In this document: one piece after another, positions 1 to 64,000 of the stretch | How the letters are laid out: every line of letters starts with the position of its first letter | Numbering within the stretch: the first letter of the stretch is position 1 | Assembly: GCA_043797975.1 (NCBI GenBank) | Contig: JAZDPC010000055.1 | Coordinates: 11,518 to 75,517 of the forward strand | DNA: 64,000 nucleotides | Direction of reading: 5' to 3' | DNA from: Bacteroidota bacterium | Lineage (GTDB): Bacteria > Bacteroidota > Bacteroidia > Bacteroidales > UBA12481 | Made by a program: the position numbers and the translations under genes | Notes under the pieces: model-generated | What the model was told of the DNA's origin: nothing | Databases searched by the model: none | The model's input: the letters and a program-made list of their open reading frames with translations, nothing else

Positions 1-2
1 GC

Positions 3-1073
3 AACCTGACAGGAGCCAACAGGATTACTTTCATTTCTCCCAGAATACCCCCGATTGATAATTCCATGACCGGGGCTCCCTTACTGGATTCTTCTTCCAC
101 CGTGAGCAGACTTGCTGAATGGCTCCGGCCTTTTTACGAATGGCCGGATAAGCTGGCCGAAAATTATTCCGACCGGTACCGCAGCGGTTTTATCCTGACC
201 TTTCTCCTTGCCAGCCTGGCGGTCGGACTTGCCTTGTTCCCTCTGATATCCGGATGGCTCTCTGACGAGCAACATTCCGGACTGACCATTTGCATGATCC
301 TGGAAGCCCTGGTTATTCTGACGATTCTGGGCCTGGTGTTTTTCACCCGGAAACGCCGCTGGCACAGCCGGTGGCTAGATTACCGGATGACGGCCGAATC
401 GGTACGGCAACTGAAATTATTCCTTCCGCTTGGCGGAGGGAAGCCTTTCCCCAGGATGGCTGCACATCTGACAAATTATGGTAATCCTCTGGCATCCTGG
501 ATGACCTGGTATGTTCAGGCAATAGAGCGGATTGCCGGACTTCCGTCGGAACGGGTAGATACCAATCATCTGAGACAGTGTCTGGCACAATATGCAGAGC
601 TGGTGGAAGAACAGCTGAACTACCATAAGCAAAGTGCCAGCATTTATCTAAAAATTGAAAAAAGACTACACCGGACAGCGGAACTCACTCTTTGGCTGAC
701 TTTGGGTGCCTGTCTGATCCATCTGTTACAGGTCTTCGTCCCGGCTATTCACTTTTCTGCGGTTTTTGGGAATGTGCTGATTTTCCTCTGCGGTTTTCTC
801 CCGGCTCTGGGGGCATCCATGGCGGGAATCAATCACCAGGGAGAATTCAGGCGGATCGCGAAAAGTTCCACGGCCATGTGCGATCAGTTTTCCACGCTCG
901 CTGAAGAGACAAGCAGCTTGCTCGGTAACCTGTCAAAAGACCATCCCGGTGAGTCAGATACATTATTTATCCGGGTAACGACCCTGTCGAGGGATATTGC
1001 CAACCTGATGATCAACGAAGTTTCCGACTGGAAAGTGGTTTACCAGGACCGGCCGCCGGTGTTGCCGGCATGA
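3..1073 (+). CDS. C-terminal part of a membrane protein with two SLATT/DUF4231-like 2TM modules (5'-truncated by the window edge)
   Basis: The frame is open from base 3 (NLTGANRITFISPRIPPIDNSM...). It has two pairs of hydrophobic helices, and the first pair is followed by WHSRWLDYRMTAESVR, like the SLATT W..YR..AE.LR motif. Confidence 0.6.
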   Translation, partial: NLTGANRITFISPRIPPIDNSMTGAPLLDSSSTVSRLAEWLRPFYEWPDKLAENYSDRYRSGFILTFLLASLAVGLALFPLISGWLSDEQHSGLTICMILEALVILTILGLVFFTRKRRWHSRWLDYRMTAESVRQLKLFLPLGGGKPFPRMAAHLTNYGNPLASWMTWYVQAIERIAGLPSERVDTNHLRQCLAQYAELVEEQLNYHKQSASIYLKIEKRLHRTAELTLWLTLGACLIHLLQVFVPAIHFSAVFGNVLIFLCGFLPALGASMAGINHQGEFRRIAKSSTAMCDQFSTLAEETSSLLGNLSKDHPGESDTLFIRVTTLSRDIANLMINEVSDWKVVYQDRPPVLPA

Positions 1074-1104
1074 CATTAAGAATATTTGACATATAAGTTC
1101 TAAT

Positions 1105-1131
1105 GTTCTGTATCTTTGAGAGTAATGACCT
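1105..1131 (+). promoter_or_regulatory. Bacteroidota -7 promoter element (TATCTTTG) in a 27-bp leader shared with 26141-26167
   Basis: gttctgtatctttgagagtaatgacct versus gttctgtacctttgagagtaatgacct, one mismatch. Both lie just upstream of TIR genes. Confidence 0.7.
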
Positions 1132-1143
1132 AATTTTTGAACT

Positions 1144-3489
1144 ATGTCTTCCGTCCTGCCCGGTTTCGAATACGATATCTTCATCAGCTACCGCCAGAAG
1201 GACAATAAAGGTGATGGATGGGTCACTGAGTTTGTCGAGGCTCTGAAAACGGAGCTCGAAGCCACCTTTAAAGAGGATATCAGCGTCTATTTCGATATCA
1301 ACCCGCATGATGGGCTGTTAGAGACCCATGATGTGGCAGCCTCGCTTAAAGAGAAGCTGAAGGCCCTTATCTTTATTCCGATCGTCTCACGCACCTATTG
1401 CGATCCCAACAGCTATGCCTGGGAACATGAATTTATCGCTTTTATTGAACAGGCTTCACAGGACCGGTTCGGACTTAAGGTGAAGCTGCCCGGCGGGAAT
1501 GTGGCCTCCAGGGTATTGCCGGTTCGGATTCACGATCTTGAACCGGAAGACATCAAGCTGGCCGAAAGGCACCTGGGGTTTATCCGGCCGGTGGACTTTA
1601 TTTATCATTCGCAGGGAGTCAACCGCCCGTTGAGGCTAAGGGATGACGACTTGGCCAAGTCCGGTCAGCAGGTGGTGTACCGGGATCAGATAAACAAGGT
1701 GGCCAATGCCATTAAAGAGATTATCAACGGATTGAAAATGGGGGCGGTCGCGCCGGAGAAGGCGAAGGTGCAACCCGGGGAGGAACTGGTGGACGAACCA
1801 CGAATAAAAACAGGAGAAGAAAAGAGGGACAGGGCAGAAAAGAAGACTTCGCGAGTTATCGGACGGAAACCTTTATTATGGGGATTGGCAATAGGGTTTC
1901 TGATAACCGTTGCAGCAATCCTTTTGTATCCAAAGGTTTTCAAACGGGATACACTGGAAAACCTGCGCAGTTCAGGGAAAATCAGCATTGTGGTCATGCC
2001 ATTTCAAAATCTGAGCAATGATTCATTGGATACTTTCCAAGATGTGATACAGCAGTTATTAATCAGTGAACTACTCAACTCTTCAGAATTTCTAATAGTC
2101 AAGCCGAGAGAAACCGTTGCCAGTGTGATTCAAGGCCAGGGGCTTACCAATAATAAAACATTATCATCTCAAGTCGCTAAAAAGATCTCTCATACTCTGG
2201 AGGCAGATGTATTTGTCACCGGTACTATAATTCTTATAGGAAACAGCATTCGTTTGACAGCACAGTTGAATGATTCCAATTCGGAGGATGTTCTAAATTC
2301 TTTTGTTGTAGCTGGGAAAGTGGCAGATATCAACCTGACCATTGATTCACTGAAATCTACAATAAGTAACTATCTGATAATAAATGTATTGAAAAAGGAA
2401 CTGTCCCCCGATATACAGTCTGTTACATCATCCAGTTCTCCGGAAGCTTGCAAGTTTTTCATCGCTGGAAATAATGCGATATTCAACTATGATTTTTATA
2501 CGGCTGGCTTAAATTACGAAAAGGCATTAGAGTTCGATCCAAATTTAAACTTCGCCAGGATCATGCTTTCATTAGCATATTGTTATCAATTTACGAGGAT
2601 TGATGAAGCAAGAAAAAGTTGCCAGGAGGTTTATGATAAAAGAGACCAGATGAACCGGTTAGAAAAAATTTGGACAAATTGGTTGTATGCTCGATTATTT
2701 GAAAAACCGGCTCAAGAGATAAACTATTTAAAGGATCTGATCAGTATGGATGATCAACAACCGCTTCTTCAAATGTTTTTGGCCGATGCGTACAAACGAT
2801 CTCATGAATATCCCAAAGCAATCTCAGAGATAGAGAAGGCGCTTGAGATTTACAAAAGATGGAAGATAAAGCCTGCAACATTTGGTTTATATTTAAATCT
2901 TGGAGACCTGTTACATGAAACTGGTCAAAATAAGAAGGAGAAAAAACTCTATAAGCAAGCGTCGCTTAATTTTCCTGACAATGACCACATTATCGGTTAC
3001 CAAGCCAGATGCTCATTTGCTCTTGGGGATACGGTTGAAGGAAGAAGACTTATGGAGGAAAAATATAAATCCACATTATATGATCTTCCTTCTGAGGCTG
3101 AAAAATTAGTTCAGATAGGAAGAGCTTTTCTTTATTATAAAATACTCCCGGATGAATCAGAGAAATATTTCCGGCAGGCCCTTAACTTAAAGCCTGATGA
3201 GCCGGTAATCTTGAATAGGGTTGCCGACGCGCTGATACATTTTGATCGTGATACAGCGAAAGGAATGGAGCTCAATGAGAAGGCATTGAGTTCAAGTCCT
3301 GACAATTATATTTTTCTATCTACAAAAGCCGAGGGATTGTTCAAACAGGGAAAATATCAGGAAGCATTGGAGGTCCTGAAAAAGAGTCTGGAGTTAATAC
3401 CTGAAAATACCGACGAAGTATCCGTCAACTACTTAAAAAGTTTCATACAGGATGTTGAAAGGGCAATTGCCAACCAAAACAAGAAATGA
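1144..3489 (+). CDS. TIR-like domain + TM helix + TolB_N-like domain + TPR repeats
   Basis: YDIFISYRQKD and SRTYCDPNSYAWEHEF resemble TIR motifs. TM LLWGLAIGFLITVAAILLY is followed by SIVVMPFQNLS (TolB_N-like) and C-terminal TPRs. Confidence 0.75.
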   Translation: MSSVLPGFEYDIFISYRQKDNKGDGWVTEFVEALKTELEATFKEDISVYFDINPHDGLLETHDVAASLKEKLKALIFIPIVSRTYCDPNSYAWEHEFIAFIEQASQDRFGLKVKLPGGNVASRVLPVRIHDLEPEDIKLAERHLGFIRPVDFIYHSQGVNRPLRLRDDDLAKSGQQVVYRDQINKVANAIKEIINGLKMGAVAPEKAKVQPGEELVDEPRIKTGEEKRDRAEKKTSRVIGRKPLLWGLAIGFLITVAAILLYPKVFKRDTLENLRSSGKISIVVMPFQNLSNDSLDTFQDVIQQLLISELLNSSEFLIVKPRETVASVIQGQGLTNNKTLSSQVAKKISHTLEADVFVTGTIILIGNSIRLTAQLNDSNSEDVLNSFVVAGKVADINLTIDSLKSTISNYLIINVLKKELSPDIQSVTSSSSPEACKFFIAGNNAIFNYDFYTAGLNYEKALEFDPNLNFARIMLSLAYCYQFTRIDEARKSCQEVYDKRDQMNRLEKIWTNWLYARLFEKPAQEINYLKDLISMDDQQPLLQMFLADAYKRSHEYPKAISEIEKALEIYKRWKIKPATFGLYLNLGDLLHETGQNKKEKKLYKQASLNFPDNDHIIGYQARCSFALGDTVEGRRLMEEKYKSTLYDLPSEAEKLVQIGRAFLYYKILPDESEKYFRQALNLKPDEPVILNRVADALIHFDRDTAKGMELNEKALSSSPDNYIFLSTKAEGLFKQGKYQEALEVLKKSLELIPENTDEVSVNYLKSFIQDVERAIANQNKK

Positions 3490-3508
3490 AAAATCAACGG
3501 GTATAAAC

Positions 3509-3524
3509 CCCAGGGCAAGCCCTG
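3509..3524 (+). terminator. Possible terminator hairpin after the TIR gene
   Basis: ccagggc-aa-gccctgg, followed shortly by a T-run. Confidence 0.35.
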
Positions 3525-3555
3525 GATCCATTTTTCAAATTAATCCATGTTCCTG

Positions 3556-3582
3556 CTGATCCTTGTGATATTCGTATATTTG
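3556..3582 (+). promoter_or_regulatory. Promoter (TATATTTG -7 element) preceded by a 19-bp sequence repeated at 11081-11099
   Basis: ctgatccttgtgatattcg + tatatttg, about 22 bp before ATG 3605. Confidence 0.55.
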
Positions 3583-3604
3583 TGTTGAAAAACAGTCATC
3601 ACAC

Positions 3605-3913
3605 ATGGAAAAAGAAACTAAAACATTTTTGATAAAGGTTGAAAGAAATGCGACTGAGCTCGTGAGTGAATTTGACCTTTTTATTTCGGCATGTGATGGT
3701 ATTTCTCCTGAAAATATCGCATATTCTGAATGGCGTCTTACTATTAGTGTTACAGTTGGTCAACGAGGTGGTGAAATTGAGCGTATTGACTCAATGAGAA
3801 TTGGAGATGTTCTTAGGTATAAAGGCAAGAATGACTCCCTGTTCGAGGTTCGTCTGATGACCATCGATACTGGTGCCGATAAATCTGCAGTTTTTGAAGT
3901 AAGCGAACTGTAA
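3605..3913 (+). CDS. Hypothetical protein (102 aa)
   Basis: ORF with an upstream promoter, 5 bp before the next gene. No family recognised. Confidence 0.6.
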   Translation: MEKETKTFLIKVERNATELVSEFDLFISACDGISPENIAYSEWRLTISVTVGQRGGEIERIDSMRIGDVLRYKGKNDSLFEVRLMTIDTGADKSAVFEVSEL

Positions 3914-3918
3914 TAAAA

Positions 3919-5244
3919 ATGAAAATAAGTAAGACATTAATTCCGGTGGTTGTCTTATGGGTTTGCATCGCGAATGTGTATGCACAAGACTGGCCCCAGT
4001 ATCTTGGGCCAGACAGAAATAGTATTTCAAATCAAAAAGGCATTCTACGTTCCTGGCCTCAGAACGGGCCGAAAATACTGTGGACTGCGGATATAGGCGT
4101 CGGATTTGCGGGGCCTGCTGTCAAAGACGGGAAGGTCTATTTACTGGATAGAAATGACGAGGTTGGTGACAATATGAGGTGTTTGGATCTTTCCACCGGA
4201 AAGGACCTCTGGAATTTTAACTATGAGGCCCCCGGATCGGTTATGTTTCCCGGCTCCCGAAGTGTGCCGGTTGTAGACGGCAATCATGTTTATTCGTGCG
4301 GCCCTTTCGGCCATCTGTATTGCATAGATACCAACACACACAAACCCGTCTGGAATAAAAACGTTTGGAAGGATTTCGGCGGTGAGGAAATACCGACATG
4401 GGCAATTACACAGTGTCCTTTGGTTTATGGTGATCTGCTGATTCTGGCTTCACAGGCTCCCCGGGCAGGTGTTGTGGCCTATGAAAAGCTTAATGGCCAT
4501 GTGAAATGGAAAACGCCATCATTGGGTTCTGTCGGATATGTCAGCCCGGCCATCGTGAAAATTGGCGGAGAGGACCATGTGGTTATGATTACCGCTTCAG
4601 AACGTGGTGGTCAGGGTGGGTCCGGCGGCAAGGGTAAAGTCGTTGGAATTAGTCCGCTCACCGGGAAAATCCTGTGGGAATATGCGAATTGGGATTGTAT
4701 GATCCCGGTGCCGGGTGCAGTTGATGCCGGTGATAACAAAGTGCTTATCGCAGGTGGATACGAACTCGGTACAGTTATGATAAAAGTCGAAAAAAAGGCA
4801 GACGGGAGCTACACCACAAAAGAACTATTTAAAACCGTAGAATTTGGCGATCATACCAAGCCGCCGTTACTGTATAAAGGTTATTTCTATGCTCAGTACG
4901 GAACCAATAACCGGCGTGACGGCCTGGCATGTATGAGCATGGATGGCCGGATAATGTGGAAAACAAAACGTTCACCTGATTTTAATAAAGGCAGTATGAT
5001 TCTGGCTGACGGGCTGCTCCTGGCTACCAACGGCGCCAAAATGTTGTATCTGATAGAGCCAGACCCATCTGAATTCAAACCAATTGCATCAGCAGAGTTG
5101 CTTAAAGAAGGAGGGACAAGCAATGATCCTATGGCCTCAAGAGTTGGAGGTACAACTCAAAACTGGGCACCTTTAGCGCTTGCTGACGGCAAGCTTTTAA
5201 TCCGGGATCAGCACCGCTTATTGTGCGTGAAAGTTGCTCAGTGA
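3919..5244 (+). CDS. Exported PQQ-like (BamB-type) beta-propeller protein
   Basis: Signal peptide, DWPQYLGPDRN start, and repeated CLDLSTGKDLW / TGKILWEY Trp-docking motifs. Confidence 0.85.
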   Translation: MKISKTLIPVVVLWVCIANVYAQDWPQYLGPDRNSISNQKGILRSWPQNGPKILWTADIGVGFAGPAVKDGKVYLLDRNDEVGDNMRCLDLSTGKDLWNFNYEAPGSVMFPGSRSVPVVDGNHVYSCGPFGHLYCIDTNTHKPVWNKNVWKDFGGEEIPTWAITQCPLVYGDLLILASQAPRAGVVAYEKLNGHVKWKTPSLGSVGYVSPAIVKIGGEDHVVMITASERGGQGGSGGKGKVVGISPLTGKILWEYANWDCMIPVPGAVDAGDNKVLIAGGYELGTVMIKVEKKADGSYTTKELFKTVEFGDHTKPPLLYKGYFYAQYGTNNRRDGLACMSMDGRIMWKTKRSPDFNKGSMILADGLLLATNGAKMLYLIEPDPSEFKPIASAELLKEGGTSNDPMASRVGGTTQNWAPLALADGKLLIRDQHRLLCVKVAQ

Positions 5245-5270
5245 AGCCAATTATAAGCTCTTAAAAACGA

Positions 5271-6389
5271 TTACACCATTTCTGAGTCGATCCAATGGAT
5301 GACTTCGTCCCGTATCAGTTTAAGCAGTGACAATTCGGGGGCGGCTATTGATTCCACATACGAAGCATGTTGGGGAACGATGGAGAATACCTTTTTGAAT
5401 CCCATGTCCCCTGTCGATTCGTTCAGACCGCACAGGCAAACCACCGGGATATGATATTTTTCTCCCAGCCTGAGCATACCCAGAGGGACCTTGCCCGATT
5501 TGGTCTGACGGTCAAGTTTCCCCTCGCCGGTAATGATCAGATCATATTGGCTGATCCGGCCCTCCAGGCCGGTCAGATCAACCTGGGCATCTATTCCCCT
5601 TATCAGCCGGGCATTAAAGCAACTTTTCAGGCAAAAACCCAAACCGCCTGCTGCACCCGCCCCGGGAACATCAGCATCATCCTGTCCTGTCTCCCTTTTG
5701 ACCACCTCTGCCCATATGGTCATTCCCTCTTCGAGCGATTCCACCATGGCCGGATCTGCTCCTTTCTGAGGTCCGTAAACCCGGGTGGCTCCCCGGGGGC
5801 CCAACAATGGATTATCCACATCACAAACCGCATAAAAGGATGCCGCCTGGATCCATGAATCAAGGGCGGAGGTGTCCAAAGCGGCTATCCGGTTCAAAAC
5901 CTTTCCCCCGTTTTCCTTGATCTCTACACCGCTTTTATCAAAAATTCCCACCCCCATCGCCGTCAGCAACCCGGCCCCGCCATCATTGACGGCACTGCCG
6001 CCCAGTCCGATATACACCCTTTCAGCCCCCTGCCGAAGGCCATCCCCGATCAGCAGGCCCAACCCGTAAGTGCCGGCATTCATGGGATTCCTTTCGGATT
6101 CTGCCAGTAGGCCCAGTCCGACTGTTACTGCTGATTCTATGATGGCTGTTTTATCATCGGAAAGGATATACTGACAAATGATCTCCCTGCCTAATGGATC
6201 CTGGCTGCGGGCCTGGCGCAATTGTCCCGGATATAATCCCTGCAATGAGTCCAGAAATCCTTCCCCTCCATCTGAAACCGGGAGGTAATCGACCTGGTGA
6301 GCCGGTGCCAGTTCCTGCTGAACGATCCGGCCGATCTCCCGTGAACTCATCGTGCCTTTAAAGGAATCCGAAGCGACGAGGATTTTCAT
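5271..6389 (-). CDS. glxK: Glycerate kinase (class I)
   Basis: MKILVASDSFKGTM, SDGGEG, GLGGSAVNDGG, YGPQKGA, GAGAAGG and ITGEGKLD motifs. Confidence 0.92.
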   Translation of the reverse strand: MKILVASDSFKGTMSSREIGRIVQQELAPAHQVDYLPVSDGGEGFLDSLQGLYPGQLRQARSQDPLGREIICQYILSDDKTAIIESAVTVGLGLLAESERNPMNAGTYGLGLLIGDGLRQGAERVYIGLGGSAVNDGGAGLLTAMGVGIFDKSGVEIKENGGKVLNRIAALDTSALDSWIQAASFYAVCDVDNPLLGPRGATRVYGPQKGADPAMVESLEEGMTIWAEVVKRETGQDDADVPGAGAAGGLGFCLKSCFNARLIRGIDAQVDLTGLEGRISQYDLIITGEGKLDRQTKSGKVPLGMLRLGEKYHIPVVCLCGLNESTGDMGFKKVFSIVPQHASYVESIAAPELSLLKLIRDEVIHWIDSEMV

Positions 6390-6400
6390 TGAATCAAATT

Positions 6401-7357
6401 TTAACTGACCACGTTGACAGGATTTCCATCCAGAAAAGACCGCAGGTTTTCAATGGCAATCTGCATCAACCGGATCCTGGCCTCCCTGGGTGCCCAGGCA
6501 ATATGGGGAGTGATGATGCAATTGGGGAGTTTCAACAAAGGGTGGTCATCCGGAGGTGGTTCCGTCTGCAGCACATCGAGTCCGGCCGCTGCTATTTTAC
6601 CAGATTTCAGGGCTTCCGCAAGGTCTTCCTCAACGATCAGCTGCCCCCTGGAAGTATTGATCAGGATAACCCCATCCTTCATTCCGGAAATGGTTTCCTG
6701 GTTGATGATCCCCTTGGTATCTTCAACCAGGGGACAATGCAGGCTGATCACATCGGACTTTTCGAGTACCTCATCCAGACCGGCAAAGCGGAAATCCTCG
6801 TTAACCAGTTCCGCTTTTGGATCCGGATCCATGGCGATGATTTTCATGCCAAACGCCCGGGCAATCCCGGCCACCTCCCGTCCGATCCTACCCATCCCTA
6901 TGATGCCCAGGGTTTTATCCGCCAGCTCGATCAGGGGATAATTCCAGAAACAGAAGTCACCGCTCTTTGTCCATCCCCCTTTTTTTACCGCTTCGTTATG
7001 GGCCCAAACATGGTGACAGATCTCGAGCAGATGAGCGAATACCATCTGTGCCACTGACTGAGTGCCGTAGGCAGGTATGTTGGTGACAACGATGCCATTC
7101 TCCCGGGCAGTCTGGATATCCACCACGTTGTATCCGGTAGCCAGAACCCCGATATATTTCAGGTATGGCAGTGCCCTGATGGTATCTCCTTTGAGTGGAG
7201 TCTTGTTGGTCAGTACAATCTCACAACCTGCCGCCCGGAGGATGATCTGATCCGGCGGAGTGCGGTCATAGATGGTGACTTCCCCGAAAGAATCCAGTTC
7301 ATCCCAGCTCAGGTCGCCGGGGTTTAATGTAAATCCGTCCAGGACAACGATCTTCAT
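6401..7357 (-). CDS. hprA: D-2-hydroxyacid dehydrogenase (hydroxypyruvate/glycerate dehydrogenase type)
   Basis: MKIVVLDGFTLNPGDLSW, GMGRIG Rossmann motif, LHCPL, INTSRG, ITPHIAW. Adjacent to glxK. Confidence 0.82.
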   Translation of the reverse strand: MKIVVLDGFTLNPGDLSWDELDSFGEVTIYDRTPPDQIILRAAGCEIVLTNKTPLKGDTIRALPYLKYIGVLATGYNVVDIQTARENGIVVTNIPAYGTQSVAQMVFAHLLEICHHVWAHNEAVKKGGWTKSGDFCFWNYPLIELADKTLGIIGMGRIGREVAGIARAFGMKIIAMDPDPKAELVNEDFRFAGLDEVLEKSDVISLHCPLVEDTKGIINQETISGMKDGVILINTSRGQLIVEEDLAEALKSGKIAAAGLDVLQTEPPPDDHPLLKLPNCIITPHIAWAPREARIRLMQIAIENLRSFLDGNPVNVVS

Positions 7358-7440
7358 GGATCTTGAATTATGCATCCCGAAACTTCTATTATTTGTTTAG
7401 TAAACAAAATTTCATGAACGAAATGACCTGTTTTATGGGT

Positions 7441-8901
7441 TCATCTTATTAATGCATCCAAAGCCTGCTGGTCAAAAACGGTTAAGGTATGCCTGTCGAA
7501 AATAGCACAGCCATTATTCCCGGTCGCACCATTATCCCAGTAAAATGGAATGATGCCGTTGGCTTTTGCCTGTTTGGTTACATAGTTGAGGTAATAGGCC
7601 CTCGAGTCCAGATGTCTGGTTAAAATATCACCCGTTAACGAAGAGCGGCGGACAACCGAGTATTCACCGAGAATTACCGGAATTCCCTGATCAACGAACT
7701 GGGTTTTCATCAGTTTAAAGTTGGCATTAACCGTGGCTTCTTCGCCCCAGGAAGCATTGCGCATGGGATCCGTAACGGAGTGATAATCTCTTCCCCAGTA
7801 GTAGAACATCTTGCCCCAACTGGCATCTTCGGTTAATCCGCAAAAATTCCAGGGGGTATAATAGTGGATTTCCACCATCAGGCGATTTTCTATTTGATCC
7901 GTGGGCAGTGACCCCATTAATTTATTGGTGGTTTCGATATCGGTTGATGGGCCTTGTATGACAAGAATGCGGTAGCTGTTCTTGCCTCCGGTGGAGCGGA
8001 CCGCATCGATAAAGGTTTGATGGTAGGATTTCAAAACGGCCATTTGAGCGGCATTGTCCACGTTGGGTTCATTGGTGCCGGCGAAAAGCAAATGCTCGTC
8101 GAAATCGCGCAGGTGCGTGGCTATTTGCTCCCAAAAAGCCCTCTGTTTCGCATTGTTTTCTTCCTGTTTGGCCTCCGTGCAGTTGTTTTCCAGCCATCCT
8201 CCATCCCAATGGATATTGAGCAGAACATACATATCGCTATCGATGCAATATTGAATCACTTCCCTGACCCGGTCGAGCCACTCCGGTTCCAGTTGTGCTG
8301 TTGAAGGATCGGCCATGTATTGGTTCCAGGAACAGGGAAGACGAATTGCGTTAAACCCGTTCTGTTTAACAAAATCGATCAGGTCCCTGGTGATTTTGGG
8401 ATTGCCCCAGGCCGTTTCGCCGCCAATGGCTTCCAGGCTGTTTCCCATGTTCCATCCCCGATTCATTTTAGCAGCCAGTTCCCCGGTCGTGCTGCTCATC
8501 CCGGTTGCATCGGGCCCGGTTGGTGAGGTGTTGTAATTTGGGTATAGTCCACCCTCTTGCGTTACATCGACCCGGATCACCGGGGCAGTTCCGGCACTGA
8601 TCTCAATAATTGCATACTTAGGCTCTTCCCCTTCGTTTTTCTGAGCAGTAACAGTGATTGTTGTACTGCTTCTGAAACCGGATGACTGGCTTACCTGCAA
8701 CCAATCGGAAGCCGGATTGTTAACGGTCCAGGATTGGGCATCGGTACTTATCGTAAGACTGTCTATGCCACCAGACCGTTGAAAATAAATCATTAAAGGA
8801 CTAACTGTCAGGGTGTTCTGTTCCTCATTCCTGCATCCCAGCAACCCGGAAAGACTTAAGACCAGTAGGGCAAGGATCCGGATTCTGTTGATGGTAGCCA
8901 T
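7441..8901 (-). CDS. Lipoprotein endoglucanase, BACON domain + GH5
   Basis: Lipobox LLGC, BACON-like N-terminus, GWNMGNSLE, NIHWDGGW, TNEP (acid/base), HYY and VILGEY (nucleophile). Confidence 0.88.
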   Translation of the reverse strand: MATINRIRILALLVLSLSGLLGCRNEEQNTLTVSPLMIYFQRSGGIDSLTISTDAQSWTVNNPASDWLQVSQSSGFRSSTTITVTAQKNEGEEPKYAIIEISAGTAPVIRVDVTQEGGLYPNYNTSPTGPDATGMSSTTGELAAKMNRGWNMGNSLEAIGGETAWGNPKITRDLIDFVKQNGFNAIRLPCSWNQYMADPSTAQLEPEWLDRVREVIQYCIDSDMYVLLNIHWDGGWLENNCTEAKQEENNAKQRAFWEQIATHLRDFDEHLLFAGTNEPNVDNAAQMAVLKSYHQTFIDAVRSTGGKNSYRILVIQGPSTDIETTNKLMGSLPTDQIENRLMVEIHYYTPWNFCGLTEDASWGKMFYYWGRDYHSVTDPMRNASWGEEATVNANFKLMKTQFVDQGIPVILGEYSVVRRSSLTGDILTRHLDSRAYYLNYVTKQAKANGIIPFYWDNGATGNNGCAIFDRHTLTVFDQQALDALIR

Positions 8902-8961
8902 AAGTTAACGTTAGGGTGAAAGTATTGTCGAAGTTTTCAGAGCTTGTATCAACAGGCTTGG

Positions 8962-9573
8962 TTATTGCCTCTTGTTTATGATTCTTAATTCTGACAATTT
9001 ATCAATAAGCATTTGATGAAGGTTTACCAGATCCAAGTAAGTTTCCTTATCTTCTATTGTTCTGCTTATAACTGATATCAATCCTGATCTTTTTCTTTTA
9101 GTATCAGTCAAATAAGAGAGATTATAAAGGTTATGTTTCAGGATTTTGGACCTGACTTTGTCATTCAATAACTTACCCGTTAATACAGGATCATTGCTGT
9201 GAATTAAATACCGGTTGTCAAAAACCTGATCACCCACCTCGATTTCCGTCTTGTATAATCTCTTCATGATTTTGTCAAAGAAATCCTCAACCCCGATAAC
9301 CAGTTCAAAATCGTGCAAGGATTCAAAGCCAACCTCGAACTTGAGTGGCCTGGTGTCCGATTCTGTCAGAATGATCTCCCATTCTTTATAGGGGATTACA
9401 ATTTTGAATATTGTAAGGGTGTTCCCCTGATCATGGCTTATAGAGAACACACCTCCGAGATTGGCCGCGAGTTCCCTGAAAAGCTCCGTTTTGGCCGAGA
9501 CATCGAGGACCCCGCTTGTCCGGGTCACATAAGATTGTTTCAGTATTTCAGCTATTCTTTTTTGCAGTATCAT
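8962..9573 (-). CDS. Hypothetical protein (DUF3137-like region)
   Basis: About 203 aa. IEVGDQVFDNRYLIHSND resembles DUF3137-type motifs. Confidence 0.55.
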   Translation of the reverse strand: MILQKRIAEILKQSYVTRTSGVLDVSAKTELFRELAANLGGVFSISHDQGNTLTIFKIVIPYKEWEIILTESDTRPLKFEVGFESLHDFELVIGVEDFFDKIMKRLYKTEIEVGDQVFDNRYLIHSNDPVLTGKLLNDKVRSKILKHNLYNLSYLTDTKRKRSGLISVISRTIEDKETYLDLVNLHQMLIDKLSELRIINKRQ

Positions 9574-9617
9574 GGCTTTGATTTGATTACAAGTTTCACG
9601 CTTCCAGATGGCACCTG

Positions 9618-10241
9618 TCAATTCAGCATTTGTTGCCTGACCCCCAGGATGCTATTGAACGGCGTTTGGATGATCAGCATGTTTGATATCCAAACCGGAA
9701 TATGTCCTACAGGATCCAGATAACCTTCGAGAACGACATTGGACGAATTTTCCCCGGCTGACGAAACGGTCCAGGTTTGCCGGTAATCCTTGATCCGCAC
9801 CAGGTTTTTCTGTTCAGGAATGACGCCGGTAAGCGAAGCCGCAACGACCGCGTAAATTCTTTTTTCCGGATCCATGCTGACGGTAACTTCCACGCACAGG
9901 TCGCGGTTTGCCACCGGCCAGGGAGTATCATAGACCAGGTAGTACCGCGCCCGCTTGTTCTTTTCATACGCCAGCACCTTGATCTGGGTGAGGTTCTTAT
10001 CCCACCATGCGGTATGGTTCACGTCTTCGATCAGGGTGAAGACCTTTTCAGCCGGGGCGTTGATGATGGCTGTTCCCTTAAAGGCTCTCAGTGATTTCCC
10101 TGCTTCCTGTCGCGTATATATTTTAATGCCATCCTGTTCCCTGATAAAATTCCACGATTGGGCCGCCAGTGAACCGGACAGTACCCAGGTTAAAACAAAC
10201 AAGTGAATAAAATGAAACCGTAGCTTATGCGTTATTGCCAT
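9618..10241 (-). CDS. Exported START-domain lipid-binding protein
   Basis: Signal peptide, WNFIREQDGIKIYTR, PWPVANRD and DPVGHIPVWISN. Confidence 0.82.
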   Translation of the reverse strand: MAITHKLRFHFIHLFVLTWVLSGSLAAQSWNFIREQDGIKIYTRQEAGKSLRAFKGTAIINAPAEKVFTLIEDVNHTAWWDKNLTQIKVLAYEKNKRARYYLVYDTPWPVANRDLCVEVTVSMDPEKRIYAVVAASLTGVIPEQKNLVRIKDYRQTWTVSSAGENSSNVVLEGYLDPVGHIPVWISNMLIIQTPFNSILGVRQQMLN

Positions 10242-10328
10242 GGCCAAATTTACTATTTTAAACTCTGATGGCAGAAATGGAAAAGGATATAACTTTAACC
10301 AACCGGCGATAGTTAAAGGATTGTTGCT

Positions 10329-11078
10329 ATGAGTTGCGCCTGGTTTCGTTTTTACGAAGAGTTGAATGATTACTTGCCCGAAGGAAAGGGCAAGGTTTGG
10401 CTTGAATATGTTTTTTCAGGTGCAATTTCCATCCGGGAGGTATTCCGATCAATGAAAATTCCTGCTGACGAAATTGATTTAATAATGGTGAATCAGCAAT
10501 CTAAAGGGCTTGATTATATGCTGCACGACGGTGACCGGATATCGGTATATCCGGTGTTTGAATTACTCGATCTATCAGACGTCAGCCAGGTAAGGGTTAA
10601 TCCACTGCGAAATCCCAGATTTATATGCGATGTCCATTTAGGGCGATTCTGCAAATACTTGCGAATGCTTGGATTTGATACGCTGTATTCGAACCGGTAT
10701 ACCTCCGATGAAATGATTACCATTTCACGTCAGGAACAACGAATTATCTTGTCACGAAACTATCTTTTGACCAGGCACAAGGAAGTAACACGTGCGTATT
10801 GGATAGGGTCACCAGATCCTTTGGAACAAATTAAAGACCTGATCAAAAAACTGGATTTATCAAAATTGGCTGATCCTTTGACCCGGTGCCTTAATTGCAA
10901 TGACAGGATCGTGCCCATTGAGAAACAAGAGATAATTCACCGGCTGCAAGCCGGAACAGCTAAGTATTTCAAGGAATTTTTCATTTGCCCGGCATGTGAT
11001 CAAATCTACTGGAAAGGTTCACACTTTGACAACATGTCTGATTTTATTCGTAATTCAATTCTGAATAATCGACTATAA
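10329..11078 (+). CDS. Mut7-C RNase (PIN) with N-terminal ubiquitin-like domain
   Basis: FRFYEELNDYLP, RFICDVHLGRFCKYLRMLGFD, and a CxxC...CxxC zinc ribbon followed by YWKGSH. Confidence 0.88.
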   Translation: MSCAWFRFYEELNDYLPEGKGKVWLEYVFSGAISIREVFRSMKIPADEIDLIMVNQQSKGLDYMLHDGDRISVYPVFELLDLSDVSQVRVNPLRNPRFICDVHLGRFCKYLRMLGFDTLYSNRYTSDEMITISRQEQRIILSRNYLLTRHKEVTRAYWIGSPDPLEQIKDLIKKLDLSKLADPLTRCLNCNDRIVPIEKQEIIHRLQAGTAKYFKEFFICPACDQIYWKGSHFDNMSDFIRNSILNNRL

Positions 11079-11166
11079 ATCTGATCCTTGTGATATTCGC
11101 TTATTTGTTTTAATGAGGGAGCCAACCGTGCAGACTATTTATCCGGCATTCGTTGCCTGATGCCCA

Positions 11167-13248
11167 TCATTTCCTTTCGTAACGGATCAGCAATGATCCC
11201 GGCTTCTCGCTGCATTCCAGCAGGAGTCCCTGCATCAGCTTTTCTCCGTTTTGGGTTGTAACGACTCCGGAATCCTCGATAGTGACGATGTACTGCTTTT
11301 CGGGCTCCAGTCCGTGCAGCTTAACACTCAGACTGTCGGTTGAGCAGAGCGGCCGGCGGAATGCCATGACAATGCCGTCACCCTGGTCGGGACGATTCAG
11401 TTCGTAAGCCATCCAGATAGAGTCGGAGGTAATGTTGACATTCGGGACCAGGGGATAATAATCGCCGTAATAATACGGCCGCAGCCTCTTAAAGTCGTCG
11501 AACAGCGAATCCATCCGGCTGAGCGGCGCGGTTGCATTGGTTAGGTCCCAGATTATCACCAGCCCCGAACTCATTTCCGACCGCAGGGAATATCGGGTGG
11601 GTTCGGCACAGCCGACCCCATGAAGGGGCAGATACAGGTTCAAACCATAGGTATGGGATTGATGGCCGGAATGTTCGAGCGAGTTATAATCGGTTACCAG
11701 GAGAGGGGTACTGCGCGATACCGTCTCCAGGTCGATCCGTCGGCCCCCGCTGGCACAATTATCGATGATCAGGTTGGGGAAGTTGCCGAGCAATCCGTCC
11801 CAGAAACGATATAATCCTTCGATATGCCGTATTTCGGATATCCCGGTCCTGTCTTTGGGATCGTTGTAGTTCCAGTACGGTGTCGGATCGAAATTGAAAT
11901 CCTGGCGATAATGGTCAATACCGTTCTCGCGTATAAAATTTGAGATATATTCGGTGAGCCACCGGCAGGCTTCGGGATTGCCCAGGTTGAACAGGGCCAT
12001 GTCGCTGTCATAGTTGACAATATCCGGATTCTTAAGGGTGTCGGGTATTCTGATGAGGTAATCGGATGGAAGCTTGTCGAACAGCGTTCCGGCCGCAACC
12101 CGTTCGGGCTCAAACCAGAGAAGGAGCTTGGATCCGGCCTGGTGGATGGCATCCGTTACCGGTTTCAGGCCGTTGGGGAACCGCGTGGAATCGACCGTCC
12201 AGTTGCCTGCATGGGTCCACCATGCACCGCAGCCTGCGTACCAGCCGGCATCGATCCAGAAAACCTCCGGCACCAATCCGAATTGCTGATGACGTTCCAC
12301 CATGGCAACACAGTATTTTTCCGTAATGCAATTGAACAGATCGCATGGGGGAGGTCCGCCATAGCCCAGGGTAAATGAAAGAGGAGGTTCGGCAAAGGTT
12401 CCGTTGATCTGGCGGCTGTGGTGCTTCAGAACAAATTGCCTGAAGAGGTTGTGCCCGGCGAGCCGGTCTTCCCCCTTCCAGAACATCAGGCATATTTCAG
12501 GAGTCCGGATCTCTTCATCCGGGTAAAGGAACAATTTCAGCCGGTCCATCCCGGCCTCAAGCGACCAGCTTTTGTTATCAGCCTGTTTCACATCGGCATA
12601 CCACTTACCTGTCCACCCGATAGCCGTCAGTATACCCTGATTACCCGGCATGCTGACGTTAAAGAAAGGAAAAGCCGTACGATTCGACGACCGGCCGTTC
12701 ATAGGTGCCATCCTGATATTCCTGCCCGCGCCGATCAAATCCGCAGTTTCCTGGAAATCAGACCGTTCAGCGCTGCTGCCTTTTGAGTGATATAATGTGA
12801 CCTTGCCCTCCAGTGCAAAGCTGAATTTCTGATCGATGGCCTTCACACTCTCCAAAACCGGCGAATTTCCACTCGGGCCATTTCGAAACCGGACTGTCCA
12901 TTCAACGGCCGGGAAATCCAGGTAACAGGTCACCAGGCAGGTTGCTATGAACCCCGACTTCCGGTCGCGCCAGGAATATTGTACTTCCTGTATCAGGGGA
13001 GAGCCCTGCGGCAATTTCTCAGCCCTGAATTCCCATCCGGTGATGAATGATCGCGACTCCCTGCCGCCATAAACAAACGAAAACGGGGGTATCCTTCCCG
13101 GAGCGAAATGCTGCTGTGTCCATCGAACTGATTCAGCCACCGTGTTCGCCCGTTTCTCAGGGGATCGGCTTCTTTGCTGGCCAAAAGCGTACAGTACGCA
13201 CGGTATCAGCAGAAAAATCAAATACCCTCTTTTCATTGTATTCAGCAT
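11167..13248 (-). CDS. Exported alpha-galactosidase (GH36)
   Basis: Signal peptide, FWIDAGWY, LLWFEPE, YRQDFN and IDNCASGGRRID. Confidence 0.85.
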   Translation of the reverse strand: MLNTMKRGYLIFLLIPCVLYAFGQQRSRSPEKRANTVAESVRWTQQHFAPGRIPPFSFVYGGRESRSFITGWEFRAEKLPQGSPLIQEVQYSWRDRKSGFIATCLVTCYLDFPAVEWTVRFRNGPSGNSPVLESVKAIDQKFSFALEGKVTLYHSKGSSAERSDFQETADLIGAGRNIRMAPMNGRSSNRTAFPFFNVSMPGNQGILTAIGWTGKWYADVKQADNKSWSLEAGMDRLKLFLYPDEEIRTPEICLMFWKGEDRLAGHNLFRQFVLKHHSRQINGTFAEPPLSFTLGYGGPPPCDLFNCITEKYCVAMVERHQQFGLVPEVFWIDAGWYAGCGAWWTHAGNWTVDSTRFPNGLKPVTDAIHQAGSKLLLWFEPERVAAGTLFDKLPSDYLIRIPDTLKNPDIVNYDSDMALFNLGNPEACRWLTEYISNFIRENGIDHYRQDFNFDPTPYWNYNDPKDRTGISEIRHIEGLYRFWDGLLGNFPNLIIDNCASGGRRIDLETVSRSTPLLVTDYNSLEHSGHQSHTYGLNLYLPLHGVGCAEPTRYSLRSEMSSGLVIIWDLTNATAPLSRMDSLFDDFKRLRPYYYGDYYPLVPNVNITSDSIWMAYELNRPDQGDGIVMAFRRPLCSTDSLSVKLHGLEPEKQYIVTIEDSGVVTTQNGEKLMQGLLLECSEKPGSLLIRYERK

Positions 13249-13326
13249 CTGTTAAAAAGCACTCAATTTAGCGAATTGCCGCGGGATTCGTTAGCTTTGC
13301 CGCTTTTATGATCAATGAATTCTGAT

Positions 13327-14865
13327 ATGATGAAAACCCGGATTTTATTTGTACTGCTGCTAGCAATTCCGTTTATCTCTGGTGCTCAGAATGTAAATAT
13401 ACCTGATACAAATTTTTTAAATGCATTACTATCTGCAGGTGTAGATGCAAATGGAGATGGCATAATAAGTTCCACTGAATGTGAAGCGATAAAGGATTTA
13501 AATGTCATTGGCAAAAACATATCAGATTTAACCGGCATCGAGGCATTTATTAATTTGGAAAATCTGCTTTGCAAGGATAATAATCTGACCTTACTGGATA
13601 TTTCACATAATACTGCTTTACATTATCTGCATTGCAGTAATAACCGCTTAACCAATCTGGATGTTTCGAAAAATACGGAGATCAGTTGGTTACGATGCAG
13701 CGACAACCTGCTCACCAGCCTGAATACTTCCGGCAATGCCGCTTTGGATAATATTGAATGCTATAATAACCTGATAACCAGTCTGGATGTATCCGCAAAT
13801 CCTGCATTAGCTGAACTGTACTGCTATTCAAGCCAGCTTACCAGCCTGAATGTTTCAGGTTGCACGGTTTTAACTAAATTATATTGCGAGAATAACCAAC
13901 TTACCAGTCTGGATGTTTCTGATAAGCCGGCTTTGGAAACGTTGGAATGTCATGATAACCAACTAACCAGCCTGGATGTATCCGGCTGCCCGGTATTAAA
14001 TAAACTAAATTGCGAGCATAACCAATTAGTCAGTTTCAATGTTTCTGACAATACCGGTTTACAATTTTTTGATTGCCATAATAATCAACTAACCAGCTTG
14101 GATGTTTCCGGTTGCACGGTTTTACTGGCATTGCAGTGCATGTATAACCAGTTAACCAGCCTGGACGTTTCTGCCAATATCATTTTAGAAAACCTGCTAT
14201 GTTCAAATAACCGGTTAACCAGTCTGGATATTACCCACAATACCGCTTTAAGGGAAATAAATTGCCGCAATAACCAGTTGACCGGGCTGGATGTCACTTC
14301 AGCGACTGCTCTGCAGTTTTTCTTTTGTGATAACAACCGGTTAACCAGTCTGGACGTTTCAAAGAATACTGGTTTAAACACATTAACCTGTGGCAGTAAC
14401 CTGTTAACCAGTTTAAATTTGTCAAATAATGCAAATTTATTGTCTTCCATTGGTGGAACCATGATTGGATTTTTAAGTTTATCCGATATGCCGACTTTAT
14501 TTGAAGTATGTGTATGGGTAATGCCTTTCCCTCCAGCAGGTACAGCTGCAAGAGTTGATACTACCGGTAGTCCAAATCTGTTTTTTACAACAAATTGTTC
14601 ATCCCATATTCAAGTTGATTATACCGAAACTGGTACAATAAATATTTATCCTAATCCTTCAGATGATATAATAAATATTGATATTGAGAATAATAAGAAT
14701 GCAAGGCTCGAAATATATAATTTAAATGGCACGCTATTATTCAGCAAATCAATAGATTCAGAATCGGAAAAAATCGATGTTTCAGGTTACTCAAAGGGAG
14801 TATACCTGATGAAAGTAAAACAGGATAGATCAGTATTTATTAAGAAGATAATTGTGGGGTATTGA
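13327..14865 (+). CDS. Leucine-rich-repeat protein with T9SS type A C-terminal sorting domain
   Basis: Signal peptide, EF-hand-like DANGDGIISSTE, 14 repeats of 21 aa (LxxLxCxxNQLTSLDVS), and IYPNP...GVYLMKV...KKIIV CTD. Confidence 0.9.
   Translation: MMKTRILFVLLLAIPFISGAQNVNIPDTNFLNALLSAGVDANGDGIISSTECEAIKDLNVIGKNISDLTGIEAFINLENLLCKDNNLTLLDISHNTALHYLHCSNNRLTNLDVSKNTEISWLRCSDNLLTSLNTSGNAALDNIECYNNLITSLDVSANPALAELYCYSSQLTSLNVSGCTVLTKLYCENNQLTSLDVSDKPALETLECHDNQLTSLDVSGCPVLNKLNCEHNQLVSFNVSDNTGLQFFDCHNNQLTSLDVSGCTVLLALQCMYNQLTSLDVSANIILENLLCSNNRLTSLDITHNTALREINCRNNQLTGLDVTSATALQFFFCDNNRLTSLDVSKNTGLNTLTCGSNLLTSLNLSNNANLLSSIGGTMIGFLSLSDMPTLFEVCVWVMPFPPAGTAARVDTTGSPNLFFTTNCSSHIQVDYTETGTINIYPNPSDDIINIDIENNKNARLEIYNLNGTLLFSKSIDSESEKIDVSGYSKGVYLMKVKQDRSVFIKKIIVGY
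13555..14436 (+). repeat. Degenerate 63-bp coding tandem repeat (14 LRR units)
   Basis: Recurring taaccagyctggatgtttc-like core every 63 bp. Confidence 0.85.
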
Positions 14866-14940
14866 GGAAACCCAGACCGAAAAATCAGCCTACGCCTGAC
14901 TGGTTTGGCCACCTTCCGCCAAACGAAGTGGTCAACGGGA

Positions 14941-15672
14941 TCAGGTTGCTCCCGGCTTCAAAGTCTGTATGAAATCCTGTTTTCCAATAGTGATGTAGTT
15001 CGCATAAGAAAATTTATTGCCATGTCCCGGAAAAATCCATTTGAATTCCAGCTTACTCAGCCTTTCCATACTTTGTTTGGCAATGTCCGGCTGATCCATT
15101 ATGGCATTCAGCATGGGCTTTTTAATATTCGTCAGTAGGTCGCCGCAAAACAAATCACCCTGCGACGTCAAAACCCCAATTGAGCCGCTGGAATGTCCCG
15201 GAAGATGGACAATTCCGGCATTTAAACCGAATTCCTCCAAACGGTCATTATCCTTAAATAAAACATCAATGGAAAATTTTTGAATGGTAAAAACGAGTTT
15301 AATTAACATTTTGAGGAACCTGTTTCCCGATTTCCTGTTGATGAACATGTCTCTGCATTCAATCATCTGAGAATCTTCAAAGTGTATCGCAATGGGACAG
15401 CCGAACATCTTTTTCAGAAATGCACCATTGCCGGAGTGATCGAAATCGCCATGTGTCAGGATGATTAATTTAAGATTACCGGGATTACATCCGTTGCCGG
15501 TGATAATTTTTAACAGCCTGTTCCTCTTTGATTTTAATCCGGTATCAATAAGGAAGTAATCTGCATCTTTCCTGATCAAGTAACAATTGCCGCTTAGACG
15601 ACCCAATTTTATAGTAACCACCTCATAATCGCCAGATATTTTCCTTTTTCCCTGATTCCTATTGATCATCAT
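14941..15672 (-). CDS. MBL-fold metallo-hydrolase
   Basis: LIDTG, THGDFDH, PGHS, GD and PGHG motifs. Overlaps the upstream gene by 4 bp. Confidence 0.85.
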   Translation of the reverse strand: MMINRNQGKRKISGDYEVVTIKLGRLSGNCYLIRKDADYFLIDTGLKSKRNRLLKIITGNGCNPGNLKLIILTHGDFDHSGNGAFLKKMFGCPIAIHFEDSQMIECRDMFINRKSGNRFLKMLIKLVFTIQKFSIDVLFKDNDRLEEFGLNAGIVHLPGHSSGSIGVLTSQGDLFCGDLLTNIKKPMLNAIMDQPDIAKQSMERLSKLEFKWIFPGHGNKFSYANYITIGKQDFIQTLKPGAT

Positions 15673-16397
15673 ACAATTGATTTCAGAACGGCGAGAAATG
15701 CGACAAAAGCAAAAATCAATAACAGGCCGATCAGTATTTTAGTGGTATCGTCGTGCTTTCGCTGTTTTTCGATGGATTCGGAAACAAATGACAGGATATT
15801 GTCATTGAGGTCTGACAGACAGGCAGTAATATGCTTCGCGTGAAATTTTATCTGTGCTTTTATTCTCAGGTAGGAAGTGACGGTTCCAATCAGGCATAAA
15901 ACGGAAAACACGATAAAACTTAACGTAGTCATTGGTTTCACCTGCCCATAGGCTATGAAAAAGTAGATTAACAAACCCGGAACGAATATCTGAATTTGGG
16001 TGGAGGCAACGGTCAATGCATACAGATGTGACTTTCTTCTAAGGAAAACCAGAATTCCTGATAAGCTGTCACGGGTTGGCAGGCCGGGATCTGAAACCCT
16101 TTCCAGTTGCCGAAGTATTCTTACCTCGATTGCAGTCATGATTGCTAAAAACAGTATGCCCGAAAGATTGATATAAAAAACAATGGGGGTGTCGTGATAA
16201 ACCAGAAGATTGAGTAAAAAGGCCAATCCGCTGATCACCTTAATTAACAGATCAGTTTGCAGCATTTGCCTGACTTTGTCCTGTATCAGTCGTGACTTGC
16301 TTTTTCTAAAATAATCGGCCTGATTAAAACTGGAATCAGGGAATCCGGTTTCCTCATTGAGTATATGCCAGATAGCTTTCAGCTCATCGTCTTTCAT
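15669..16397 (-). CDS. Multi-pass membrane protein, probable anti-sigma partner
   Basis: MKDDELKAIW start, about five TM helices, and an ATGA overlap with the ECF sigma gene. Confidence 0.6.
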   Translation of the reverse strand: MKDDELKAIWHILNEETGFPDSSFNQADYFRKSKSRLIQDKVRQMLQTDLLIKVISGLAFLLNLLVYHDTPIVFYINLSGILFLAIMTAIEVRILRQLERVSDPGLPTRDSLSGILVFLRRKSHLYALTVASTQIQIFVPGLLIYFFIAYGQVKPMTTLSFIVFSVLCLIGTVTSYLRIKAQIKFHAKHITACLSDLNDNILSFVSESIEKQRKHDDTTKILIGLLLIFAFVAFLAVLKSIV

Positions 16398-16894
16398 ATT
16401 TCCAACCCTTTCATTTTTTCTGATAATCTTTGCCTGATCCTGAACAGCTTAACGCTTACATTTGATGTACTTATTCCCAGGATCCCGGCAATTTCCTCAT
16501 ATTTTTTCTCTTCAAGCCATAGCATGATGATAGCCTTGTCGATCTTGTTAAGCAGTGAAATAGCTTTATATAGCAATTGTATCTGTTCTTCCTTTTCGGA
16601 GTTATCCCTATCATCCTGTTGCTCCTGAAATTCTTCAACCGGAATAACAATGTTTTTTCTTTTCCTGATCTGGCTGACTGCGGTGTTGATGGCAACCCTG
16701 TACATCCAAGTGCTAAGCTGCGCTTCTTCCCTATAACTGCCATATGATCTCCAGAGTTGAAAGCATATGTCCTGAAAAAGATCTTCTTTATCTACCGGAT
16801 TATTGGTGTAAAGCCTTGAGACTTTGTGAATGATCCCGATGTTTTGTTCCAATAGATCCGCAAACTCTTTCTTATCAGACTTTTTATGCTTCAT
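16394..16894 (-). CDS. ECF RNA polymerase sigma factor
   Basis: EDLFQDICFQLW, STWMYRVAINTA and YEEIAGILGISTSNVSVKLFR. Confidence 0.92.
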   Translation of the reverse strand: MKHKKSDKKEFADLLEQNIGIIHKVSRLYTNNPVDKEDLFQDICFQLWRSYGSYREEAQLSTWMYRVAINTAVSQIRKRKNIVIPVEEFQEQQDDRDNSEKEEQIQLLYKAISLLNKIDKAIIMLWLEEKKYEEIAGILGISTSNVSVKLFRIRQRLSEKMKGLEI

Positions 16895-17162
16895 GTTATC
16901 CAATTTGTCGCAGAAGGTTCTGAAAAACTACAAGATGCAACAATTTTCAACAGTTTGATATTCCGCCAAAGTGAATTGTCGATTTTAAAATTACTTCCCA
17001 ACACCTGGCTTCAAGGTTTTGTAAAATTCTCTTTTCCAATGGTGTTTAAGTTCATGATTTTCTTAATTCCAATTGTGTTCTTGAAATTTTATTTCCATTT
17101 TCCAATAGTGATTGTGGTTCAGAATGGAAAAACAGTATACCTTTGGTGGAAAGTTTGGTGAT

Positions 17163-18527
17163 ATGAAAAGAAACCTGGAAAACTATCTCGTAGCCTGGAA
17201 GGATAGCCCCAAGCGAAAACCCCTGATAATAAGAGGTGCCAGACAAGTTGGTAAAACATTTATTATCAATGCATTTGGGAAAGCTCATTTTGAGCACTAT
17301 TTGTCTGTCAACCTGGAACAGGATCGCAAGTTGCAGACGGTTTTTGCAAGTAACAATCCTGAAATCATCATCAATGAACTGACCAGCCTGTATAACGTTC
17401 CGGTGATAGCTGGAAAAACATTACTGTTCGTTGATGAAATACAGGCTTCACCGGAGGCAATAGCATCATTGCGATACTTTTACGAACAAGCTTCGGATTT
17501 GCACATTATTGCCGCCGGGTCACTGCTTGATCACACGCTTAATGAGGTCAAGTATTCCATGCCGATCGGACGAGTGGAATATGCCTATTTGTATCCGCTC
17601 AATTTCATAGAGTTTTGCACCGCGCTTGGTGAAACCGGGCTATGCGATTATATAAGAAACTTCTCACCCGATAAAAATTTTAACGTGGCCATTCATTCCA
17701 GAATTGCTGATTTCCTGCGATTGTACTTTTTTATCGGTGGTATGCCGGAAGCCATACAAACCTATATAGATACCGGCAATTTAGTTGAAGTTGAAAAGGT
17801 CCATTCCAACATAGTAACCTCTCTGCAATACGATTTCGCAAAATATGGAACGCGGAAAGAACAGGATTTCCTGAAATTAGCGCTGCATTATGTTGCCAAC
17901 AATATCGGTCGGAAAGTAAAATATGTAAATATCGATCGAAATGCCCACTCTTCGCAGCTAAAAGAAGCGTTACTTAAGCTCGAGATGAGCAGGGTAATAC
18001 ATTTAGTGCGAAAAACCAAATCTGTTAATCCTCCTATTACACAGTATGTTGACAATGATACATTTAAGCCGGTTTTTATTGATATCGGACTTGCCAATCA
18101 CCTGGCGCAAATACGATTAGCCGATATCAAAAACTTATGCACCGATTTCGAAGGTGCCTTGGCAGAGCAGTTTGTCGGACAAGAGTTCATAGCTTCATCG
18201 TCTTTCTTCAAGGAAACAAAGCTGTATTATTGGATGCGCGAAGCAAAAAATTCCAATGCCGAGATCGATTATTTATTACAAATAGAAAACGAAATCTATC
18301 CTGTGGAAGTAAAAGCCGGTAAAACAGGAACACTAAAATCCCTGCAGGTTTTTTTGGGAACAGCTGACAAACAAACAGGCATTCGTTTTAACCTCGACCT
18401 GCCGAATTATGGCAACAGCTTACAGGCTGTCATCCGGGTAAATAGCCAAAACAGGTCCATTTATTATTCTCTTATTTCTTTACCGCTGTATTTTGCCGGT
18501 TTGATCGGCGGTATGAAATTAATGTGA
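17163..18527 (+). CDS. AAA+ ATPase (AAA_14) with DUF4143 / PD-(D/E)xK-like C-terminus
   Basis: GARQVGKT Walker A, LFVDEIQ Walker B, GGMPE and EIDY...PVEVKAG. Promoter TACCTTTG at 17138-17145. Confidence 0.88.
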   Translation: MKRNLENYLVAWKDSPKRKPLIIRGARQVGKTFIINAFGKAHFEHYLSVNLEQDRKLQTVFASNNPEIIINELTSLYNVPVIAGKTLLFVDEIQASPEAIASLRYFYEQASDLHIIAAGSLLDHTLNEVKYSMPIGRVEYAYLYPLNFIEFCTALGETGLCDYIRNFSPDKNFNVAIHSRIADFLRLYFFIGGMPEAIQTYIDTGNLVEVEKVHSNIVTSLQYDFAKYGTRKEQDFLKLALHYVANNIGRKVKYVNIDRNAHSSQLKEALLKLEMSRVIHLVRKTKSVNPPITQYVDNDTFKPVFIDIGLANHLAQIRLADIKNLCTDFEGALAEQFVGQEFIASSSFFKETKLYYWMREAKNSNAEIDYLLQIENEIYPVEVKAGKTGTLKSLQVFLGTADKQTGIRFNLDLPNYGNSLQAVIRVNSQNRSIYYSLISLPLYFAGLIGGMKLM

Positions 18528-18625
18528 GGTGTAATGGACACTTGCCCATCAGGATTTACGCTTCTCGCAAAATCAGGAAAAGTTTCGATGTGATCGAACA
18601 GATTCAGTCGGTTTTCAGAATTTCG

Positions 18626-18690
18626 TACCGACTGCGTGCCTGAACCTCCAAAACACAAAACCGATCTACTTGATTGACTGACAGGTCTCT
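18626..18690. mobile_element. att-like site A (degenerate)
   Basis: taccgactgcg-tgcctga, then caaaacacaaaaccgatctacttgatt...acaggt, homologous to sites at 21.8, 30.8 and 32.5 kb. Confidence 0.6.
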
Positions 18691-18757
18691 TATCCTTGTA
18701 GACGATTTGGCGGTCTCTAATAATTCTCGTTACCTTTAAGGATTGAATAGGTTTACC
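18691..18757 (+). promoter_or_regulatory. Shared promoter/operator motif, copy 1 (5'-truncated)
   Basis: atcc..gtagacgatttgg-N-tcgttaccttta...tgaataggttta. Confidence 0.6.
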
Positions 18758-18774
18758 ACTCTAAAACATAACCT

Positions 18775-21012
18775 ATGAACAGAGCCCGAATGTCCTTCCT
18801 GTTACTGGGTCTTTCCCTGAGTACTCTAGCCGGTTTCACCCAGCAATCCATTGTGATCCCGAAAGCCGCCTCAACCCCCAAACTCGATGGAAAGCTAGAT
18901 GACCCGGCCTGGCAGGGCATAAAACCCTTTACCATGATTTCCCTGAATCCGGCGGCAGGCTTGCCCCCCTTCCAGGAGACGGAAGTCAGGATGATTTATA
19001 CCGACCGCGATCTGTATGTGGGAGGCTGGCTGTTCGACAAGGAACCTGATGAAATCAGGGCAACCAGCAAGATCCGGGATGATATCGGGCTTACCAACGA
19101 CTGGTTCGCGATAGCGCTCGACACATACGTGGATAAAGAGAATGCCCTGATGTTTGCCACAAATCCGGCAGGTCTGAGGACCGATGCCCAGCTGTTCAAT
19201 GACGGGCAAGGATCTGGTCCAATGAAATCCGAATGGAACACGTTTTGGACGGTGGTTACAAGTAGGGACAGCAAAGGGTGGTACGCCGAGATGCAGATCC
19301 CCTTGTCGAGCCTCAGGTACCAGAAAACCGGAAACAAGGTGCTTATGGGACTTATGTTGTTCCGTTACATCGCGAGGAAGCAGGAGTGGGATGTTTATCC
19401 GCCTATCTCTAATGAATGGGGATTCTGGAGTTGGGCAAAAGCCTCCAAATATCAGCTTATTGAATTTGAAGGAATCGAAACGGTCAACCCGCTGTTTTTC
19501 GCACCCTATATTCTGGGCGGCTTTCAACAAAACGCAAAACTCAATGATGCGGGAGATTCTTATCGGTCAGAGTATACCTGGGCGAAAAATGCCGGGATGG
19601 ATGTCAAATACGGCTTGTCAAAGAACCTAACCCTGGATCTTACGCTTAACACCGATTTTGCACAGGTAGAAGCTGATGACCAACAGGTCAACCTTACCCG
19701 CTTCTCCCTCTTCTATCCCGAAAAACGACAGTTCTTCCTCGAAAGGTCACCCATCTTTGATGTTAGTTTCGGCGGCGGTGAACAGATATTCTACAGTAGG
19801 CGTATCGGTATATACAATGGCAATCAGGTCCCGTTGTGGGGAGGGGGAAGGTTGACAGGGCGCATCGGCGACTGGGACATCGGGGCCATGTCGCTGCAGA
19901 CAGGATTCCTCAGGGACGAAGAAACCCATGAAGAGATTTTGCCAACCCTCAATAATTCGGTACTGAGGCTGCGCCGGAAAGTAGGGATTAACAGCAATTC
20001 CTATATCGGGGGGATATCCACTCTTAAAATCGATCCGGCCGGAAATTTCAACTGGAATTACGCGTTCGACGCCATCATTAATACTTATAAAAACGATTAT
20101 CTGAATGTAATCTGGGCCCAGACGTTGGATTCCGATGAAAAGCCGATCAGTTTGTCGCTCCAAACGGCCAAGTTCATGGTCGATTACACGAGGCGCACCC
20201 AGGACGGATTATCCTACGATGTGAGTTTTTCCCGTTCCGGGGCACGGTATAACCCGGAACTGGGTTTCGAATTCAGACAGGATTATACAAATTTTGGAGC
20301 CTCGGCAGGTTACGGGTGGGATCTTGCCGACAAGCCCGGCTTTATCAATAAGCAAGCAATTTACCTTAGTACGTGGGATTATCTCAGGAATGATGACGGC
20401 AGGCTGGAGACTTTTAGTATTCATCCTTATTATAGCCTGGAGACCAAATCTATGCACGAATTTGGAACAGGAGCTGATATCCAGACTGAGAACCTGAGAG
20501 ATACCTTCTACCTGTCGGACAAAGTTTATGTTCCAGCCGGGAATTACCAGTTCACCAATGCATCTATAAGCTATTCAACACCTGAGTGGAAGGTATTTAC
20601 CGGAGGCATAAATATGTCGGCAGGGCAGTATTATGACGGCTGGATCAGTTCCTGCGCCCTTTCTCAAAACTTAAGATTTGCAAGCAGCTGGATTCTGGGG
20701 CTGACTTACCAGTTCAACAGGATCGGGTTTTCTGAAAGGGACCAGTTTTTTAACACTCACGTGGCTAAGTTCAAGGTTATCTATATGTTCGATACCCGAT
20801 GGACCGCCTCCAGTTACATCCAGTACAACAGCATGATCGACGGGATAATCTGGAATGCCAGACTACGATACAATCCCCGGGAAGGAGTTGATTTTTTTGT
20901 CGTTTACAATGATTTCATCAACACCGGCCGTCAGCGTTCGGAGCCTCCGCTGCCCTTCAGCCTTCAACGGACTTTGTTGTTGAAATTAACCTATACCTTA
21001 AGGGTTCGATGA
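18775..21012 (+). CDS. Exported CBM9-like + DUF5916 protein
   Basis: Signal peptide, PKLDGKLDDPAW, LDLTLNTDFAQVEAD and LFYPEKRQFFLE. Confidence 0.85.
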   Translation: MNRARMSFLLLGLSLSTLAGFTQQSIVIPKAASTPKLDGKLDDPAWQGIKPFTMISLNPAAGLPPFQETEVRMIYTDRDLYVGGWLFDKEPDEIRATSKIRDDIGLTNDWFAIALDTYVDKENALMFATNPAGLRTDAQLFNDGQGSGPMKSEWNTFWTVVTSRDSKGWYAEMQIPLSSLRYQKTGNKVLMGLMLFRYIARKQEWDVYPPISNEWGFWSWAKASKYQLIEFEGIETVNPLFFAPYILGGFQQNAKLNDAGDSYRSEYTWAKNAGMDVKYGLSKNLTLDLTLNTDFAQVEADDQQVNLTRFSLFYPEKRQFFLERSPIFDVSFGGGEQIFYSRRIGIYNGNQVPLWGGGRLTGRIGDWDIGAMSLQTGFLRDEETHEEILPTLNNSVLRLRRKVGINSNSYIGGISTLKIDPAGNFNWNYAFDAIINTYKNDYLNVIWAQTLDSDEKPISLSLQTAKFMVDYTRRTQDGLSYDVSFSRSGARYNPELGFEFRQDYTNFGASAGYGWDLADKPGFINKQAIYLSTWDYLRNDDGRLETFSIHPYYSLETKSMHEFGTGADIQTENLRDTFYLSDKVYVPAGNYQFTNASISYSTPEWKVFTGGINMSAGQYYDGWISSCALSQNLRFASSWILGLTYQFNRIGFSERDQFFNTHVAKFKVIYMFDTRWTASSYIQYNSMIDGIIWNARLRYNPREGVDFFVVYNDFINTGRQRSEPPLPFSLQRTLLLKLTYTLRVR

Positions 21013-21033
21013 TTCCGATGTCATAGTCTGGCT

Positions 21034-21113
21034 TCGATCAAATGGATTATCCAAATAGTCGATTTGTTAATCTGATTATTCTTCGTTACCTTTTAGGGAT
21101 GAATGGTTTATAC
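21034..21113 (+). promoter_or_regulatory. Shared promoter/operator motif, copy 2
   Basis: tcgatcaaatggattatccaaatagtcgatttg...ttcgttacctttt...tgaatggttta. Confidence 0.65.
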
Positions 21114-21150
21114 GGAAAATATTCAACCATGACAAATCAATATTCGTCAA

Positions 21151-21768
21151 ATGAAACCACAAAAAGTATCTGGCACATATCAGCAGACTCGTAGATCATT
21201 CCTGGCCATAAGCATACCTGCCTGCGCTTTTAGTTGCTTTGGACTGGCACAAAATGCACAGGCAACCGATTTGCCCGATGTGATTAAAAAGCAAGGGCAT
21301 AAGTTTGACAAAAAGGTTGGTTGGACTTACGAACAGGTTTATCAATTCAGAGCCAAGCTTTTTTCAGACAGGTTGAATCGGATTGCCGAACACCTGGGTC
21401 GTGAGAATGTTATTGAAGCCCTGAAGAAATCAACAGAAGATTACTACAAGTCTATTGCATCAAAAACTCCCGGGAGTTCCTTGCAGGATTTTGTTCAGCC
21501 ATTTTACAAAGATGAAGGTTATCGGGCTATCCTTACAATTGAAGTAATCGAAAATCGTGATGACTTTATATCCTGGAGGGTTACTGAATGCCTAAATGCC
21601 AAGGTATTCCGGAAGCTTGAAGCCGCCGACATTGGATATGCCACACTCTGCCATGGAGACGAAGCCTGGGCGAAAGCGTTTAACCCGAACATCACGTTTA
21701 GCCGTACTAAAACTCTTATGGAAGGTCATGATTGCTGTGACCACTGCTACATGATGTTAAAGGAATAG
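21151..21768 (+). CDS. ATC-hydrolase (L-2-amino-thiazoline-4-carboxylate hydrolase)/V4R-like protein with Tat-like signal
   Basis: TRRSFL twin-arginine leader and VTEC...LCHGD...RTKTLMEGHDCCDH. Confidence 0.75.
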   Translation: MKPQKVSGTYQQTRRSFLAISIPACAFSCFGLAQNAQATDLPDVIKKQGHKFDKKVGWTYEQVYQFRAKLFSDRLNRIAEHLGRENVIEALKKSTEDYYKSIASKTPGSSLQDFVQPFYKDEGYRAILTIEVIENRDDFISWRVTECLNAKVFRKLEAADIGYATLCHGDEAWAKAFNPNITFSRTKTLMEGHDCCDHCYMMLKE

Positions 21769-21792
21769 ATTCTTAGGCCAAGAGGGATATCA

Positions 21793-21871
21793 TTCCGGAC
21801 ATTTTGTGCCAAATACGTACCAGAAATGAAAAATAAAAAACTGATCTACTTGATTAACAGGTAGATCGGTT
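21793..21871. mobile_element. att-like site B
   Basis: ttccgg...tgccaaatacg-taccaga...aactgatctacttgattaacaggtagatcggtt. Confidence 0.65.
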
Positions 21872-21978
21872 AAATTCTTTTGGCCATCGATGCTCCAACC
21901 TATGGACATCCATGTCAATTTTAATCCCCTACTCAAATCCACCTGTCAAAGACAGGGACAATAGATTATAACCTAATT

Positions 21979-22058
21979 TCGATCAAATGAGATCATTTAA
22001 ATGACGATTTGGTGGTCTCAATATTTTTCGTTACCTTTTATCAATGAATGGTTTAACA
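21979..22058 (+). promoter_or_regulatory. Shared promoter/operator motif, copy 3
   Basis: tcgatcaaatgagatcatttaaatgacgatttgg...ttcgttacctttt...tgaatggttta, giving TTTG-N20-TAnnTTT spacing. Confidence 0.65.
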
Positions 22059-22084
22059 TAAATAATTTTTCAAAGCTGCCCACA

Positions 22085-23368
22085 ATGAATAAACTTAGTT
22101 ATCTAACTCTTGTACTTCTGACAATTACACTTGGATTCCGGAACAATCCGAATTCTGATTTGCAGTCAAATTATGGTCATGTTATTCCTGTCTCCAAACC
22201 TGAAAAAGTAGGACTGTCATCAGACCGTTTAAATCGAATAAAACCTTTCATGCAGAGGTACATTGATGAAAACAAGATTCCGGGCATGATTACCCTGGTA
22301 GCGCGTCACGGGAAAATTGTCCATTTTGAAAAGTATGGAATGATGGATACCGATAAGCCCATGCAGTTCAATACTATTTTTGCCATTAAATCAATGACCA
22401 AGCCTGTTGTTAGTGTCGCTGCAATGATGCTTTATGAGGAAGGCTGTTTTCAATTAGACGATCCTGTTGCCAAATATATTCCGGAATTTAAGGACCTTAA
22501 GGTCTTTTCATACAAAGATAAAGATGGAATTCATCTGGAAGATCAGAAAAATCCAATGACGATACACGATCTTCTTACTCATACCTCCGGACTGTCTTAT
22601 GGTTGGTATGGGAATACCGTGGATTCTATTTACCGGGCAGCAAATATCTTTGAAGGAACCGTGAAAGACATGATACAAAAGTTATCCAAGATCCCTCTTT
22701 TATTTCAGCCTGGTACAAAATTTAATTACAGTGTTTCAACCGATGTCTTAGGTTATCTGGTGGAGATTATTTCCGGCAAATCATTAGATATTTTTTTACA
22801 GGAGCGAATTTTTACTCCGCTAAAAATGACAGATACCGGTTTTTATGTCCCTAAAGAAAAGATAGATCGATTTGCAGCTTTATACAGTGTTACTGACAAT
22901 GGATTTAAAGTCATAGACAAACCGGAATCAAGCAAAATGACGAAACCACCGACACGCCTTTCAGGTGGTGGCGGGCTTGTATCAACTGCATCTGATTATC
23001 TGATCTTTGCCCAAATGTTGTCGAATAAAGGAGAATTTAATAGCACACGTCTCCTGGGCACTAAAACTGTCGAATTAATGACCCAAAATCATCTTTCTGA
23101 AGAATTGATACCTATTGGCATTGAACGTTTTGGAAAATTCAATGGATATGGATTCGGTTTAGGTTTTGCCATTATGGTAAATAATATCAATTCTCATATA
23201 TCAGGTTCAGATGGTGAATACGGTTGGTTTGGCATTAATAATACTTATTTCTGGATTGATCCCACCGAGGAATTAATATGGATTCAATTGGGACAATACC
23301 AGCCGGCTGGTTATTATCCGATCAATAAAGAATTCAAGGTACTGGTTTATCAGTCAATCATTGATTAA
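22085..23368 (+). CDS. Exported serine hydrolase (class C beta-lactamase/esterase family)
   Basis: SMTK (SxxK), LLTHTSG, FQPGTKFNYS and SGGGGL motifs, with a signal peptide from ATG 22085. Confidence 0.88.
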   Translation: MNKLSYLTLVLLTITLGFRNNPNSDLQSNYGHVIPVSKPEKVGLSSDRLNRIKPFMQRYIDENKIPGMITLVARHGKIVHFEKYGMMDTDKPMQFNTIFAIKSMTKPVVSVAAMMLYEEGCFQLDDPVAKYIPEFKDLKVFSYKDKDGIHLEDQKNPMTIHDLLTHTSGLSYGWYGNTVDSIYRAANIFEGTVKDMIQKLSKIPLLFQPGTKFNYSVSTDVLGYLVEIISGKSLDIFLQERIFTPLKMTDTGFYVPKEKIDRFAALYSVTDNGFKVIDKPESSKMTKPPTRLSGGGGLVSTASDYLIFAQMLSNKGEFNSTRLLGTKTVELMTQNHLSEELIPIGIERFGKFNGYGFGLGFAIMVNNINSHISGSDGEYGWFGINNTYFWIDPTEELIWIQLGQYQPAGYYPINKEFKVLVYQSIID

Positions 23369-23496
23369 TTGAGTCTTGTATATTCGATGAGGACGACAAC
23401 TTGAAAAATCGAACAACCAAGATTTGACCATAATAATGACCTGTTCATTTGAGGACCTCAGGGCGATGAATAGCCGAAAGAAAACATGATGAAAAT

Positions 23497-24411
23497 CTAT
23501 TTCCCGGAAAGTTCCTGGTAAACCATAGTGACAAAAGCCCGGGCCATCTTGTCCATTTTTTTACGTAATCCTTGCAGAGGTTCTGTGTTAATAATCTCAT
23601 CAAGAGTTTTTCCTTCCTTCATCAGGGATACTATCCTTTCTCTTTCGATTGATAACATTTCTCCATATTCCAATAAAGCCTGCCGGTTGGATACCGGTCC
23701 ATGACCGGGAATAATTATAGTCTTGTCATCACATTGATTATAAAGCTTTTTTACCGCAGAAATATATCCGTCAATCGATCCTCCTTTATACTTATCCAAA
23801 AGAGGCAACCCTGCAGGCAGGAACAAATCTCCGGTAAAAAGAATATTGGCATTTCCCATATAACAGATTGCATCACTGCCTGAATGAGCCTTTGTATAAT
23901 TATTACATCTGATTACATCATCATTAAAATAAATGTTCAATGAGTCGTGAAAGCAAATCATCGGTAAGTATTCAAATGAAAAAGGAGGAGTGACGGGTAC
24001 TTTTATCCCGCCGATTTCAGGCAAATCCAATGCAACCGTCATCCATTGTCGGGTGCTGTCATGAGCCAGAATGATTGCGCCATTTTCAGCCAGTTTTTTA
24101 TTTCCTCCGACATGGTCAAAATGAAAGTGGGTATTGAAAACATATTTCACCGGCAAATCTGAGATAGTCGAGATGACGGAATCGGTTATTTCAGAATTTT
24201 CTGACATTCCTGTATCAATGATCAACAGGCCTTCTTTCCCGACAATGACTCCTATATTGCAGCCGAATTTAGTGATCATAAAAATTCCCTTCGATACTTC
24301 CTTGACTCCAGGTGATGGTCTGGCAGGTTCCTGTGATAATGTCAGGTTACTGATAGAAAGAAAATAAATGGCCAGTAACCACATGTGAGGTATTGCTTTA
24401 TTAGGTTTCAT
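23497..24411 (-). CDS. Exported MBL-fold hydrolase (cyclase-like)
   Basis: NTHFHFDHVGGN, AHSGSD, FTGD and IPGHG. The start could be as far upstream as 24459. Confidence 0.82.
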   Translation of the reverse strand: MKPNKAIPHMWLLAIYFLSISNLTLSQEPARPSPGVKEVSKGIFMITKFGCNIGVIVGKEGLLIIDTGMSENSEITDSVISTISDLPVKYVFNTHFHFDHVGGNKKLAENGAIILAHDSTRQWMTVALDLPEIGGIKVPVTPPFSFEYLPMICFHDSLNIYFNDDVIRCNNYTKAHSGSDAICYMGNANILFTGDLFLPAGLPLLDKYKGGSIDGYISAVKKLYNQCDDKTIIIPGHGPVSNRQALLEYGEMLSIERERIVSLMKEGKTLDEIINTEPLQGLRKKMDKMARAFVTMVYQELSGK

Positions 24412-24607
24412 GATTTTAGAGCTAACAGTCATTTCATATAAAGTTATTCCATTAATCATGTGCTGCCAAAAAAAGTCAGGGAAATCAAAAAACGATCAGA
24501 ATGAGCCAATAATTTAATGTGTGTCCAAATTTAAACGAACACCAACCCACACTCCCCTCCAAATCCTGACGATGGACAATTTTTGTAACCCAAATTCTAG
24601 ACCAATA

Positions 24608-24687
24608 TCGCTCAGATGGATCATCCATAAAGACGATTTGGTTTTCTACGGTGAATCCACTATCTTTTTGTTATGAAAGATCTAAAT
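24608..24687 (+). promoter_or_regulatory. Shared promoter/operator motif, copy 4
   Basis: tcgctcagatggatcatccataaagacgatttgg...tatctttt. Confidence 0.6.
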
Positions 24688-24708
24688 TATTAAATAAATA
24701 ACCGAAAC

Positions 24709-25587
24709 ATGATGAAATCATCCCGTTTAACCATTGTTACTGCCGTATTCCTGTTGCTTTGCGCAAACCTGATGCAGGCACAGACACAACCTGCCACGGC
24801 ACCAGCCTGCCTGATGAATACCGAGCAGTTTTGGTTGACCTCAAAAAATATGGAAGGTGAAAATTACCTCATCCAGGTCAGCCTGCCTTATGATTATGCC
24901 ACCTCGGGATTATCGTATCCTGTCCTCTATTTCCCGGATGGTGATGTGGCGTTCGGATTGATAAAGGGAATTGTTGACATGCTGCAGATCGGCCAAAATA
25001 ACAGGGATATTATTGTTGTGGGTATAGGTTACGGCCAGGGTTTCAACACTTGGGCAACAAAAAGAACGAGGGATTTGTCACCTGACAGGGATACCGGTGC
25101 CTTTGCCAGGCAATTCAAGGACCTGGGATGGGCCGATAAATTCATCAGGTTCATGAAGGATGAATTGTTTCCCGTGGTCAATAAGAACTACCGGACAATT
25201 CCCGATTCCTGCGCCATCAGCGGAGGTTCATTCAGCGGATTGTTCAATTCATACGTTTTGTGCACGCAACCTGAATTATTCAAGGGATATATCATTTTCT
25301 CTCCCTCATTGGAATGGAACAACCAAAGCATACTGAAATATGAAAGCGAATATTTCAAGAACCATAAAGAGCTGAATTGCAAAGTTTTTATTGGCTATGC
25401 CTCGCGTGATATTCCGGCATCAATGGAGCCGATCAAAGAGTTTATCCGTGTGCTTCAGATGCATGACTATCAGGGGCTCGAGCTTTCAACGCGTGTATTT
25501 GAAGGAGAGACTCACCTTTCAGTCCCATCCTTCGCCCTGACCACAGGACTGAAAACTTTATTCTGGCCCGTAGACCGCTGGAGATAA
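24709..25587 (+). CDS. Exported alpha/beta hydrolase (IroE-like esterase)
   Basis: YPVLYFPDG, VVGIGY, RTRDLSP, GGSFSG nucleophile elbow and GETH. Confidence 0.82.
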   Translation: MMKSSRLTIVTAVFLLLCANLMQAQTQPATAPACLMNTEQFWLTSKNMEGENYLIQVSLPYDYATSGLSYPVLYFPDGDVAFGLIKGIVDMLQIGQNNRDIIVVGIGYGQGFNTWATKRTRDLSPDRDTGAFARQFKDLGWADKFIRFMKDELFPVVNKNYRTIPDSCAISGGSFSGLFNSYVLCTQPELFKGYIIFSPSLEWNNQSILKYESEYFKNHKELNCKVFIGYASRDIPASMEPIKEFIRVLQMHDYQGLELSTRVFEGETHLSVPSFALTTGLKTLFWPVDRWR

Positions 25588-25612
25588 TGTCAATGTACAA
25601 ACAATAACCACC

Positions 25613-26107
25613 ATGAAAACAATTCGTTTAACCGCACTGATTGGAGCCTGCATGATACTCTGCATTTGTGGATGCACTTCAAAACAGGGAGACCAATTGA
25701 CAGAAAAGCAAAAAGAACAAATCAAGAAAGAAATAATAACCGTTTACGATAGTATTTTTAGCAAGCTCGAAAAGCTGGATGTTGAGCAATCTTGTCAATA
25801 TTACACACCCGATTGCATGGTTTTTGGTTCTGATGGAGAGCAAACCTCTTTTCAGGACTATAAGAAATGGGGTATTGATGTCTACAAGTCAGCCACTTCA
25901 TACAAATGGATTTCATCAGGTCCGGTCTTCATATCCATTACCAGAGATGTCGTCCTCATTTCCCTGGATGGAAGGAACGAAACCCTGATGAATTCGGGAA
26001 AAATGTTTGTTACCGAACCATCTCACTATACCTGGGCCTTTAAGAAGACCAATGGTCAATGGAAACTGTTCTATCACCATTTTTCTGGCGCATTCCTGAA
26101 TAAGTAG
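25613..26107 (+). CDS. NTF2/SnoaL-like lipoprotein
   Basis: Lipobox-like ICGC and C-terminal YTWAFKKTNGQWKLFYHHFS. Confidence 0.75.
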   Translation: MKTIRLTALIGACMILCICGCTSKQGDQLTEKQKEQIKKEIITVYDSIFSKLEKLDVEQSCQYYTPDCMVFGSDGEQTSFQDYKKWGIDVYKSATSYKWISSGPVFISITRDVVLISLDGRNETLMNSGKMFVTEPSHYTWAFKKTNGQWKLFYHHFSGAFLNK

Positions 26108-26140
26108 GCTGAAAACATCGGGAATTGATTTACCCATAAA

Positions 26141-26167
26141 GTTCTGTACCTTTGAGAGTAATGACCT
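26141..26167 (+). promoter_or_regulatory. TACCTTTG promoter in the leader shared with 1105-1131
   Basis: 27-bp match with one mismatch. Confidence 0.7.
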
Positions 26168-26179
26168 GAATGTTAGACT

Positions 26180-28240
26180 ATGTCATCAGTTCTGCCCGGT
26201 TTCGAATACGACATCTTCATCAGCTACCGCCAGAAAGACAACAAGTATGACGGATGGGTAACGGAATTTGTCGATCACCTGAAGAAAGAGTTGGAAGCCA
26301 CATTCAAAGAAGATATCAGCGTTTATTTCGATATCAACCCGCATGACGGACTGCTGGAGACCGATGACGTGCATGAGTCCTTGAAATCTAAGCTGAAATG
26401 CCCGGTTTTTATCCCGATCATTTCCCGCACTTACTGCGATCCGAAATCATTTGCATGGGAGCATGAGTTCAGGGCATTTGTTGAACAGGCTTCACGGGAT
26501 CAATTCGGACTGAAAGTCAAGCTGCCCAATGGCAATGTGGCGAGCCGGGTGCTCCCGATTCGTATTCACGACCTGGATACCCTTGATATTAAAGAATGTG
26601 AATCAATTCTGGGAGGAGTGCTGCGTGGAATTGAATTTATCTACAAAGAACCCGGAGTGAACAAACCACTCACCACCGATGACGAAGAAAAGAAGAACCT
26701 GAATAATACCAAATACCGGATACAGATCAACAAGGTGGCCAATGCCATTAAAGAGATTATTTCAGGATTGAAAAGAGAGCCGACAGAATCTGCCGTTGAA
26801 CCAAAAGAAGTTCCCTTGTTAAATGATCGACCAGTTTTAAACGAGAAATCGATTATAGTTCTGCCATTTGAGAACATAAGTCCTGATCCGGATCAGGAGT
26901 ACTTTAGTGATGGCCTTACAGAAGAACTCATAACAGACCTTTCGCAAATCCATGATCTTCTGGTTATATCGAGAAGCTCAGCTATGACCTTTAAAGGAAC
27001 AAAAAAGAAAATTGGGCAAATAGCTAATGAGGTGAATGTGCAATATGTCCTGGAAGGAAGTGTAAGGAAAGCCGGAAATAATCTTCGTATCACAGCACAG
27101 TTGATAGACGGAACAACTGATACACATATATGGGCGGAAAAATATAATGGAAATCTTGACGATGTTTTTGATATTCAGGAAAAAGTCTCACACTCGATAG
27201 TAGATTCACTTAAATTAAAACTCTCTCCTGAAGAAGACCAAAACATTATTTTTAGACCTATTCAAAACATTACAGCATATGACTGCTATCTGAAGGCCAG
27301 GCAGAGTTTTTGGTCATGGGATAAAGAAGCCTTGAATCGTGCTGCCCAATTGCTTGAAAACGGTTTGGAAATAACCGGGGACAATGAATTCATTTATGCT
27401 GGTTTGGGATATGTTAATTGGCAGATTTTCAATTATGGTTTTGTACCAGAATTTTACTTACTTAATAAGGTACAGGATTACGTAAATAAGATTTTTAAAA
27501 TTGACAGCAATTCTCCATTAGGATTCAGACTACTCGGATTGATAGCAATATTTAAAGAATCCTTGCAAAAAGCTTGTTATTATTTTAAAAAGGATTTAGA
27601 GGTTGATCCCAATGACTCAGAGGCATTAGTGTGGTATTCCATGTGCCTGATCTATTCCGGGAAGACGGAGGAAACCAGATCATTAATAAACAGACTTCAA
27701 AAGATTGATCCGCTTACCTGGATAAATCATGCTGTATTAGGCTTACTTTTAATCATTGAAGGGGATTATAACGGGGCACTCAAACAATCTGAGAAAATAT
27801 TTTCCATGGAACCCGGTAATCCGTACCTCAAATTTAGTTATGCATATTGTCTGGCATATAATAAATCTTATAAGAAAGCATATGAATTATTTGACGAAGC
27901 AGCTATTGAGGGGAAAGACTTTTATGTGGGCTCTTTGAGCAAATTTGTAAAGCATGCTTTCCGAAATGAGAAAGCAAAAGCTTTAATGTCAGTAACCCAA
28001 GAGCTAAAAAAGAAATCTGAAAATGATTTTGAAATAGCCTGGCAAATGGCAGAATGTTATTCAATGATGAACGAGAAGCGGCTAGCCCTTGATTGCATTG
28101 AATATGCTATAAACCGTGGAGTGATAAATTACCCGTTTTTGGCAGAAAAAAATCCTTACCTCCTTAATATCCGTGGCGAGGAACGGTTTAAAAAGTTAAT
28201 GGAACGGGTCAAAAATGAATGGGAAAACTTTAAAGTTTAA
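26180..28240 (+). CDS. TIR-like + TolB_N-like + TPR protein (no TM helix, cytoplasmic)
   Basis: Same TIR N-terminus, then KSIIVLPFENISPDPDQEYFSDGLTEE and VLEGSVRKAGNNLRITAQLID (TolB-like), then TPRs. Confidence 0.8.
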   Translation: MSSVLPGFEYDIFISYRQKDNKYDGWVTEFVDHLKKELEATFKEDISVYFDINPHDGLLETDDVHESLKSKLKCPVFIPIISRTYCDPKSFAWEHEFRAFVEQASRDQFGLKVKLPNGNVASRVLPIRIHDLDTLDIKECESILGGVLRGIEFIYKEPGVNKPLTTDDEEKKNLNNTKYRIQINKVANAIKEIISGLKREPTESAVEPKEVPLLNDRPVLNEKSIIVLPFENISPDPDQEYFSDGLTEELITDLSQIHDLLVISRSSAMTFKGTKKKIGQIANEVNVQYVLEGSVRKAGNNLRITAQLIDGTTDTHIWAEKYNGNLDDVFDIQEKVSHSIVDSLKLKLSPEEDQNIIFRPIQNITAYDCYLKARQSFWSWDKEALNRAAQLLENGLEITGDNEFIYAGLGYVNWQIFNYGFVPEFYLLNKVQDYVNKIFKIDSNSPLGFRLLGLIAIFKESLQKACYYFKKDLEVDPNDSEALVWYSMCLIYSGKTEETRSLINRLQKIDPLTWINHAVLGLLLIIEGDYNGALKQSEKIFSMEPGNPYLKFSYAYCLAYNKSYKKAYELFDEAAIEGKDFYVGSLSKFVKHAFRNEKAKALMSVTQELKKKSENDFEIAWQMAECYSMMNEKRLALDCIEYAINRGVINYPFLAEKNPYLLNIRGEERFKKLMERVKNEWENFKV

Positions 28241-28254
28241 AATCAATTTGCGAT

Positions 28255-30588
28255 ATGGCAAGTTTGATTCCCGGTTTCGAATACGACATCTTCATTAGCT
28301 ACCGCCAGAAGGACAACAAAGGCGATGGTTGGGTGACTGAGTTTGTCGAGGCTTTGAAAACGGAGCTGGAAGCCACCTTCAAAGAGGATATCAGCGTTTA
28401 TTTTGATGTCAACCCGCATGACGGACTGTTAGAGACCCATGATGTGGCAGCCTCGCTTAAAGAGAAGCTGAAGGCCCTTGTTTTCATCCCGATCGTTTCC
28501 CGCACCTACTGCGATCCCAACAGCTATGCTTGGGAGCATGAGTTCGTCGCGTTTATCGAACAGGCCTCGCAAGACCGGTTCGGACTGAAGGTGAAGCTGC
28601 CCGGCGGAAATGTAGCCTCCAGGGTATTGCCTATCAGGATTCACGATCTTGAACCGGAAGACATCAAACTGGCTGAAAGCTACCTCGGGTTCATCCGGCC
28701 GGTGGATTTTATCTACCATTCCCAGGGAGTCAACCGCCCGTTGCGGCTAAGGGATGATGACCTGGCCAAGCCCAGCCAGCAGTTGGTATACCGGGATCAG
28801 ATCAACAAGGTGGCCAATGCCATTAAAGAGATCATCAACGGATTGATAATGGGGGCGGCCGCACCGGAGAAGGAAAAGATTCCGTCTGGTGAGCCATTCG
28901 ATGATGTTTCATTCGTTAAGAAAGGTGAAGAAAGTAAAGAACCAGAAAAAATGAAATCTTCCCTGTTAATCAGGCGGAAGCCTTTACTCTGGACAGCAGC
29001 GATTGGTATTTTGGTGATAATTGCTGCAATCCTGACTTATCCGAAGATATTCAACAGGAGTACGCCTGATAAACTGCAATCATCAGATGGAAAGATATCC
29101 GTTGCAGTGATGCCGTTCCGGAACATGACCAATGACACTACCTGGAACGTCTGGCAGGATGGGATTCAGAATCTCCTGATCACCTCTCTGTCGAACTCCG
29201 GTGAATTAAAAGTCAGGCAACCCGAATCAATCACAAGTTTGCTGGAAAGCAAAGGCATTACCGATTATGCCTCCATCACACCTTCGGCAGCAAGCTCAAT
29301 TTCACAGAAACTGGATGCCGATGTTTTCATCTATGGCAGTATAAACCAGGCCGGTGGCACCATACGTGTCAATACACAATTAATTGACTCAAAAACGGAG
29401 GAAATCGTTAAATCCTTACAAATGGAGGCTCCTTCCGGAGAACAGATGATATTTCACATCACCGATACACTTTCAGAAATGATTAAAAACCATATTCTGA
29501 TAACAGAATTATCCAGGGAGCAATCCTATGAAACACAGCAATCCATAACAACCAACTCCCCTCAGGCTTACAGGTATTTGATCTATGGAAAAAAATCTTT
29601 CAATAACCGGGATTATGCAACTGCAAGAAGCTGGTTTCAGCAGGCAATCGCTGCAGACTCAAACCTGACAATTGCCGCCATTTTTATTGCCATTTCATAT
29701 TCAAACCAGGGATTATATGAACCGGGAAGAAAATGGTGCCTGCGGGTTTACGAAAAAAAAGACTCAACGCCATTAGAATTAAAGCTCCTGATTTATTGGT
29801 TATATGCTGTTTATTTTGAAACACCCCACGAACAGGTTGCCTATCTGAAACAACTGCTGGAAATGGATGATTACAGGCCTCTGATCAATTATATCATTGG
29901 TGACAGTTACTCTGAATTACACCAGTATGATAAAGCAATCCCCAGTTTTGAAAAAGCGCTGGAATTACGAAATGAATGGGGCTTGAAACCGACCTGGATT
30001 TACAATTATACCGAATTGGGCAAAGCCTATCACAAGACGGGAATGTTTAATAAAGAGAAAACATTATATAAAAAAGCTGAAAAGGATTTTCCGGATGATC
30101 CGGTGCTACTGTACAATCAGGCGGTATTGTCATTAACTGAAAAAGATATGGCCCCTGCAGATCGCTATATTGAAAAGTACATGTCTGCCCGTAAGTGGAA
30201 TTCCGTCCCAGAGGCAACCATACTGACCGGGGTGGCCTCTATTTATTCTGACGCCGGAATTCCGGATAAAGCGGAAAATTATTACCGGCAGGCTTTAACC
30301 TTAGAACCTGATAATTCATTGATATTGAATAATCTGGCCTTTTTCCTGATCGACCTGGACCGGAATATTGATGAAGGGTTGGTTCTTGTGAACAAGGCGT
30401 TGGAATTAAGCCCGGATGATCACTACTGTCTGGATACCAGGGGCTGGGGACTATATAAACAAGGGAAATATCAGGAAGCACTGGCATTTCTTGAAAAAAG
30501 CTGGAAGCTGAAGCCTGTTTATGATCATGATATTTTTGTCCACCTGCAGGAAGTAAGAAAGGCACTGGCGGGTCAGAAAAAGAATTGA
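28255..30588 (+). CDS. TIR-like + TM + TolB_N-like + TPR protein
   Basis: The first ~200 aa are nearly identical to 1144-3489. It has TM LLWTAAIGILVIIAAILTY, VAVMPFRNMT and TPRs. Confidence 0.8.
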   Translation: MASLIPGFEYDIFISYRQKDNKGDGWVTEFVEALKTELEATFKEDISVYFDVNPHDGLLETHDVAASLKEKLKALVFIPIVSRTYCDPNSYAWEHEFVAFIEQASQDRFGLKVKLPGGNVASRVLPIRIHDLEPEDIKLAESYLGFIRPVDFIYHSQGVNRPLRLRDDDLAKPSQQLVYRDQINKVANAIKEIINGLIMGAAAPEKEKIPSGEPFDDVSFVKKGEESKEPEKMKSSLLIRRKPLLWTAAIGILVIIAAILTYPKIFNRSTPDKLQSSDGKISVAVMPFRNMTNDTTWNVWQDGIQNLLITSLSNSGELKVRQPESITSLLESKGITDYASITPSAASSISQKLDADVFIYGSINQAGGTIRVNTQLIDSKTEEIVKSLQMEAPSGEQMIFHITDTLSEMIKNHILITELSREQSYETQQSITTNSPQAYRYLIYGKKSFNNRDYATARSWFQQAIAADSNLTIAAIFIAISYSNQGLYEPGRKWCLRVYEKKDSTPLELKLLIYWLYAVYFETPHEQVAYLKQLLEMDDYRPLINYIIGDSYSELHQYDKAIPSFEKALELRNEWGLKPTWIYNYTELGKAYHKTGMFNKEKTLYKKAEKDFPDDPVLLYNQAVLSLTEKDMAPADRYIEKYMSARKWNSVPEATILTGVASIYSDAGIPDKAENYYRQALTLEPDNSLILNNLAFFLIDLDRNIDEGLVLVNKALELSPDDHYCLDTRGWGLYKQGKYQEALAFLEKSWKLKPVYDHDIFVHLQEVRKALAGQKKN

Positions 30589-30773
30589 TCTCCTGAACTT
30601 CCCGTTAAAACATGACCAGGACAAATTCTGAAAACCCTCAGAATTTTAAAATAGAGTTTTTATGAATAACAATTCCTTCCAGGGCTTCATAAGGCGGCAC
30701 AGGAATAAGGAGTTGTTCAAAATTTATGGCAATTATTCAAGGCCCTTTCGGCCACTACCTCCACTAGCACAAT

Positions 30774-30872
30774 TTCCGGCAAAACTTGCCAAATACTTGC
30801 CAAAACCCCAAAAACACAAAACCGATCTAATTGATTAACAGGTAGATCGGTTCTAAAAATCGAGGTCACAAG
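30774..30872. mobile_element. att-like site C ending in an 11-bp copy of the tRNA-Cys 3' end
   Basis: ttccgg...tgccaaatact-tgccaa...aaccgatctaattgattaacaggtagatcggtt-N9-gaggtcacaag. The last 11 bp match 32528-32538. Confidence 0.75.
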
Positions 30873-31005
30873 TGTTCTTAATTCACTGATTTTCATTAAC
30901 TTGAATTGATTTTGGCTGAAATGATCTACAACTTTTAAGGAAGGCTACAAAAAAAGTAAGGCTTCAAGGAAAACTTGTTTTTGCATTTTCAAAAACTGAT
31001 TCTCC

Positions 31006-31356
31006 TTATTTCCTTAAAATTTCCTCCAATGTCTTTCCTTTTGCCAATTCATCAACCAACTTATCCAAACAACGAACCTTTTGCATGAGTTTGTCTTCGA
31101 TTTCTTCCACACGATAACTGCAAATTACACCCGTGATTTTTGAAACATTGGGATTGATTTTTGGTGCTTGTGCGAAAAAAGTTTCAAAATCACTTTTGTT
31201 GTCAATGTGTTGCTGCAATGTCAGTTTATTATATCCTGTCAACCAAAAAACAATTTCATCTACTTCCGCTTTTGTGCGTCCCTTTTTCTCCGCTTTTTGA
31301 ATATACAACGGATAAACACTTGCAAACGACATTTTAAAGACTCTCATATTGTCCAT
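31006..31356 (-). CDS. DUF2200 family protein
   Basis: MSFASVYPLYIQKAEKKGRTKAEVD...WLTGY...ITGVIC...LDKLVDELAKGK. Confidence 0.9.
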   Translation of the reverse strand: MDNMRVFKMSFASVYPLYIQKAEKKGRTKAEVDEIVFWLTGYNKLTLQQHIDNKSDFETFFAQAPKINPNVSKITGVICSYRVEEIEDKLMQKVRCLDKLVDELAKGKTLEEILRK

Positions 31357-31452
31357 TTTGGTTGTTATTGATCTTCAAATTTATCTAAAAGTTGGTTGTT
31401 TCAGGCAGGGTAGCTGATTACTGCCCCAGAATACCCGGCTCGTACGGTCAAG

Positions 31453-32208
31453 TCAGCCGATTAGGGCAGCCAATCCTGGGATGACATATATCACAAGATC
31501 GGTAATAAGATGAGCCATAATGGCTGATACGAGACCGTACCTCATGAATAACCACCCCAGGATCATTCCGGTGCTGGTGCTGGACACAACGAAGGTAAAC
31601 AACAGACTCAAGCCATATTGTTGAAGCTCCAGTTGGGGGAAATGGGCAGCGGCAAATACAAGGGCGGACAGCAGGTTTCCAATCCAAAGTGACGGTGTAT
31701 GAACAGCGGGGCTCTTGACAACTGACCGAATGATCCAAACAAATATACTCATCAAACCAAACCGGAAAGCTATCTCTTCCGTCAATGCCGCGCTGAGGCA
31801 TCTGAGAAGCCGCTCGAAGGTGTTCGGATTATTCAACTCCGGAATCAACACATCCTTCGGCATCACATTCTGGCTGATGAGTCCGACTGTGCCCAGTGCT
31901 AGTCCAACCAGCGTCCCGGGCACGAGAGCCAGGCTCACTTGCTTCCAGTATCCGGGCGTTCCTGAGACAAGCTCCCTCAATCCTGATCCCAAGCCTGCTT
32001 TCTTGCCAAGCCATACTCCTACCGCCGCCGAGGCTGGTATGAAAAAGAGAAAGTCTATTGCACCCTCCCACCACCACCCCGTTTCGGGATTGTCTCTGAG
32101 AACAGCAATGGTCCAAGGCAAGCCCATCAGGACTCCAAACCAGCCGACGAAAAGCACCCATATGAAGAGTACTTTATCGGTTCTCGCACTTACCACTGCA
32201 TCGTTCAT
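31453..32208 (-). CDS. CPBP (CAAX/Abi) intramembrane glutamic endopeptidase
   Basis: EEIAFR, FAAAH and AIMAH motifs with multiple TM helices. Confidence 0.85.
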   Translation of the reverse strand: MNDAVVSARTDKVLFIWVLFVGWFGVLMGLPWTIAVLRDNPETGWWWEGAIDFLFFIPASAAVGVWLGKKAGLGSGLRELVSGTPGYWKQVSLALVPGTLVGLALGTVGLISQNVMPKDVLIPELNNPNTFERLLRCLSAALTEEIAFRFGLMSIFVWIIRSVVKSPAVHTPSLWIGNLLSALVFAAAHFPQLELQQYGLSLLFTFVVSSTSTGMILGWLFMRYGLVSAIMAHLITDLVIYVIPGLAALIG

Positions 32209-32439
32209 ATTTGAAGGATTTTGTATTTCCTACAAAGAGTTGTCGTTTTTCAGGAGTTTCCAGGTAAAATTAACCCCTATCGTGATATTTCTTGATTATT
32301 TGGTGGGAAAAACGTACTTGTTGATTAGTCCCCGCCGAATAGAATTGACCAGTCGCTGATCATCTGGTTCGGCGGAAGGTGTTGAACTTGCCCCGGCGAT
32401 GACTGATTTTTTTGTTGGCGCGTGCACCTACTCCACAGG

Positions 32440-32538
32440 TTCCGGAACGTTTTATGCCAAGTGCATGCCAAAAAAGGAAAATCTATAACCGGACTACCTG
32501 ATAATCAGGAAGTCCGGTTATAGATTTGAGGTCACAAG
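32440..32538. mobile_element. att-like site D fused to the tRNA-Cys 3' end (the hairpin may double as a terminator)
   Basis: ttccgg...tgccaagtgca-tgccaa...aatctataaccggact-acctgataatcagga-agtccggttatagatt-tgaggtcacaag. Confidence 0.75.
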
Positions 32539-32599
32539 CGGATTCGAACCGCTGTAGCCGGTTTTGCAGACCGGTGCCTAACCACTTGGCTATGTGACC
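32529..32599 (-). tRNA. tRNA-Cys (GCA)
   Basis: Reverse complement GGTCACATAGCCAAGTGGTTAGGCACCGGTCTGCAAAACCGGCTACAGCGGTTCGAATCCGCTTGTGACCT shows a 7-bp acceptor stem, a GCA anticodon, a TTCGA T-loop and a U discriminator. Confidence 0.97.
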
Positions 32600-32710
32600 A
32601 GGGACGACAAAAGTAATCGAATTCCGGCAATTAGCAAAAAAGATGCAGCGGTTTCTGAGCAGGGGATTACTGCAATATTTGCCATACCTTCGCCGGAAAT
32701 CTGAACCCGG

Positions 32711-33643
32711 ATGGCCCTGAAACCCGAATGGAAAGGATATGCCTGGATCCTGCTGGCAACCGTCACCGGATCAACCGTGTACGTCTTCAGCAAGGCCGCA
32801 CTTAACGAGGTCAGCCTCTTCCAGTTCGGATTCTGGTGGTTCTCGATGGCCATCGGATGGAACCTTCTGTTCACCCTGCGTTCACCCGAATCCCGGAAGT
32901 TCCGGGCTATCCACCGCAGCACATTCAAGGTGCTGCTGATCATGGGACTGGTGGAAATGGTCGCCACCGGCACGTTCTACACTGCAATTGAAGCCTCTGC
33001 CAATCCTTCGATACCTTCGTTCCTCCGGAACATGGAGTACATCTTCATCACCCTGATGGGCGTCATACTCCTGCACGAGCGTTTCCGGGGACCGGAGATC
33101 GCCGGAGTTGTCCTCAGCATCACCGGTGCTTTCGTGATAAGCTACCACCGGGGAGGTACCCTCAGCTCATACCTAACGGGCAGCTCGGGCCTGATGCTGC
33201 TTTGCACAACCTTTTACGCGATCCGGACCATCCTGGCCAAGAAGTTCATCCATACGATCAGCCCGACCCAGCTGGCCATCAACCGGGCAATCTTCCTATG
33301 CACCCTTGCAACCATCCTGCTGGTCATCTCGGGACAAAGCATCAGAATACCCAAAAGCGCCCTGATCAGCATCCTGATCGGCTCGTTCCTGGGCCCGTTC
33401 CTTACCTCGATCAGCCAGTACAGCGCCCTGAAATACATCGAGGCATCCAGAGCCGCCATCATCCAGAGCACCACGGCCCTGTTCACTGTTATAGGCGTAT
33501 TCCTCTATTTCGGAAAACTGCCGATGGCCTACCAGGCTGTCGGAGGGATCATTACGATTGCAGGGGTTATGCTGATTATGGCGGGCAGAAGACTCAAGGC
33601 AGAAGGCTCAGGGCTCAAGGCGAAAAAAAAGCTTTTTGCATAA
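32711..33643 (+). CDS. DMT/EamA family transporter
   Basis: About ten TM helices in two repeats, with LLHERF and YSALKYIEASRA motifs. Confidence 0.85.
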   Translation: MALKPEWKGYAWILLATVTGSTVYVFSKAALNEVSLFQFGFWWFSMAIGWNLLFTLRSPESRKFRAIHRSTFKVLLIMGLVEMVATGTFYTAIEASANPSIPSFLRNMEYIFITLMGVILLHERFRGPEIAGVVLSITGAFVISYHRGGTLSSYLTGSSGLMLLCTTFYAIRTILAKKFIHTISPTQLAINRAIFLCTLATILLVISGQSIRIPKSALISILIGSFLGPFLTSISQYSALKYIEASRAAIIQSTTALFTVIGVFLYFGKLPMAYQAVGGIITIAGVMLIMAGRRLKAEGSGLKAKKKLFA

Positions 33644-33777
33644 AATTCATTCGGAAAAAAATTTATCTTTAAACGGTTCCGATCAGTTGAACTGATGAGT
33701 TCCCTAGCATCAGAACTCAACCGGGAGGTCCGATTTGACGATTAAACCAGATCTATGTACCTAACCATTATTCAAAC

Positions 33778-35673
33778 ATGAGAAAATTTACACTTCTGCT
33801 GGCACTGGCAGGGTTGCTCCTTGCACCAGTAGTGCACTCCCAAACACCTGGAACAAAAGGAAACGGACAAGTTTTCTTTTCGGAGACCTTCGGATGGGAG
33901 AATCCGAATGATCCCAAAGGGTGGACAGCCCCTCTGGGATTTTACATGTATGATCCTGATGATAACGGCTTCAACTGGGAATGGTGGCCCAATGACAGTA
34001 TCAATGATTACCAGTGGACCCGTGAACCTCCTATGAGGTCCACAACGGCCGAAAACGGATGGATCCTCCTGTTCCTGTCAAGGTACAATCTGCCCCACGT
34101 GCTCGACACCCGGCTCCCGGTGAACAATTCAGTCGTTTTTCCGGACATGGACTGTTCTGCACACTCATCTGTCGTTGTAAGCTATGAAACCTGTTTCATG
34201 AACTATGATGACAATCCGAATTATGACATGCTCCTGGAGGTATCCGTAGACAACTGGGTTCATGCAGCTGCATTCGATGCCAGTTTCGGAGCCAACTGGA
34301 AGCAGCGGCCGCTGCTTAACGTACCCGGTGCACCGGCATACTTCCAGGCTAACATCTCCGAAGTCGCTGCAGGACAGCCAAATGTCAAGATGAGACTGAG
34401 CTGGAAACGCGGTACTTTGTACTTCTGGGAAGTCGATGACTTTAAAGTAGCTGAAGCCTGGAACAATGACATGCAGCTGAGATATGCCCAGATGGAATGG
34501 ACTGATGGAGATGATGTTTCAGTGCAGACCCCATTCTATATGATACCGAAATCACAACTGGTCGGCAATGCCTGCACGAACTTCCAGGCATCGGGTATCA
34601 ACTTCGGTGAATTGGATCAGGAAGACGCCTATTTCGAAGTGGATATCACCAAAAATAACCAAAACGTTTTCCATGCAGAAGGAACTCACAAAGACCTGTG
34701 GTCTCTTGTGATAGATACCACAACCATTACCGAGTCCTACGCTCCGACTGAATTCGGCCATTATAAGGTCACTTACAATTACAAATCAGCGGCAACCGAT
34801 GATACGCCTGAAAACAATACAAAAAAGACGTACTTCAATGTTACTGACAGCTCCTATTCCCATGCGGATGACACTGCAGAAGAGGCCTACAACTGGGGTG
34901 CTTATTTCACTGACAATTTAACACCCCTGGTAAACCAATGCTACGCAGTTAAATATCCCATTTTTACCGATTGTGAGGCTAACTCGGTTTCCATTCTTAT
35001 TGCCGGCGGATTGGCCGATGGCAGGATCGATTTCCATGCCATGATATATAAGGTGGATCCTACGGGAGTAGAACCGCCCTATGAGCTGATTACATCCGAT
35101 CAGCATGATTACGATTCGACGATGATCGGTAAATGGCTAACCTACCCCCTGAACAAAGACGGGGAAACGGAATTCCTTAAAGCAGGTGATATTTTGTACG
35201 TGGGTTTCGAATACAATAACATGCACCCGGAATATCTGATACAGCGGTACGATAATATCAAACCCGGTTCCGATAAATCCATGAAGATCCTTGATCAGGT
35301 AACCTATATCAGGGAAACGGCTGATTGGGGTGCAGTAGCAGTAAGAAACCTTCTGATACGGCTGAATATCAACGACCACAGCAATCTCATTGACGGCGTG
35401 GATCTGACACCCTCCTCGGCATGGGTCGGGCAAAACTATCCCAACCCGTTCACGGGCATCACGGTGATCGACTATGAACTTCCAAACGCAGCACAGGTGT
35501 CATTTACTGTAATGGACCTTACCGGACGGAAAGTGATGGAAGAAAACCAGGGCATGATGTCTGCCGGCAAACATAATTATACCCTCAAAACCAGCAACCT
35601 GGAAGCAGGCGTGTATTTTTATACACTGCAGGCAGGAAGCTTTACTCAAACAAAACAAATGATAATTAATTAG
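33778..35673 (+). CDS. Secreted protein with T9SS type A sorting domain
   Basis: Signal peptide, adhesin-like beta domain (FSETFG...WEVDDFKV) and GQNYPNPF...GVYFYTL...TKQMII CTD. Confidence 0.85.
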   Translation: MRKFTLLLALAGLLLAPVVHSQTPGTKGNGQVFFSETFGWENPNDPKGWTAPLGFYMYDPDDNGFNWEWWPNDSINDYQWTREPPMRSTTAENGWILLFLSRYNLPHVLDTRLPVNNSVVFPDMDCSAHSSVVVSYETCFMNYDDNPNYDMLLEVSVDNWVHAAAFDASFGANWKQRPLLNVPGAPAYFQANISEVAAGQPNVKMRLSWKRGTLYFWEVDDFKVAEAWNNDMQLRYAQMEWTDGDDVSVQTPFYMIPKSQLVGNACTNFQASGINFGELDQEDAYFEVDITKNNQNVFHAEGTHKDLWSLVIDTTTITESYAPTEFGHYKVTYNYKSAATDDTPENNTKKTYFNVTDSSYSHADDTAEEAYNWGAYFTDNLTPLVNQCYAVKYPIFTDCEANSVSILIAGGLADGRIDFHAMIYKVDPTGVEPPYELITSDQHDYDSTMIGKWLTYPLNKDGETEFLKAGDILYVGFEYNNMHPEYLIQRYDNIKPGSDKSMKILDQVTYIRETADWGAVAVRNLLIRLNINDHSNLIDGVDLTPSSAWVGQNYPNPFTGITVIDYELPNAAQVSFTVMDLTGRKVMEENQGMMSAGKHNYTLKTSNLEAGVYFYTLQAGSFTQTKQMIIN

Positions 35674-35688
35674 CCTTAGGCTATTTTG

Positions 35689-35723
35689 AAAAAAGGGCTG
35701 CCCAAAAAAGCAGCCCTTTTTTT
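35689..35723. terminator. Intrinsic (bidirectional-type) terminator
   Basis: aaaaaagggctgc-ccaaaaaa-gcagcccttttttt. Confidence 0.85.
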
Positions 35724-35747
35724 AACTTGGCCTTAAATATTGTCCTT

Positions 35748-38700
35748 ATGAATGCCTTTCGCCTTTCGCCTTTCGCCTTTCTTCTTTTGCTATTTTCCGC
35801 TTGCTCCCACAACCTGACAGACCCTTTCGAACAAGCCTTTCTCAATCCGCCCGACTCTGCCCGTCCGGGGGTCTACTGGTATTTCATGGACGGGAATATG
35901 CAGAAGGAAGCCATCACGGGTGACCTGGAGTCGATGAAACAAGCCGGGATCGGCTATGTGCTGTTCCTTGAGGTCAATGTCGGTGTTCCGCGCGGCAAGG
36001 TGGACATGCTCAGTGAAGAATGGCAGGAGCTGTTTAAGCATGCGGTTAAAGAGTGCGAACGGCTGGGTATCCGCCTGATCATGGGATCGGGTCCGGGATG
36101 GGCCGGAAGCGGCGGTCCGTGGGTGAAACCCGAACAGTCGATGATGCACCTGATGAGCAGTTCGGTTGAGGTGAGGGGTCCATCGGTATATAATAAGATA
36201 TTAGCCGTTCCCGCCCCGAAAACGCCCATTTTCGGCGATCAGAGTGTCCCCGAAAATCTGAAAGTGATCCGTGATGCATGGTATAAGGATGTGGCGGTCC
36301 TGGCATTTCCCACCCCAAAGGTCAGGAAGGAGATCAGCCTGATCGATGAAAAAGCCCTCTTCTACCGGCAGCCCTATACCTCCGTCGAAGGAGTGCTTCC
36401 ATACCTGCCAACATCGGCTACCTGCGAGGAAACACCCGGAGCCTCAATAGATCAGGATAAAATAATTGATATCACCGATAAAATGAATCCCGATGGCACC
36501 CTTAATTGGGAGGCACCCCCGGGCAAATGGACCATCATCCGGTTCGGAACCCGCAATAACGGCGCGGTCACCCGGCCTGCGCCGGTTCCTGGACTCGGAT
36601 TCGAGGCCGACAAGTTCGATACAGCCGCATTTGATGCTCATTACGATGCCTATATCGGGAAGCTGATCCGAAAGTCGGATCCGCAGAAGTCAGCAACCGG
36701 CGGGGGATGGACGATGATCCACATCGACAGCTGGGAGATGGGCGCACAGAACTGGACACCCCGCTTCCGCGAAGAGTTTCAGAAACGGCGCGGGTACGAT
36801 CCCCTCCCCTTCCTGCCAACCTATACCGGCCGTATCGTGGGGAGCGAGGAGCTGTCTGAACGGTTCCTGTGGGACGTGCGCCAGACCGGCAACGAGCTGA
36901 TCGTCGAAAATCATGCCGAACGATTCAGGGAGCTCGGACGAAGGAGCGGCTTTCGCCTGTCCATCGAGCCTTATGATATGAACCCGTCTGCCGACCTTGA
37001 TCTGGGAAGCGTTGCCGATGTGCCGATGTGCGAGTTCTGGACCGACGGGCACGGATTCAATTCCGCGTTCAGTTGTTTCGAGTCCACCTCCATAGCCCAT
37101 ATCCAGGGTCAGCCTGTGGTTGCGGCCGAAGGATTCACTGCCTGGGGTGACGAGGCGTGGAAAAAATATCCTGGCAATATGAAAAACCAGAGCGACTGGG
37201 CCTTTTGCGTGGGTATCAACCGGGTAGTTTATCACACCTTTGCCCATAAACCCTACGGTGACTCGCTCAGGCCGGGCGTTTCCATGGGACCCTATGGGGT
37301 CCACTGGGACCGCGGACAGACCTGGTGGCCGATGGTTCCCGCATACCATACCTATATGACGCGCTGTCAGTATGTATTATCGCAGGGCACCTATGTTGCC
37401 GACATCCTCTACCTCACACCGGAAGGCGCGCCTCAGGTGTTCGTCCCGCCGTTGTCGGCAACGGAGGGAACTGAAGTGATGCCCGACAGGCGCGGCTTCT
37501 CATTTGACGGCTGCTCGCCGAAAATGCTTATCCGGAATGCCGGCGTCCGGGACGGCCGTATCGTGTTCCCTGGCGGTACCTCCTATTCCATATTGGTACT
37601 TCCCGACATCGAAACCATGACCCCCGAACTACTCACCAAGATCGGCGAACTGGCCGGGGAAGGAGCACGGATCATCGGAAATCCGCCGAAGAAATCACCG
37701 TCTCTCGTTGGCTACCCTCAATGTGATTCCATCGTGAAGTCATTGGCACAAAATCTGTGGACTGGGCATGCGGGCATACGGACATACGGGCTTGAGGAAG
37801 GAAAAAAAGAAATATATCCTACCTATGAGTATGTTGCTGATATTCTTAGGGAATCGGGATTAATAGAAGATTTTACCGCATCGGGATCGATCCGGTATAT
37901 ACACCGGTCGCTGCCGGACCGGGAGATCTATTTTATCTCGAACCGGACGGATCAGAAAGTGAAGGATACCTGTGTTTTCCGCGACGGGACTATGAATGCT
38001 GAGCTTTGGGATGCGGTGACAGGCGAGATCAGGACGCTTGACGAAGTAGCCCCAGTTGAAGGCGGAGTTTCGCTGCCTGTGAAGTTGGAGCCGTATCAGA
38101 GTTACTTTGTTGTCTTCGACGTGGTAAAGGCGAAAGGCGAAAGAAGAAAGGCGAAAGAGACTTCCACACCCACACTTCACACCCAAACCCACACCTCGCT
38201 CGAGGGTCCTTGGAAAGTTTGCTTTGATACCGCGTGGGGCGGGCCTGAGATGATTGTTTTCGATACCCTTAGCGACTGGACGACAAGGCCCGAGCCGGGT
38301 ATCAGGTTCTACTCGGGGATTGCCCGGTATCTGATCACCTTCGATTATCCTGGCAGCCATGCAGACCTGAGGAATTCAGAGTTTTATCTCGATCTGGGAA
38401 CGGTAAAGAATCTGGCACGGGTTACTATGAACGGCAAGGAGCTTGGAACTGTCTGGACAGCTCCCTGGAGAGTGAATATCACCGGTGCATTGAAGAAAAA
38501 GGATAACCATCTGGAGATTGAGGTGGCCAATCTGTGGATCAACCGCCTGATCGGGGATGAAGCACAACCCTGGGACGGGATCGAAAAGGGCCGGTGGCCC
38601 GGCTGGCTCCTGAACGGTACGCCCCGTCCGACCGGACGGTACACGTTCACTTCCTATCGCTATTATAAGGCGGGGGACCCCTTGTCATCATCAGGACTCA

Positions 38701-38753
38701 TAGGGCCTGTTACCTTGGAGGGCAGAAGGCAGAAGGCAAAAGGCAAAAATTAG
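35748..38753 (+). CDS. GH106 alpha-L-rhamnosidase-like lipoprotein, paralog 1
   Basis: Lipobox FSAC, PPDSARPGVYWYF, HIDSWE, PMCEFW, AEGFT and a C-terminal beta-sandwich with EVANLW. Confidence 0.82.
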   Translation: MNAFRLSPFAFLLLLFSACSHNLTDPFEQAFLNPPDSARPGVYWYFMDGNMQKEAITGDLESMKQAGIGYVLFLEVNVGVPRGKVDMLSEEWQELFKHAVKECERLGIRLIMGSGPGWAGSGGPWVKPEQSMMHLMSSSVEVRGPSVYNKILAVPAPKTPIFGDQSVPENLKVIRDAWYKDVAVLAFPTPKVRKEISLIDEKALFYRQPYTSVEGVLPYLPTSATCEETPGASIDQDKIIDITDKMNPDGTLNWEAPPGKWTIIRFGTRNNGAVTRPAPVPGLGFEADKFDTAAFDAHYDAYIGKLIRKSDPQKSATGGGWTMIHIDSWEMGAQNWTPRFREEFQKRRGYDPLPFLPTYTGRIVGSEELSERFLWDVRQTGNELIVENHAERFRELGRRSGFRLSIEPYDMNPSADLDLGSVADVPMCEFWTDGHGFNSAFSCFESTSIAHIQGQPVVAAEGFTAWGDEAWKKYPGNMKNQSDWAFCVGINRVVYHTFAHKPYGDSLRPGVSMGPYGVHWDRGQTWWPMVPAYHTYMTRCQYVLSQGTYVADILYLTPEGAPQVFVPPLSATEGTEVMPDRRGFSFDGCSPKMLIRNAGVRDGRIVFPGGTSYSILVLPDIETMTPELLTKIGELAGEGARIIGNPPKKSPSLVGYPQCDSIVKSLAQNLWTGHAGIRTYGLEEGKKEIYPTYEYVADILRESGLIEDFTASGSIRYIHRSLPDREIYFISNRTDQKVKDTCVFRDGTMNAELWDAVTGEIRTLDEVAPVEGGVSLPVKLEPYQSYFVVFDVVKAKGERRKAKETSTPTLHTQTHTSLEGPWKVCFDTAWGGPEMIVFDTLSDWTTRPEPGIRFYSGIARYLITFDYPGSHADLRNSEFYLDLGTVKNLARVTMNGKELGTVWTAPWRVNITGALKKKDNHLEIEVANLWINRLIGDEAQPWDGIEKGRWPGWLLNGTPRPTGRYTFTSYRYYKAGDPLSSSGLIGPVTLEGRRQKAKGKN

Positions 38754-38918
38754 TAAGAGGGAAGAAGAAATAAGGAACAAGTGGTTATGCCTAACCCCGG
38801 ACTTCAGTCCGGGGGACTAGTCAACATACTTAGTATCAAAGAGAAGGGCAGAAGTATGGAACTTCTGCCCTAATTCTTTTTTCTTGTTACTAATTTCTGC
38901 CTTCTGCCTTCTGGCTTT
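38720..38918. repeat. Inverted heptamer-armed element (gene-less relative of 47850-48383) containing two internal hairpins
   Basis: Left arm ggcagaaggcagaaggcaaaaggcaaaaattagt...aagaaataaggaa, right arm actaatttctgccttctgcctt, internal ccccggact-tc-agtccgggg (38795-38814). Confidence 0.75.
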
Positions 38919-38926
38919 AGCGCAGT

Positions 38927-39328
38927 TTAGCCTCTTCCGCTGCGACGCGGGCCATCTTTGTAGCCACCGCCACTGCCCGGACCACGGTATCCACCGCTGC
39001 CACCACGGTTAAAACCACCACGGTCGCCGCCGCCATAACCGCCGCCGCGCGGACCGCCGCCGCCACCGAATCCGCTCTTGCGTTCGGGTTTATCCTCGGC
39101 TTTGTTCACAACGATTGACCGGCCTTCAACTTCGGAACCATTCAATTCTTCAATGGCCTTTTTAGCAGCTTCATCATCCGGCATTTCTACGAAACCGAAT
39201 CCTTTGCTCCTTCCGCTGATTTTATCGGTGATGACCTTCGCGGAACTGACTTCACCGTACGCTTCAAATATCTCCCTTAATTCGGCTTCTGTTAAACGAA
39301 AAGGAAGACTGCCAACAAATAGATTCAT
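38927..39328 (-). CDS. RRM RNA-binding protein with Gly/Arg-rich tail
   Basis: LFVGSL (RNP2) and KGFGFVEM (RNP1). Confidence 0.95.
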   Translation of the reverse strand: MNLFVGSLPFRLTEAELREIFEAYGEVSSAKVITDKISGRSKGFGFVEMPDDEAAKKAIEELNGSEVEGRSIVVNKAEDKPERKSGFGGGGGPRGGGYGGGDRGGFNRGGSGGYRGPGSGGGYKDGPRRSGRG

Positions 39329-39404
39329 GATAGATAAAATTTACGTTAGCTTAAAAAACAATTACCAACCCAAAGATAATAAAACTCTGATTATCCAACA
39401 GGTA

Positions 39405-39761
39405 TTACTTTCTCCTTTCAAGTTGCACGCTCACTGCCTTGATCTTTCCTCCCATCGGCGGATTAAGCTTTGATACCTTCACCGATGCGCGGTCCAGTTG
39501 GGGAAACGCTGCAAACAGCCGGTCGAGTATCCGGCGGGCGATATGTTCGAGCAGGTAACTCTTGCTTTTCATCTCTTCTTTCACCAGGTCGTAGGCGGTC
39601 TGGTAATTGAGAGTATCCCGGATATTATCTGTTTTACCGGGCTTTGAACAATCCGTTTCCAGTTCAAGGTCAACAATAAACCGGTTGCCAACGATACGTT
39701 CCTCCTCGTAACATCCGTGGAAGGAATAGAACTCCATCTGCTCAATACGGATCAGCCCCAT
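39405..39761 (-). CDS. folB: Dihydroneopterin aldolase
   Basis: FYSFHGCYEEER, TLNY, LLEH and VSKLNPP. Confidence 0.95.
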   Translation of the reverse strand: MGLIRIEQMEFYSFHGCYEEERIVGNRFIVDLELETDCSKPGKTDNIRDTLNYQTAYDLVKEEMKSKSYLLEHIARRILDRLFAAFPQLDRASVKVSKLNPPMGGKIKAVSVQLERRK

Positions 39762-39880
39762 TTAACTTCGATTTGCGGCCCGAAGATAAGTACACTAAGC
39801 GATTTCAACAAACCTTTGGATCACACGAACATTAACCGGCATTTAACTATTTTTAGTGCTGGTAATCTAACCTAAACCCG

Positions 39881-42800
39881 ATGAACCAAAGAACGATAGC
39901 TTCTTGTATGAAGGGTATCTCCCTGATAACCTTGATTTTAGTATCATCCTGCACCAATCAGTCCAATGACTGGCTGAAGACCGGATTTATACAGCCGCCT
40001 GACTCCGCCCGTCCCGGTGTTTACTGGTATATTCTTGACGGGAACCTCGATAAGGAAGAAATAACCGCCGACCTGGAATCGATGAAGAAAGCCGGCATCG
40101 GCTACGCTCTGTACCAGGAGGTCAGCAACACACCGCGCGGGAAGGTCGACTTTCTGAGCGAGGAATGGCAGGAACTCTACAAGCATATCGTTCGCGAAGG
40201 AGAGCGTCTCGGCATCCGGATCTCCCTTGGCAGCAGTCCGGGCTGGACCGGCAGCGGAGGCCCGTGGATCAAGCCGAGCCAGTCGATGCAGTCCCTGGTT
40301 GTCAGCTCCACCGAACTATCGGGACCAGGAACCATCACGGTCACCCTCCCGAAAGGCAGTCCAAAATATGCCTATCCCAATCCCCGGGCCATGAGCCAGG
40401 AGATCCGGGCAGCACGGGACGAATGGTACGAAGATGTTGCTGTGATTGCCATTCCTGCATGGCGCTTTCAGCCGTTCGATCAGGCTGATGACAAAGCGAT
40501 GTTCCATCGCGGCTTCTATTCCTGGATACCGGCGGTCGTTCCCTATTATATTCCGCGTGCGGAATATGCCGGTAAAGTTGCCGGTGCTGTGAATCTATCT
40601 GAAATAAAGGATATTACGAGTCTGTTAAAACCTGATGGCAGCATCACCTGGGAGGCTCCTCCGGGCAAGTGGACCCTCCTTCGATACGGCCGGCGGAGTA
40701 ATGGGTCTTATACTATGCCTGCACCGGCACCGGGATTGGGCCTGGAATGCGACAAGTTTGATTCCTTAGCCCTTAATGCGCACTATGACAGCTACTTAGC
40801 CAAGCTAATCAACAAGACACAACCGTTGAAAGTCACCGATGGCGGCGGATGGTACGGGATCCATATCGACAGCTGGGAGGTTGGATCACAGAACTGGTCG
40901 GGGAATTTCAGGGAAGAGTTCAGGAAAAGAAGGGGCTACGACCTGCTGCCATTCCTTCCGGTTTTTACCGGGCGGACAGTTGGGAACACCGGGCTAACCG
41001 AACGGTTTCTCTGGGATTTCCGCGAGACAAACAATGAACTGGTAGTCAATAATTATGCCGGGCAGTTGAGGAAACGAGGCCAGGCCAACGGTTTGGCGCT
41101 AAGTATTCAGGCCTACGACTCCAATCCCTCCGCCGATCTCGACCTGGGAAGTCAGGCGGATCTCCCGATGTGTGAATTCTGGAGCGAGGGATTCGTCACC
41201 TTCAATTCATCGTTCAGCTGCGTGGAAGCCGCCTCGATTGCTCATATCAATAACAGGACGATCGTATTGGCGGAAGCGTTCACGGCCAATGACACCGAAG
41301 CCTGGAGGAACTATCCGGCCATAATGAAGAACCAGGGCGACTGGGCACTGGCCACCGGGGTCAACCGCATGTATTTCCACACCTTCGCCCATAAAGCCCA
41401 TGGCGTTACCTACAAGCCCGGAATCACGCTGGGCCCCTGGGGCGTTCATTGGGACCGCAGCCAGACCTGGTGGCCGATGATAGGCGACTATCACCGTTAT
41501 ATCACCCGGTGCCAGTATATACTGTCACAGGGTAAGCCGGTGTCCGAAATCCTCTATCTCGCCGGCGAAGGGGCGCCCCATGCGTTCCGTCCGCCGCAAT
41601 CCGTTTTTGAGGGAGATACCCTGATGCCCGATCACAAAGGATATGCTTTCGATGGCTGCTCGCCTAAAAACCTGATGAAGACAGCGATCGTCAAGGATCA
41701 TCGTATCGTATTCCCGGGAGGAATTTCCTACGGACTGATGGTGCTGCCTGCTTTCGAGACCATGACTCCCGGGCTGCTCGCCTTTATTGAAGAAATGGTA
41801 AAAACCGGGGCTATCGTGACCGGCAACCCACCCAAAGGATCACCTTCGCTCACCGGTTATCCGGAGTGCGACGAACGCGTCAGGGAGCTTGCCCTGAAAC
41901 TCTGGGGAAGCTTTGAGATCCCCGGAACCATTACAGAACGGTCGTACGGCCAAGGGAAGATCTTCTGGGGAGGCGAACTCGACGTAACCGGCAAAATGGT
42001 CCCCTTCCCAAGCCTGCACAGCATGCCCTGGCCCGCTCTCTATCCGGACTATGATGCCACCGCCAAAATACTTCAGGCGCTGAAAATCAATCCCGATTTT
42101 ACCTCCGCGGGATCGGTCAGGTATGTCCATCGCACCCTGCCCGGACGGGAAGTCTATTTCATAGCCAACCGCACCGGAAAAGCGGTTGAAAAGACCTGTA
42201 CCTTCCGCGACGGAACCCTGTCGGCCGAACTGTGGGATGCGAACACAGGGGAAATTATTCCGTTGACGGAGCTCGCCGAAACCTCCGCAGGTATTGCGAT
42301 ACCAATAGAGTTCGCCGAGTATCAGAGCTTCTTTGTTGTCTTCAACTCTTCAAAGAATAAAGACGAAAGAATAAAGAATAAAGAGCCTTTTGTAAAGACT
42401 GAAGAACAAAGATCAGAGATTAAAACCCTGGCAACCCTTGAAGGTTCATGGGAAGTATCTTTTGATCCCAATTGGGGCGGTCCCGAGTCAGTCGTGTTTG
42501 AGTCGCTTACTGATTGGACTAAGCGGCCGGAAGAGGGAATAAAATACTATTCCGGAATTGCTACGTATAGTAAGACCTTTGACTTAAGCAACAATATAAA
42601 TCGGGATAAAAACAACAGGATTTACCTGAACCTGGGAGTTGTCAAAAACATGGCACGTGTCAGGCTGAACGGGAAGGACCTGGGGGTGATATGGTGCGCA
42701 CCGTGGCAGGTGGAGATCACGCAAGCCGTGAAAGCCAGGGGGAACAAACTGGAGATCGAAGTGGCGAACCTGTGGACCAACCGGCTGATCGGCGATGAGA

Positions 42801-42970
42801 ATGAGCCCGACGACGGAGTGATCGACGGCAAGTGGCCCGAATGGCTGCTGAACGGCACCCGGCGTCCTATAAAGCGGTACACTTTTACCACCTATCATTA
42901 TTATAAGAAAGGGGATCCCTTGATTGAATCGGGACTGATGGGTCCTGTAACCATTCGGAACACCCGATGA
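39881..42970 (+). CDS. GH106 alpha-L-rhamnosidase-like lipoprotein, paralog 2
   Basis: Lipobox VSSC and the same motifs as paralog 1. Confidence 0.82.
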   Translation: MNQRTIASCMKGISLITLILVSSCTNQSNDWLKTGFIQPPDSARPGVYWYILDGNLDKEEITADLESMKKAGIGYALYQEVSNTPRGKVDFLSEEWQELYKHIVREGERLGIRISLGSSPGWTGSGGPWIKPSQSMQSLVVSSTELSGPGTITVTLPKGSPKYAYPNPRAMSQEIRAARDEWYEDVAVIAIPAWRFQPFDQADDKAMFHRGFYSWIPAVVPYYIPRAEYAGKVAGAVNLSEIKDITSLLKPDGSITWEAPPGKWTLLRYGRRSNGSYTMPAPAPGLGLECDKFDSLALNAHYDSYLAKLINKTQPLKVTDGGGWYGIHIDSWEVGSQNWSGNFREEFRKRRGYDLLPFLPVFTGRTVGNTGLTERFLWDFRETNNELVVNNYAGQLRKRGQANGLALSIQAYDSNPSADLDLGSQADLPMCEFWSEGFVTFNSSFSCVEAASIAHINNRTIVLAEAFTANDTEAWRNYPAIMKNQGDWALATGVNRMYFHTFAHKAHGVTYKPGITLGPWGVHWDRSQTWWPMIGDYHRYITRCQYILSQGKPVSEILYLAGEGAPHAFRPPQSVFEGDTLMPDHKGYAFDGCSPKNLMKTAIVKDHRIVFPGGISYGLMVLPAFETMTPGLLAFIEEMVKTGAIVTGNPPKGSPSLTGYPECDERVRELALKLWGSFEIPGTITERSYGQGKIFWGGELDVTGKMVPFPSLHSMPWPALYPDYDATAKILQALKINPDFTSAGSVRYVHRTLPGREVYFIANRTGKAVEKTCTFRDGTLSAELWDANTGEIIPLTELAETSAGIAIPIEFAEYQSFFVVFNSSKNKDERIKNKEPFVKTEEQRSEIKTLATLEGSWEVSFDPNWGGPESVVFESLTDWTKRPEEGIKYYSGIATYSKTFDLSNNINRDKNNRIYLNLGVVKNMARVRLNGKDLGVIWCAPWQVEITQAVKARGNKLEIEVANLWTNRLIGDENEPDDGVIDGKWPEWLLNGTRRPIKRYTFTTYHYYKKGDPLIESGLMGPVTIRNTR

Positions 42971-43010
42971 CCTGAACACTGCCAGTATTAAAAACACACT
43001 GAAAATCGAA

Positions 43011-46000
43011 ATGATGAAATCACTTCCTTCTATCCGTTGGGGGCAACTGATCTGCCTGTCGATCTGCGCCTTGGCAATAAGCTGCAAGCCTGTGGAAAAG
43101 GACTGGCTGAAAGCCGGTTTCCTGGAGCCACCCGATTCGGCCAAGCCGGGTGTTTACTGGTATTTTCTCGATGGGAACCTCGACAAGGAACAGATGACCG
43201 CCGACCTGGAATCCATGAAAAAAGCCGGTCTGGGTTATGCCCTCTTTTTGGAAGTCAACCAGGGATTACCGCGCGGAACGGTTGATTTCCTGTCGCCCAA
43301 ATGGCAGGAACTTTTCACCCATGCCGTCCGTGGAGGTGAGCGGCTGGGCATCAGGATCCTGCTTGGAACCGGTCCCGGCTGGACGGGCAGCGGCGGTCCA
43401 TGGGTGAAGCCGGAACAATCGATGCAATACCTGGTCACCAGCTCGGTACAAGCCATGGGACCCATCACCTTTAAAGGACAATTGCCGGTACCCGGACCGA
43501 AATATCCCCTCATTACTCCCAAGGATCTTCCTGATTCAGTAAGAATTCAGCGTGAGAACTGGTATGAGGATGTAGTGACGCTGGCATTCCCTTCACCGGC
43601 AGTTAAAAAACTGGTCGACAGCATTGATTTCAAGGCTCTGTATATCAGGGGCTGGTATTCATCTCAGGATAAGGTGGTGCCTTTCTACCCCGCTCCGGTT
43701 AATTACAAGGATACACCCGGATCATCGGTTGACCCGGGCTCCGTCATCGATCTGACGGATAAGATCAAATCCGACGGAACCCTTGAATGGGAGGTTCCGG
43801 CAGGCAGGTGGACGATCATGCGGTTCGGCCGGAGGAATAACGGTATCCTTACCCGTCCTGCCCCCGTACCGGGATTGGGGCTGGAATCCGACAAGTTCGA
43901 TACTGCATCGGTCATTGCTCATTATCAGGCTTATATAGGAAAACTGGTTGAAAAGGTTAAGCCCAGGAAGGTTGCATCGGGCGGAGGCTGGACCATGCTT
44001 CATTTCGACAGCTGGGAGATCGGGCCACAGAACTGGACGAGGGATTTCCGCGAGGAGTTCCGGAGCCGGAGAGGGTATGATCCTACACCCTATCTTCCTG
44101 CCTATACCGGACTGATCATCGGGAGCCTGGAAAAGACCGAGCGTTTTCTCTGGGATGTTCGCCGGACATCACAAGAGCTGGTTGTTGAGAACCATGGGCG
44201 GAAGATCAGGGAGCTGGGGCAGAAGGATGGTTTAGGTTTCTCCATCCAGCCTTATGACCAGAATCCTGCCGGTGATCTCGACTGGGGCGGCGAAGCCACC
44301 GTGCCGAGTTGTGAATTCTGGAGCGACGGAACCTGCTTTGTGACAACCTACAGCTGCATCGAGGCTACTTCCATTGCCCACACGCTTGGCAAGCCGGTTG
44401 TCCAGGCCGAAGCTTTTACGGCCTGTGACGAAGAGGCATGGAAAGTGTATCCAACCCTGATGAAAAACCAGAGCGACTGGGCTTTTGCAATGGGCATCAA
44501 CCGGTTCCTGTATCATACTTTCGTGCATAAAGCCCATGGAGATAAGTATCCGCCCGATATTCCGCTCGGCGAGTGGGGATTGCATTACGACCGCCTGCAG
44601 ACCTGGTGGCCGATGGCCGTTGATTATCACCGGTATGTTGCCCGGTGCCAGTATGTGTTATCGCAGGGAACAGCCGTTTCGGAGATTCTGTACCTGACTC
44701 CCGAAGGAGCGCCGAATGCTTTCAGGGCTCCGGTTTCCGCTACTGAAGGGACAAGGGTACTGCTCGACAAAAAAGGCTATTCGTTCGACGGATGCTCTCC
44801 CGTTCACCTGATGGAAAAGGCAACCGTGAAAGATCACCGGATCGTGTTCCCGGGCGGTACATCTTATGGGCTTTTGGTCCTTCCCTATTTTGAAACCATG
44901 ACCCCCGAACTGCTCGCTAAAATCCAGTCACTGGTTAATGACGGCGCTATAGTTGTGGGTCCGCCCCCTGTGAAGTCGCCCTCGCTGGCAAACTACCCGG
45001 ACTGTGACAAACAGGTTGCGGATCTGTCCACTAAAATATGGGGTACCCTGGATATCCCGGCCGAAATGACAGAGAAAACATTTGGCCAGGGAAAATTGTA
45101 CTGGGGCGGCGAACTGATCGTCCGCGACTCCGGCGAGCATTATCCGGCATATGACCTGACCGCCAAGATCCTTCATAAGCTGGACGTCCGGCCCGATTTC
45201 ACTTCAGAAGGATCCGTCAGGTACATCCACCACTCTTTGCCCGACCGGGAGATCTATTTCATTTCCAACCGTACCGAAAAGCCGGTAACAGAGACCTGCA
45301 CTTTCCGCGACGGAACCTTCTCTGCCGAATTGTGGGACGCCAATACGGGAGAGATCAGGACGGTGCAAAACCTGACTGCCACCCATGAGGGTATTGAAAT
45401 CGACATTGAGTTTGCCGAGTACCAGAGTTACTTCGTGGTTTTCATGACTGAAGAACACAGCTCGAAGGAGAAAGGAGAAAGGAGAAAGGAGAAAGATACT
45501 TATACTCCCCTCTCCCGCGACCAGCGGGAGCGCGGGAGAGGGGCCGGGGGTGAGGTACTTTCCGGTTCGTGGACCGTTTCGTTTGATCCTCGCTGGGGAG
45601 GACCGGAATCGGTTGTTTTTGAGATGCTTACTGATTGGACTCAGCGGCCGGAAGAGGGAATAAAAAACTATTCCGGGATCGCAACCTATAGTAAGACCTT
45701 TGATTTAGGCGATGATATCAATCGGGATAAAAATATCAGGATTTATCTGAACCTGGGTGTTGTTAAGAACATGGCGAGGGTATGGCTGAACGGGAAGGAC
45801 CTGGGGGTGGTATGGTGCGCTCCGTGGCAGGTAGAGATCACGAAAGCAGTAAAAGCAAAAGGAAACAAGCTGAAGATCGGGGTTGCGAACCTGTGGCCCA
45901 ACAGGATGATCGGCGACGAGAACGAACCCTATGACGGCGTCGTTGACAACAAGTGGCCCGATTGGCTCCTGAACGGCACACCGCGCCCGACCAGGCGATA

Positions 46001-46100
46001 TACCTTTACTACTTACCGCTATTATAAAAAGGGCGATCCGCTGCTGCAGTCGGGATTACTGGGGCCTGTGAGCATCAGTGCCAGCTGGTTGCGGAACTGA
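43011..46100 (+). CDS. GH106 alpha-L-rhamnosidase-like lipoprotein, paralog 3
   Basis: Lipobox AISC, HFDSWE, PSCEFW and AEAFT. Confidence 0.82.
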   Translation: MMKSLPSIRWGQLICLSICALAISCKPVEKDWLKAGFLEPPDSAKPGVYWYFLDGNLDKEQMTADLESMKKAGLGYALFLEVNQGLPRGTVDFLSPKWQELFTHAVRGGERLGIRILLGTGPGWTGSGGPWVKPEQSMQYLVTSSVQAMGPITFKGQLPVPGPKYPLITPKDLPDSVRIQRENWYEDVVTLAFPSPAVKKLVDSIDFKALYIRGWYSSQDKVVPFYPAPVNYKDTPGSSVDPGSVIDLTDKIKSDGTLEWEVPAGRWTIMRFGRRNNGILTRPAPVPGLGLESDKFDTASVIAHYQAYIGKLVEKVKPRKVASGGGWTMLHFDSWEIGPQNWTRDFREEFRSRRGYDPTPYLPAYTGLIIGSLEKTERFLWDVRRTSQELVVENHGRKIRELGQKDGLGFSIQPYDQNPAGDLDWGGEATVPSCEFWSDGTCFVTTYSCIEATSIAHTLGKPVVQAEAFTACDEEAWKVYPTLMKNQSDWAFAMGINRFLYHTFVHKAHGDKYPPDIPLGEWGLHYDRLQTWWPMAVDYHRYVARCQYVLSQGTAVSEILYLTPEGAPNAFRAPVSATEGTRVLLDKKGYSFDGCSPVHLMEKATVKDHRIVFPGGTSYGLLVLPYFETMTPELLAKIQSLVNDGAIVVGPPPVKSPSLANYPDCDKQVADLSTKIWGTLDIPAEMTEKTFGQGKLYWGGELIVRDSGEHYPAYDLTAKILHKLDVRPDFTSEGSVRYIHHSLPDREIYFISNRTEKPVTETCTFRDGTFSAELWDANTGEIRTVQNLTATHEGIEIDIEFAEYQSYFVVFMTEEHSSKEKGERRKEKDTYTPLSRDQRERGRGAGGEVLSGSWTVSFDPRWGGPESVVFEMLTDWTQRPEEGIKNYSGIATYSKTFDLGDDINRDKNIRIYLNLGVVKNMARVWLNGKDLGVVWCAPWQVEITKAVKAKGNKLKIGVANLWPNRMIGDENEPYDGVVDNKWPDWLLNGTPRPTRRYTFTTYRYYKKGDPLLQSGLLGPVSISASWLRN

Positions 46101-46156
46101 AAAGATGAGCCGGAAACAACTATCTTTGCTCCGTTTCTTCAAATTCATCTGAGATT

Positions 46157-47851
46157 ATGAGTGACGAAAAAGATATGCCGAAAACCGATGAACCGCGGGT
46201 ACTGAATTTCATCGAGCAAATTGTTGAGGAGGACCTGAAATCCGGTAAGCACGGAGGCCGCATCCAGACGCGGTTTCCGCCCGAGCCCAATGGTTACCTG
46301 CATATCGGTCACGCCAAGGCATTCTGCCTTGATTTTGGCATTGCCAGGGAATACGGCGGGAAATGCAATTTGCGCTTCGATGATACCAATCCGGTCACGG
46401 AGGATACCTCTTATGTCGATGCTATCCGCAAGGATATCAAATGGATGGGATTTGACTGGGAGGACCGGGAGTTTTATGCTTCCGACTATTTCGACCATTT
46501 GTATGAATTCGCCATCAGGCTGATCAAAAAAGGCAAGGCATACGTATGCGAGCTTTCGGCCGATGAGGTGAATGCCACGCGGGGCACCGATTTTGAGCCT
46601 GATAAGCCCAGTCCGTACCGCGACCGACCCATTGAAGAAAGCCTGGATCTCTTTATCCGGATGAAGAACGGTGAGTTCCCGAACGATTCCATGACATTAA
46701 GGGCGAAAATCGATCTCGCCTCGAAAAACATGCACATGCGCGACCCGATCCTGTACCGGATCCGTCATGCCCACCATCACCGCACTGGCGACAAGTGGTG
46801 TATCTACCCGATGTACGACTGGGCCCACGGGCAGAGCGACTCTATCGAAGGGATCACCCATTCGCTGTGCACACTGGAATTCGTTCCTCACCGCCCGCTT
46901 TATGAGTGGTTTATCAAGGAATTGGAGATCTTCCCCAGCCGGCAGATCGAGTTTGCCCGCCTGAACCTCAGCTATACCATCATGAGCAAGCGCAAACTGC
47001 TGCAGCTCGTGAACGAGGGACATGTCAGCGGATGGGATGATCCCCGCATGCCTACCCTGCATGGATTAAGACGCAGAGGTTATACACCGGAATCCATCAG
47101 GAACTTTGCCGAGCTTGTGGGCATTGCCAAACGAGAGAACGTCATTGATGTGGCCCTGCTGGAATATTGCGTCAGGGAAGATCTGAACAAGCGCGCACCC
47201 CGCGTGATGGCTGTGTTGAATCCTGTGAAACTGGTCATCGACAATTATCCCGAAGGAAAAACCGAACAGCTCGAGACAATCAATAACCCGGAAGACGAAT
47301 CCATGGGTACCCGGATGCTACAGTTCTCGCGTGAGCTGTATATCGAGCGGGATGACTTCATGGAAGAGCCTCCGAAGAAATTCTTCCGCCTGTCTCCCGG
47401 CAACGAGGTACGATTAAAATCAGCCTATATCATTAAAGGCGAATCGGTTGAAAAGGATTCCGATGGCAATATCACCGTCATCCATTGCACCTACGATCCG
47501 CTCAGTCTCAGCGGCTCGGAGGAAGCAAAACGGAAAGTCAGGGGAACCCTTCACTGGGTATCGGCCCCGCATGCCCTGGATGCCGAGGTAAGGTTGTATG
47601 ACCGCCTCTTCAATGATCCGGATCCGGATGGCCATAAGGACCGGAACTTCAAGGAATTTCTGAATCCCGATTCGCTCCAGATACTCACCCATTGCAAAGT
47701 CGAAGCGTCCCTGAAAGAAACCAAAGAGCTCGATCATCTGCAGTTCACCCGCATCGGCTATTTCAGTGTCGATTCCGACAGCACGCCCGGGTATCCGGTG
47801 TTCAACCGGACGGTGGGACTGAAGGATGCATGGGCGAAACAGAATACTTAA
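46157..47851 (+). CDS. glnS: Glutaminyl-tRNA synthetase
   Basis: [21 protein letters not shown] and [10 protein letters not shown]. Confidence 0.97.
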
Positions 47852-48383
47852 GGCAGAGGGCAGAGGGCAAAAATTAGTCATAAGAGAGAGGAATTAGGAA
47901 AAAAGGTAGAGTTTTGATACTTACTTTTTGCTTTGAGGGTCGGTCTTTTTGCAGATAGTGCTTAGGATTTTTACTAATTCTTCGGATTCTCTGTACATCT
48001 CCTGTAGATGTTCAACCTTGACATTGGATTCGCTTAGGAAGCAAATCCAATATTGAGATTCTTTCAATTCCTTCAAGGCAATCCTGACCTTATTGTGAAA
48101 GTCCTTGCCGGAGCTTGCCGATTGAGCTTCGGAATAATTTGCTCCTGTTGATGTTGCGGAGCGAACGAGCTGAGACGCAATACCAGAAAGGAGAGGATCG
48201 TTCTTGATTCCCTGTATTTGCTGATAAACCGTCACCGAAAACCGGACAAGCCTTATCTGTAAGGTATTCATAAATGTATAGATATAGTCTGAAGATATAG
48301 ATGCCACTCCAAACCCAAAATGGAGACTTCATTCCTTATTTCTTGAGTCTTAAGACTAATTTTTGCCTTCTGCCTACTGCCTT
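47850..48383. mobile_element. IVS-like unit: four-helix-bundle gene between ~50-bp inverted heptamer-containing arms
   Basis: 47850-47900 aaggcagagggcagagggcaaaaattagtcataaga... versus the reverse complement of 48332-48383, aaggcagtaggcagaaggcaaaaattagtcttaaga... Confidence 0.65.
47921..48271 (-). CDS. Four helix bundle protein (TIGR02436 / 23S rRNA IVS-protein / Avd-like)
   Basis: QLVRSATSTGANYSEA...DFHNKVRIALKELKESQYW. Confidence 0.9.
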   Translation of the reverse strand: MNTLQIRLVRFSVTVYQQIQGIKNDPLLSGIASQLVRSATSTGANYSEAQSASSGKDFHNKVRIALKELKESQYWICFLSESNVKVEHLQEMYRESEELVKILSTICKKTDPQSKK

Positions 48384-48435
48384 GAAATGTAATGATTCCC
48401 CGTTTCATGCGTATTAACAATTGAACTGATATTGC

Positions 48436-48954
48436 ATGCATCAAAGAGTTTTCCTGGAACTGATTGATCCGTTCAAACCCGGTTTGTTCGGATTCGCATA
48501 CCGTATGCTCAGGGACAAGGAAGATGCGAAGGATGCCATGCAGGATCTTATGATGAAACTCTGGAATAACCGGCAAAATTTGGAGAGCAACAATAATATC
48601 CGGACTTATTGCTTCACAACTCTGTATCATGAGTGCGTTGACCGGCTGAGAAAGCGGAACCGGTTCAGGGCTTTTCCGGATGAAGAGATGTTCGAGGTGG
48701 CAGATCAGTCAAGGGTGGATCAGGTTTGTGAAAATGATGATCTTATACGGCAGATCCGGTCAGCCATGGATAGCCTGTCTTACAAACAGAAAGTAATCAT
48801 GGAACTAAGAGATTTTCAGGATTTTGATTATGAAGAAATCGCCCGTATGATGGAGATGACCGTCAACGCGGTGCGGGTCACAGTCACACGAAGCCGTGCA
48901 ACCATATCGGAAAAAATGAAAGAGGAGATTGGCTATGGAACAGGAACATTTTGA
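48436..48954 (+). CDS. ECF RNA polymerase sigma factor
   Basis: DAKDAMQDLMMKLW and YEEIARMMEMTVNAVRVTVTRSR. Confidence 0.9.
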   Translation: MHQRVFLELIDPFKPGLFGFAYRMLRDKEDAKDAMQDLMMKLWNNRQNLESNNNIRTYCFTTLYHECVDRLRKRNRFRAFPDEEMFEVADQSRVDQVCENDDLIRQIRSAMDSLSYKQKVIMELRDFQDFDYEEIARMMEMTVNAVRVTVTRSRATISEKMKEEIGYGTGTF

Positions 48955-49348
48955 CCCTGAATTTCAGCGGATCTACGATCAGTATATCCGGAAAGAAAAG
49001 GAAGAGGCTGCCAATGTTTATTCCGAGATGCTGCCGGAACTGAAACTGCCTGCAAGGCGCATACGCTGGTGGTATCCGGTTGCGGCAGCCGTTCTGATTC
49101 TGGCAACGGGTACTGTTTTAATAACCTCCGATCAGAATCCGTTCAGAACCAAATCAAAATACACCGACGTTGAGGTGAGGGAATCACTTGAAAAAACGAT
49201 CCATGCTTTATCCACCTGCAGCAAAACGGTCAGGGAAGAGTTTAAGCGAATTGAGGATCTCACTGCGATGACCGAAGCCATTAAACCGGGCAGGAAACCG
49301 AATCCCCCGGTCGATCAGAAACACAATACACAAACATCAAATAACTGA
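48935..49348 (+). CDS. Single-TM putative anti-sigma protein
   Basis: Overlaps the sigma gene and has TM WWYPVAAAVLILATGTVLI. Confidence 0.65.
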   Translation: MEQEHFDPEFQRIYDQYIRKEKEEAANVYSEMLPELKLPARRIRWWYPVAAAVLILATGTVLITSDQNPFRTKSKYTDVEVRESLEKTIHALSTCSKTVREEFKRIEDLTAMTEAIKPGRKPNPPVDQKHNTQTSNN

Positions 49349-49353
49349 CACCC

Positions 49354-49977
49354 ATGAAAAAAACAACATTTTTCCTTATCGTGATGATCCTCCTTCCCCT
49401 GGCATTGAATGCCCAGTCCAGGCGAGCCCGTGCGAAAAACCTTGATGAAATCCAGATAAGCACAACCCTCAGTGAACCTGTTGACATTCAGTTAGGCCAG
49501 GAGTATGAGAAGAGGGATCTGGCGAAGCTGATGGAGGAGTACTCCCTAAATCCGGATTACAGTTCTTTTGAGATTAACGAAGAAATGTTCAAGGCTTTCA
49601 GCGAGCTGGATTATGCCGACTCGATCACCAAAGCCTTATTTGAAAAGATCAAGTCGGTCAAAATGATCGAGGTAAGACAAAGTGAAGATTGCGAGGAACA
49701 GGCGGAAATGGATCCGTCATCCGAGGAGACTTTGAATACCGAATTCTATAATTATGTGACGTCTGTCCTGGAATTAAGCGATTACAACACATTGCTTAAA
49801 TCGAGCAACAGCCATTCAGTTACCCTGTTGCTGAAAAAAGAACTTGGGGAGGGTAACAATGAATTTCTTCTGATAACTGACAAGGTACTGATTGATATTC
49901 AGGGCGATATCGTGATCAAGACCATTTACCAGATGCAGGAGATGATGCAGTACGTGCAGCAGATTTTACCTAATTGA
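49354..49977 (+). CDS. Exported DUF4252-like protein
   Basis: Signal peptide, SSFEINEEMFK and LIDIQGDI. This is the usual third gene of this type of Bacteroidota ECF operon. Confidence 0.6.
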   Translation: MKKTTFFLIVMILLPLALNAQSRRARAKNLDEIQISTTLSEPVDIQLGQEYEKRDLAKLMEEYSLNPDYSSFEINEEMFKAFSELDYADSITKALFEKIKSVKMIEVRQSEDCEEQAEMDPSSEETLNTEFYNYVTSVLELSDYNTLLKSSNSHSVTLLLKKELGEGNNEFLLITDKVLIDIQGDIVIKTIYQMQEMMQYVQQILPN

Positions 49978-49978
49978 T

Positions 49979-51277
49979 TTATTCCACAGGTATTTTGAAT
50001 CCCAGCCACCGGCTCAAAGTATCATATATCTTTTGCTGTTCTTCGGCCGGGAATGCCCGTATGCTGCTTCCGTGATGCCCGCCTTTGAGGGTCATGGTGA
50101 GGGCATCGGCAGGACCGGTGATTTTAGTTACGCCGGTTGCGGTCCAGGTATCCAGTTCGCCGTAGATGTAGAGCATGTGATCTCCCTTGTTCTGGACAAA
50201 ATCGTTCAGGAAATGAAGGATTGTCGGGTTGAAAGTTGTATCGAGGCCGTAAGGCAGTAGCGTGAAATCGTAAGTGATCGGCTGAGTATCCTTCATGTAT
50301 TTGCTGAAGGGCTTCACATCATACCCGTAATAGCCCATCTCGGTCATAGCCTGATAATAATGGGGCAGGAACTGTTTCATTCCGGAATCGCTGAACCACA
50401 TCAGGTCGGTAACCGGTACCATGGCATCAAACAGTTCTTTTACGGGGGCCGATGCTCCCGGCAGGTTCATTGGTTTTATTGCACCATACTGCCACAAGGC
50501 AAAAGGATACTCCAGGACGTTCAGGTCATATGCCCGGTCGATACCCATCGGAAAGGTCCAGTTCTTGTTCTTGCAATATTCCTCCACCAGCGGCATCATT
50601 GCCTTTTTCTTCTCAAACAGGATGATCTGGTAATCCTTAACCCGCTGACGCTCTTCGGGAGTACCTACATTATCGAGGAAAGTGAAGATCCGGGGGTCCA
50701 CTTTTTCGCTATTTAGCGGGGCCACATAGGGAATGCTGACATCAATATCATCCGGATAATAGGCTTTGAACATCATCGCAGTCTGGCCGTCTTTGCTGGC
50801 ACCCGTGGAAACCCATTTCCCGTGGTACAAGGTTTTGAATAGTTTTACTATCTCATGATGATCGCTGGCTGCCTGCCAGGTGGTGAGGTATTTCCAATCG
50901 AACGGTTCCGGAACAGATTTTCCGAAATAGCGGTGTTCTACGCGTATCATGTTGGCTTTCAGCAATCCGGCAGGTTCGGAGTATCCCAATCCTTGTGCCT
51001 CATAGCCTGATGTGCTCAGAACCATGGGTTTATCAAAACCGGTATGGCCGATGAACATCCGCTGGGTGAATATCGGTCCTTCAGGATTATTATGATTAAC
51101 AGCCTGGGTAAACTTTATTTCATAAGCTTCGGTAAACTGCCTCCCGTTACGGCAAGGTCCAACCACCTCAATCCCTTTAAGATTCTTTAACGCTTTCAGA
51201 AGAACCGAATCCTGCGCAACTGCAGTTCCGGTAACACATAAGCTAAGTACCAACCAAACAATGAATTGCCTTCTCAT
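49979..51277 (-). CDS. Exported serine aminopeptidase (S37/S28 family)
   Basis: FTQRMF, VEHRYFGKS, QAASDHH, STGASKDG and YIYGELDTW. Confidence 0.85.
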   Translation of the reverse strand: MRRQFIVWLVLSLCVTGTAVAQDSVLLKALKNLKGIEVVGPCRNGRQFTEAYEIKFTQAVNHNNPEGPIFTQRMFIGHTGFDKPMVLSTSGYEAQGLGYSEPAGLLKANMIRVEHRYFGKSVPEPFDWKYLTTWQAASDHHEIVKLFKTLYHGKWVSTGASKDGQTAMMFKAYYPDDIDVSIPYVAPLNSEKVDPRIFTFLDNVGTPEERQRVKDYQIILFEKKKAMMPLVEEYCKNKNWTFPMGIDRAYDLNVLEYPFALWQYGAIKPMNLPGASAPVKELFDAMVPVTDLMWFSDSGMKQFLPHYYQAMTEMGYYGYDVKPFSKYMKDTQPITYDFTLLPYGLDTTFNPTILHFLNDFVQNKGDHMLYIYGELDTWTATGVTKITGPADALTMTLKGGHHGSSIRAFPAEEQQKIYDTLSRWLGFKIPVE

Positions 51278-51381
51278 TCTTTAAGTACGTTTAGTAGTAT
51301 GTAGTGCCAAACGGCAGCTAAAATATGCAATTTCTTGCATACTTCAATAAGCTGTACGGCAGGAAAATAAGATAAAATAAA

Positions 51382-51421
51382 GCTTTCGGGCTTTCGGGCT
51401 TTCGGGCTTACGGGCTTACGG
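51382..51421. repeat. Octamer tandem array (gctttcgg x3, gcttacgg x2)
   Basis: Read directly just downstream of the gltX stop. Confidence 0.85.
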
Positions 51422-51455
51422 AAAAATTAGCACATTGGCACATTTTGGTCACTCA

Positions 51456-53030
51456 TCACTGTTGGATCGACCTCACCGCCCTTTCGATCCGCGCAATCGT
51501 CTCTTCCGGTCCAAGTACCGCCATGATATCGAAAACTCCCGGACCCATCGGAGCGCCCACCAGGCAAAGGCGGAGAACGTTCATCACCTGGCCGACGTTC
51601 AGGTTGTTAGCGGCAATGTGGGCTCTGATTAGAAATTCGTATTCATCCGGCATAAGTTCATTCGGGCTTGCGGACTTGCGGGCCTGGAGTTTACCCCGCG
51701 AAAGCGGGGGGCTTGCGGATTTAAGAATATCTATAATTTCCTTAAGCATTTGAGGGATTTCCGGGGTCCAGCGCTTTTTAACGGTGGCATCATCGTAAGT
51801 GGTGGGGGCTTCGAAGAAATAATAAGCTTGACTCCAGAGTTCTTTCACAAAATCAACCCGATCCTTTACTAAGGATACGATTTTTACGATTTTCTCTTCC
51901 GTAAGCCCGTAAGCCCCTATGCCCGTATGCCCTAAAGTTAGCTCTTCCGCAATCTCCTCATCGCTCTTCCTGAGTATATACTGATGGTTGAACCACCGGG
52001 CCTTTTCGGGGTCGAAGCGGGAGCCTGATTTGCCTACTCTTTCAAGGGTAAAGGCAGCGATGAGTTCCTGCATGGAGTAGATCTCTTTATCGGTACTGTC
52101 GTTCCAGCCCAGCAAGGCCAGGATATTCACGAAGGCTTCGGGGAAGTAGCCTGCTTCACGATAGCCGCTGTAGACTTCATTGGTATCGGGATTGTTCCAG
52201 TTGATCGGAAACACCGGGAAGCCCAGTTTATCACCGTCGCGCTTGCTAAGTTTGCCGTTTCCGCTGGGTTTCAGGATCAGCGGGAGGTGGGCGAATTGCG
52301 GCATGGTGTCGCTCCATCCGAATCCCTTGTACAGCATAACATGCAGCGGCATTGAAGGGAGCCATTCCTCCCCGCGGATTACGTGGGTGATCTCCATCAG
52401 GTGATCATCCACCACGTTGGCCAGGTGGTAGGTCGGCATACCGTCGGATTTAAAAAGAACCTTGTCATCCAGCGTGTTGGTATTAACCCGGACTTCACCA
52501 CGGATCAGGTCATGCATTACGATTTCATGATTCTCCGGCATTCGGAAGCGGATTACAAAGTGCGTTCCGGAATCCAGCAGCCGGTCAACTTCATCAGCCG
52601 ATAAGGTCAGCGAATTTTTAAGTGACTTCCGCGTATGAGTATCATAAGAAAAAGTCTCCTTGCGGCTTTCATATTCTTTCCTGATATTCTCCAGGTCAAT
52701 GGCCTCATCGAAGGCATAGTAGGCCCATCCGTTCTCGAGGAGCTGATCGGCATATTTTTTATACAGATGTTTCCGGTCAGATTGCCTGTAAGGCCCGAAT
52801 TTTCCACCTTCACGGATCCCTTCATCAATTGTGATCCCGCACCATTCGAGCGATTCCATGATATACTCTTCGGCTCCCGGGACAAACCGTCCCTGGTCGG
52901 TATCCTCAATCCGGAGGATCATGGTGCCGTGGCGTTTGCGGGCAAACAGATAATTGAACAGGGCGGTCCGGACACCGCCCATGTGGAGCGGACCTGTAGG
53001 GGATGGGGCAAAGCGGACGCGAACGGACAT
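51456..53030 (-). CDS. gltX: Glutamyl-tRNA synthetase (with two repeat-derived inserts)
   Basis: VRFAPSPTGPLHMGG, RIEDTD and KLSKR. Confidence 0.97.
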   Translation of the reverse strand: MSVRVRFAPSPTGPLHMGGVRTALFNYLFARKRHGTMILRIEDTDQGRFVPGAEEYIMESLEWCGITIDEGIREGGKFGPYRQSDRKHLYKKYADQLLENGWAYYAFDEAIDLENIRKEYESRKETFSYDTHTRKSLKNSLTLSADEVDRLLDSGTHFVIRFRMPENHEIVMHDLIRGEVRVNTNTLDDKVLFKSDGMPTYHLANVVDDHLMEITHVIRGEEWLPSMPLHVMLYKGFGWSDTMPQFAHLPLILKPSGNGKLSKRDGDKLGFPVFPINWNNPDTNEVYSGYREAGYFPEAFVNILALLGWNDSTDKEIYSMQELIAAFTLERVGKSGSRFDPEKARWFNHQYILRKSDEEIAEELTLGHTGIGAYGLTEEKIVKIVSLVKDRVDFVKELWSQAYYFFEAPTTYDDATVKKRWTPEIPQMLKEIIDILKSASPPLSRGKLQARKSASPNELMPDEYEFLIRAHIAANNLNVGQVMNVLRLCLVGAPMGPGVFDIMAVLGPEETIARIERAVRSIQQ

Positions 53031-53074
53031 AACTTAACTTATTACTTGCGCAAAGTTACTGATTAAGGCAGAAG

Positions 53075-54193
53075 TCAGACTCTGAGGAAAATCTTCTTCC
53101 TGTAGAGAAACAGCAAGAACAGCCATTCCACCGCCAGTATCCCGATCCACAGGATCAATTCGCCCCAGTTTTCGCCGGAGACATTGGAGAGGCCGCCGAG
53201 GAAGAATTTACTGACAGAACTGAAATCGAAGATCCGGGCGCCAAGATAGATGGTTATGGAGTTCATTCCGATAACGGAGAAAAAGAACGACCATTTGCGG
53301 AAACGCCATACATCGATGACGAGATAGAAGAGCGACAGCATCAGGCAGGCGATCCCGCCGGCGAGCAGGTTAAAGGTGGTGGTCCAGGCGGCTTTGATAA
53401 TCGGATAAACCGGTTTCAGCAATAATGCTATGATGATGAAGGAGACTCCTGTTACACTTAAAATCAGTAATTTACGATATTCTGTAAAGGTCTTGCTTCG
53501 AAGCAGTTCGCCGGCCAGCGCACCCATGAGGGTAATGCCGGTTGCGGACACGATGCAGAGGAGCCCTTCGGGGTCAAAAACTCCGGTATAGACCCTTCCG
53601 GGAAGCAGCATCCGGTCGATATAGCCGTTGATGCAACCTTCCGGGGTAAGCACGCCGGCGCCTACGCCCGGTACCGGAATGAAATTCTGGATGATCGCAT
53701 AACCGAGGAGAATGCCCCCGAGCCAGATCAGCCTCCACGTATACTTTTTGGTGTACAGAACGATCAGTGAAGCAAACAGGTAGGCCAAACCGATTTGGCC
53801 CAGAACGCTCGCAAAGCGGAAACCTTCTTCACCATATTGAAGGTCAAAGATCCCGTTGTACACAAAACCCAGGACCACAAGTGTCAAGCCCCTGCGGACG
53901 ACCTTCCATGCCATGCGTGACTTGCTTAAGCCACTATGGAGCTTTCCCGGAATGGCATAGGCAGCGGCTACACCGGAAATGAACATGAACAACGGAAAGA
54001 TCAGGTCCTCGAAATGGAAACCGGCCCACGGTACATGGTGCTGCTGCGCGGCAAACCATTCGAGCCAGTTCCATCCGGTAACCTTCGAGAGCGCAATAAA
54101 CAGCTCACCCCCGCCGATGATCCAGAACATATCAAATCCCCTCAATGCATCAAGAGAGAGGAGCCGGTGATCAGTGGATTTTGGTGTTGACAT
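53075..54193 (-). CDS. DUF5009 / HGSNAT-like membrane acyltransferase family protein
   Basis: RLLSLDALRGFDM, DLIFPLFMF, DPEGLL and IGMNSITIY. Confidence 0.85.
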   Translation of the reverse strand: MSTPKSTDHRLLSLDALRGFDMFWIIGGGELFIALSKVTGWNWLEWFAAQQHHVPWAGFHFEDLIFPLFMFISGVAAAYAIPGKLHSGLSKSRMAWKVVRRGLTLVVLGFVYNGIFDLQYGEEGFRFASVLGQIGLAYLFASLIVLYTKKYTWRLIWLGGILLGYAIIQNFIPVPGVGAGVLTPEGCINGYIDRMLLPGRVYTGVFDPEGLLCIVSATGITLMGALAGELLRSKTFTEYRKLLILSVTGVSFIIIALLLKPVYPIIKAAWTTTFNLLAGGIACLMLSLFYLVIDVWRFRKWSFFFSVIGMNSITIYLGARIFDFSSVSKFFLGGLSNVSGENWGELILWIGILAVEWLFLLFLYRKKIFLRV

Positions 54194-54233
54194 GGACTTA
54201 AGGTTAGGTTTAGCCAACTAAGATACGAAAAAA

Positions 54234-54384
54234 GGGCTTACGGGCGATAGGGTGTGAGTGTCTGTGTGGGTGTGGGTGTGAAATACAGAACCCCCTCCCT
54301 GGTTTCAGGGAGGGGGCTGGGGGTGGATACTTTTGCGCATCACGCATCACGCATCATGCATCACGTTTTGCGTCACTCGTCACT
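54234..54384. repeat. Composite stack of octamer, hexamer, palindrome and heptamer repeats
   Basis: gggcttacgggcgata, (gtgtgg)n, cccctccctg-gttt-cagggagggg, (gcatcac)x4 and (cgtcact)x2. Confidence 0.8.
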
Positions 54385-55345
54385 AAATCAGTCCCTTTGC
54401 GTGTTTTTCCCCGATGACCTTGAGCATATCCACGGTCATGGACGAAAGGTCGTATTTCGGATTCCAGCCCCATTCGGCGCGGGCGCAGCTGTCGTCCATC
54501 TTATTGGGCCAGGAATTGGCGATGGCTACTTTCACCGGGTCGGGTTCATAAGTCATGGCAAAATCGGGAATATGCTTTCTGATCTCGGCATAAATGATCT
54601 CGGGATCGAAGCTCATGGAGGTGACGTTGAAGGAGTTCCTGTGCACCAGCCGGGAAGGATCGGCCTCCATGATGTTTATTGCAGCATCCAGGGCATCAGG
54701 CATGTACATCATATCAAGGAAGGTGCCGGCCGGCAGCGGGCAGACAAATTTTTTTGTTTTTATGGCTTCGTAATAGATCTCCACGGCATAATCCGTTGTG
54801 CCGCCGCCCGGAAGGGTATCGTTTGAAATGATGCCCGGGAAGCGAACCCCGCGGGTATCGACGCCGAAACGCTTGAAATAATAATCGCAGAGCAATTCGC
54901 CGGTCACCTTGGTAATACCGTACATGGAACTCGGCCGCTGGATCGTGTCCTGGGGAGTGAAATCAAGCGGAGTGGTGGGCCCGAATGCCCCGATGGAGCT
55001 CGGGAAAAAGACGGCGCAGTTATTTTCACGGGCAACTTCCAGGACATTATACAGCCCGTTTACCCCGATTTTCCACGCGAGCTGGGGATGTTTCTCACCA
55101 ACGGCCGACAGTAAAGCTGCCAGATGATAGATGGTGTCTATATTGTACTTTTTAACCAGGGCGGCTATCTGGCCCGCATCCGTAACGTCCATGGTTTCCA
55201 TCGGCCCGGTCTCGGCCAGGGGGCCGGAGGTGATCACCCGCTTGTCGCTGCCGATCACGTGATTGTTACCGTACCGTTTCCGAAGTTCTATCGTCAGTTC
55301 CGAACCAATCTGACCGCCACATCCGGTTAAAAGTATGTTTTTCAT
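54383..55345 (-). CDS. tdh: SDR-type L-threonine 3-dehydrogenase
   Basis: TGCGGQIG, HLAALLSAVGE, PSSIGAFG, YGITK and PGGGTTDYAV. Divergent from kbl. Confidence 0.9.
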   Translation of the reverse strand: MKNILLTGCGGQIGSELTIELRKRYGNNHVIGSDKRVITSGPLAETGPMETMDVTDAGQIAALVKKYNIDTIYHLAALLSAVGEKHPQLAWKIGVNGLYNVLEVARENNCAVFFPSSIGAFGPTTPLDFTPQDTIQRPSSMYGITKVTGELLCDYYFKRFGVDTRGVRFPGIISNDTLPGGGTTDYAVEIYYEAIKTKKFVCPLPAGTFLDMMYMPDALDAAINIMEADPSRLVHRNSFNVTSMSFDPEIIYAEIRKHIPDFAMTYEPDPVKVAIANSWPNKMDDSCARAEWGWNPKYDLSSMTVDMLKVIGEKHAKGLI

Positions 55346-55537
55346 GGTTAAGTGCTTATAATCAATGACTTACAAAATCTGGATTCATTTTTTAAAAGTA
55401 CAGATTCCGGACAAACATTTCAATTTATCGCTGCCTTATTTAATGATATAAATCAGCAATATTCATGAGATTGAATCCTTTCTATTCATGCGCAAAGTTT
55501 TAATTTTGGCGCCGTAAAAGGAGAGATGTAAAAAGCC

Positions 55538-56728
55538 ATGTATAATAAGTTCCAAAAACATTTGCAGCAGCAATTGAGTGACATTGAAGCGGCAGGGTTA
55601 TTCAAGAATGAGCGGATCCTGGTAACACCGCAGGGACCCAAGATCAAGACTGCTGCCGGTCAGGAGGTTTTGAATTTCTGTGCGAACAACTACCTCGGAT
55701 TCTCCAATCATCCCCGGCTTGTGAAGGCAGCAAAGGAAGCGTTGGACACTCATGGCTACGGGATGTCGTCGGTCCGGTTTATCTGCGGCACCACCGATCT
55801 GCACAAACAACTGGAAAAAAGCATTTCCGATTTCTTCAGTACGGAAGATACTATCCTTTATGCAGCAGCTTTCGATGCAAACGGGGGTGTTTTCGAGCCC
55901 CTGCTCACCGATGAGGATGCCATTATTTCGGATACCCTGAATCACGCTTCGATCATCGATGGGGTAAGGCTTTGCAAAGCCCAGCGGTTCAGATATTCCA
56001 ACGCCGATATGGAGGACCTTGAGGACCAGCTGCAGCAGGCCCAGCCGTGCCGTTACCGGTTAATCGTAACTGACGGGGTTTTCTCAATGGACGGTAACGT
56101 CGCTCCTTTGGATAAGATCAAGGCATTAGCCGAAAAATACGATGCCATGATCCTGGTCGATGAATCGCATTCGGCCGGGGTCATTGGCAAGACAGGCAGG
56201 GGCACTACCGAGTATTTCAATATACGGGGCCAGGTGGAAATCATCACCGGCACGCTTGGAAAATCATTCGGCGGTGCCATCGGCGGATTCACAACCGGTA
56301 AAAAAGAGATCATCGCCATGCTCCGTCAGCGATCAAGACCCTACCTGTTCTCCAACTCCATTCCGCCAATGGTAGCAGCCGCGGGAATTGAGGTTTTTAA
56401 AATCATGAGCGAATCAACGGAATTTCTTGATAATCTGCATAAAAACCGGAGCTATTTTGTAGAACAGATGACGCGTCTCGGCTTTACGATCAAACCGACC
56501 CAATCGGGCATCTGCGCCATTATGTTTGGTGATGCCAAACTCTCCCAGGATGTAGCTTCCCGGTTGCTCGATGAAGGCATCTATGTGATTGGCTTCTATT
56601 TCCCTGTTGTTCCCAAAGGTGAGGCACGCATCCGTGTTCAGCTCAGTGCCGCCCACACCCATGATCAGCTTGTCAGGGTGGTCGCCGCCTTTGAAAAGGT
56701 CGGGCGGGAACTAGGGGTCATTTCGTAA
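55538..56728 (+). CDS. kbl: 2-amino-3-ketobutyrate CoA ligase (glycine C-acetyltransferase)
   Basis: FCANNYLG, SSVRFICGT, NHASIIDG, DESH, TLGKS (PLP Lys), RQRSRPYLFS and ARIRVQ. Confidence 0.95.
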   Translation: MYNKFQKHLQQQLSDIEAAGLFKNERILVTPQGPKIKTAAGQEVLNFCANNYLGFSNHPRLVKAAKEALDTHGYGMSSVRFICGTTDLHKQLEKSISDFFSTEDTILYAAAFDANGGVFEPLLTDEDAIISDTLNHASIIDGVRLCKAQRFRYSNADMEDLEDQLQQAQPCRYRLIVTDGVFSMDGNVAPLDKIKALAEKYDAMILVDESHSAGVIGKTGRGTTEYFNIRGQVEIITGTLGKSFGGAIGGFTTGKKEIIAMLRQRSRPYLFSNSIPPMVAAAGIEVFKIMSESTEFLDNLHKNRSYFVEQMTRLGFTIKPTQSGICAIMFGDAKLSQDVASRLLDEGIYVIGFYFPVVPKGEARIRVQLSAAHTHDQLVRVVAAFEKVGRELGVIS

Positions 56729-56820
56729 ACTTTTAACTGAGACGCATAATCATGCGTGTGTGCATAGTTTGTTATCTAAAAACGGGTATATTTGGGTACT
56801 AACCGTTTATTAACCTATCT

Positions 56821-58524
56821 ATGCATGCATTCAAATCCTATGAGGAGAGGATAAAGAATTTCTCGTGGGCTGAAGCCGGGCGTGAGCTTGGCTACAACCC
56901 TGGTGATGTGATCAACATTGGCTGGTACTGTTCCGATCGGATCTGCCAGCTTGGAAAATCTGAAAAAACAGCTTTAATCTGGGAAGGCAGAGGAGACGAA
57001 GTCAGGCGGTACTCCTATAATGACATCCGCCTGTTAAGCAACACGATCGGAGCTTTTCTAAAGGGACTCGGTATTACCGATGGCGACCGCGTTTGCCTGT
57101 TCATGGACAAGGTGCCGGAGCTGTATATCGGCCTGGTGGGAATCCTGAAGATCGGGGCCATTGCGCAGCCGCTTTTTTCTGCCTTCGGCGACGAATCGCT
57201 CTTTATCAGGCTGGAAAATGCCGGTACCCGTGCAATCATCACTCAACGCAAGCACGCGTCGAAAATCCAGAAGATTCTCGATCAGCTTCCAAACCTGGAG
57301 TTTATCATTGTGGTGGATGATGACGGGAAGAAGCCTCCGAGGCCGAAAGAGGTCCTGTTCCACCTGGATCAGGCAGAGCGGGTTGAACAGATAGATATTT
57401 TCCCCTCAAAAGCCGAAACCCCGTCGATCCTGCACTACACATCCGGTACCACCGGTCAGCCGAAGGGGGTTAAGCATGTACATTCCAGCCTGATATCACA
57501 ATATATAACTGCCAAATGGGTGCTTGACCTCCGGGATGACGATATATACTGGTGCACGGCCGACCCTGGCTGGGTAACCGGTACTTCCTACGGGATCATT
57601 GCCCCCTTTGCGATGGGGATTACCCAGTGTGTGATGGACATCGGATTTTCTGCGGAAGCCTGGTACCGGTTCATTGAAAAGCACCGGGTTACCATGTGGT
57701 ATTCTGCACCGACTGCTATCCGGTCGCTGATGAAAGCCGGCGATGAGATCGTCAGGCAGTTCGATCTGTCGAGCCTCAGGTATCTGGCAAGCGTAGGCGA
57801 GCCATTGAATGCAGAGGCCGTGGTATGGTCGGACCGGATGTTTGGAAAACCATTTTACGACACTTACTGGCAAACCGAAACCGGGTCTATCATGATCAGC
57901 AATTTCCCGGGAATGAAAGTGAAGCCGGGCTCCATGGGAAGGCCGTTCCCCGGGCTTACCGCTGCTATCCTGGATCCGGACACGTTTGAGCCGATCCATG
58001 AAGTCAATAAACCGGGCCTGATCGCTTTCCGGTACGACTGGCCCGCACGGATGCGGACCTATTGGAACAATGAAGAGACCTTCCTGAAGAAATTCAGAAA
58101 CGGGTGGTATCTCACGGGTGACCGTTCGACCATTGACCAGGACGGATACTACTGGTTTATCGGTCGCGACGATGATGTGATCAACACCGGGGGGCACCTG
58201 GTGAGTCCGTTCGAAGTGGAATCCGCCCTGCTGGAGCATCCGGCCGTGGCGGAATCCGCCGTGGTGGCTAAACCCGATCAGGTGAACATGGAGGTGGTAA
58301 AAGCTTTCGTCACACTGAATCCCGGTTTTAAACCTGATGATGAGCTCGAGCTCGATATCATGAATTTCATCCGGAAGAAGCTCTCCCCACTGGCCATGCC
58401 GCAGGAGATCGAATACATGGACCAACTTCCGAAAACCCGCAGCGGCAAGATCATGCGCCGGGTGCTGCATGCCCAGGAATGGGGAGAAGAGATCGGCGAT
58501 ATATCAACTTTGGAAAACGATTAA
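56821..58524 (+). CDS. Acetate-CoA ligase-like AMP-forming enzyme (AcsA type)
   Basis: YTSGTTGQPKG, WCTADPGWVTG, SVGEPLN, DTYWQTETG and LPKTRSGKIMRR. Confidence 0.85.
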   Translation: MHAFKSYEERIKNFSWAEAGRELGYNPGDVINIGWYCSDRICQLGKSEKTALIWEGRGDEVRRYSYNDIRLLSNTIGAFLKGLGITDGDRVCLFMDKVPELYIGLVGILKIGAIAQPLFSAFGDESLFIRLENAGTRAIITQRKHASKIQKILDQLPNLEFIIVVDDDGKKPPRPKEVLFHLDQAERVEQIDIFPSKAETPSILHYTSGTTGQPKGVKHVHSSLISQYITAKWVLDLRDDDIYWCTADPGWVTGTSYGIIAPFAMGITQCVMDIGFSAEAWYRFIEKHRVTMWYSAPTAIRSLMKAGDEIVRQFDLSSLRYLASVGEPLNAEAVVWSDRMFGKPFYDTYWQTETGSIMISNFPGMKVKPGSMGRPFPGLTAAILDPDTFEPIHEVNKPGLIAFRYDWPARMRTYWNNEETFLKKFRNGWYLTGDRSTIDQDGYYWFIGRDDDVINTGGHLVSPFEVESALLEHPAVAESAVVAKPDQVNMEVVKAFVTLNPGFKPDDELELDIMNFIRKKLSPLAMPQEIEYMDQLPKTRSGKIMRRVLHAQEWGEEIGDISTLEND

Positions 58525-58543
58525 TATCTAAATCAGAATAATA

Positions 58544-58792
58544 ATGCCAGAAATTAATGAATTGAAAGAGGTGATCCTCAAATACGTTATCAATGAATAC
58601 GCTGAAGAGGATTACAATTTGACCTACGACTCTCCGCTGATTTCCAGTGGATTGATTGACTCCTTCTCGATGGTTTCCCTCAAGCGGTTCCTTGAGGTGA
58701 AATATAAGATCTCGATACCTGACGACAAAGCCACTCCGGAGGCTTTTGACAATGTCAGCAAGATTGCCAGCCTGGTGACGAATTACTTATAA
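58544..58792 (+). CDS. Stand-alone acyl/aminoacyl carrier protein
   Basis: 82 aa, acidic, with SGLIDSFSMV (phosphopantetheine Ser) and a DltC/PCP-like layout. Confidence 0.85.
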   Translation: MPEINELKEVILKYVINEYAEEDYNLTYDSPLISSGLIDSFSMVSLKRFLEVKYKISIPDDKATPEAFDNVSKIASLVTNYL

Positions 58793-58801
58793 AAACCACC
58801 T

Positions 58802-60049
58802 ATGGGCTACAGTGATAAAACAAAAAAGGTCTACACCGATCAGCTTGATGCCATTGCTGCTGCAGGGCTTTTCAAGCAGGAACGGTTTATTCATTCGAGT
58901 CAGGCCGCGGATATCGAGGTAGAATTCCCTGCCGGTTCAGTCACCAAGAAGGTCATTAACATTTGTGCCAACAACTATCTCGGGCTCTCGAGCCACCCCG
59001 ATGTTATCAAGGCGGCCCACGAGGGGCTCGATACGCGCGGGTACGGGATGTCGTCGGTGCGGTTCATCTGCGGAACCCAGGATATTCACAGGGAGCTGGA
59101 GCGCAGGATGACGGAGTTTCTCGGAACCGAGGACACGATCCTCTTTCCCTCCTGCATGGATGCAAACGCGGGCGTTTTCGAAGCCCTGCTTACACAGGAT
59201 GATGTGATCATCTCCGACCGCCTGGTTCATGCTTCGCTGGTCGACGGGATCCGTCTCTGTTCGGCCATGCATGACACCTTCAAGCACTCGAACATGGAAC
59301 ATCTCGAAGAGAAGCTCCAGCTTCATGCCGATAAGCGTCTGAAAGTCGTTGTGAATGACGGGGTTTATTCGATGGACGGGGATATGGCGAAGGTCGATCA
59401 GCTGGTCGCATTGTGCGAAAAATATGACGCGATGCTGCTTGTCGACGAATCGCATGCATCGGGATTTATTGGGAAAACTGGCCGGGGAACCCCCGAACAC
59501 TGTGGTGTCCATGGCAAAGTTGATATTATCACAACGACCTTCGGGAAAGCGCTTGGCGGAGCTTCCGGGGGATGCGTTTCGGGGAGGAAGGAGATCGTTC
59601 AGATGTGCCGTCAGAAGGCCCGTCCTTATCTTTTCTCGAATACCATTGCACCGGTAGTGGTATCAGGTGTACTGAAGGTTCTCGACATCCTCAGCGAGAG
59701 CACTGAGCGGCGCGACAAGCTGGAACGCAACACCATACTTTGGCGCAAGGTACTCACCGAAGCCGGATTTATCATCAAAGAGGGCACGACGCCGATTGTG
59801 CCGGTAATGCTTTTCAATGCCAAGCTGGCGCAGGATGTATCGCGTGACCTTTACGAAGAAGGGATCTATGCTGTGGGATTCTTTTTCCCGGTGGTTCCCA
59901 ATGGCCAGGCCCGCATCCGTACGCAGATATCAGCCGGCCATGAGACCAATCACCTGCTTAAGGCACTCGACCGGTTCATCAAGGTAGGCAAGAAGTATGA
60001 TATACTCGGGAAGACGAAGGAGGAGATAATAGAACGCTACGGCCAGTAA
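58802..60049 (+). CDS. Second, divergent Kbl-like PLP alpha-oxoamine synthase
   Basis: CANNYLG, SSVRFICGT, DESH, TFGKALGG and RQKARPYLFS are kept. SDRLVHAS and FPSCMDAN differ from the first copy. Confidence 0.85.
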   Translation: MGYSDKTKKVYTDQLDAIAAAGLFKQERFIHSSQAADIEVEFPAGSVTKKVINICANNYLGLSSHPDVIKAAHEGLDTRGYGMSSVRFICGTQDIHRELERRMTEFLGTEDTILFPSCMDANAGVFEALLTQDDVIISDRLVHASLVDGIRLCSAMHDTFKHSNMEHLEEKLQLHADKRLKVVVNDGVYSMDGDMAKVDQLVALCEKYDAMLLVDESHASGFIGKTGRGTPEHCGVHGKVDIITTTFGKALGGASGGCVSGRKEIVQMCRQKARPYLFSNTIAPVVVSGVLKVLDILSESTERRDKLERNTILWRKVLTEAGFIIKEGTTPIVPVMLFNAKLAQDVSRDLYEEGIYAVGFFFPVVPNGQARIRTQISAGHETNHLLKALDRFIKVGKKYDILGKTKEEIIERYGQ

Positions 60050-60119
60050 AGGTGAAAGATTAAAGGCGAAAGGCGAAAGATAATGGTTCTTTCGCCTTTC
60101 TTCTTTCGCCTTTCGCCTT
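60048..60119. repeat. Inverted pair of AAAGGCG heptamer arrays
   Basis: aaaggcgaaaggcgaaaga ... tctttcgcctttcgcctt. Confidence 0.75.
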
Positions 60120-60130
60120 ATATTTATCCC

Positions 60131-60505
60131 ATGATTTTCGGAATTGGAACAGACATTATCGAGGTTGAGCGCATCCGCGGTTTTATTGCCAAGGGAGATG
60201 CGTTCAAGGAGCGGGTGTTTACCCCGGATGAGATTGTTTACAGTGATTCCTTTCGCGATCCCGCTCCGTTTTATGCAGCACGTTTTTCCGCCAAAGAGGC
60301 ATTTGTAAAAGCCTTAGGCACAGGATTCACCAGCGGCATTGCCTTCAACCAGATCGAAGTCTATCACGTGGAACTGGGCAAGCCTGAGATCCGTCTTACC
60401 GGAAAAGCCAGGGAAATAGCCGAAGAAAAAGGGATCACCAGAATATTCGTATCCATATCCCATGTCAAGGAGTGGGCTAATGCGATCGTAATACTTGAAA
60501 AGTAA
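60131..60505 (+). CDS. acpS: Holo-[ACP] synthase
   Basis: IFGIGTDIIE, ARFSAKEAFVKALGTG, GKP and VSISH. Confidence 0.95.
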   Translation: MIFGIGTDIIEVERIRGFIAKGDAFKERVFTPDEIVYSDSFRDPAPFYAARFSAKEAFVKALGTGFTSGIAFNQIEVYHVELGKPEIRLTGKAREIAEEKGITRIFVSISHVKEWANAIVILEK

Positions 60506-60508
60506 AAT

Positions 60509-60603
60509 AGGGCAAAAGGGCAGGAAAGCAGGAAGTAAAGTTTTAAATAATTAAGAATTAAAACTTAATCCTTTCCTTTTTGCCCTTCTGCCTTTCTGCC
60601 TTA
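60509..60603. repeat. Inverted octamer arms between convergent genes
   Basis: gggcaaaa-gggcagga-aagcagga ... tgcccttc-tgcctttc-tgcc. Confidence 0.65.
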
Positions 60604-60609
60604 ACCTGC

Positions 60610-61959
60610 TTAATTTTTTATGAACCTTCGGCTCACCTTCGCTCCCTCCTCATCGGTCATCACCATCAGGTAGAATCCGTTTTGCAGCTTCGATACATCG
60701 AGCTGGTGAGTATATCTTCCGCCGGCCGGATAGTTTTCAGGGATGTCTTCATCGGATATCAGCCGTCCACCCAGGTCGAGCACCCGGAACCGGATCTGCT
60801 TGGCTTTCTGCAGGACCAGGTCCACATTGAGCTTATCCTGGACCGGGTTCGGATAGAGGTTCACATAGTCCAGCCCCGATAAGGATTCGCACAGGTTGGA
60901 GAAATAAACGCAGGGAACCGGCTCGGTTTTTCCATCAGAAGTGTCCTGCTGTCCTGCACCCTCCGGAATTCTGATCGGCACTCCCATATTATAATCTTGC
61001 CGGCGCTGTTGTTCGCCGCTGATTCCGATGCTATACCCCAAATTAGGTACAAAATTGGGATCCATCCGTTTTTTCTGATAATTGAACTCCATGCGCATCG
61101 GCCGGGCAATATCAGGGGGAAGGCACTGGAAGAAACGTTCGTTGGGGTAAATCCAGAAGATTATATCCCGATCATTTTGTTTGGCCCATTGAATATCAAC
61201 CTGTAACGGAATACATAAATCAAGGTAATCCTGCCAGGTTTCAACCTTGACTCCGGTTTGCCTGTAAACCCGGGTCGGCATATCAATAAGCTCCATTCCC
61301 CCGAAATTGGAAATGCCCATCAATATGATACTTTCGGTGGTCGGCATCAGTGTGTCGGAAGGATTCCTGATCGGATGTACTTCGTCGGCGGAACCTGTTA
61401 TCGTAACTTGTTTATTAATAAATAGTTTCATTGTGAACCAAAGCTCAATAGCGCGGAACTTACATTCTATAACGGTGTCTCCGATGTTGATACCCATGCA
61501 CTCCATGACATCCCGAGAGACACGTATGGCATTCGCCGGTTCCTGGCTTAAGTTTTCCTGAGTGGTCGTTACTAAACCTGATTTAGCAGAATCCTGTTTG
61601 GAAATCCTGAAGGTTTGCTTTGGATACTCTTTCGCGGCAATCGGAATAACTGGTCTATCGACATTCAAGACGACCGGCTGTTCGGTTGGTTTGATCCTCT
61701 CGCTAGCTATTCGTCTATTTTCTCCCCCTGGATTCAGGATCAACAGGGCGGCTGTTATAATGACAATTGGTGTGATCATGACAATAAGTTTTAACGGATT
61801 TAACAATTGTGTGATCCGTCGGGGCCTGAACGAAGGCTTGGAGGCCAGGGGCGAAGTTTTGCCGGATTCCACCAGCGATCGGATCTTGCTGACCGGAATC
61901 TCCGGCGCCGCTTTGCGCGCCTGTTCAAATAATTCGGAAAGACTTTTTTCTTTTTTCAT
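60610..61959 (-). CDS. Single-TM anti-sigma-like protein with C-terminal T9SS type A sorting domain
   Basis: ATG 61959 overlaps the sigma stop (ATGA). About 55 polar N-terminal residues, TM LIVMITPIVIITAALLIL, and CTD LYPNPVQD...LDLGGR...GFYLM...RRFIKN. Confidence 0.7.
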   Translation of the reverse strand: MKKEKSLSELFEQARKAAPEIPVSKIRSLVESGKTSPLASKPSFRPRRITQLLNPLKLIVMITPIVIITAALLILNPGGENRRIASERIKPTEQPVVLNVDRPVIPIAAKEYPKQTFRISKQDSAKSGLVTTTQENLSQEPANAIRVSRDVMECMGINIGDTVIECKFRAIELWFTMKLFINKQVTITGSADEVHPIRNPSDTLMPTTESIILMGISNFGGMELIDMPTRVYRQTGVKVETWQDYLDLCIPLQVDIQWAKQNDRDIIFWIYPNERFFQCLPPDIARPMRMEFNYQKKRMDPNFVPNLGYSIGISGEQQRRQDYNMGVPIRIPEGAGQQDTSDGKTEPVPCVYFSNLCESLSGLDYVNLYPNPVQDKLNVDLVLQKAKQIRFRVLDLGGRLISDEDIPENYPAGGRYTHQLDVSKLQNGFYLMVMTDEEGAKVSRRFIKN

Positions 61960-62498
61960 TTGTCTTCCTCCTTCCTTGTGCCTTGAGCCTTGTGCCTTGA
62001 GCCTTCCGACGGTTCTAGCCATAGTCGCAATTGTTCCCGTCCACGCTTAATGCGCGATTTCACTCCTGACAGCGTTCCGCCCTGCAGTTGCCGGATTTCT
62101 TCGAGCTTAAAGCCCGAGAGTTCGAACAGTACCAGTGCTTCGCGCTGTTTGGATGGAAGTTTTCCAAGGAGGTTGTAAAGAACCTCCACATCATGCAGTA
62201 TTTCCGGTGTCGGATCCGAAGCCGGCAGCATTTCGGCCCCTGCTTCGCTGTACTCTCCCCGGAACTTTCCTCTCCGGTAATGATGCAGTCGCAATCGTCG
62301 GGCCACGCCGAACAGATAGGCTTTGAAGGAATCTTTCTTCCGGAGTTGATCCAGATTCTCAAAGACGATCAGCACAGCCTCACCCGCCAGATCCCGGGCA
62401 TCCTCGCGGTTACCGGTTAATCCGCGACAATACCCGGTGAACGCCTGGTGACAGGGAGTGTACATCTCCATGAACACCTCTTGTTTTGTTGAATTCAA
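61956..62498 (-). CDS. ECF RNA polymerase sigma factor
   Basis: EDARDLAGE, FKAYLFGVA, QREALVLFELSGF and VKSRIKRGR. Confidence 0.9.
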   Translation of the reverse strand: MNSTKQEVFMEMYTPCHQAFTGYCRGLTGNREDARDLAGEAVLIVFENLDQLRKKDSFKAYLFGVARRLRLHHYRRGKFRGEYSEAGAEMLPASDPTPEILHDVEVLYNLLGKLPSKQREALVLFELSGFKLEEIRQLQGGTLSGVKSRIKRGREQLRLWLEPSEGSRHKAQGTRKEEDK

Positions 62499-62522
62499 TT
62501 GCGACTATTGGTTTCCATAAGT

Positions 62523-62550
62523 TAGTGCCTTTGGGCCCAAGAAAGTTTCA
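62523..62550 (-). promoter_or_regulatory. Possible ECF-type autoregulatory promoter
   Basis: The minus strand reads tgaaac-N16-gcacta just upstream of the sigma gene. Similar bipartite motifs precede the other two ECF genes (16905-16932 and 48388-48415). Confidence 0.35.
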
Positions 62551-62567
62551 TCGGAGTAAAACTTTTT

Positions 62568-62705
62568 AAGGCAGAAGGGCAGGAAAGCAGGAAGAAAAGG
62601 GGAATGAAAAAAGCTGCAAGTTCAGAGTATAATCCTTTGACCTACAGCCTTTTATCTTACTAACTTTCCTTTCTGCCCTTTTGCCTTATGCCTTCCTGCC
62701 CTTCA
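62568..62705. repeat. Inverted octamer/heptamer arms downstream of nrdJ
   Basis: aggcagaa-gggcagga-aagcagga ... ttctgccc-ttttgcc-ttatgcc-ttcctgccc, a relative of 60509-60603. Confidence 0.65.
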
Positions 62706-62712
62706 AATGCAG

Positions 62713-64000
62713 CTAGCTGCATTTGCTGTGTCCGCAATCCTTGCAGGTGAGGCACCCCTCCTGGTACATCAACTTGTCGCTGCCGCAATGTTCGCACTTC
62801 TGTCCCTTGATAGCTTCGGTGCCATTGGGGATATATTGCTTGAGCGCGCGGGCTACGCCAGCTTTCCACGAGTTGATGTTTTCGTTGTCGAGACTCAGTG
62901 AAGAGACCAGGTTTACCACATAGGGAATGGGCATACCGTGACGGAGGACTCCGGAGATCAGCTTTGCATAATTCCAAAACTCTTTATCGAACATATAGGA
63001 CAATCCGCCAACGGTGCAAGGATTGCCGTATTTATCGGTATACTGAAAATCATAGCGGGCGCCTTCGGCGGTTTTTATCTTGATGATCTGCCCGCGGGTG
63101 ATGGATTTGGGGATCAGCAGTGTGTCCTCTTCGGCGCGGCCGGTGAATATCTCATAAGGCTGGCCGTTAAGCATCCCGACAAAGGCGAACCAGTCTTCAT
63201 CCTCGTTCTTGAACCGTAGCAGCTCGGCTTCCAAAACCGGCGGGCGTTTATGGCCTGCATGAGACTGATGGTGGGGTTCTTCTTCCTTTTTCTCTTCGTT
63301 TTTGATCAGAACCCCGTCGCGCGATCCTTCGCGGTACACGGTGACGCCTTTGCAGCCGCTTTCCCAGGCTGTTTTATAAACTTCCGCCACGGTATCTTCG
63401 GTTGCATCTTTCGGCAGGTTGACCGTTACCGAAATGGAGTGGTCGACCCACTTCTGGATTTCCCCCTGCATGCGCACCTTGGCAACCCAATCGATATCGT
63501 TTGAGGTTGATTTATAATAGGGAGATTTTTTTACCAGCTCCTGAAGCTGTTCATCATTATAGCTTTTTACGGCTTCGGCATCGTATCCGTTACTGGTGAG
63601 CCAGTCCATGAATTTATGATGAAACACGTTGAATTCTTCCCATGAATCGCCCATGTCATCCACAAAGGAGATCATGGTCTCGGGATCACTGGGATTGACT
63701 TTCCGGCGGCGGCGGTAGAAAGGCATGAATACCGGTTCGATGCCCGAAGTGGTCTGCGACATCAGGCTTGTGGTTCCTGTCGGGGCAATGGTAAGGAGCG
63801 CCAGGTTCCGGCGGCCGGCCACTTTCATCTCTTCGTACAGGCCGGGATCTGCTTTACGCAACCTGTCGATGAACGGATTATCCTTTTCCCGCTGTGTATC
63901 ATACATCGGGAAAGCGCCTCTTTCACGGGCCAGGCTAACCGAGGAGCGATAAGCTTCCACCGCAAGAGTTTTCTGCACCTCTACGGCAAAATCAATGGCG
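62713..64000 (-). CDS. nrdJ: Class II (adenosylcobalamin-dependent) ribonucleotide reductase, C-terminal part
   Basis: TIAPTGTTS, TSGIEP, VDHSISVTVN, GCKGVTVYREGSR and a C-terminal CxxC...CxxC zinc ribbon. Runs off the window end. Confidence 0.93.
   Translation of the reverse strand, partial: AIDFAVEVQKTLAVEAYRSSVSLARERGAFPMYDTQREKDNPFIDRLRKADPGLYEEMKVAGRRNLALLTIAPTGTTSLMSQTTSGIEPVFMPFYRRRRKVNPSDPETMISFVDDMGDSWEEFNVFHHKFMDWLTSNGYDAEAVKSYNDEQLQELVKKSPYYKSTSNDIDWVAKVRMQGEIQKWVDHSISVTVNLPKDATEDTVAEVYKTAWESGCKGVTVYREGSRDGVLIKNEEKKEEEPHHQSHAGHKRPPVLEAELLRFKNEDEDWFAFVGMLNGQPYEIFTGRAEEDTLLIPKSITRGQIIKIKTAEGARYDFQYTDKYGNPCTVGGLSYMFDKEFWNYAKLISGVLRHGMPIPYVVNLVSSLSLDNENINSWKAGVARALKQYIPNGTEAIKGQKCEHCGSDKLMYQEGCLTCKDCGHSKCS

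Follow-up and report, generated by a model that had tools for sequence, protein, structure and literature searches.

tRNA-anchored arrays of integrase-less units are frequent, and the enzyme is usually missing. In integrons and CALINs, as at the locus described here, small gene units lie in order and in one orientation, and the newest is found at one end of the array; attC sites span about 55-140 bp and form an R''-L''...L'-R' palindrome. The CUP repeats of IncN plasmids are a promoter-bearing intergenic module comparable to the repeat B described below. The IntI insertion is noted in PMC8138268, and PMC5704250 describes for CIMEs a three-step origin as well as stacking at one att site in the ICESt1/ICESt3 family.

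The segment analyzed here lies behind a cysteine tRNA gene of an uncultured Bacteroidales bacterium (assembly of 3.0 Mb, 73% complete), in a window by which we mean the whole stretch of 64,000 nucleotides. The array is probably a case of tandem att-site accretion with integrase-less, CIME-like members and is not an integron. We consider it probable that it was built by serial insertion of small elements at tRNA-Cys via the Bacteroidota tyrosine integrase of relatives; the process, that of accretion and CIMEs, is already published and is seen here in an unusually cassette-like form.

Structure of the array

Four homologous, co-oriented sites were found in the window, as the initial annotation had claimed, and are termed P-ends here (Table 1). 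With a profile built with relatives' sites, and with these four sites also in the training set, the E values in the 3.0-Mb assembly were 7e-24 to 2e-16 and the best match elsewhere had an E value of 0.033, showing that the sites occur at one locus only and are not scattered genome-wide. Each P-end combines a TGCCAA pair with an 11-bp period, an A-rich spacer or A-tract, a covarying hairpin, and a core equal to the tRNA 3' end. The TGCCAA-like repeats are clear at P-end 1 and at P-end 2 (30787/30798) and degenerate at 21807 and 18637, while TTCCGG, also listed as a feature of the site, is not conserved in relatives. The assembly holds just two exact copies of GAGGTCACAAG, one at 30862 and the other at 32528, and the two tRNA-proximal sites do end in tRNA 3' sequence. 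The intervals between the sites, from the tRNA outward, are 1,666, 8,996, and 3,174 bp with 2, 6, and 2 genes, respectively, and the Pfam scan showed no integrase domain in any of these 10 cargo ORFs, in agreement with the 2-6 cargo genes per segment and the lack of an integrase reported initially.

The suggested decay with distance from the tRNA holds for completeness, since the core is intact, intact, lost, and lost together with the right hairpin arm from the tRNA outward, but not for the profile score (66, 85, 61, and 64 bits); the tRNA-proximal P-end is a diverged variant with compensatory stem changes and is not the best-scoring copy. Covariation of the hairpin was seen in 27 cells changed on both sides in comparison to 7.9 in shuffles, and the folding z of P-end 1 was -7.5. 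The hairpin with its A-tract stands at the expected position of the tRNA terminator, as is the case at many other tRNAs of the genome. The terminator scan did not call the P-end hairpins on the tRNA strand, and the combined sigma-70 and terminator scan was at chance level (34 vs 31 and 14 vs 13.8), with Bacteroidetes promoters outside its coverage. Besides tRNA, no Rfam match passed, the miRNA and lncRNA matches being chance.

Both ends of element 1 (30862-32538) carry the 11-bp core, and the two outer elements in the window are without cores. At its distal end (D-end) the core copy and an IHF-like box at 30879-30891 are kept and the second arm pair is lost. The full-length repeat B is joined to P-end 3 at the core position, the likeness of P-end 4 to relatives' sites reaches left to 18561, and the left boundary of the older element carrying the ATPase gene was not found. 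The metallo-beta-lactamase-fold hydrolase is 49% identical to a cargo gene in the array of G014.

The possible fifth site near 24461 is not supported statistically: the profile had no match there, and 7,677 other positions in the genome did at least as well under an ungapped matrix. The TGCCAAA at 24461 is also compatible with a -33 box in front of the metallo-beta-lactamase-fold gene, on the minus strand, although a site would be expected here, just upstream of a B copy; the stretch 24460..24500 may be what is left of a P-end or may instead hold the promoter of that minus-strand gene.

Table 1. Features of the array, from the tRNA outward (positions in the window)
Feature	Position	Strand	Evidence or remark
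tRNA-Cys(GCA), target gene; 3' end supplies core	32529..32599	-	ARAGORN; Rfam RF00005, 68.7 bits
P-end 1 (tRNA-proximal end)	32440..32538	+	arm pair 32455/32466, A-rich spacer
P-end 1 hairpin, 24-nt arms	32479-32527		followed by core GAGGTCACAAG, 32528-32538
CAAX/Rce1-like protease, element 1 cargo	31453..32208	-	PF02517
DUF2200 protein, element 1 cargo	31006..31356	-	PF09966
Truncated D-end of element 1, first 75 of ~154 positions	30862..30936	+	36 bits, E 8e-9 in genome
P-end 2, complete, intact 11-bp core	30772..30872	+	84.6 bits
TPR protein, conserved N-terminal region (TIR-like in paralogue), cargo	28255..30588	+	
TPR protein, cargo	26180..28240	+	weak N-terminal TIR_2, E 0.002, below cut-off
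SnoaL-like protein, cargo	25613..26107	+	PF13474
Putative esterase, cargo directly after B copy	24709..25587	+	PF00756
Repeat B copy	24514..24676	+	68.7 bits; TTTG-N20-TAnnTTT promoter-like box from 24637
Metallo-beta-lactamase-fold hydrolase, cargo	23497..24459	-	probable start 24411
Serine hydrolase, beta-lactamase family, cargo directly after B	22001..23368	+	PF00144; probable start 22085
Full-length repeat B: head hairpin, body, promoter-like box at 22008	21880..22047	+	
P-end 3, core decayed	21794..21876	+	60.5 bits
ATC-hydrolase-like protein, cargo	21151..21768	+	PF14196; stop 24 nt before P-end 3
B tail (3' part)	21023..21103	+	46.7 bits; promoter-like box at 21063
DUF5916/CBM9-like protein, cargo after B tail	18775..21012	+	
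B tail fused to truncated P-end 4	18692..18747	+	34 bits; promoter-like box at 18706
P-end 4, without right hairpin arm and core	18612..18702	+	64.3 bits
AAA_14-DUF4143 ATPase, probable cargo of older element	17112..18527	+	PADLOC candidate PDC-S01

Ends, junctions, and cargo in related genomes

Full P-ends and D-ends bound units in G016, G017, G014, and G008. Two types of distal end were distinguished: type A consists of the core, an IHF-like box, ~120 bp, and a second TGCCAA pair, and type B of a 7-bp core and then a repeat ending in a promoter consensus (repeat B). Neither the distal end nor repeat B was part of the initial annotation. The P-end abuts tRNA-Cys in 12 of 18 genomes of the family in comparison to 0 of 11 from other families, with different flanks in each, a count which omits G007 (its contig stops at the tRNA). 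The relatives compared are not independent of one another, and their assemblies are mostly fragmented.

P-ends (n = 50) were followed by the tRNA in 14 cases, a type A end in 14, a B head in 6, a B tail in 1, motif C in 5, and other sequence in 10; these last 10 junctions are without explanation. Type A ends (n = 15) were followed by an integrase in 3 cases (G008, G009, and G013), by other genes in 11, and by the contig end in 1. The intervals from P-end to P-end (n = 19) ranged from 760 to 9,786 bp with 1-8 genes, and one of them held an integrase; L090 was dropped from the junction, end, and interval counts as a duplicate of G009. In integrase-less units with both full ends, the cargo begins ~30 nt past the distal arm pair, and in 13 of 27 cases no more than 35 nt separate the P-end from a same-strand stop. 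Truncation is common among the ends, and the point at which it occurs varies. The metagenome scan returned 9 loci, 6 of which were genomes already in the set of relatives, and viral contigs gave no exact match to either motif.

Cargo behind tRNA-Cys, which it had been proposed to compare, differs among relatives; shared cargo is often bounded by the att-type ends, and some units are common to several species. A HEPN-MNT unit is present in five genomes from three genera, in different contexts and array positions and with type A or type B ends, and a B-bounded unit is 97.8% identical between G005 and G014 over 2,072 bp in comparison to 82.9% for the housekeeping flanks. For the window, neither excised circles nor empty sites nor strain variants were seen; the only run found was RNA with other organisms' sequence (word share 0.05), and its joints, which lay between TIR-TPR paralogues and none at the sites, were uninformative.

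Repeat B

Repeat B, 100-150 bp long, precedes many cargo genes, and its matches are co-oriented in 36 of 36 cases. Of 28 B tails, 27 precede a same-strand ORF, with 21 genes from 18 families found directly after B. Based on the consensus taken from PMC7366714, 25 of the 28 tails match the pattern TTT[GA]-N19-21-TAnnTTT[ATG]. The repeat is lineage-restricted (1 of 301 genomes of the order); in the complete genome G018, 5 of 7 matches lie 39-134 kb behind tRNA-Cys, and in the window's own assembly one weak extra B-like match was seen, on contig C40. The overall fold of four copies was not significant against shuffles (z -1.2 to +1.7), and no strong stem-loop terminator was seen in them.

Of 7 B heads, 4 are fused to a P-end immediately past the 7-bp core, and in a fifth case 5 of 7 letters match. 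Most B copies are linked to integration by inference, because a P-end is found <=110 nt upstream of no more than 3 of 31 B bodies; a B-type element with an integrase was not found, and B is without the TGCCAA pair. Between its -33 and -7 boxes, B holds TTG-N7-CAA, of which 8 of 10 letters match the tRNA core, and breakpoints between genomes fall in B, which marks points at which species have exchanged cargo. Neither PMC4145004 nor a search showed a link to the conserved upstream repeats of Bacteroides.

The candidate integrase

A tyrosine recombinase beside a matching site, as the initial annotation had suggested looking for, was found in three congeners, in which a type A end directly precedes the integrase gene (full-length in G008 and G009, broken in G013). 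The G008 and G009 integrases are 72% identical, with SDH in G008 at the position where G009 has SGH, and R271, K299, H372, R375, H398, and Y407 are invariant across 9 integrase homologues. The SAM_5 and catalytic domains pass, making the adjacent enzyme a SAM_5-type phage-like integrase; the Pfam arm-binding domain had no match in G008 and G009, and the Arm-DNA-bind_5 cut-off was passed by 3 of 7 scanned homologues, with a weak match in G023. Upstream of the G023 integrase (48-52% identical) lie a core and an arm pair of variant sequence, both matching the site nearest the tRNA in G020, from the same genus; this layout is also found with more distant homologues, which have repeat pairs of their own. 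None of the solved structures matches the integrase by sequence, and no relaxase was found among the scanned subset of ORFs of G008 and G009.

A close relative of this integrase was not found in the window's own genome, which is 73% complete (best 22-27%), or in the array-bearing congeners G018, G006, G016, G014, and G005 (best 26-31%), which are complete or near-complete assemblies, G018 being complete. A resident helper was also sought among the PF00589 matches of the assembly, but these comprised two Xer-sized proteins, a tRNA-Pro and a tRNA-Val-type integrase, and one fragment, none of them close, and the tRNA-Val-type integrase has a different repeat pair. Scanning genome contigs with the integrase returned only G008 itself. 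Because no close integrase was found in its own genome or the five congeners, mobilization would need a visiting integrase, of which none was observed, and the enzyme is probably a visitor rather than a resident.

Origin of the array

In the serial-insertion reading, the P-end faces the tRNA and the opposite end is a type A or type B distal end. The integrase would bind the repeats, each new arrival would push older elements away from the tRNA, and an internal site would be an old P-end joined via the core to the distal end of the next element. Autonomous members carry their integrase gene immediately behind the type A end; most members have cargo alone and would rely on an autonomous relative for excision or insertion. 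As junctions erode, the core and P-end would go first and the promoter part of B would stay, probably because B drives the cargo gene. The B copies appear to act as crossover points exchanging the downstream gene, and the hairpin probably doubles as the tRNA terminator. We infer that genes were initially captured into such units, that B is active as a promoter, and that units may still move at the present day. The array in the window may now be fixed: apart from element 1, no element retains both cores intact, and the D-end of element 1 is without its arm pair.

The initial proposal of serial capture of non-autonomous cassettes by an integrase acting in trans therefore stands in part: the att-type ends at the tRNA-Cys 3' end, the mostly small, integrase-less units, and the matching tyrosine integrase in relatives support it, but no resident copy of the enzyme was found in this 73% complete genome or in array-bearing, complete or near-complete congeners. 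A bolder version, which we regard as rather unlikely, is that a gene between the portable promoter B and a P-end makes a self-expressing cassette which a visiting tRNA-Cys integrase cuts, inserts, and reorders via P-end cores even without the normal distal arm pair, that the TTG-N7-CAA of B may be a second crossover site, and that cassettes move between species and between tRNA-Cys and tRNA-Ser arrays.

We find it unlikely that the units are instead scars of large, integrase-bearing tandem elements shrunk by random deletion, with turnover due to RecA at B and island replacement and with no integrase acting on small units. This would match the three-step CIME origin as given in PMC5704250, and the interrupted G013 integrase, the SDH/SGH difference, the breakpoints in B, and the variable truncation of many ends agree with it. 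Against it stand integrase-less units that keep both full ends, with cargo so close to the distal arm pair and P-ends so close to a stop, the presence of the same mini-unit at different array positions in several genera, and the B heads that meet P-ends exactly past the 7-bp core; the G013 integrase is decaying, yet precise minimal units recur across genera.

Co-oriented repeated sites, a covarying hairpin, and small gene units in between would also suit a true integron or CALIN, with the hairpins as attC sites whose folded single strands are recombined by a resident IntI, but this is very improbable. The best TIGR02249 score was 78.7 of 265 bits in its own, 73% complete genome, no IntI was found at E<=1e-30 in 5 genomes by a search without positive control, the hairpin, at 33 bp from AAC through GTT, is shorter than an attC site and shows no RYYYAAC/GTTRRRY boxes on inspection of the alignment, and the sites carry the tRNA 3' core and arm-type pairs and adjoin a phage-like integrase. 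Since neither attC-like sites nor an IntI above the cut-off was seen, the earlier term 'integron-like' is an analogy. It is extremely improbable that the P-end acts simply as a terminator, or is a REP-like repeat, with B no more than a promoter shared by co-regulated genes: the A-tract hairpin at the terminator position and the promoter consensus at the end of B would fit, but the four P-ends and four B copies of the assembly all lie inside one 14-kb stretch, a distribution which refutes this reading for the P-end, the P-end has a tRNA core copy and arm pairs that recur before an integrase gene, and B is long, lineage-restricted, concentrated in tRNA islands, and fused to P-ends in register.

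Since the two ends, their core, and a candidate integrase of full length are available, one protein and two 100-150-bp sites would suffice to test whether such units are live cassettes or dead remnants. If B is a portable promoter and crossover point, it would explain how foreign genes come to be expressed and reshuffled in a lineage of Bacteroidales that yielded no integron integrase; inert units would make this locus a decayed island of the ordinary kind.

Comparison with known systems

In contrast to integrons and CALINs, the locus has a tRNA gene as entry site, lacks IntI and attC geometry, and holds cassettes equipped with a predicted promoter of their own. By analogy of layout, the PeSL cassettes and CUP repeats are the nearest analogue of B. 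In PeSL cassettes of T4-type phages (PMC2839356), a promoter-bearing intergenic repeat likewise precedes accessory genes, which are shuffled there, whereas B, with its predicted consensus promoter, belongs to a tRNA island on a bacterial chromosome, where it meets integrase att ends at the core. NBU1/NBU2 of the IntCTnDOT subgroup share the Bacteroidota tyrosine integrase with SAM_5 and catalytic domains, the tRNA 3' target, and subterminal arm-type repeats, according to PMC8138268 and PMC5704250, but the target here is tRNA-Cys, no relaxase was identified among scanned ORFs, and the Pfam arm-binding domain passes only in homologues.

In Prochlorococcus tycheposons, transient integrase-bearing elements also seed tRNA islands, and newcomers push older elements inward while partial tRNA copies remain (10.1101/2020.12.28.424599); unlike these, most units here are cargo only, with no replication or packaging hallmark genes among the window cargo. 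The Dehalococcoides ssrA islands (PMC3146451) are similar in having many target 3'-end direct repeats within ~100 kb downstream, members with and without an integration module, and older regions that shed signatures, but they use a serine recombinase module and tmRNA, whereas here a tyrosine integrase, tRNA-Cys, arm-type pairs, and smaller units are seen. CIMEs and tandem accretion are also close, and PMC5704250 gives for them stacking at one att site, integrase-less members that keep attL and attR, and chimeric junctions. The present units are likewise bounded by attL/attR with the target core, have no integrase or transfer genes in the 10 cargo ORFs (Pfam), and have autonomous relatives in G008 and G009; they differ from CIMEs in being as small as 0.76-1.5 kb, with standard ends, recurrence across genera, and a promoter-bearing repeat before many cargo genes.

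Element ends at tRNA-Cys

The four sites that the initial annotation had reported in one shared orientation at tRNA-Cys were present in the window, and each of them marks the tRNA-proximal end (P-end) of an element; a P-end comprises a TGCCAA arm pair, an A-rich spacer, a hairpin and the tRNA 3' core. A profile with these four sites themselves in its training set scored them at E values of 7e-24 to 2e-16 and found nothing better than 0.033 in the rest of the assembly (3.0 Mb, 73% complete), so that the sites are confined to this locus; the 11-mer GAGGTCACAAG occurs twice in the whole assembly, at 30862 and 32528. The intervals between the sites carry 2, 6 and 2 genes, none with an integrase domain, in agreement with the small cargo and lack of integrase described at the outset; support was lacking for the decayed fifth site near 24461. 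The proposed decay away from the tRNA held for completeness, which drops with distance, but not for the site scores, which are out of order. The erosion series in the window runs from an intact core with a truncated distal end of type A, through a decayed core with a full copy of repeat B, which bears a predicted promoter, and a P-end fused to a B tail (the 3' part of B), to a B tail alone. GC content per kb was 36% to 50% between 18,000 and 32,000, in comparison to 48% for the assembly. Proteins with T9SS tails are consistent with an origin in Bacteroidales.

Coordinates of the array features in the window
Feature	Position	Strand	Remark
tRNA-Cys	32529-32599	minus	
Truncated type A end	30862-30936		first 75 bp kept
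B copy	18692		
B copy	21023		
B copy	21880		
B copy	24514		

Of the family genomes examined, 12 of 18 have the P-end (arm pair, hairpin and core) next to tRNA-Cys, as against none of 11 genomes from other families. A 35-nt site pattern matched 29 times, spread over 16 of 29 family genomes, and its reversed control not at all; one relative (G016) carries 7 P-ends within 20 kb. Because a different repeat pair lies at tRNA-Cys in 4 further family genomes, this tRNA appears to be targeted by several element families. Besides the TGCCAA pair, at least four others (GGACAA, GTGGGG, TGGCCAA and GTCGGGAAA) were seen behind tRNA-Cys in the same family (loci L008, L009, L017, L020, L087 and L104), which suggests several integrase families with one common target.

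The hairpin occupies the position where a tRNA terminator belongs, but it received no call on the tRNA strand in a scan for terminators. It covaries: pairing holds in 89% of cells, and 27 show changes on both sides, where shuffles gave 7.9 and slid controls no more than 7. These figures are inflated by the relatedness of the sequences and refer to a structure derived from the consensus.

Several genes to the left of the last site, at window 66-17,000, have homologues in the tRNA-Cys regions of relatives, so the variable region is probably larger and reaches more than 30 kb past the finding; neither a P-end nor B was detected in window 66-17,000. The 63-nt repeats at 14017-14409 lie inside a T9SS-tailed LRR protein and are ordinary coding repeats.

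Distal ends and the candidate integrase

In relatives, the sequence after internal cores is a conserved distal end of 154 bp, termed type A, which closes with a second TGCCAA pair. Against the IHF consensus of E. coli, an IHF-like box matches exactly in 4 of 15 such ends and to within a single letter in 6. Three of the 15 type A ends lead into a tyrosine integrase gene, 11 into other genes and one into a contig end. The integrase is full-length in G008 and G009 (72% identical) and has an interrupted N-terminal part in G013. A homologue in G023 (48% to 52% identical) stands behind a variant core and variant arm pair, both matching the tRNA-proximal site of G020 from the same genus, and in more distant homologues a repeat pair of their own often lies a short way 5' of the gene. 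All of 9 homologues share the catalytic residues R, K, H, R, H and Y; the arm-binding Pfam cut-off was passed by 3 of 7 of the more distant homologues, with the G008 and G009 integrases falling short. In a sample of 401 genomes of the order, only 3 genomes matched at E<=1e-70, and no close copy was found in the assembly itself (73% complete), the complete G018, or G006, G016, G014 and G005, so the enzyme is probably a visitor rather than a resident.

Other integrases were seen in the same assembly. On contig C51, a separate island (about 43,900-62,950; L004, L005) encodes a tyrosine integrase of 397 aa that is intact and lies behind a tRNA-like fragment. The TTGCAACC repeat pair present there recurs 18 kb off behind tRNA-Val(GAC), beside an integrase fragment. 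On contig C28 (L003:600-2053) a tyrosine integrase stands immediately behind tRNA-Pro, and a short ORF between tRNA-Ser and tRNA-Pro has GT-rich and AC-rich inverted tracts on either side.

Units and cargo

The 19 P-end-to-P-end intervals measured 760-9,786 bp with 1 to 8 genes, and one of them contained the integrase; to judge from their sequences, the units behave like cassettes. A HEPN-MNT pair was found in 5 genomes of 3 genera: the unit including its type A end is 80% to 89% identical over about 945 bp among G016, G017 and G021, it has a B end instead of type A in G020, and in G016 and G020 the next P-end begins at most 20 nt from the stop. Two contigs of G014 overlap at tRNA-Cys (L048:13112-13217 and L104:290-395) and continue into different element ends, which may reflect strain variation or a tandem.

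Three paralogues in the window (1144-3489, 26180-28240 and 28255-30588) share a conserved TIR-like N-terminus and a TPR C-terminus, and a five-gene cluster of their relatives, with PADLOC TIR matches, follows a P-end in G014 (L074).

Repeat B

B is a repeat of 100-150 bp that probably serves as an alternative distal end, and its 3' end reads TTTG-N19-21-TAnnTTT, with the spacing found in Bacteroidetes promoters. This end matches the Bacteroidetes primary promoter pattern (PMC7366714). All 36 matches lie in the orientation of the P-ends, 25 of 28 tails fit the promoter pattern, a same-strand ORF comes next in 27 of 28, and the 21 genes immediately 3' belong to 18 families. Its distribution is restricted to the lineage: a model detects it in 13 of 29 family genomes, and a pattern in 1 of 301 genomes of the order. 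Nine copies lie within 13 kb in G014, and in the complete G018, 5 of 7 matches are located behind tRNA-Cys at distances of 39-134 kb.

Full-length B begins immediately after the 7-bp core of the P-end, and at 4 of 7 heads (5' parts) the core GAGGTCA is kept exactly, with one further case besides, while at none of the 7 are the next four tRNA letters kept. Between the -33 and -7 boxes stands TTG-GTGGTCT-CAA (window 22008-22025 and other copies), an inverted triplet around 7 bp with 8 of 10 letters as in the tRNA core. G005 and G014 have in common a stretch of 2,072 bp at 97.8% identity that stops about 10 nt past a B, in comparison to 82.9% for housekeeping flanks, and also a one-gene B-to-B unit in differing contexts; four genomes have common sequence 5' of a B and unrelated genes 3' of it. 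These junctions indicate that cargo switches at B.

A second array at tRNA-Ser(CGA)

G006 and G009 carry arrays behind tRNA-Ser(CGA) in which the repeat at the tRNA is a third one, C. These arrays also hold P-ends and B copies, so units or ends have passed between the two tRNA islands. C is a 175-bp repeat (L075; L100, G006:C1 150,900-172,400; L111, G009:C40), among the loci counted a Cys-type P-end stands immediately 5' of it in five instances, and one copy is followed by a group II intron reverse transcriptase.

Discussion

The best reading of the array is tandem site-specific insertion into the 3' end of tRNA-Cys, in which the integrase would bind the ends, most units would be non-autonomous and mobilised in the presence of an autonomous relative, and later erosion would have spared the promoter, from which cargo may be expressed. 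The anatomy of the ends, the adjacency of the integrase to some of them and the sharing of units among genomes are direct observations. The chief competing reading treats the units as inert remnants, with RecA alone acting at B. Counted against a link of B to integration were the position of a P-end at most 110 nt upstream of the B body in only 3 of 31 cases, the absence of the TGCCAA pair from B, a fold that is not significant, and the failure to find a B-type element carrying an integrase. Neither an excised circle nor an empty site was seen in the one sequencing run found, which contained sequence of other organisms. With the two ends, a candidate enzyme and a promoter repeat now defined, the question of whether the array is live or dead has become testable.

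The integron-like character first proposed was not borne out, as the array falls outside integrons on both IntI and attC. The feature itself is genuine, a variant of an already known type of array. Neither the Bacteroidales tRNA-Cys array nor B was found described in the literature covered, which took in few subscription papers and no supplements, and those on tycheposons may hold similar mini-units. In the portions of the sources available, the integrase of the relatives resembles the IntCTnDOT/NBU group (PMC8138268) and B resembles PeSLs (PMC2839356). Accretion with integrase-less members, as in the tRNA-Cys array, is described in the accessible text on CIMEs (PMC5704250), on Dehalococcoides ssrA islands, 15 of which have no integration module (PMC3146451), and on tycheposon islands (10.1101/2020.12.28.424599).

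Follow-up and report, generated by a model that had tools for sequence, protein, structure and literature searches.

The genes for an acetate ligase, a small carrier protein and a second glycine C-acetyltransferase (Kbl)-like enzyme, Kbl2, form a conserved, dedicated unit linked to L-threonine 3-dehydrogenase (Tdh). We analyzed this trio in the window, i.e., the whole stretch of 64,000 nucleotides under study, and in related loci from many uncultured bacteria. Sequence comparisons suggest that it might represent a CoA-independent branch of threonine breakdown yielding acetate and ATP, a reading that we prefer but hold tentatively.

The six open reading frames called in the initial annotation (tdh, kbl1, ligase, carrier, kbl2 and acpS) are real and their coordinates hold (Table 1). 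Recomputed intergenic distances agree with its values of 19 bp between ligase and carrier and 9 bp between carrier and kbl2, and the motifs it had singled out, DTYWQTETG in the ligase and SSVRFICGT, VHAS and FPSCMDAN in Kbl2, were all found in the translations, together with the N-terminal insert (5 residues) and C-terminal tail (12 residues) of Kbl2. The best PDB matches of the tdh product are all L-threonine dehydrogenases (top match 7ol1, E 3e-121), with 18 PDB sequences of solved SDR-type enzymes aligning over the full length at E <= 1e-30; the match to 7ol1 ruled out a Zn-type enzyme as in E. coli. Kbl1 (653 bits against TIGR01822, cut-off 493) clusters with E. coli Kbl and retains the basic strand at residues 147-152.

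Table 1. Features of the tdh-kbl1-ligase-carrier-kbl2-acpS locus (positions in the window)
Feature	Position	Strand	Assignment	Basis
tdh	54383-55345	-	SDR-type L-threonine 3-dehydrogenase, 320 aa	PDB matches
TAnnTTTG box 5' of kbl1	55501-55508	+		exact motif match
kbl1	55538-56728	+	canonical Kbl, glycine C-acetyltransferase, predicted CoA-dependent	TIGR01822, tree, basic strand
TAnnTTTG box 5' of ligase	56787-56794	+		exact match, 27 bp 5' of ATG
ligase	56821-58524	+	AcsA-type AMP-forming acetate ligase, 567 aa, predicted carrier-acting	NF003313, pocket residues
carrier	58544-58792	+	carrier protein, 82 aa, Ser40 in DSFSM	invariant motif, PCP-like PDB matches
kbl2	58802-60049	+	specialized Kbl clade, 415 aa	TIGR01822, clade residues
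repeat-based hairpin kbl2/acpS	60063-60118	+	terminator-like hit	-38.2 kcal/mol, z -6.6
imperfect TAnnTTTG box after hairpin	60119-60126	+		motif comparison
acpS	60131-60505	+	AcpS phosphopantetheinyl transferase	TIGR00516

The TAnnTTTG boxes correspond to what we take to be the -7 promoter motif of Bacteroidota. As this motif is not enriched across the whole window (36 found, 39 expected), the box before kbl1 is suggestive by position alone. The box before the ligase is imperfect in close relatives, and the trio may be under its own promoter. The hairpin preceding acpS proved genuine, and the caution that acpS could be independently transcribed was upheld by G054, a genome of the same genus in which the trio is cleanly absent, tdh is kept and acpS abuts kbl1. 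An exact box occupies the same place before acpS in another locus (L007). The acpS start in Table 1 is the likely one, the alternative upstream ATG (60083) falling within the hairpin.

Conservation of the trio and co-occurrence with Tdh

The trio, which the initial annotation had placed in a candidate pathway, is a conserved unit. Among the best 80 Kbl2 loci, which span at least eight phyla, all three genes are present in 70 (70/75 when loci cut by a contig end are excluded) and an ACP adjoins Kbl2 in 78, indicating that the arrangement does not result from chance. Distances among Kbl2s and among the ligases correlate with rho 0.78, against 0.42-0.56 for correlations with the neighboring Kbl, related sequences not being independent in these values. 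Tdh is encoded in the examined flank of 34/80 loci, by genes for one of two unrelated folds and never both, and Tdh of either fold was found in 62 of 64 trio genomes. A search of the literature yielded no description of the ligase-carrier-Kbl2 module.

A second Kbl is present in 37 of 50 trio genomes, Kbl2 being the sole Kbl found in the other 13, and ackA was found in 44. Thus, most hosts already possess the CoA route, which we count against a carrier branch of threonine breakdown.

Of the 80 loci, 35 include an acpS gene, which precedes the ligase in 31 of them. In the window its product scores 106 bits against TIGR00516 (cut-off 60), and it is the sole AcpS found in a genome that is 73% complete; it is likely the housekeeping copy, which would also load the private carrier.

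Sequence features of Kbl2, the ligase and the carrier

Kbl2 is 52% identical to Kbl1, passes the TIGR01822 cut-off (559 bits versus 493) and has Kbls as its best PDB matches (E 5e-134). The PLP lysine, His136, Asp210, His213, Ser185, Asn50, Arg368 and Val79 (E. coli numbering), which we take to serve Kbl catalysis and the glycine pocket, are invariant in 80/80 Kbl2s; with the glycine-pocket valine, Val79, in place, the amino-acid pocket is unchanged. Clade-specific residues are P116, M119, R140, V142 and D158, of which M119 and V142 are close to the cofactor. The change to FPSCMDAN, highlighted in the initial annotation, is distinctive in part: F115, P116 and M119 are specific to the clade, whereas the 'SC' matches the pair in YSSCFDAN of E. 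coli. The insert and tail also occur in five sister paralogues that retain the basic CoA strand, and the insert columns are occupied in 7/41 canonical Kbls; these elements are therefore no marker of carrier use.

The CoA side of Kbl2 is altered. Strand 147-152, beside the CoA-adenosine site, has a net charge of +3 or +4 in 41/41 canonical Kbls and is neutral or acidic (<=0) in 79/80 Kbl2s. At the position of Arg150, in the CoA adenosyl pocket, Arg is found in all 41 canonical Kbls and in 3/80 Kbl2s. Because the strand carries the equivalent of Lys156 of Rhodobacter capsulatus ALAS, which lines the CoA adenosyl pocket (PMC4615937), we count the loss of charge for carrier use. The commonest Kbl2 residue at the Lys156-equivalent position is His (63/80, with Arg kept in 3). 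A screen of mouse ALAS2 found His acceptable at this site, which counts against CoA loss. The changes in Kbl2 fit a loss of CoA binding.

The ligase passes NF003313 (747 bits, cut-off 729). The acetate pocket V252/T253/V325 (Val310/Thr311/Val386 of Acs) is present in 65/65 trio ligases, and both W350 (Trp414) and the catalytic lysine (Lys609, Acs numbering) in 64/65. Arginines 191, 526 and 584 of Acs act in the CoA step (PMC10455477). Arg526 is replaced by Leu (Leu460) in 65/65 trio ligases, which we count for carrier use; in Salmonella Acs, the effect of Arg526Ala was only 2- to 4-fold (work cited in PMC10455477), which counts against it. The Arg191 loop is replaced as well, likewise in Bacillota AcsA, and Arg584 is kept in 65/65, which counts against CoA loss. 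The closest solved ligase, Bacillus-type AcsA (NF003313; PDB 9g79, E 3.5e-165), is alike in acetate pocket and catalytic lysine. It is stand-alone in 3/3 Bacillota records inspected and has Arg at 526, unlike the trio ligases, whose long-branched clade has Leu in its place.

In the carrier, D39-S40-F41-S42-M43 is invariant in 78/78 sequences, and Ser40 aligns with the attachment serines at the start of helix II in its PDB matches. The best of these are PCP-like, placing the protein nearer to peptidyl/aminoacyl carriers than to AcpP; it fails the housekeeping AcpP model TIGR00517 (20 bits, cut-off 70), and the true AcpP gene sits on another contig of the genome. Altogether, Kbl2 and the ligase probably prefer the carrier over CoA.

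Comparison with known systems

Kbl chemistry is reversible and, unlike that of serine palmitoyltransferase (SPT), non-decarboxylating. Kbl2 shares catalytic and glycine-pocket residues and co-occurrence with Tdh with the Tdh-Kbl pathway (E. coli tdh-kbl; Cupriavidus Kbl, PDB 7bxp; SDR-type Tdh, 7ol1 and 2yy7), but it belongs to a clade of its own, associated with a carrier and a ligase, has lost the basic CoA-side strand and is usually additional to a canonical Kbl. The architecture resembles that of AasR-AcpR-SPT in Caulobacter and other Rhodobacteria, where a ligase, a dedicated carrier and an alpha-oxoamine synthase co-occur and AasR, which carries a CoA ligase annotation, charges its cognate carrier alone (PMC9386255), a precedent for carrier use. 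The trio repeats this combination in 70/80 loci; however, that system uses a long-chain acid and serine, whereas a two-carbon acid and glycine are predicted for the trio, whose acetate pocket is closed. Helix II of the trio carrier also lacks the acidic residues reported for AcpR in the same paper, and Kbl2 is not orthologous to SPT (228-311 bits against SPT models with cut-offs of 500-670).

The proposed reaction of the trio ligase, in which an acetyl thioester, AMP and pyrophosphate yield ATP, has a parallel in Acs1 of Syntrophus aciditrophicus, an AMP-forming Acs that makes ATP (PMC4992975). Acs1 uses CoA in an organism devoid of Ack/Pta (PMC4992975; PMC13404658), whereas 44/50 trio hosts have ackA; the trio ligase is of the shorter AcsA type, and the loop that sets the bias of Acs1 is replaced throughout that family.

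The nearest cultured ligases are on plasmids, where 5/5 inspected non-Bacillota ones lie in acsA-pdhA-pdhB-E2-ACP clusters (Ralstonia, Rhodococcus, Desulfotalea, Methylocystis and Tropicibacter), a cassette for which we found no description in the papers searched. As in the trio, the ligase has Leu or Met at the Arg526 position and a GHL motif, and is paired with its own carrier and with an enzyme handling acetyl thioesters; here the donor is a PDH-like complex, and the carrier, unmatched by the trio-carrier profile, belongs to a different subfamily. The two ligase groups cluster weakly (sister support 86/79 on 22 rows). It is conceivable, if doubtful, that a family of AcsA-type ligases gave up CoA for private carriers and became a plug-in ATP generator in hundreds of anaerobes. 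Threonine (Kbl2), pyruvate (PDH-ACP cassette) or acetaldehyde would supply acetyl groups, each bound to a dedicated carrier until its release as acetate with formation of ATP from AMP and pyrophosphate, which would amount to protein-tethered substrate-level phosphorylation.

Direction of flux and implications

In the breakdown reading, AcpS would load Ser40 of the carrier, Tdh would make 2-amino-3-ketobutyrate from threonine, and Kbl2 would split it into glycine and acetyl-carrier. The ligase, running in reverse, would convert acetyl-carrier, AMP and pyrophosphate into acetate and ATP. Alongside the usual Kbl1/CoA/AckA route, the private carrier would shield the acetyl group from the CoA pool and reserve it for a reaction in which pyrophosphate energy is recovered. 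Given carrier use, we consider this catabolic direction somewhat favored. Among 50 trio genomes, ilvD had no match in 33 and hom was not found in 20, and hisD was absent from 5/5 hom-less genomes tested; these gaps, with ackA in 44/50, make most hosts look like amino-acid consumers. That Kbl2 is the sole Kbl found in 13/50 is counted on the same side. The acetyl donor of the PDH cassette being irreversible, its ligase is likely an acetyl consumer, which also counts for the catabolic direction.

The opposite flux, ATP-driven threonine synthesis, appears unlikely overall. The ligase would charge the carrier from acetate, Kbl2 would condense the acetyl group with glycine and Tdh would use NADH to reduce the product; a private carrier kept fully charged would push this near-equilibrium reaction, and breakdown would be left to Kbl1. 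To our knowledge, characterized ligase-carrier-oxoamine synthase sets all run in the condensing direction, and a gene for a Pat-like acetyltransferase, the kind of enzyme that typically controls assimilatory Acs, lies near 5/80 loci; both count against the catabolic reading. So does the window's family, with the carrier in 22/24 genomes, thrC above the cut-off in 6/24 and ilvD in about 20/24. Four near-complete genomes (G061, G056, G059 and the single-contig G068) look prototrophic for His, Trp and branched-chain amino acids (hisD, trpB and ilvD present, the latter split in G061), with no thrC and neither of two homoserine kinase types found. In G054, the trio is gone and so are ilvD and trpB, with tdh-kbl1 retained; hom is absent from 10/10 checked genomes with tdh joined directly to the trio; and the coexistence of a second Kbl, the promoter-like boxes that precede kbl1 and the ligase separately, and the architecture and direction of AasR-AcpR-SPT (PMC9386255) also favor synthesis. 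In contrast, the correlation with thrABC loss suggested in the initial annotation did not materialize: within the order, thrC was found in 8/16 trio genomes versus 84/184 others, and G057, G058 and G060 carry intact thrA-thrB-thrC beside the trio. As ilvD is mostly absent and the hom-less genomes tested lack hisD, missing threonine genes mostly track general auxotrophy; 12 of 17 ilvD-positive trio genomes have a strong thrC. Moreover, the trio is retained in G066 and G071, ilvD-less members of the window's family, where threonine-aldolase-like genes and Kbl1-Tdh offer alternative routes. Of the three outcomes named in the initial annotation, ATP recovery thus best fits the wider context, threonine synthesis is plausible chiefly in the window's family, and a secreted aminoketone found no support.

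That CoA is still used, by an ordinary Acs and a second Kbl with an accessory carrier (e.g., regulatory or serving an unlinked pathway), seems improbable. Both enzymes pass curated cut-offs of CoA-using families, the ligase is the sole Acs-type gene found in the 73%-complete genome and keeps Arg584, and the His at the adenosyl site is tolerated in ALAS2. In genome G162, acpS-ligase-carrier is present but neither a Kbl nor a Tdh was found, and in locus L042 Kbl2 has no neighbor. Against this, a carrier gene adjoins kbl2 in 78/80 loci from several phyla, the intergenic gaps in the window are 9-19 bp, the serine motif is invariant, and the charge of the CoA strand has changed wholesale. We find it highly improbable that the system is carrier-dependent with threonine secondary, i.e., that Kbl1 and Kbl2 relay acetyl groups between CoA and carrier by cycling glycine, or that Kbl2 makes aminoacetone or another small aminoketone. 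Two Kbls on one glycine/ketobutyrate pool would exchange acetyl groups between CoA and carrier, another oxoamine synthase is present in 44/80 loci, and the clade-specific M119 and V142 lie near the cofactor; however, Kbl2 is the sole Kbl found in 13/50 genomes, its amino-acid pocket is unchanged, and the neighbor clusters of the surveyed loci contained no conserved tailoring, export or receptor gene.

The known roles of carrier proteins lie in the assembly of lipids and natural products; they are not known to stand in for CoA in a central reaction of amino-acid metabolism. If carrier use holds, hundreds of 'acetate--CoA ligase' and 'glycine C-acetyltransferase' annotations would be wrong, and anaerobic amino-acid consumers would have an unrecognized way of recovering pyrophosphate energy or an unrecognized threonine route. 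Kbl1 and Kbl2 of one genome would then be a natural pair in which to find what makes an oxoamine synthase exchange CoA for a carrier, and the orthogonal acetyl carrier could be of use in engineering.

The ligase, carrier and Kbl2 genes as a unit

Analyses of the window confirmed the six open reading frames of the initial annotation, with their spacings and motifs. By family scan, the protein encoded next to tdh is a canonical Kbl (Kbl1; TIGR01822, 653 bits), the ligase is of the AcsA type (NF003313, 747 versus a cut-off of 729), the specialized Kbl2 exceeds the TIGR01822 cut-off (559 versus 493), the 82-residue carrier scores far below that of AcpP, and the acpS product is AcpS. The tdh product is an SDR-type Tdh. 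In the 73%-complete assembly of this genome, no other Acs-type ligase and no AcpS besides the local one were found, and a normal AcpP is encoded on another contig. Among the matches listed from species-representative genomes, uncultured Bacteroidales are the nearest relatives with a name.

Features of the window and of other loci (L-numbers); several window hairpins are made of 7-nt repeats (AAAGGC[G/A] and TGCCTTC types)
Feature	Location	Strand
tdh	54383-55345	-
kbl1	55538-56728	
Acetate ligase	56821-58524	+
Carrier, 82 aa	58544-58792	+
kbl2	58802-60049	+
acpS	60131-60505	+
Intergenic hairpins	54250-54382, 60050-60130, 60506-60609, 61950-62050	
ECF sigma-like gene and T9SS-tailed protein gene	60610-62498	opposite strands
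Sister Kbl paralogue	L019:8273-9631	
Split kbl2	L046:7001-8251	
Transposase insertions (G068)	L118:9228-10709, 5994-6989	
Flavoprotein and iron-sulfur genes	L008:4166-6612	
acpS-ligase-carrier (G162)	L135:5992-8382	
Pat-like genes	L078:9349-12036, L076:10035-12722	
Threonine-aldolase-like gene	L005:11337-12356	
ThrC-like gene (G000:C1)	L081:1336-2688	

The trio of ligase, carrier and Kbl2 forms a conserved unit. Of at least 457 Kbl2 relatives in species-representative genomes, we used the best 80, two of which share one assembly; their hosts are Bacteroidales, Ignavibacteria, Zixibacteria, Aminicenantes, Delongbacteria, Cloacimonadota, Calditrichaceae, Marinimicrobia, Acidobacteria and others. 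The carrier adjoins Kbl2 in 78 of these 80 loci and the full trio is found in 70, the remaining ten being contig ends (five), carrier and Kbl2 without an adjacent ligase (four) and Kbl2 alone (one, L042). Pairwise identity has a median of 81% in Kbl2, 75% in the ligase and 68% in the carrier, whose family comprises 4263 clusters at E <= 1e-6. The flanks encode an SDR-type Tdh in 15/80 loci and a Zn-type Tdh in 19/80, never both, as well as acpS (35/80) and another oxoamine synthase (44/80). At the genome level, Tdh is present in 62 of 64 trio genomes, after a duplicate and G162, in which no Kbl was found, were left out of the 66 entries searched. Within the window's family, 22 of 24 genomes encode the carrier; an order-wide sample of 200 genomes yielded it in 17, of which 16 also have Kbl2. 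No description of such a module was found in a literature search, most subscription journals and supplements lying outside its reach.

Some loci deviate from this arrangement. A frameshift, by error or decay, splits Kbl2 in the L046 assembly. In G068, where every trio gene is intact, a DDE transposase gene separates ligase and carrier, and an IS110-family one separates kbl2 from acpS. Genes for a succinate dehydrogenase/fumarate reductase-like flavoprotein and iron-sulfur protein take the usual place of the ligase in L008, directly 5′ of carrier and kbl2. The acpS-ligase-carrier cluster of G162 (98% complete, no Kbl or Tdh found) may be a remnant or reflect another use of the ligase-carrier pair.

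Carrier-related features of the enzymes

Phylogenetic analysis grouped the 80 Kbl2s (weak support of 0.56, or 0.98 with one sister row included) apart from 41 canonical Kbls including that of E. coli, with five sister paralogues falling in between. Positions that we take to be catalytic or to form the amino-acid pocket are invariant across the 80 Kbl2s, and glycine chemistry is therefore probably retained. Clade-specific residues include P116, M119, R140, V142 and D158. The clearest change affects strand 147-152 (E. coli Kbl numbering), whose net charge is zero or negative in 79/80 Kbl2s versus +3 or +4 in 41/41 canonical Kbls. Its central residue aligns without gaps with Lys156 of R. capsulatus ALAS, which, in the available part of PMC4615937, lines the adenosyl pocket for succinyl-CoA. 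As counterpoints, His is tolerated at that site according to the same text, and Arg is still present at the equivalent position in three Kbl2s. Direct use of CoA by the enzymes, with the carrier only an accessory, appears improbable. In the alignment, Arg also occupies the R140 position of E. coli BioF, which accepts acyl-ACP, and its position 150 is not basic. Helix II of the carrier has Lys47 in 67/78 and Arg48 in 53/78 sequences where AcpP is acidic, and these residues could complement the altered strand of Kbl2.

The sister paralogues, encoded 3′ of kbl2 (L019, L055, L056, L075, L080), keep the basic CoA strand but carry the Kbl2-type N-terminal insert and C-terminal tail, which were thus discarded as markers of carrier use on the basis of the tree and alignment. 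With its intermediate residues M119 and I142, the L019 copy may record in what order the substitutions arose.

Trio ligases have an intact acetate pocket and catalytic lysine and keep Arg584, and Arg526 is replaced by Leu in 65/65 (Acs numbering). These residue roles come from the accessible text of PMC10455477, which also refers to a minor effect of the Arg526Ala substitution on Acs of Salmonella. The Syntrophus CoA-loop determinant (PMC13404658, in part) was rejected as diagnostic because the loop is replaced in the entire ligase family. Kbl2 and the ligase are quite likely to depend on the carrier. A Pat-like protein with acyl-CoA ligase-like and GNAT domains is encoded near the trio in five loci (L078, L076, L009, L051, L054; two of them domain-scanned), and control of the ligase by lysine acetylation is possible.

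Among 92 plasmid matches to the ligase, eight were inspected, one lacking annotation in its stretch: five non-Bacillota ligases (L085-L088, L091) belong to acsA-pdhA-pdhB-E2-ACP clusters, whose stretches carry no annotated E3, and three from Bacillota stand alone. Our literature search turned up no paper on this cassette. Its ligases likewise lack Arg526, having Leu or Met there, and cluster with those of the trio (support 86/79) in a tree of 22 rows that includes 12 of the 65; its carriers form a different subfamily. The sequences lend weak support to a common ancestry of the two ligase groups, and the pairing of a ligase with its private carrier seems to be a design that can be reused. The trio is similar in design to AasR-AcpR-SPT (PMC9386255, in the part available), but lacks the SPT features; it resembles Tdh-Kbl in its probable chemistry, but Kbl2 does not preserve Kbl's strand on the CoA side. 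It is thus a full member of neither system.

acpS and the intergenic elements

The caution that acpS may be transcribed separately is borne out by G054, a 98%-complete genome of the same genus that lacks the trio and has acpS directly 3′ of kbl1, and by a hairpin and a promoter-like box. The local acpS is therefore a separate and likely housekeeping gene, and was ruled out as a dedicated trio member. The position of acpS upstream of the ligase in 31/80 loci supports a need to load the carrier. Three of the window's intergenic hairpins fold far better than shuffled sequences, and hairpins recur in the relatives L006 and L007; sigma-70 promoter and terminator counts in the window were no better than chance. 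The ECF sigma-like gene and that for the 470-residue T9SS-tailed protein are not conserved beside the trio.

Direction of the pathway

A link between the trio and loss of thrABC had also been proposed. Counting hom plus thrC as the canonical route (24/50 trio genomes) proved too generous, as matches lay outside any thr operon in two inspected genomes, and strong thrC was thus defined as E <= 1e-62. thrC passes the cut-off in 35/50 trio genomes and is strong in 17/50. Across the order, strong thrC occurs in 8/16 trio genomes versus 84/184 others, and these counts do not support the proposed link. Three same-genus trio genomes have thrA-thrB-thrC; with the thrC counts in trio genomes, family and order, this rules out the trio as a general thrABC replacement.

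We tentatively favor breakdown of threonine to acetate and ATP by the Kbl2/ligase route. Trio genomes lack ilvD in 33/50 cases and hom in 20/50, and hisD is missing from 5/5 hom-less genomes tested; these gaps exceed incompleteness as gauged by ackA (44/50) and Tdh (48/50), which were recovered from the same genomes. Strong thrC is found in 12/17 ilvD-positive versus 5/33 ilvD-negative trio genomes, and 6/6 thrC-less trio genomes of the order also lack ilvD. With such gaps, most trio hosts resemble consumers of amino acids. No Kbl other than Kbl2 was found in 13/50, including single-contig G049, which also yielded no ackA. In vivo, an Acs of the AMP-forming type is able to make ATP (PMC4992975). 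Tdh-Kbl has served to cleave threonine in an engineered E. coli (bioRxiv 2022.09.28.509898). Replacement of AckA by the trio was rejected given the ackA count; its apparent absence from the window's own genome (73% complete) likely reflects incompleteness, as 4/4 close relatives have ackA.

That the trio serves threonine synthesis is rather unlikely as a general role, but the window's family is an exception, with thrC in only 6/24 genomes and ilvD in about 20/24. G068 (one contig, 100%), G061, G056 and G059 have hisD, trpB and ilvD without thrC or either type of homoserine kinase, and hom of the window's genome sits in a methionine operon (gene names read from sequences). G054 lost the trio together with ilvD and trpB, yet kept tdh-kbl1. 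Synthesis is also favored by the breakdown route that most hosts already own through canonical Kbl and AckA, and by the Pat-like protein near 5/80 loci; against it, G066 and G071 lack ilvD and still keep the carrier. Members of the family without thrC need threonine from uptake, threonine aldolase, Kbl1-Tdh or the trio. Matches to the aldolase family PF01212, which also covers other lyases, occur in 25/25 genomes. An acetyl relay or another product is the least probable reading.

A threonine-aldolase-like gene lies about 3 kb past kbl2 in L005, with the same contig linkage in G059. In the window's own genome, a ThrC-like protein fell below all cut-offs: this 450-residue divergent PLP enzyme has an N-terminal Cys cluster and adjoins a sodium:solute symporter-like gene.

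New here are the Kbl2 charge switch, the comparison with G054, and an auxotrophy pattern that bears on direction. As each step of the module is reversible, it may run either way, and its direction may vary with the host.
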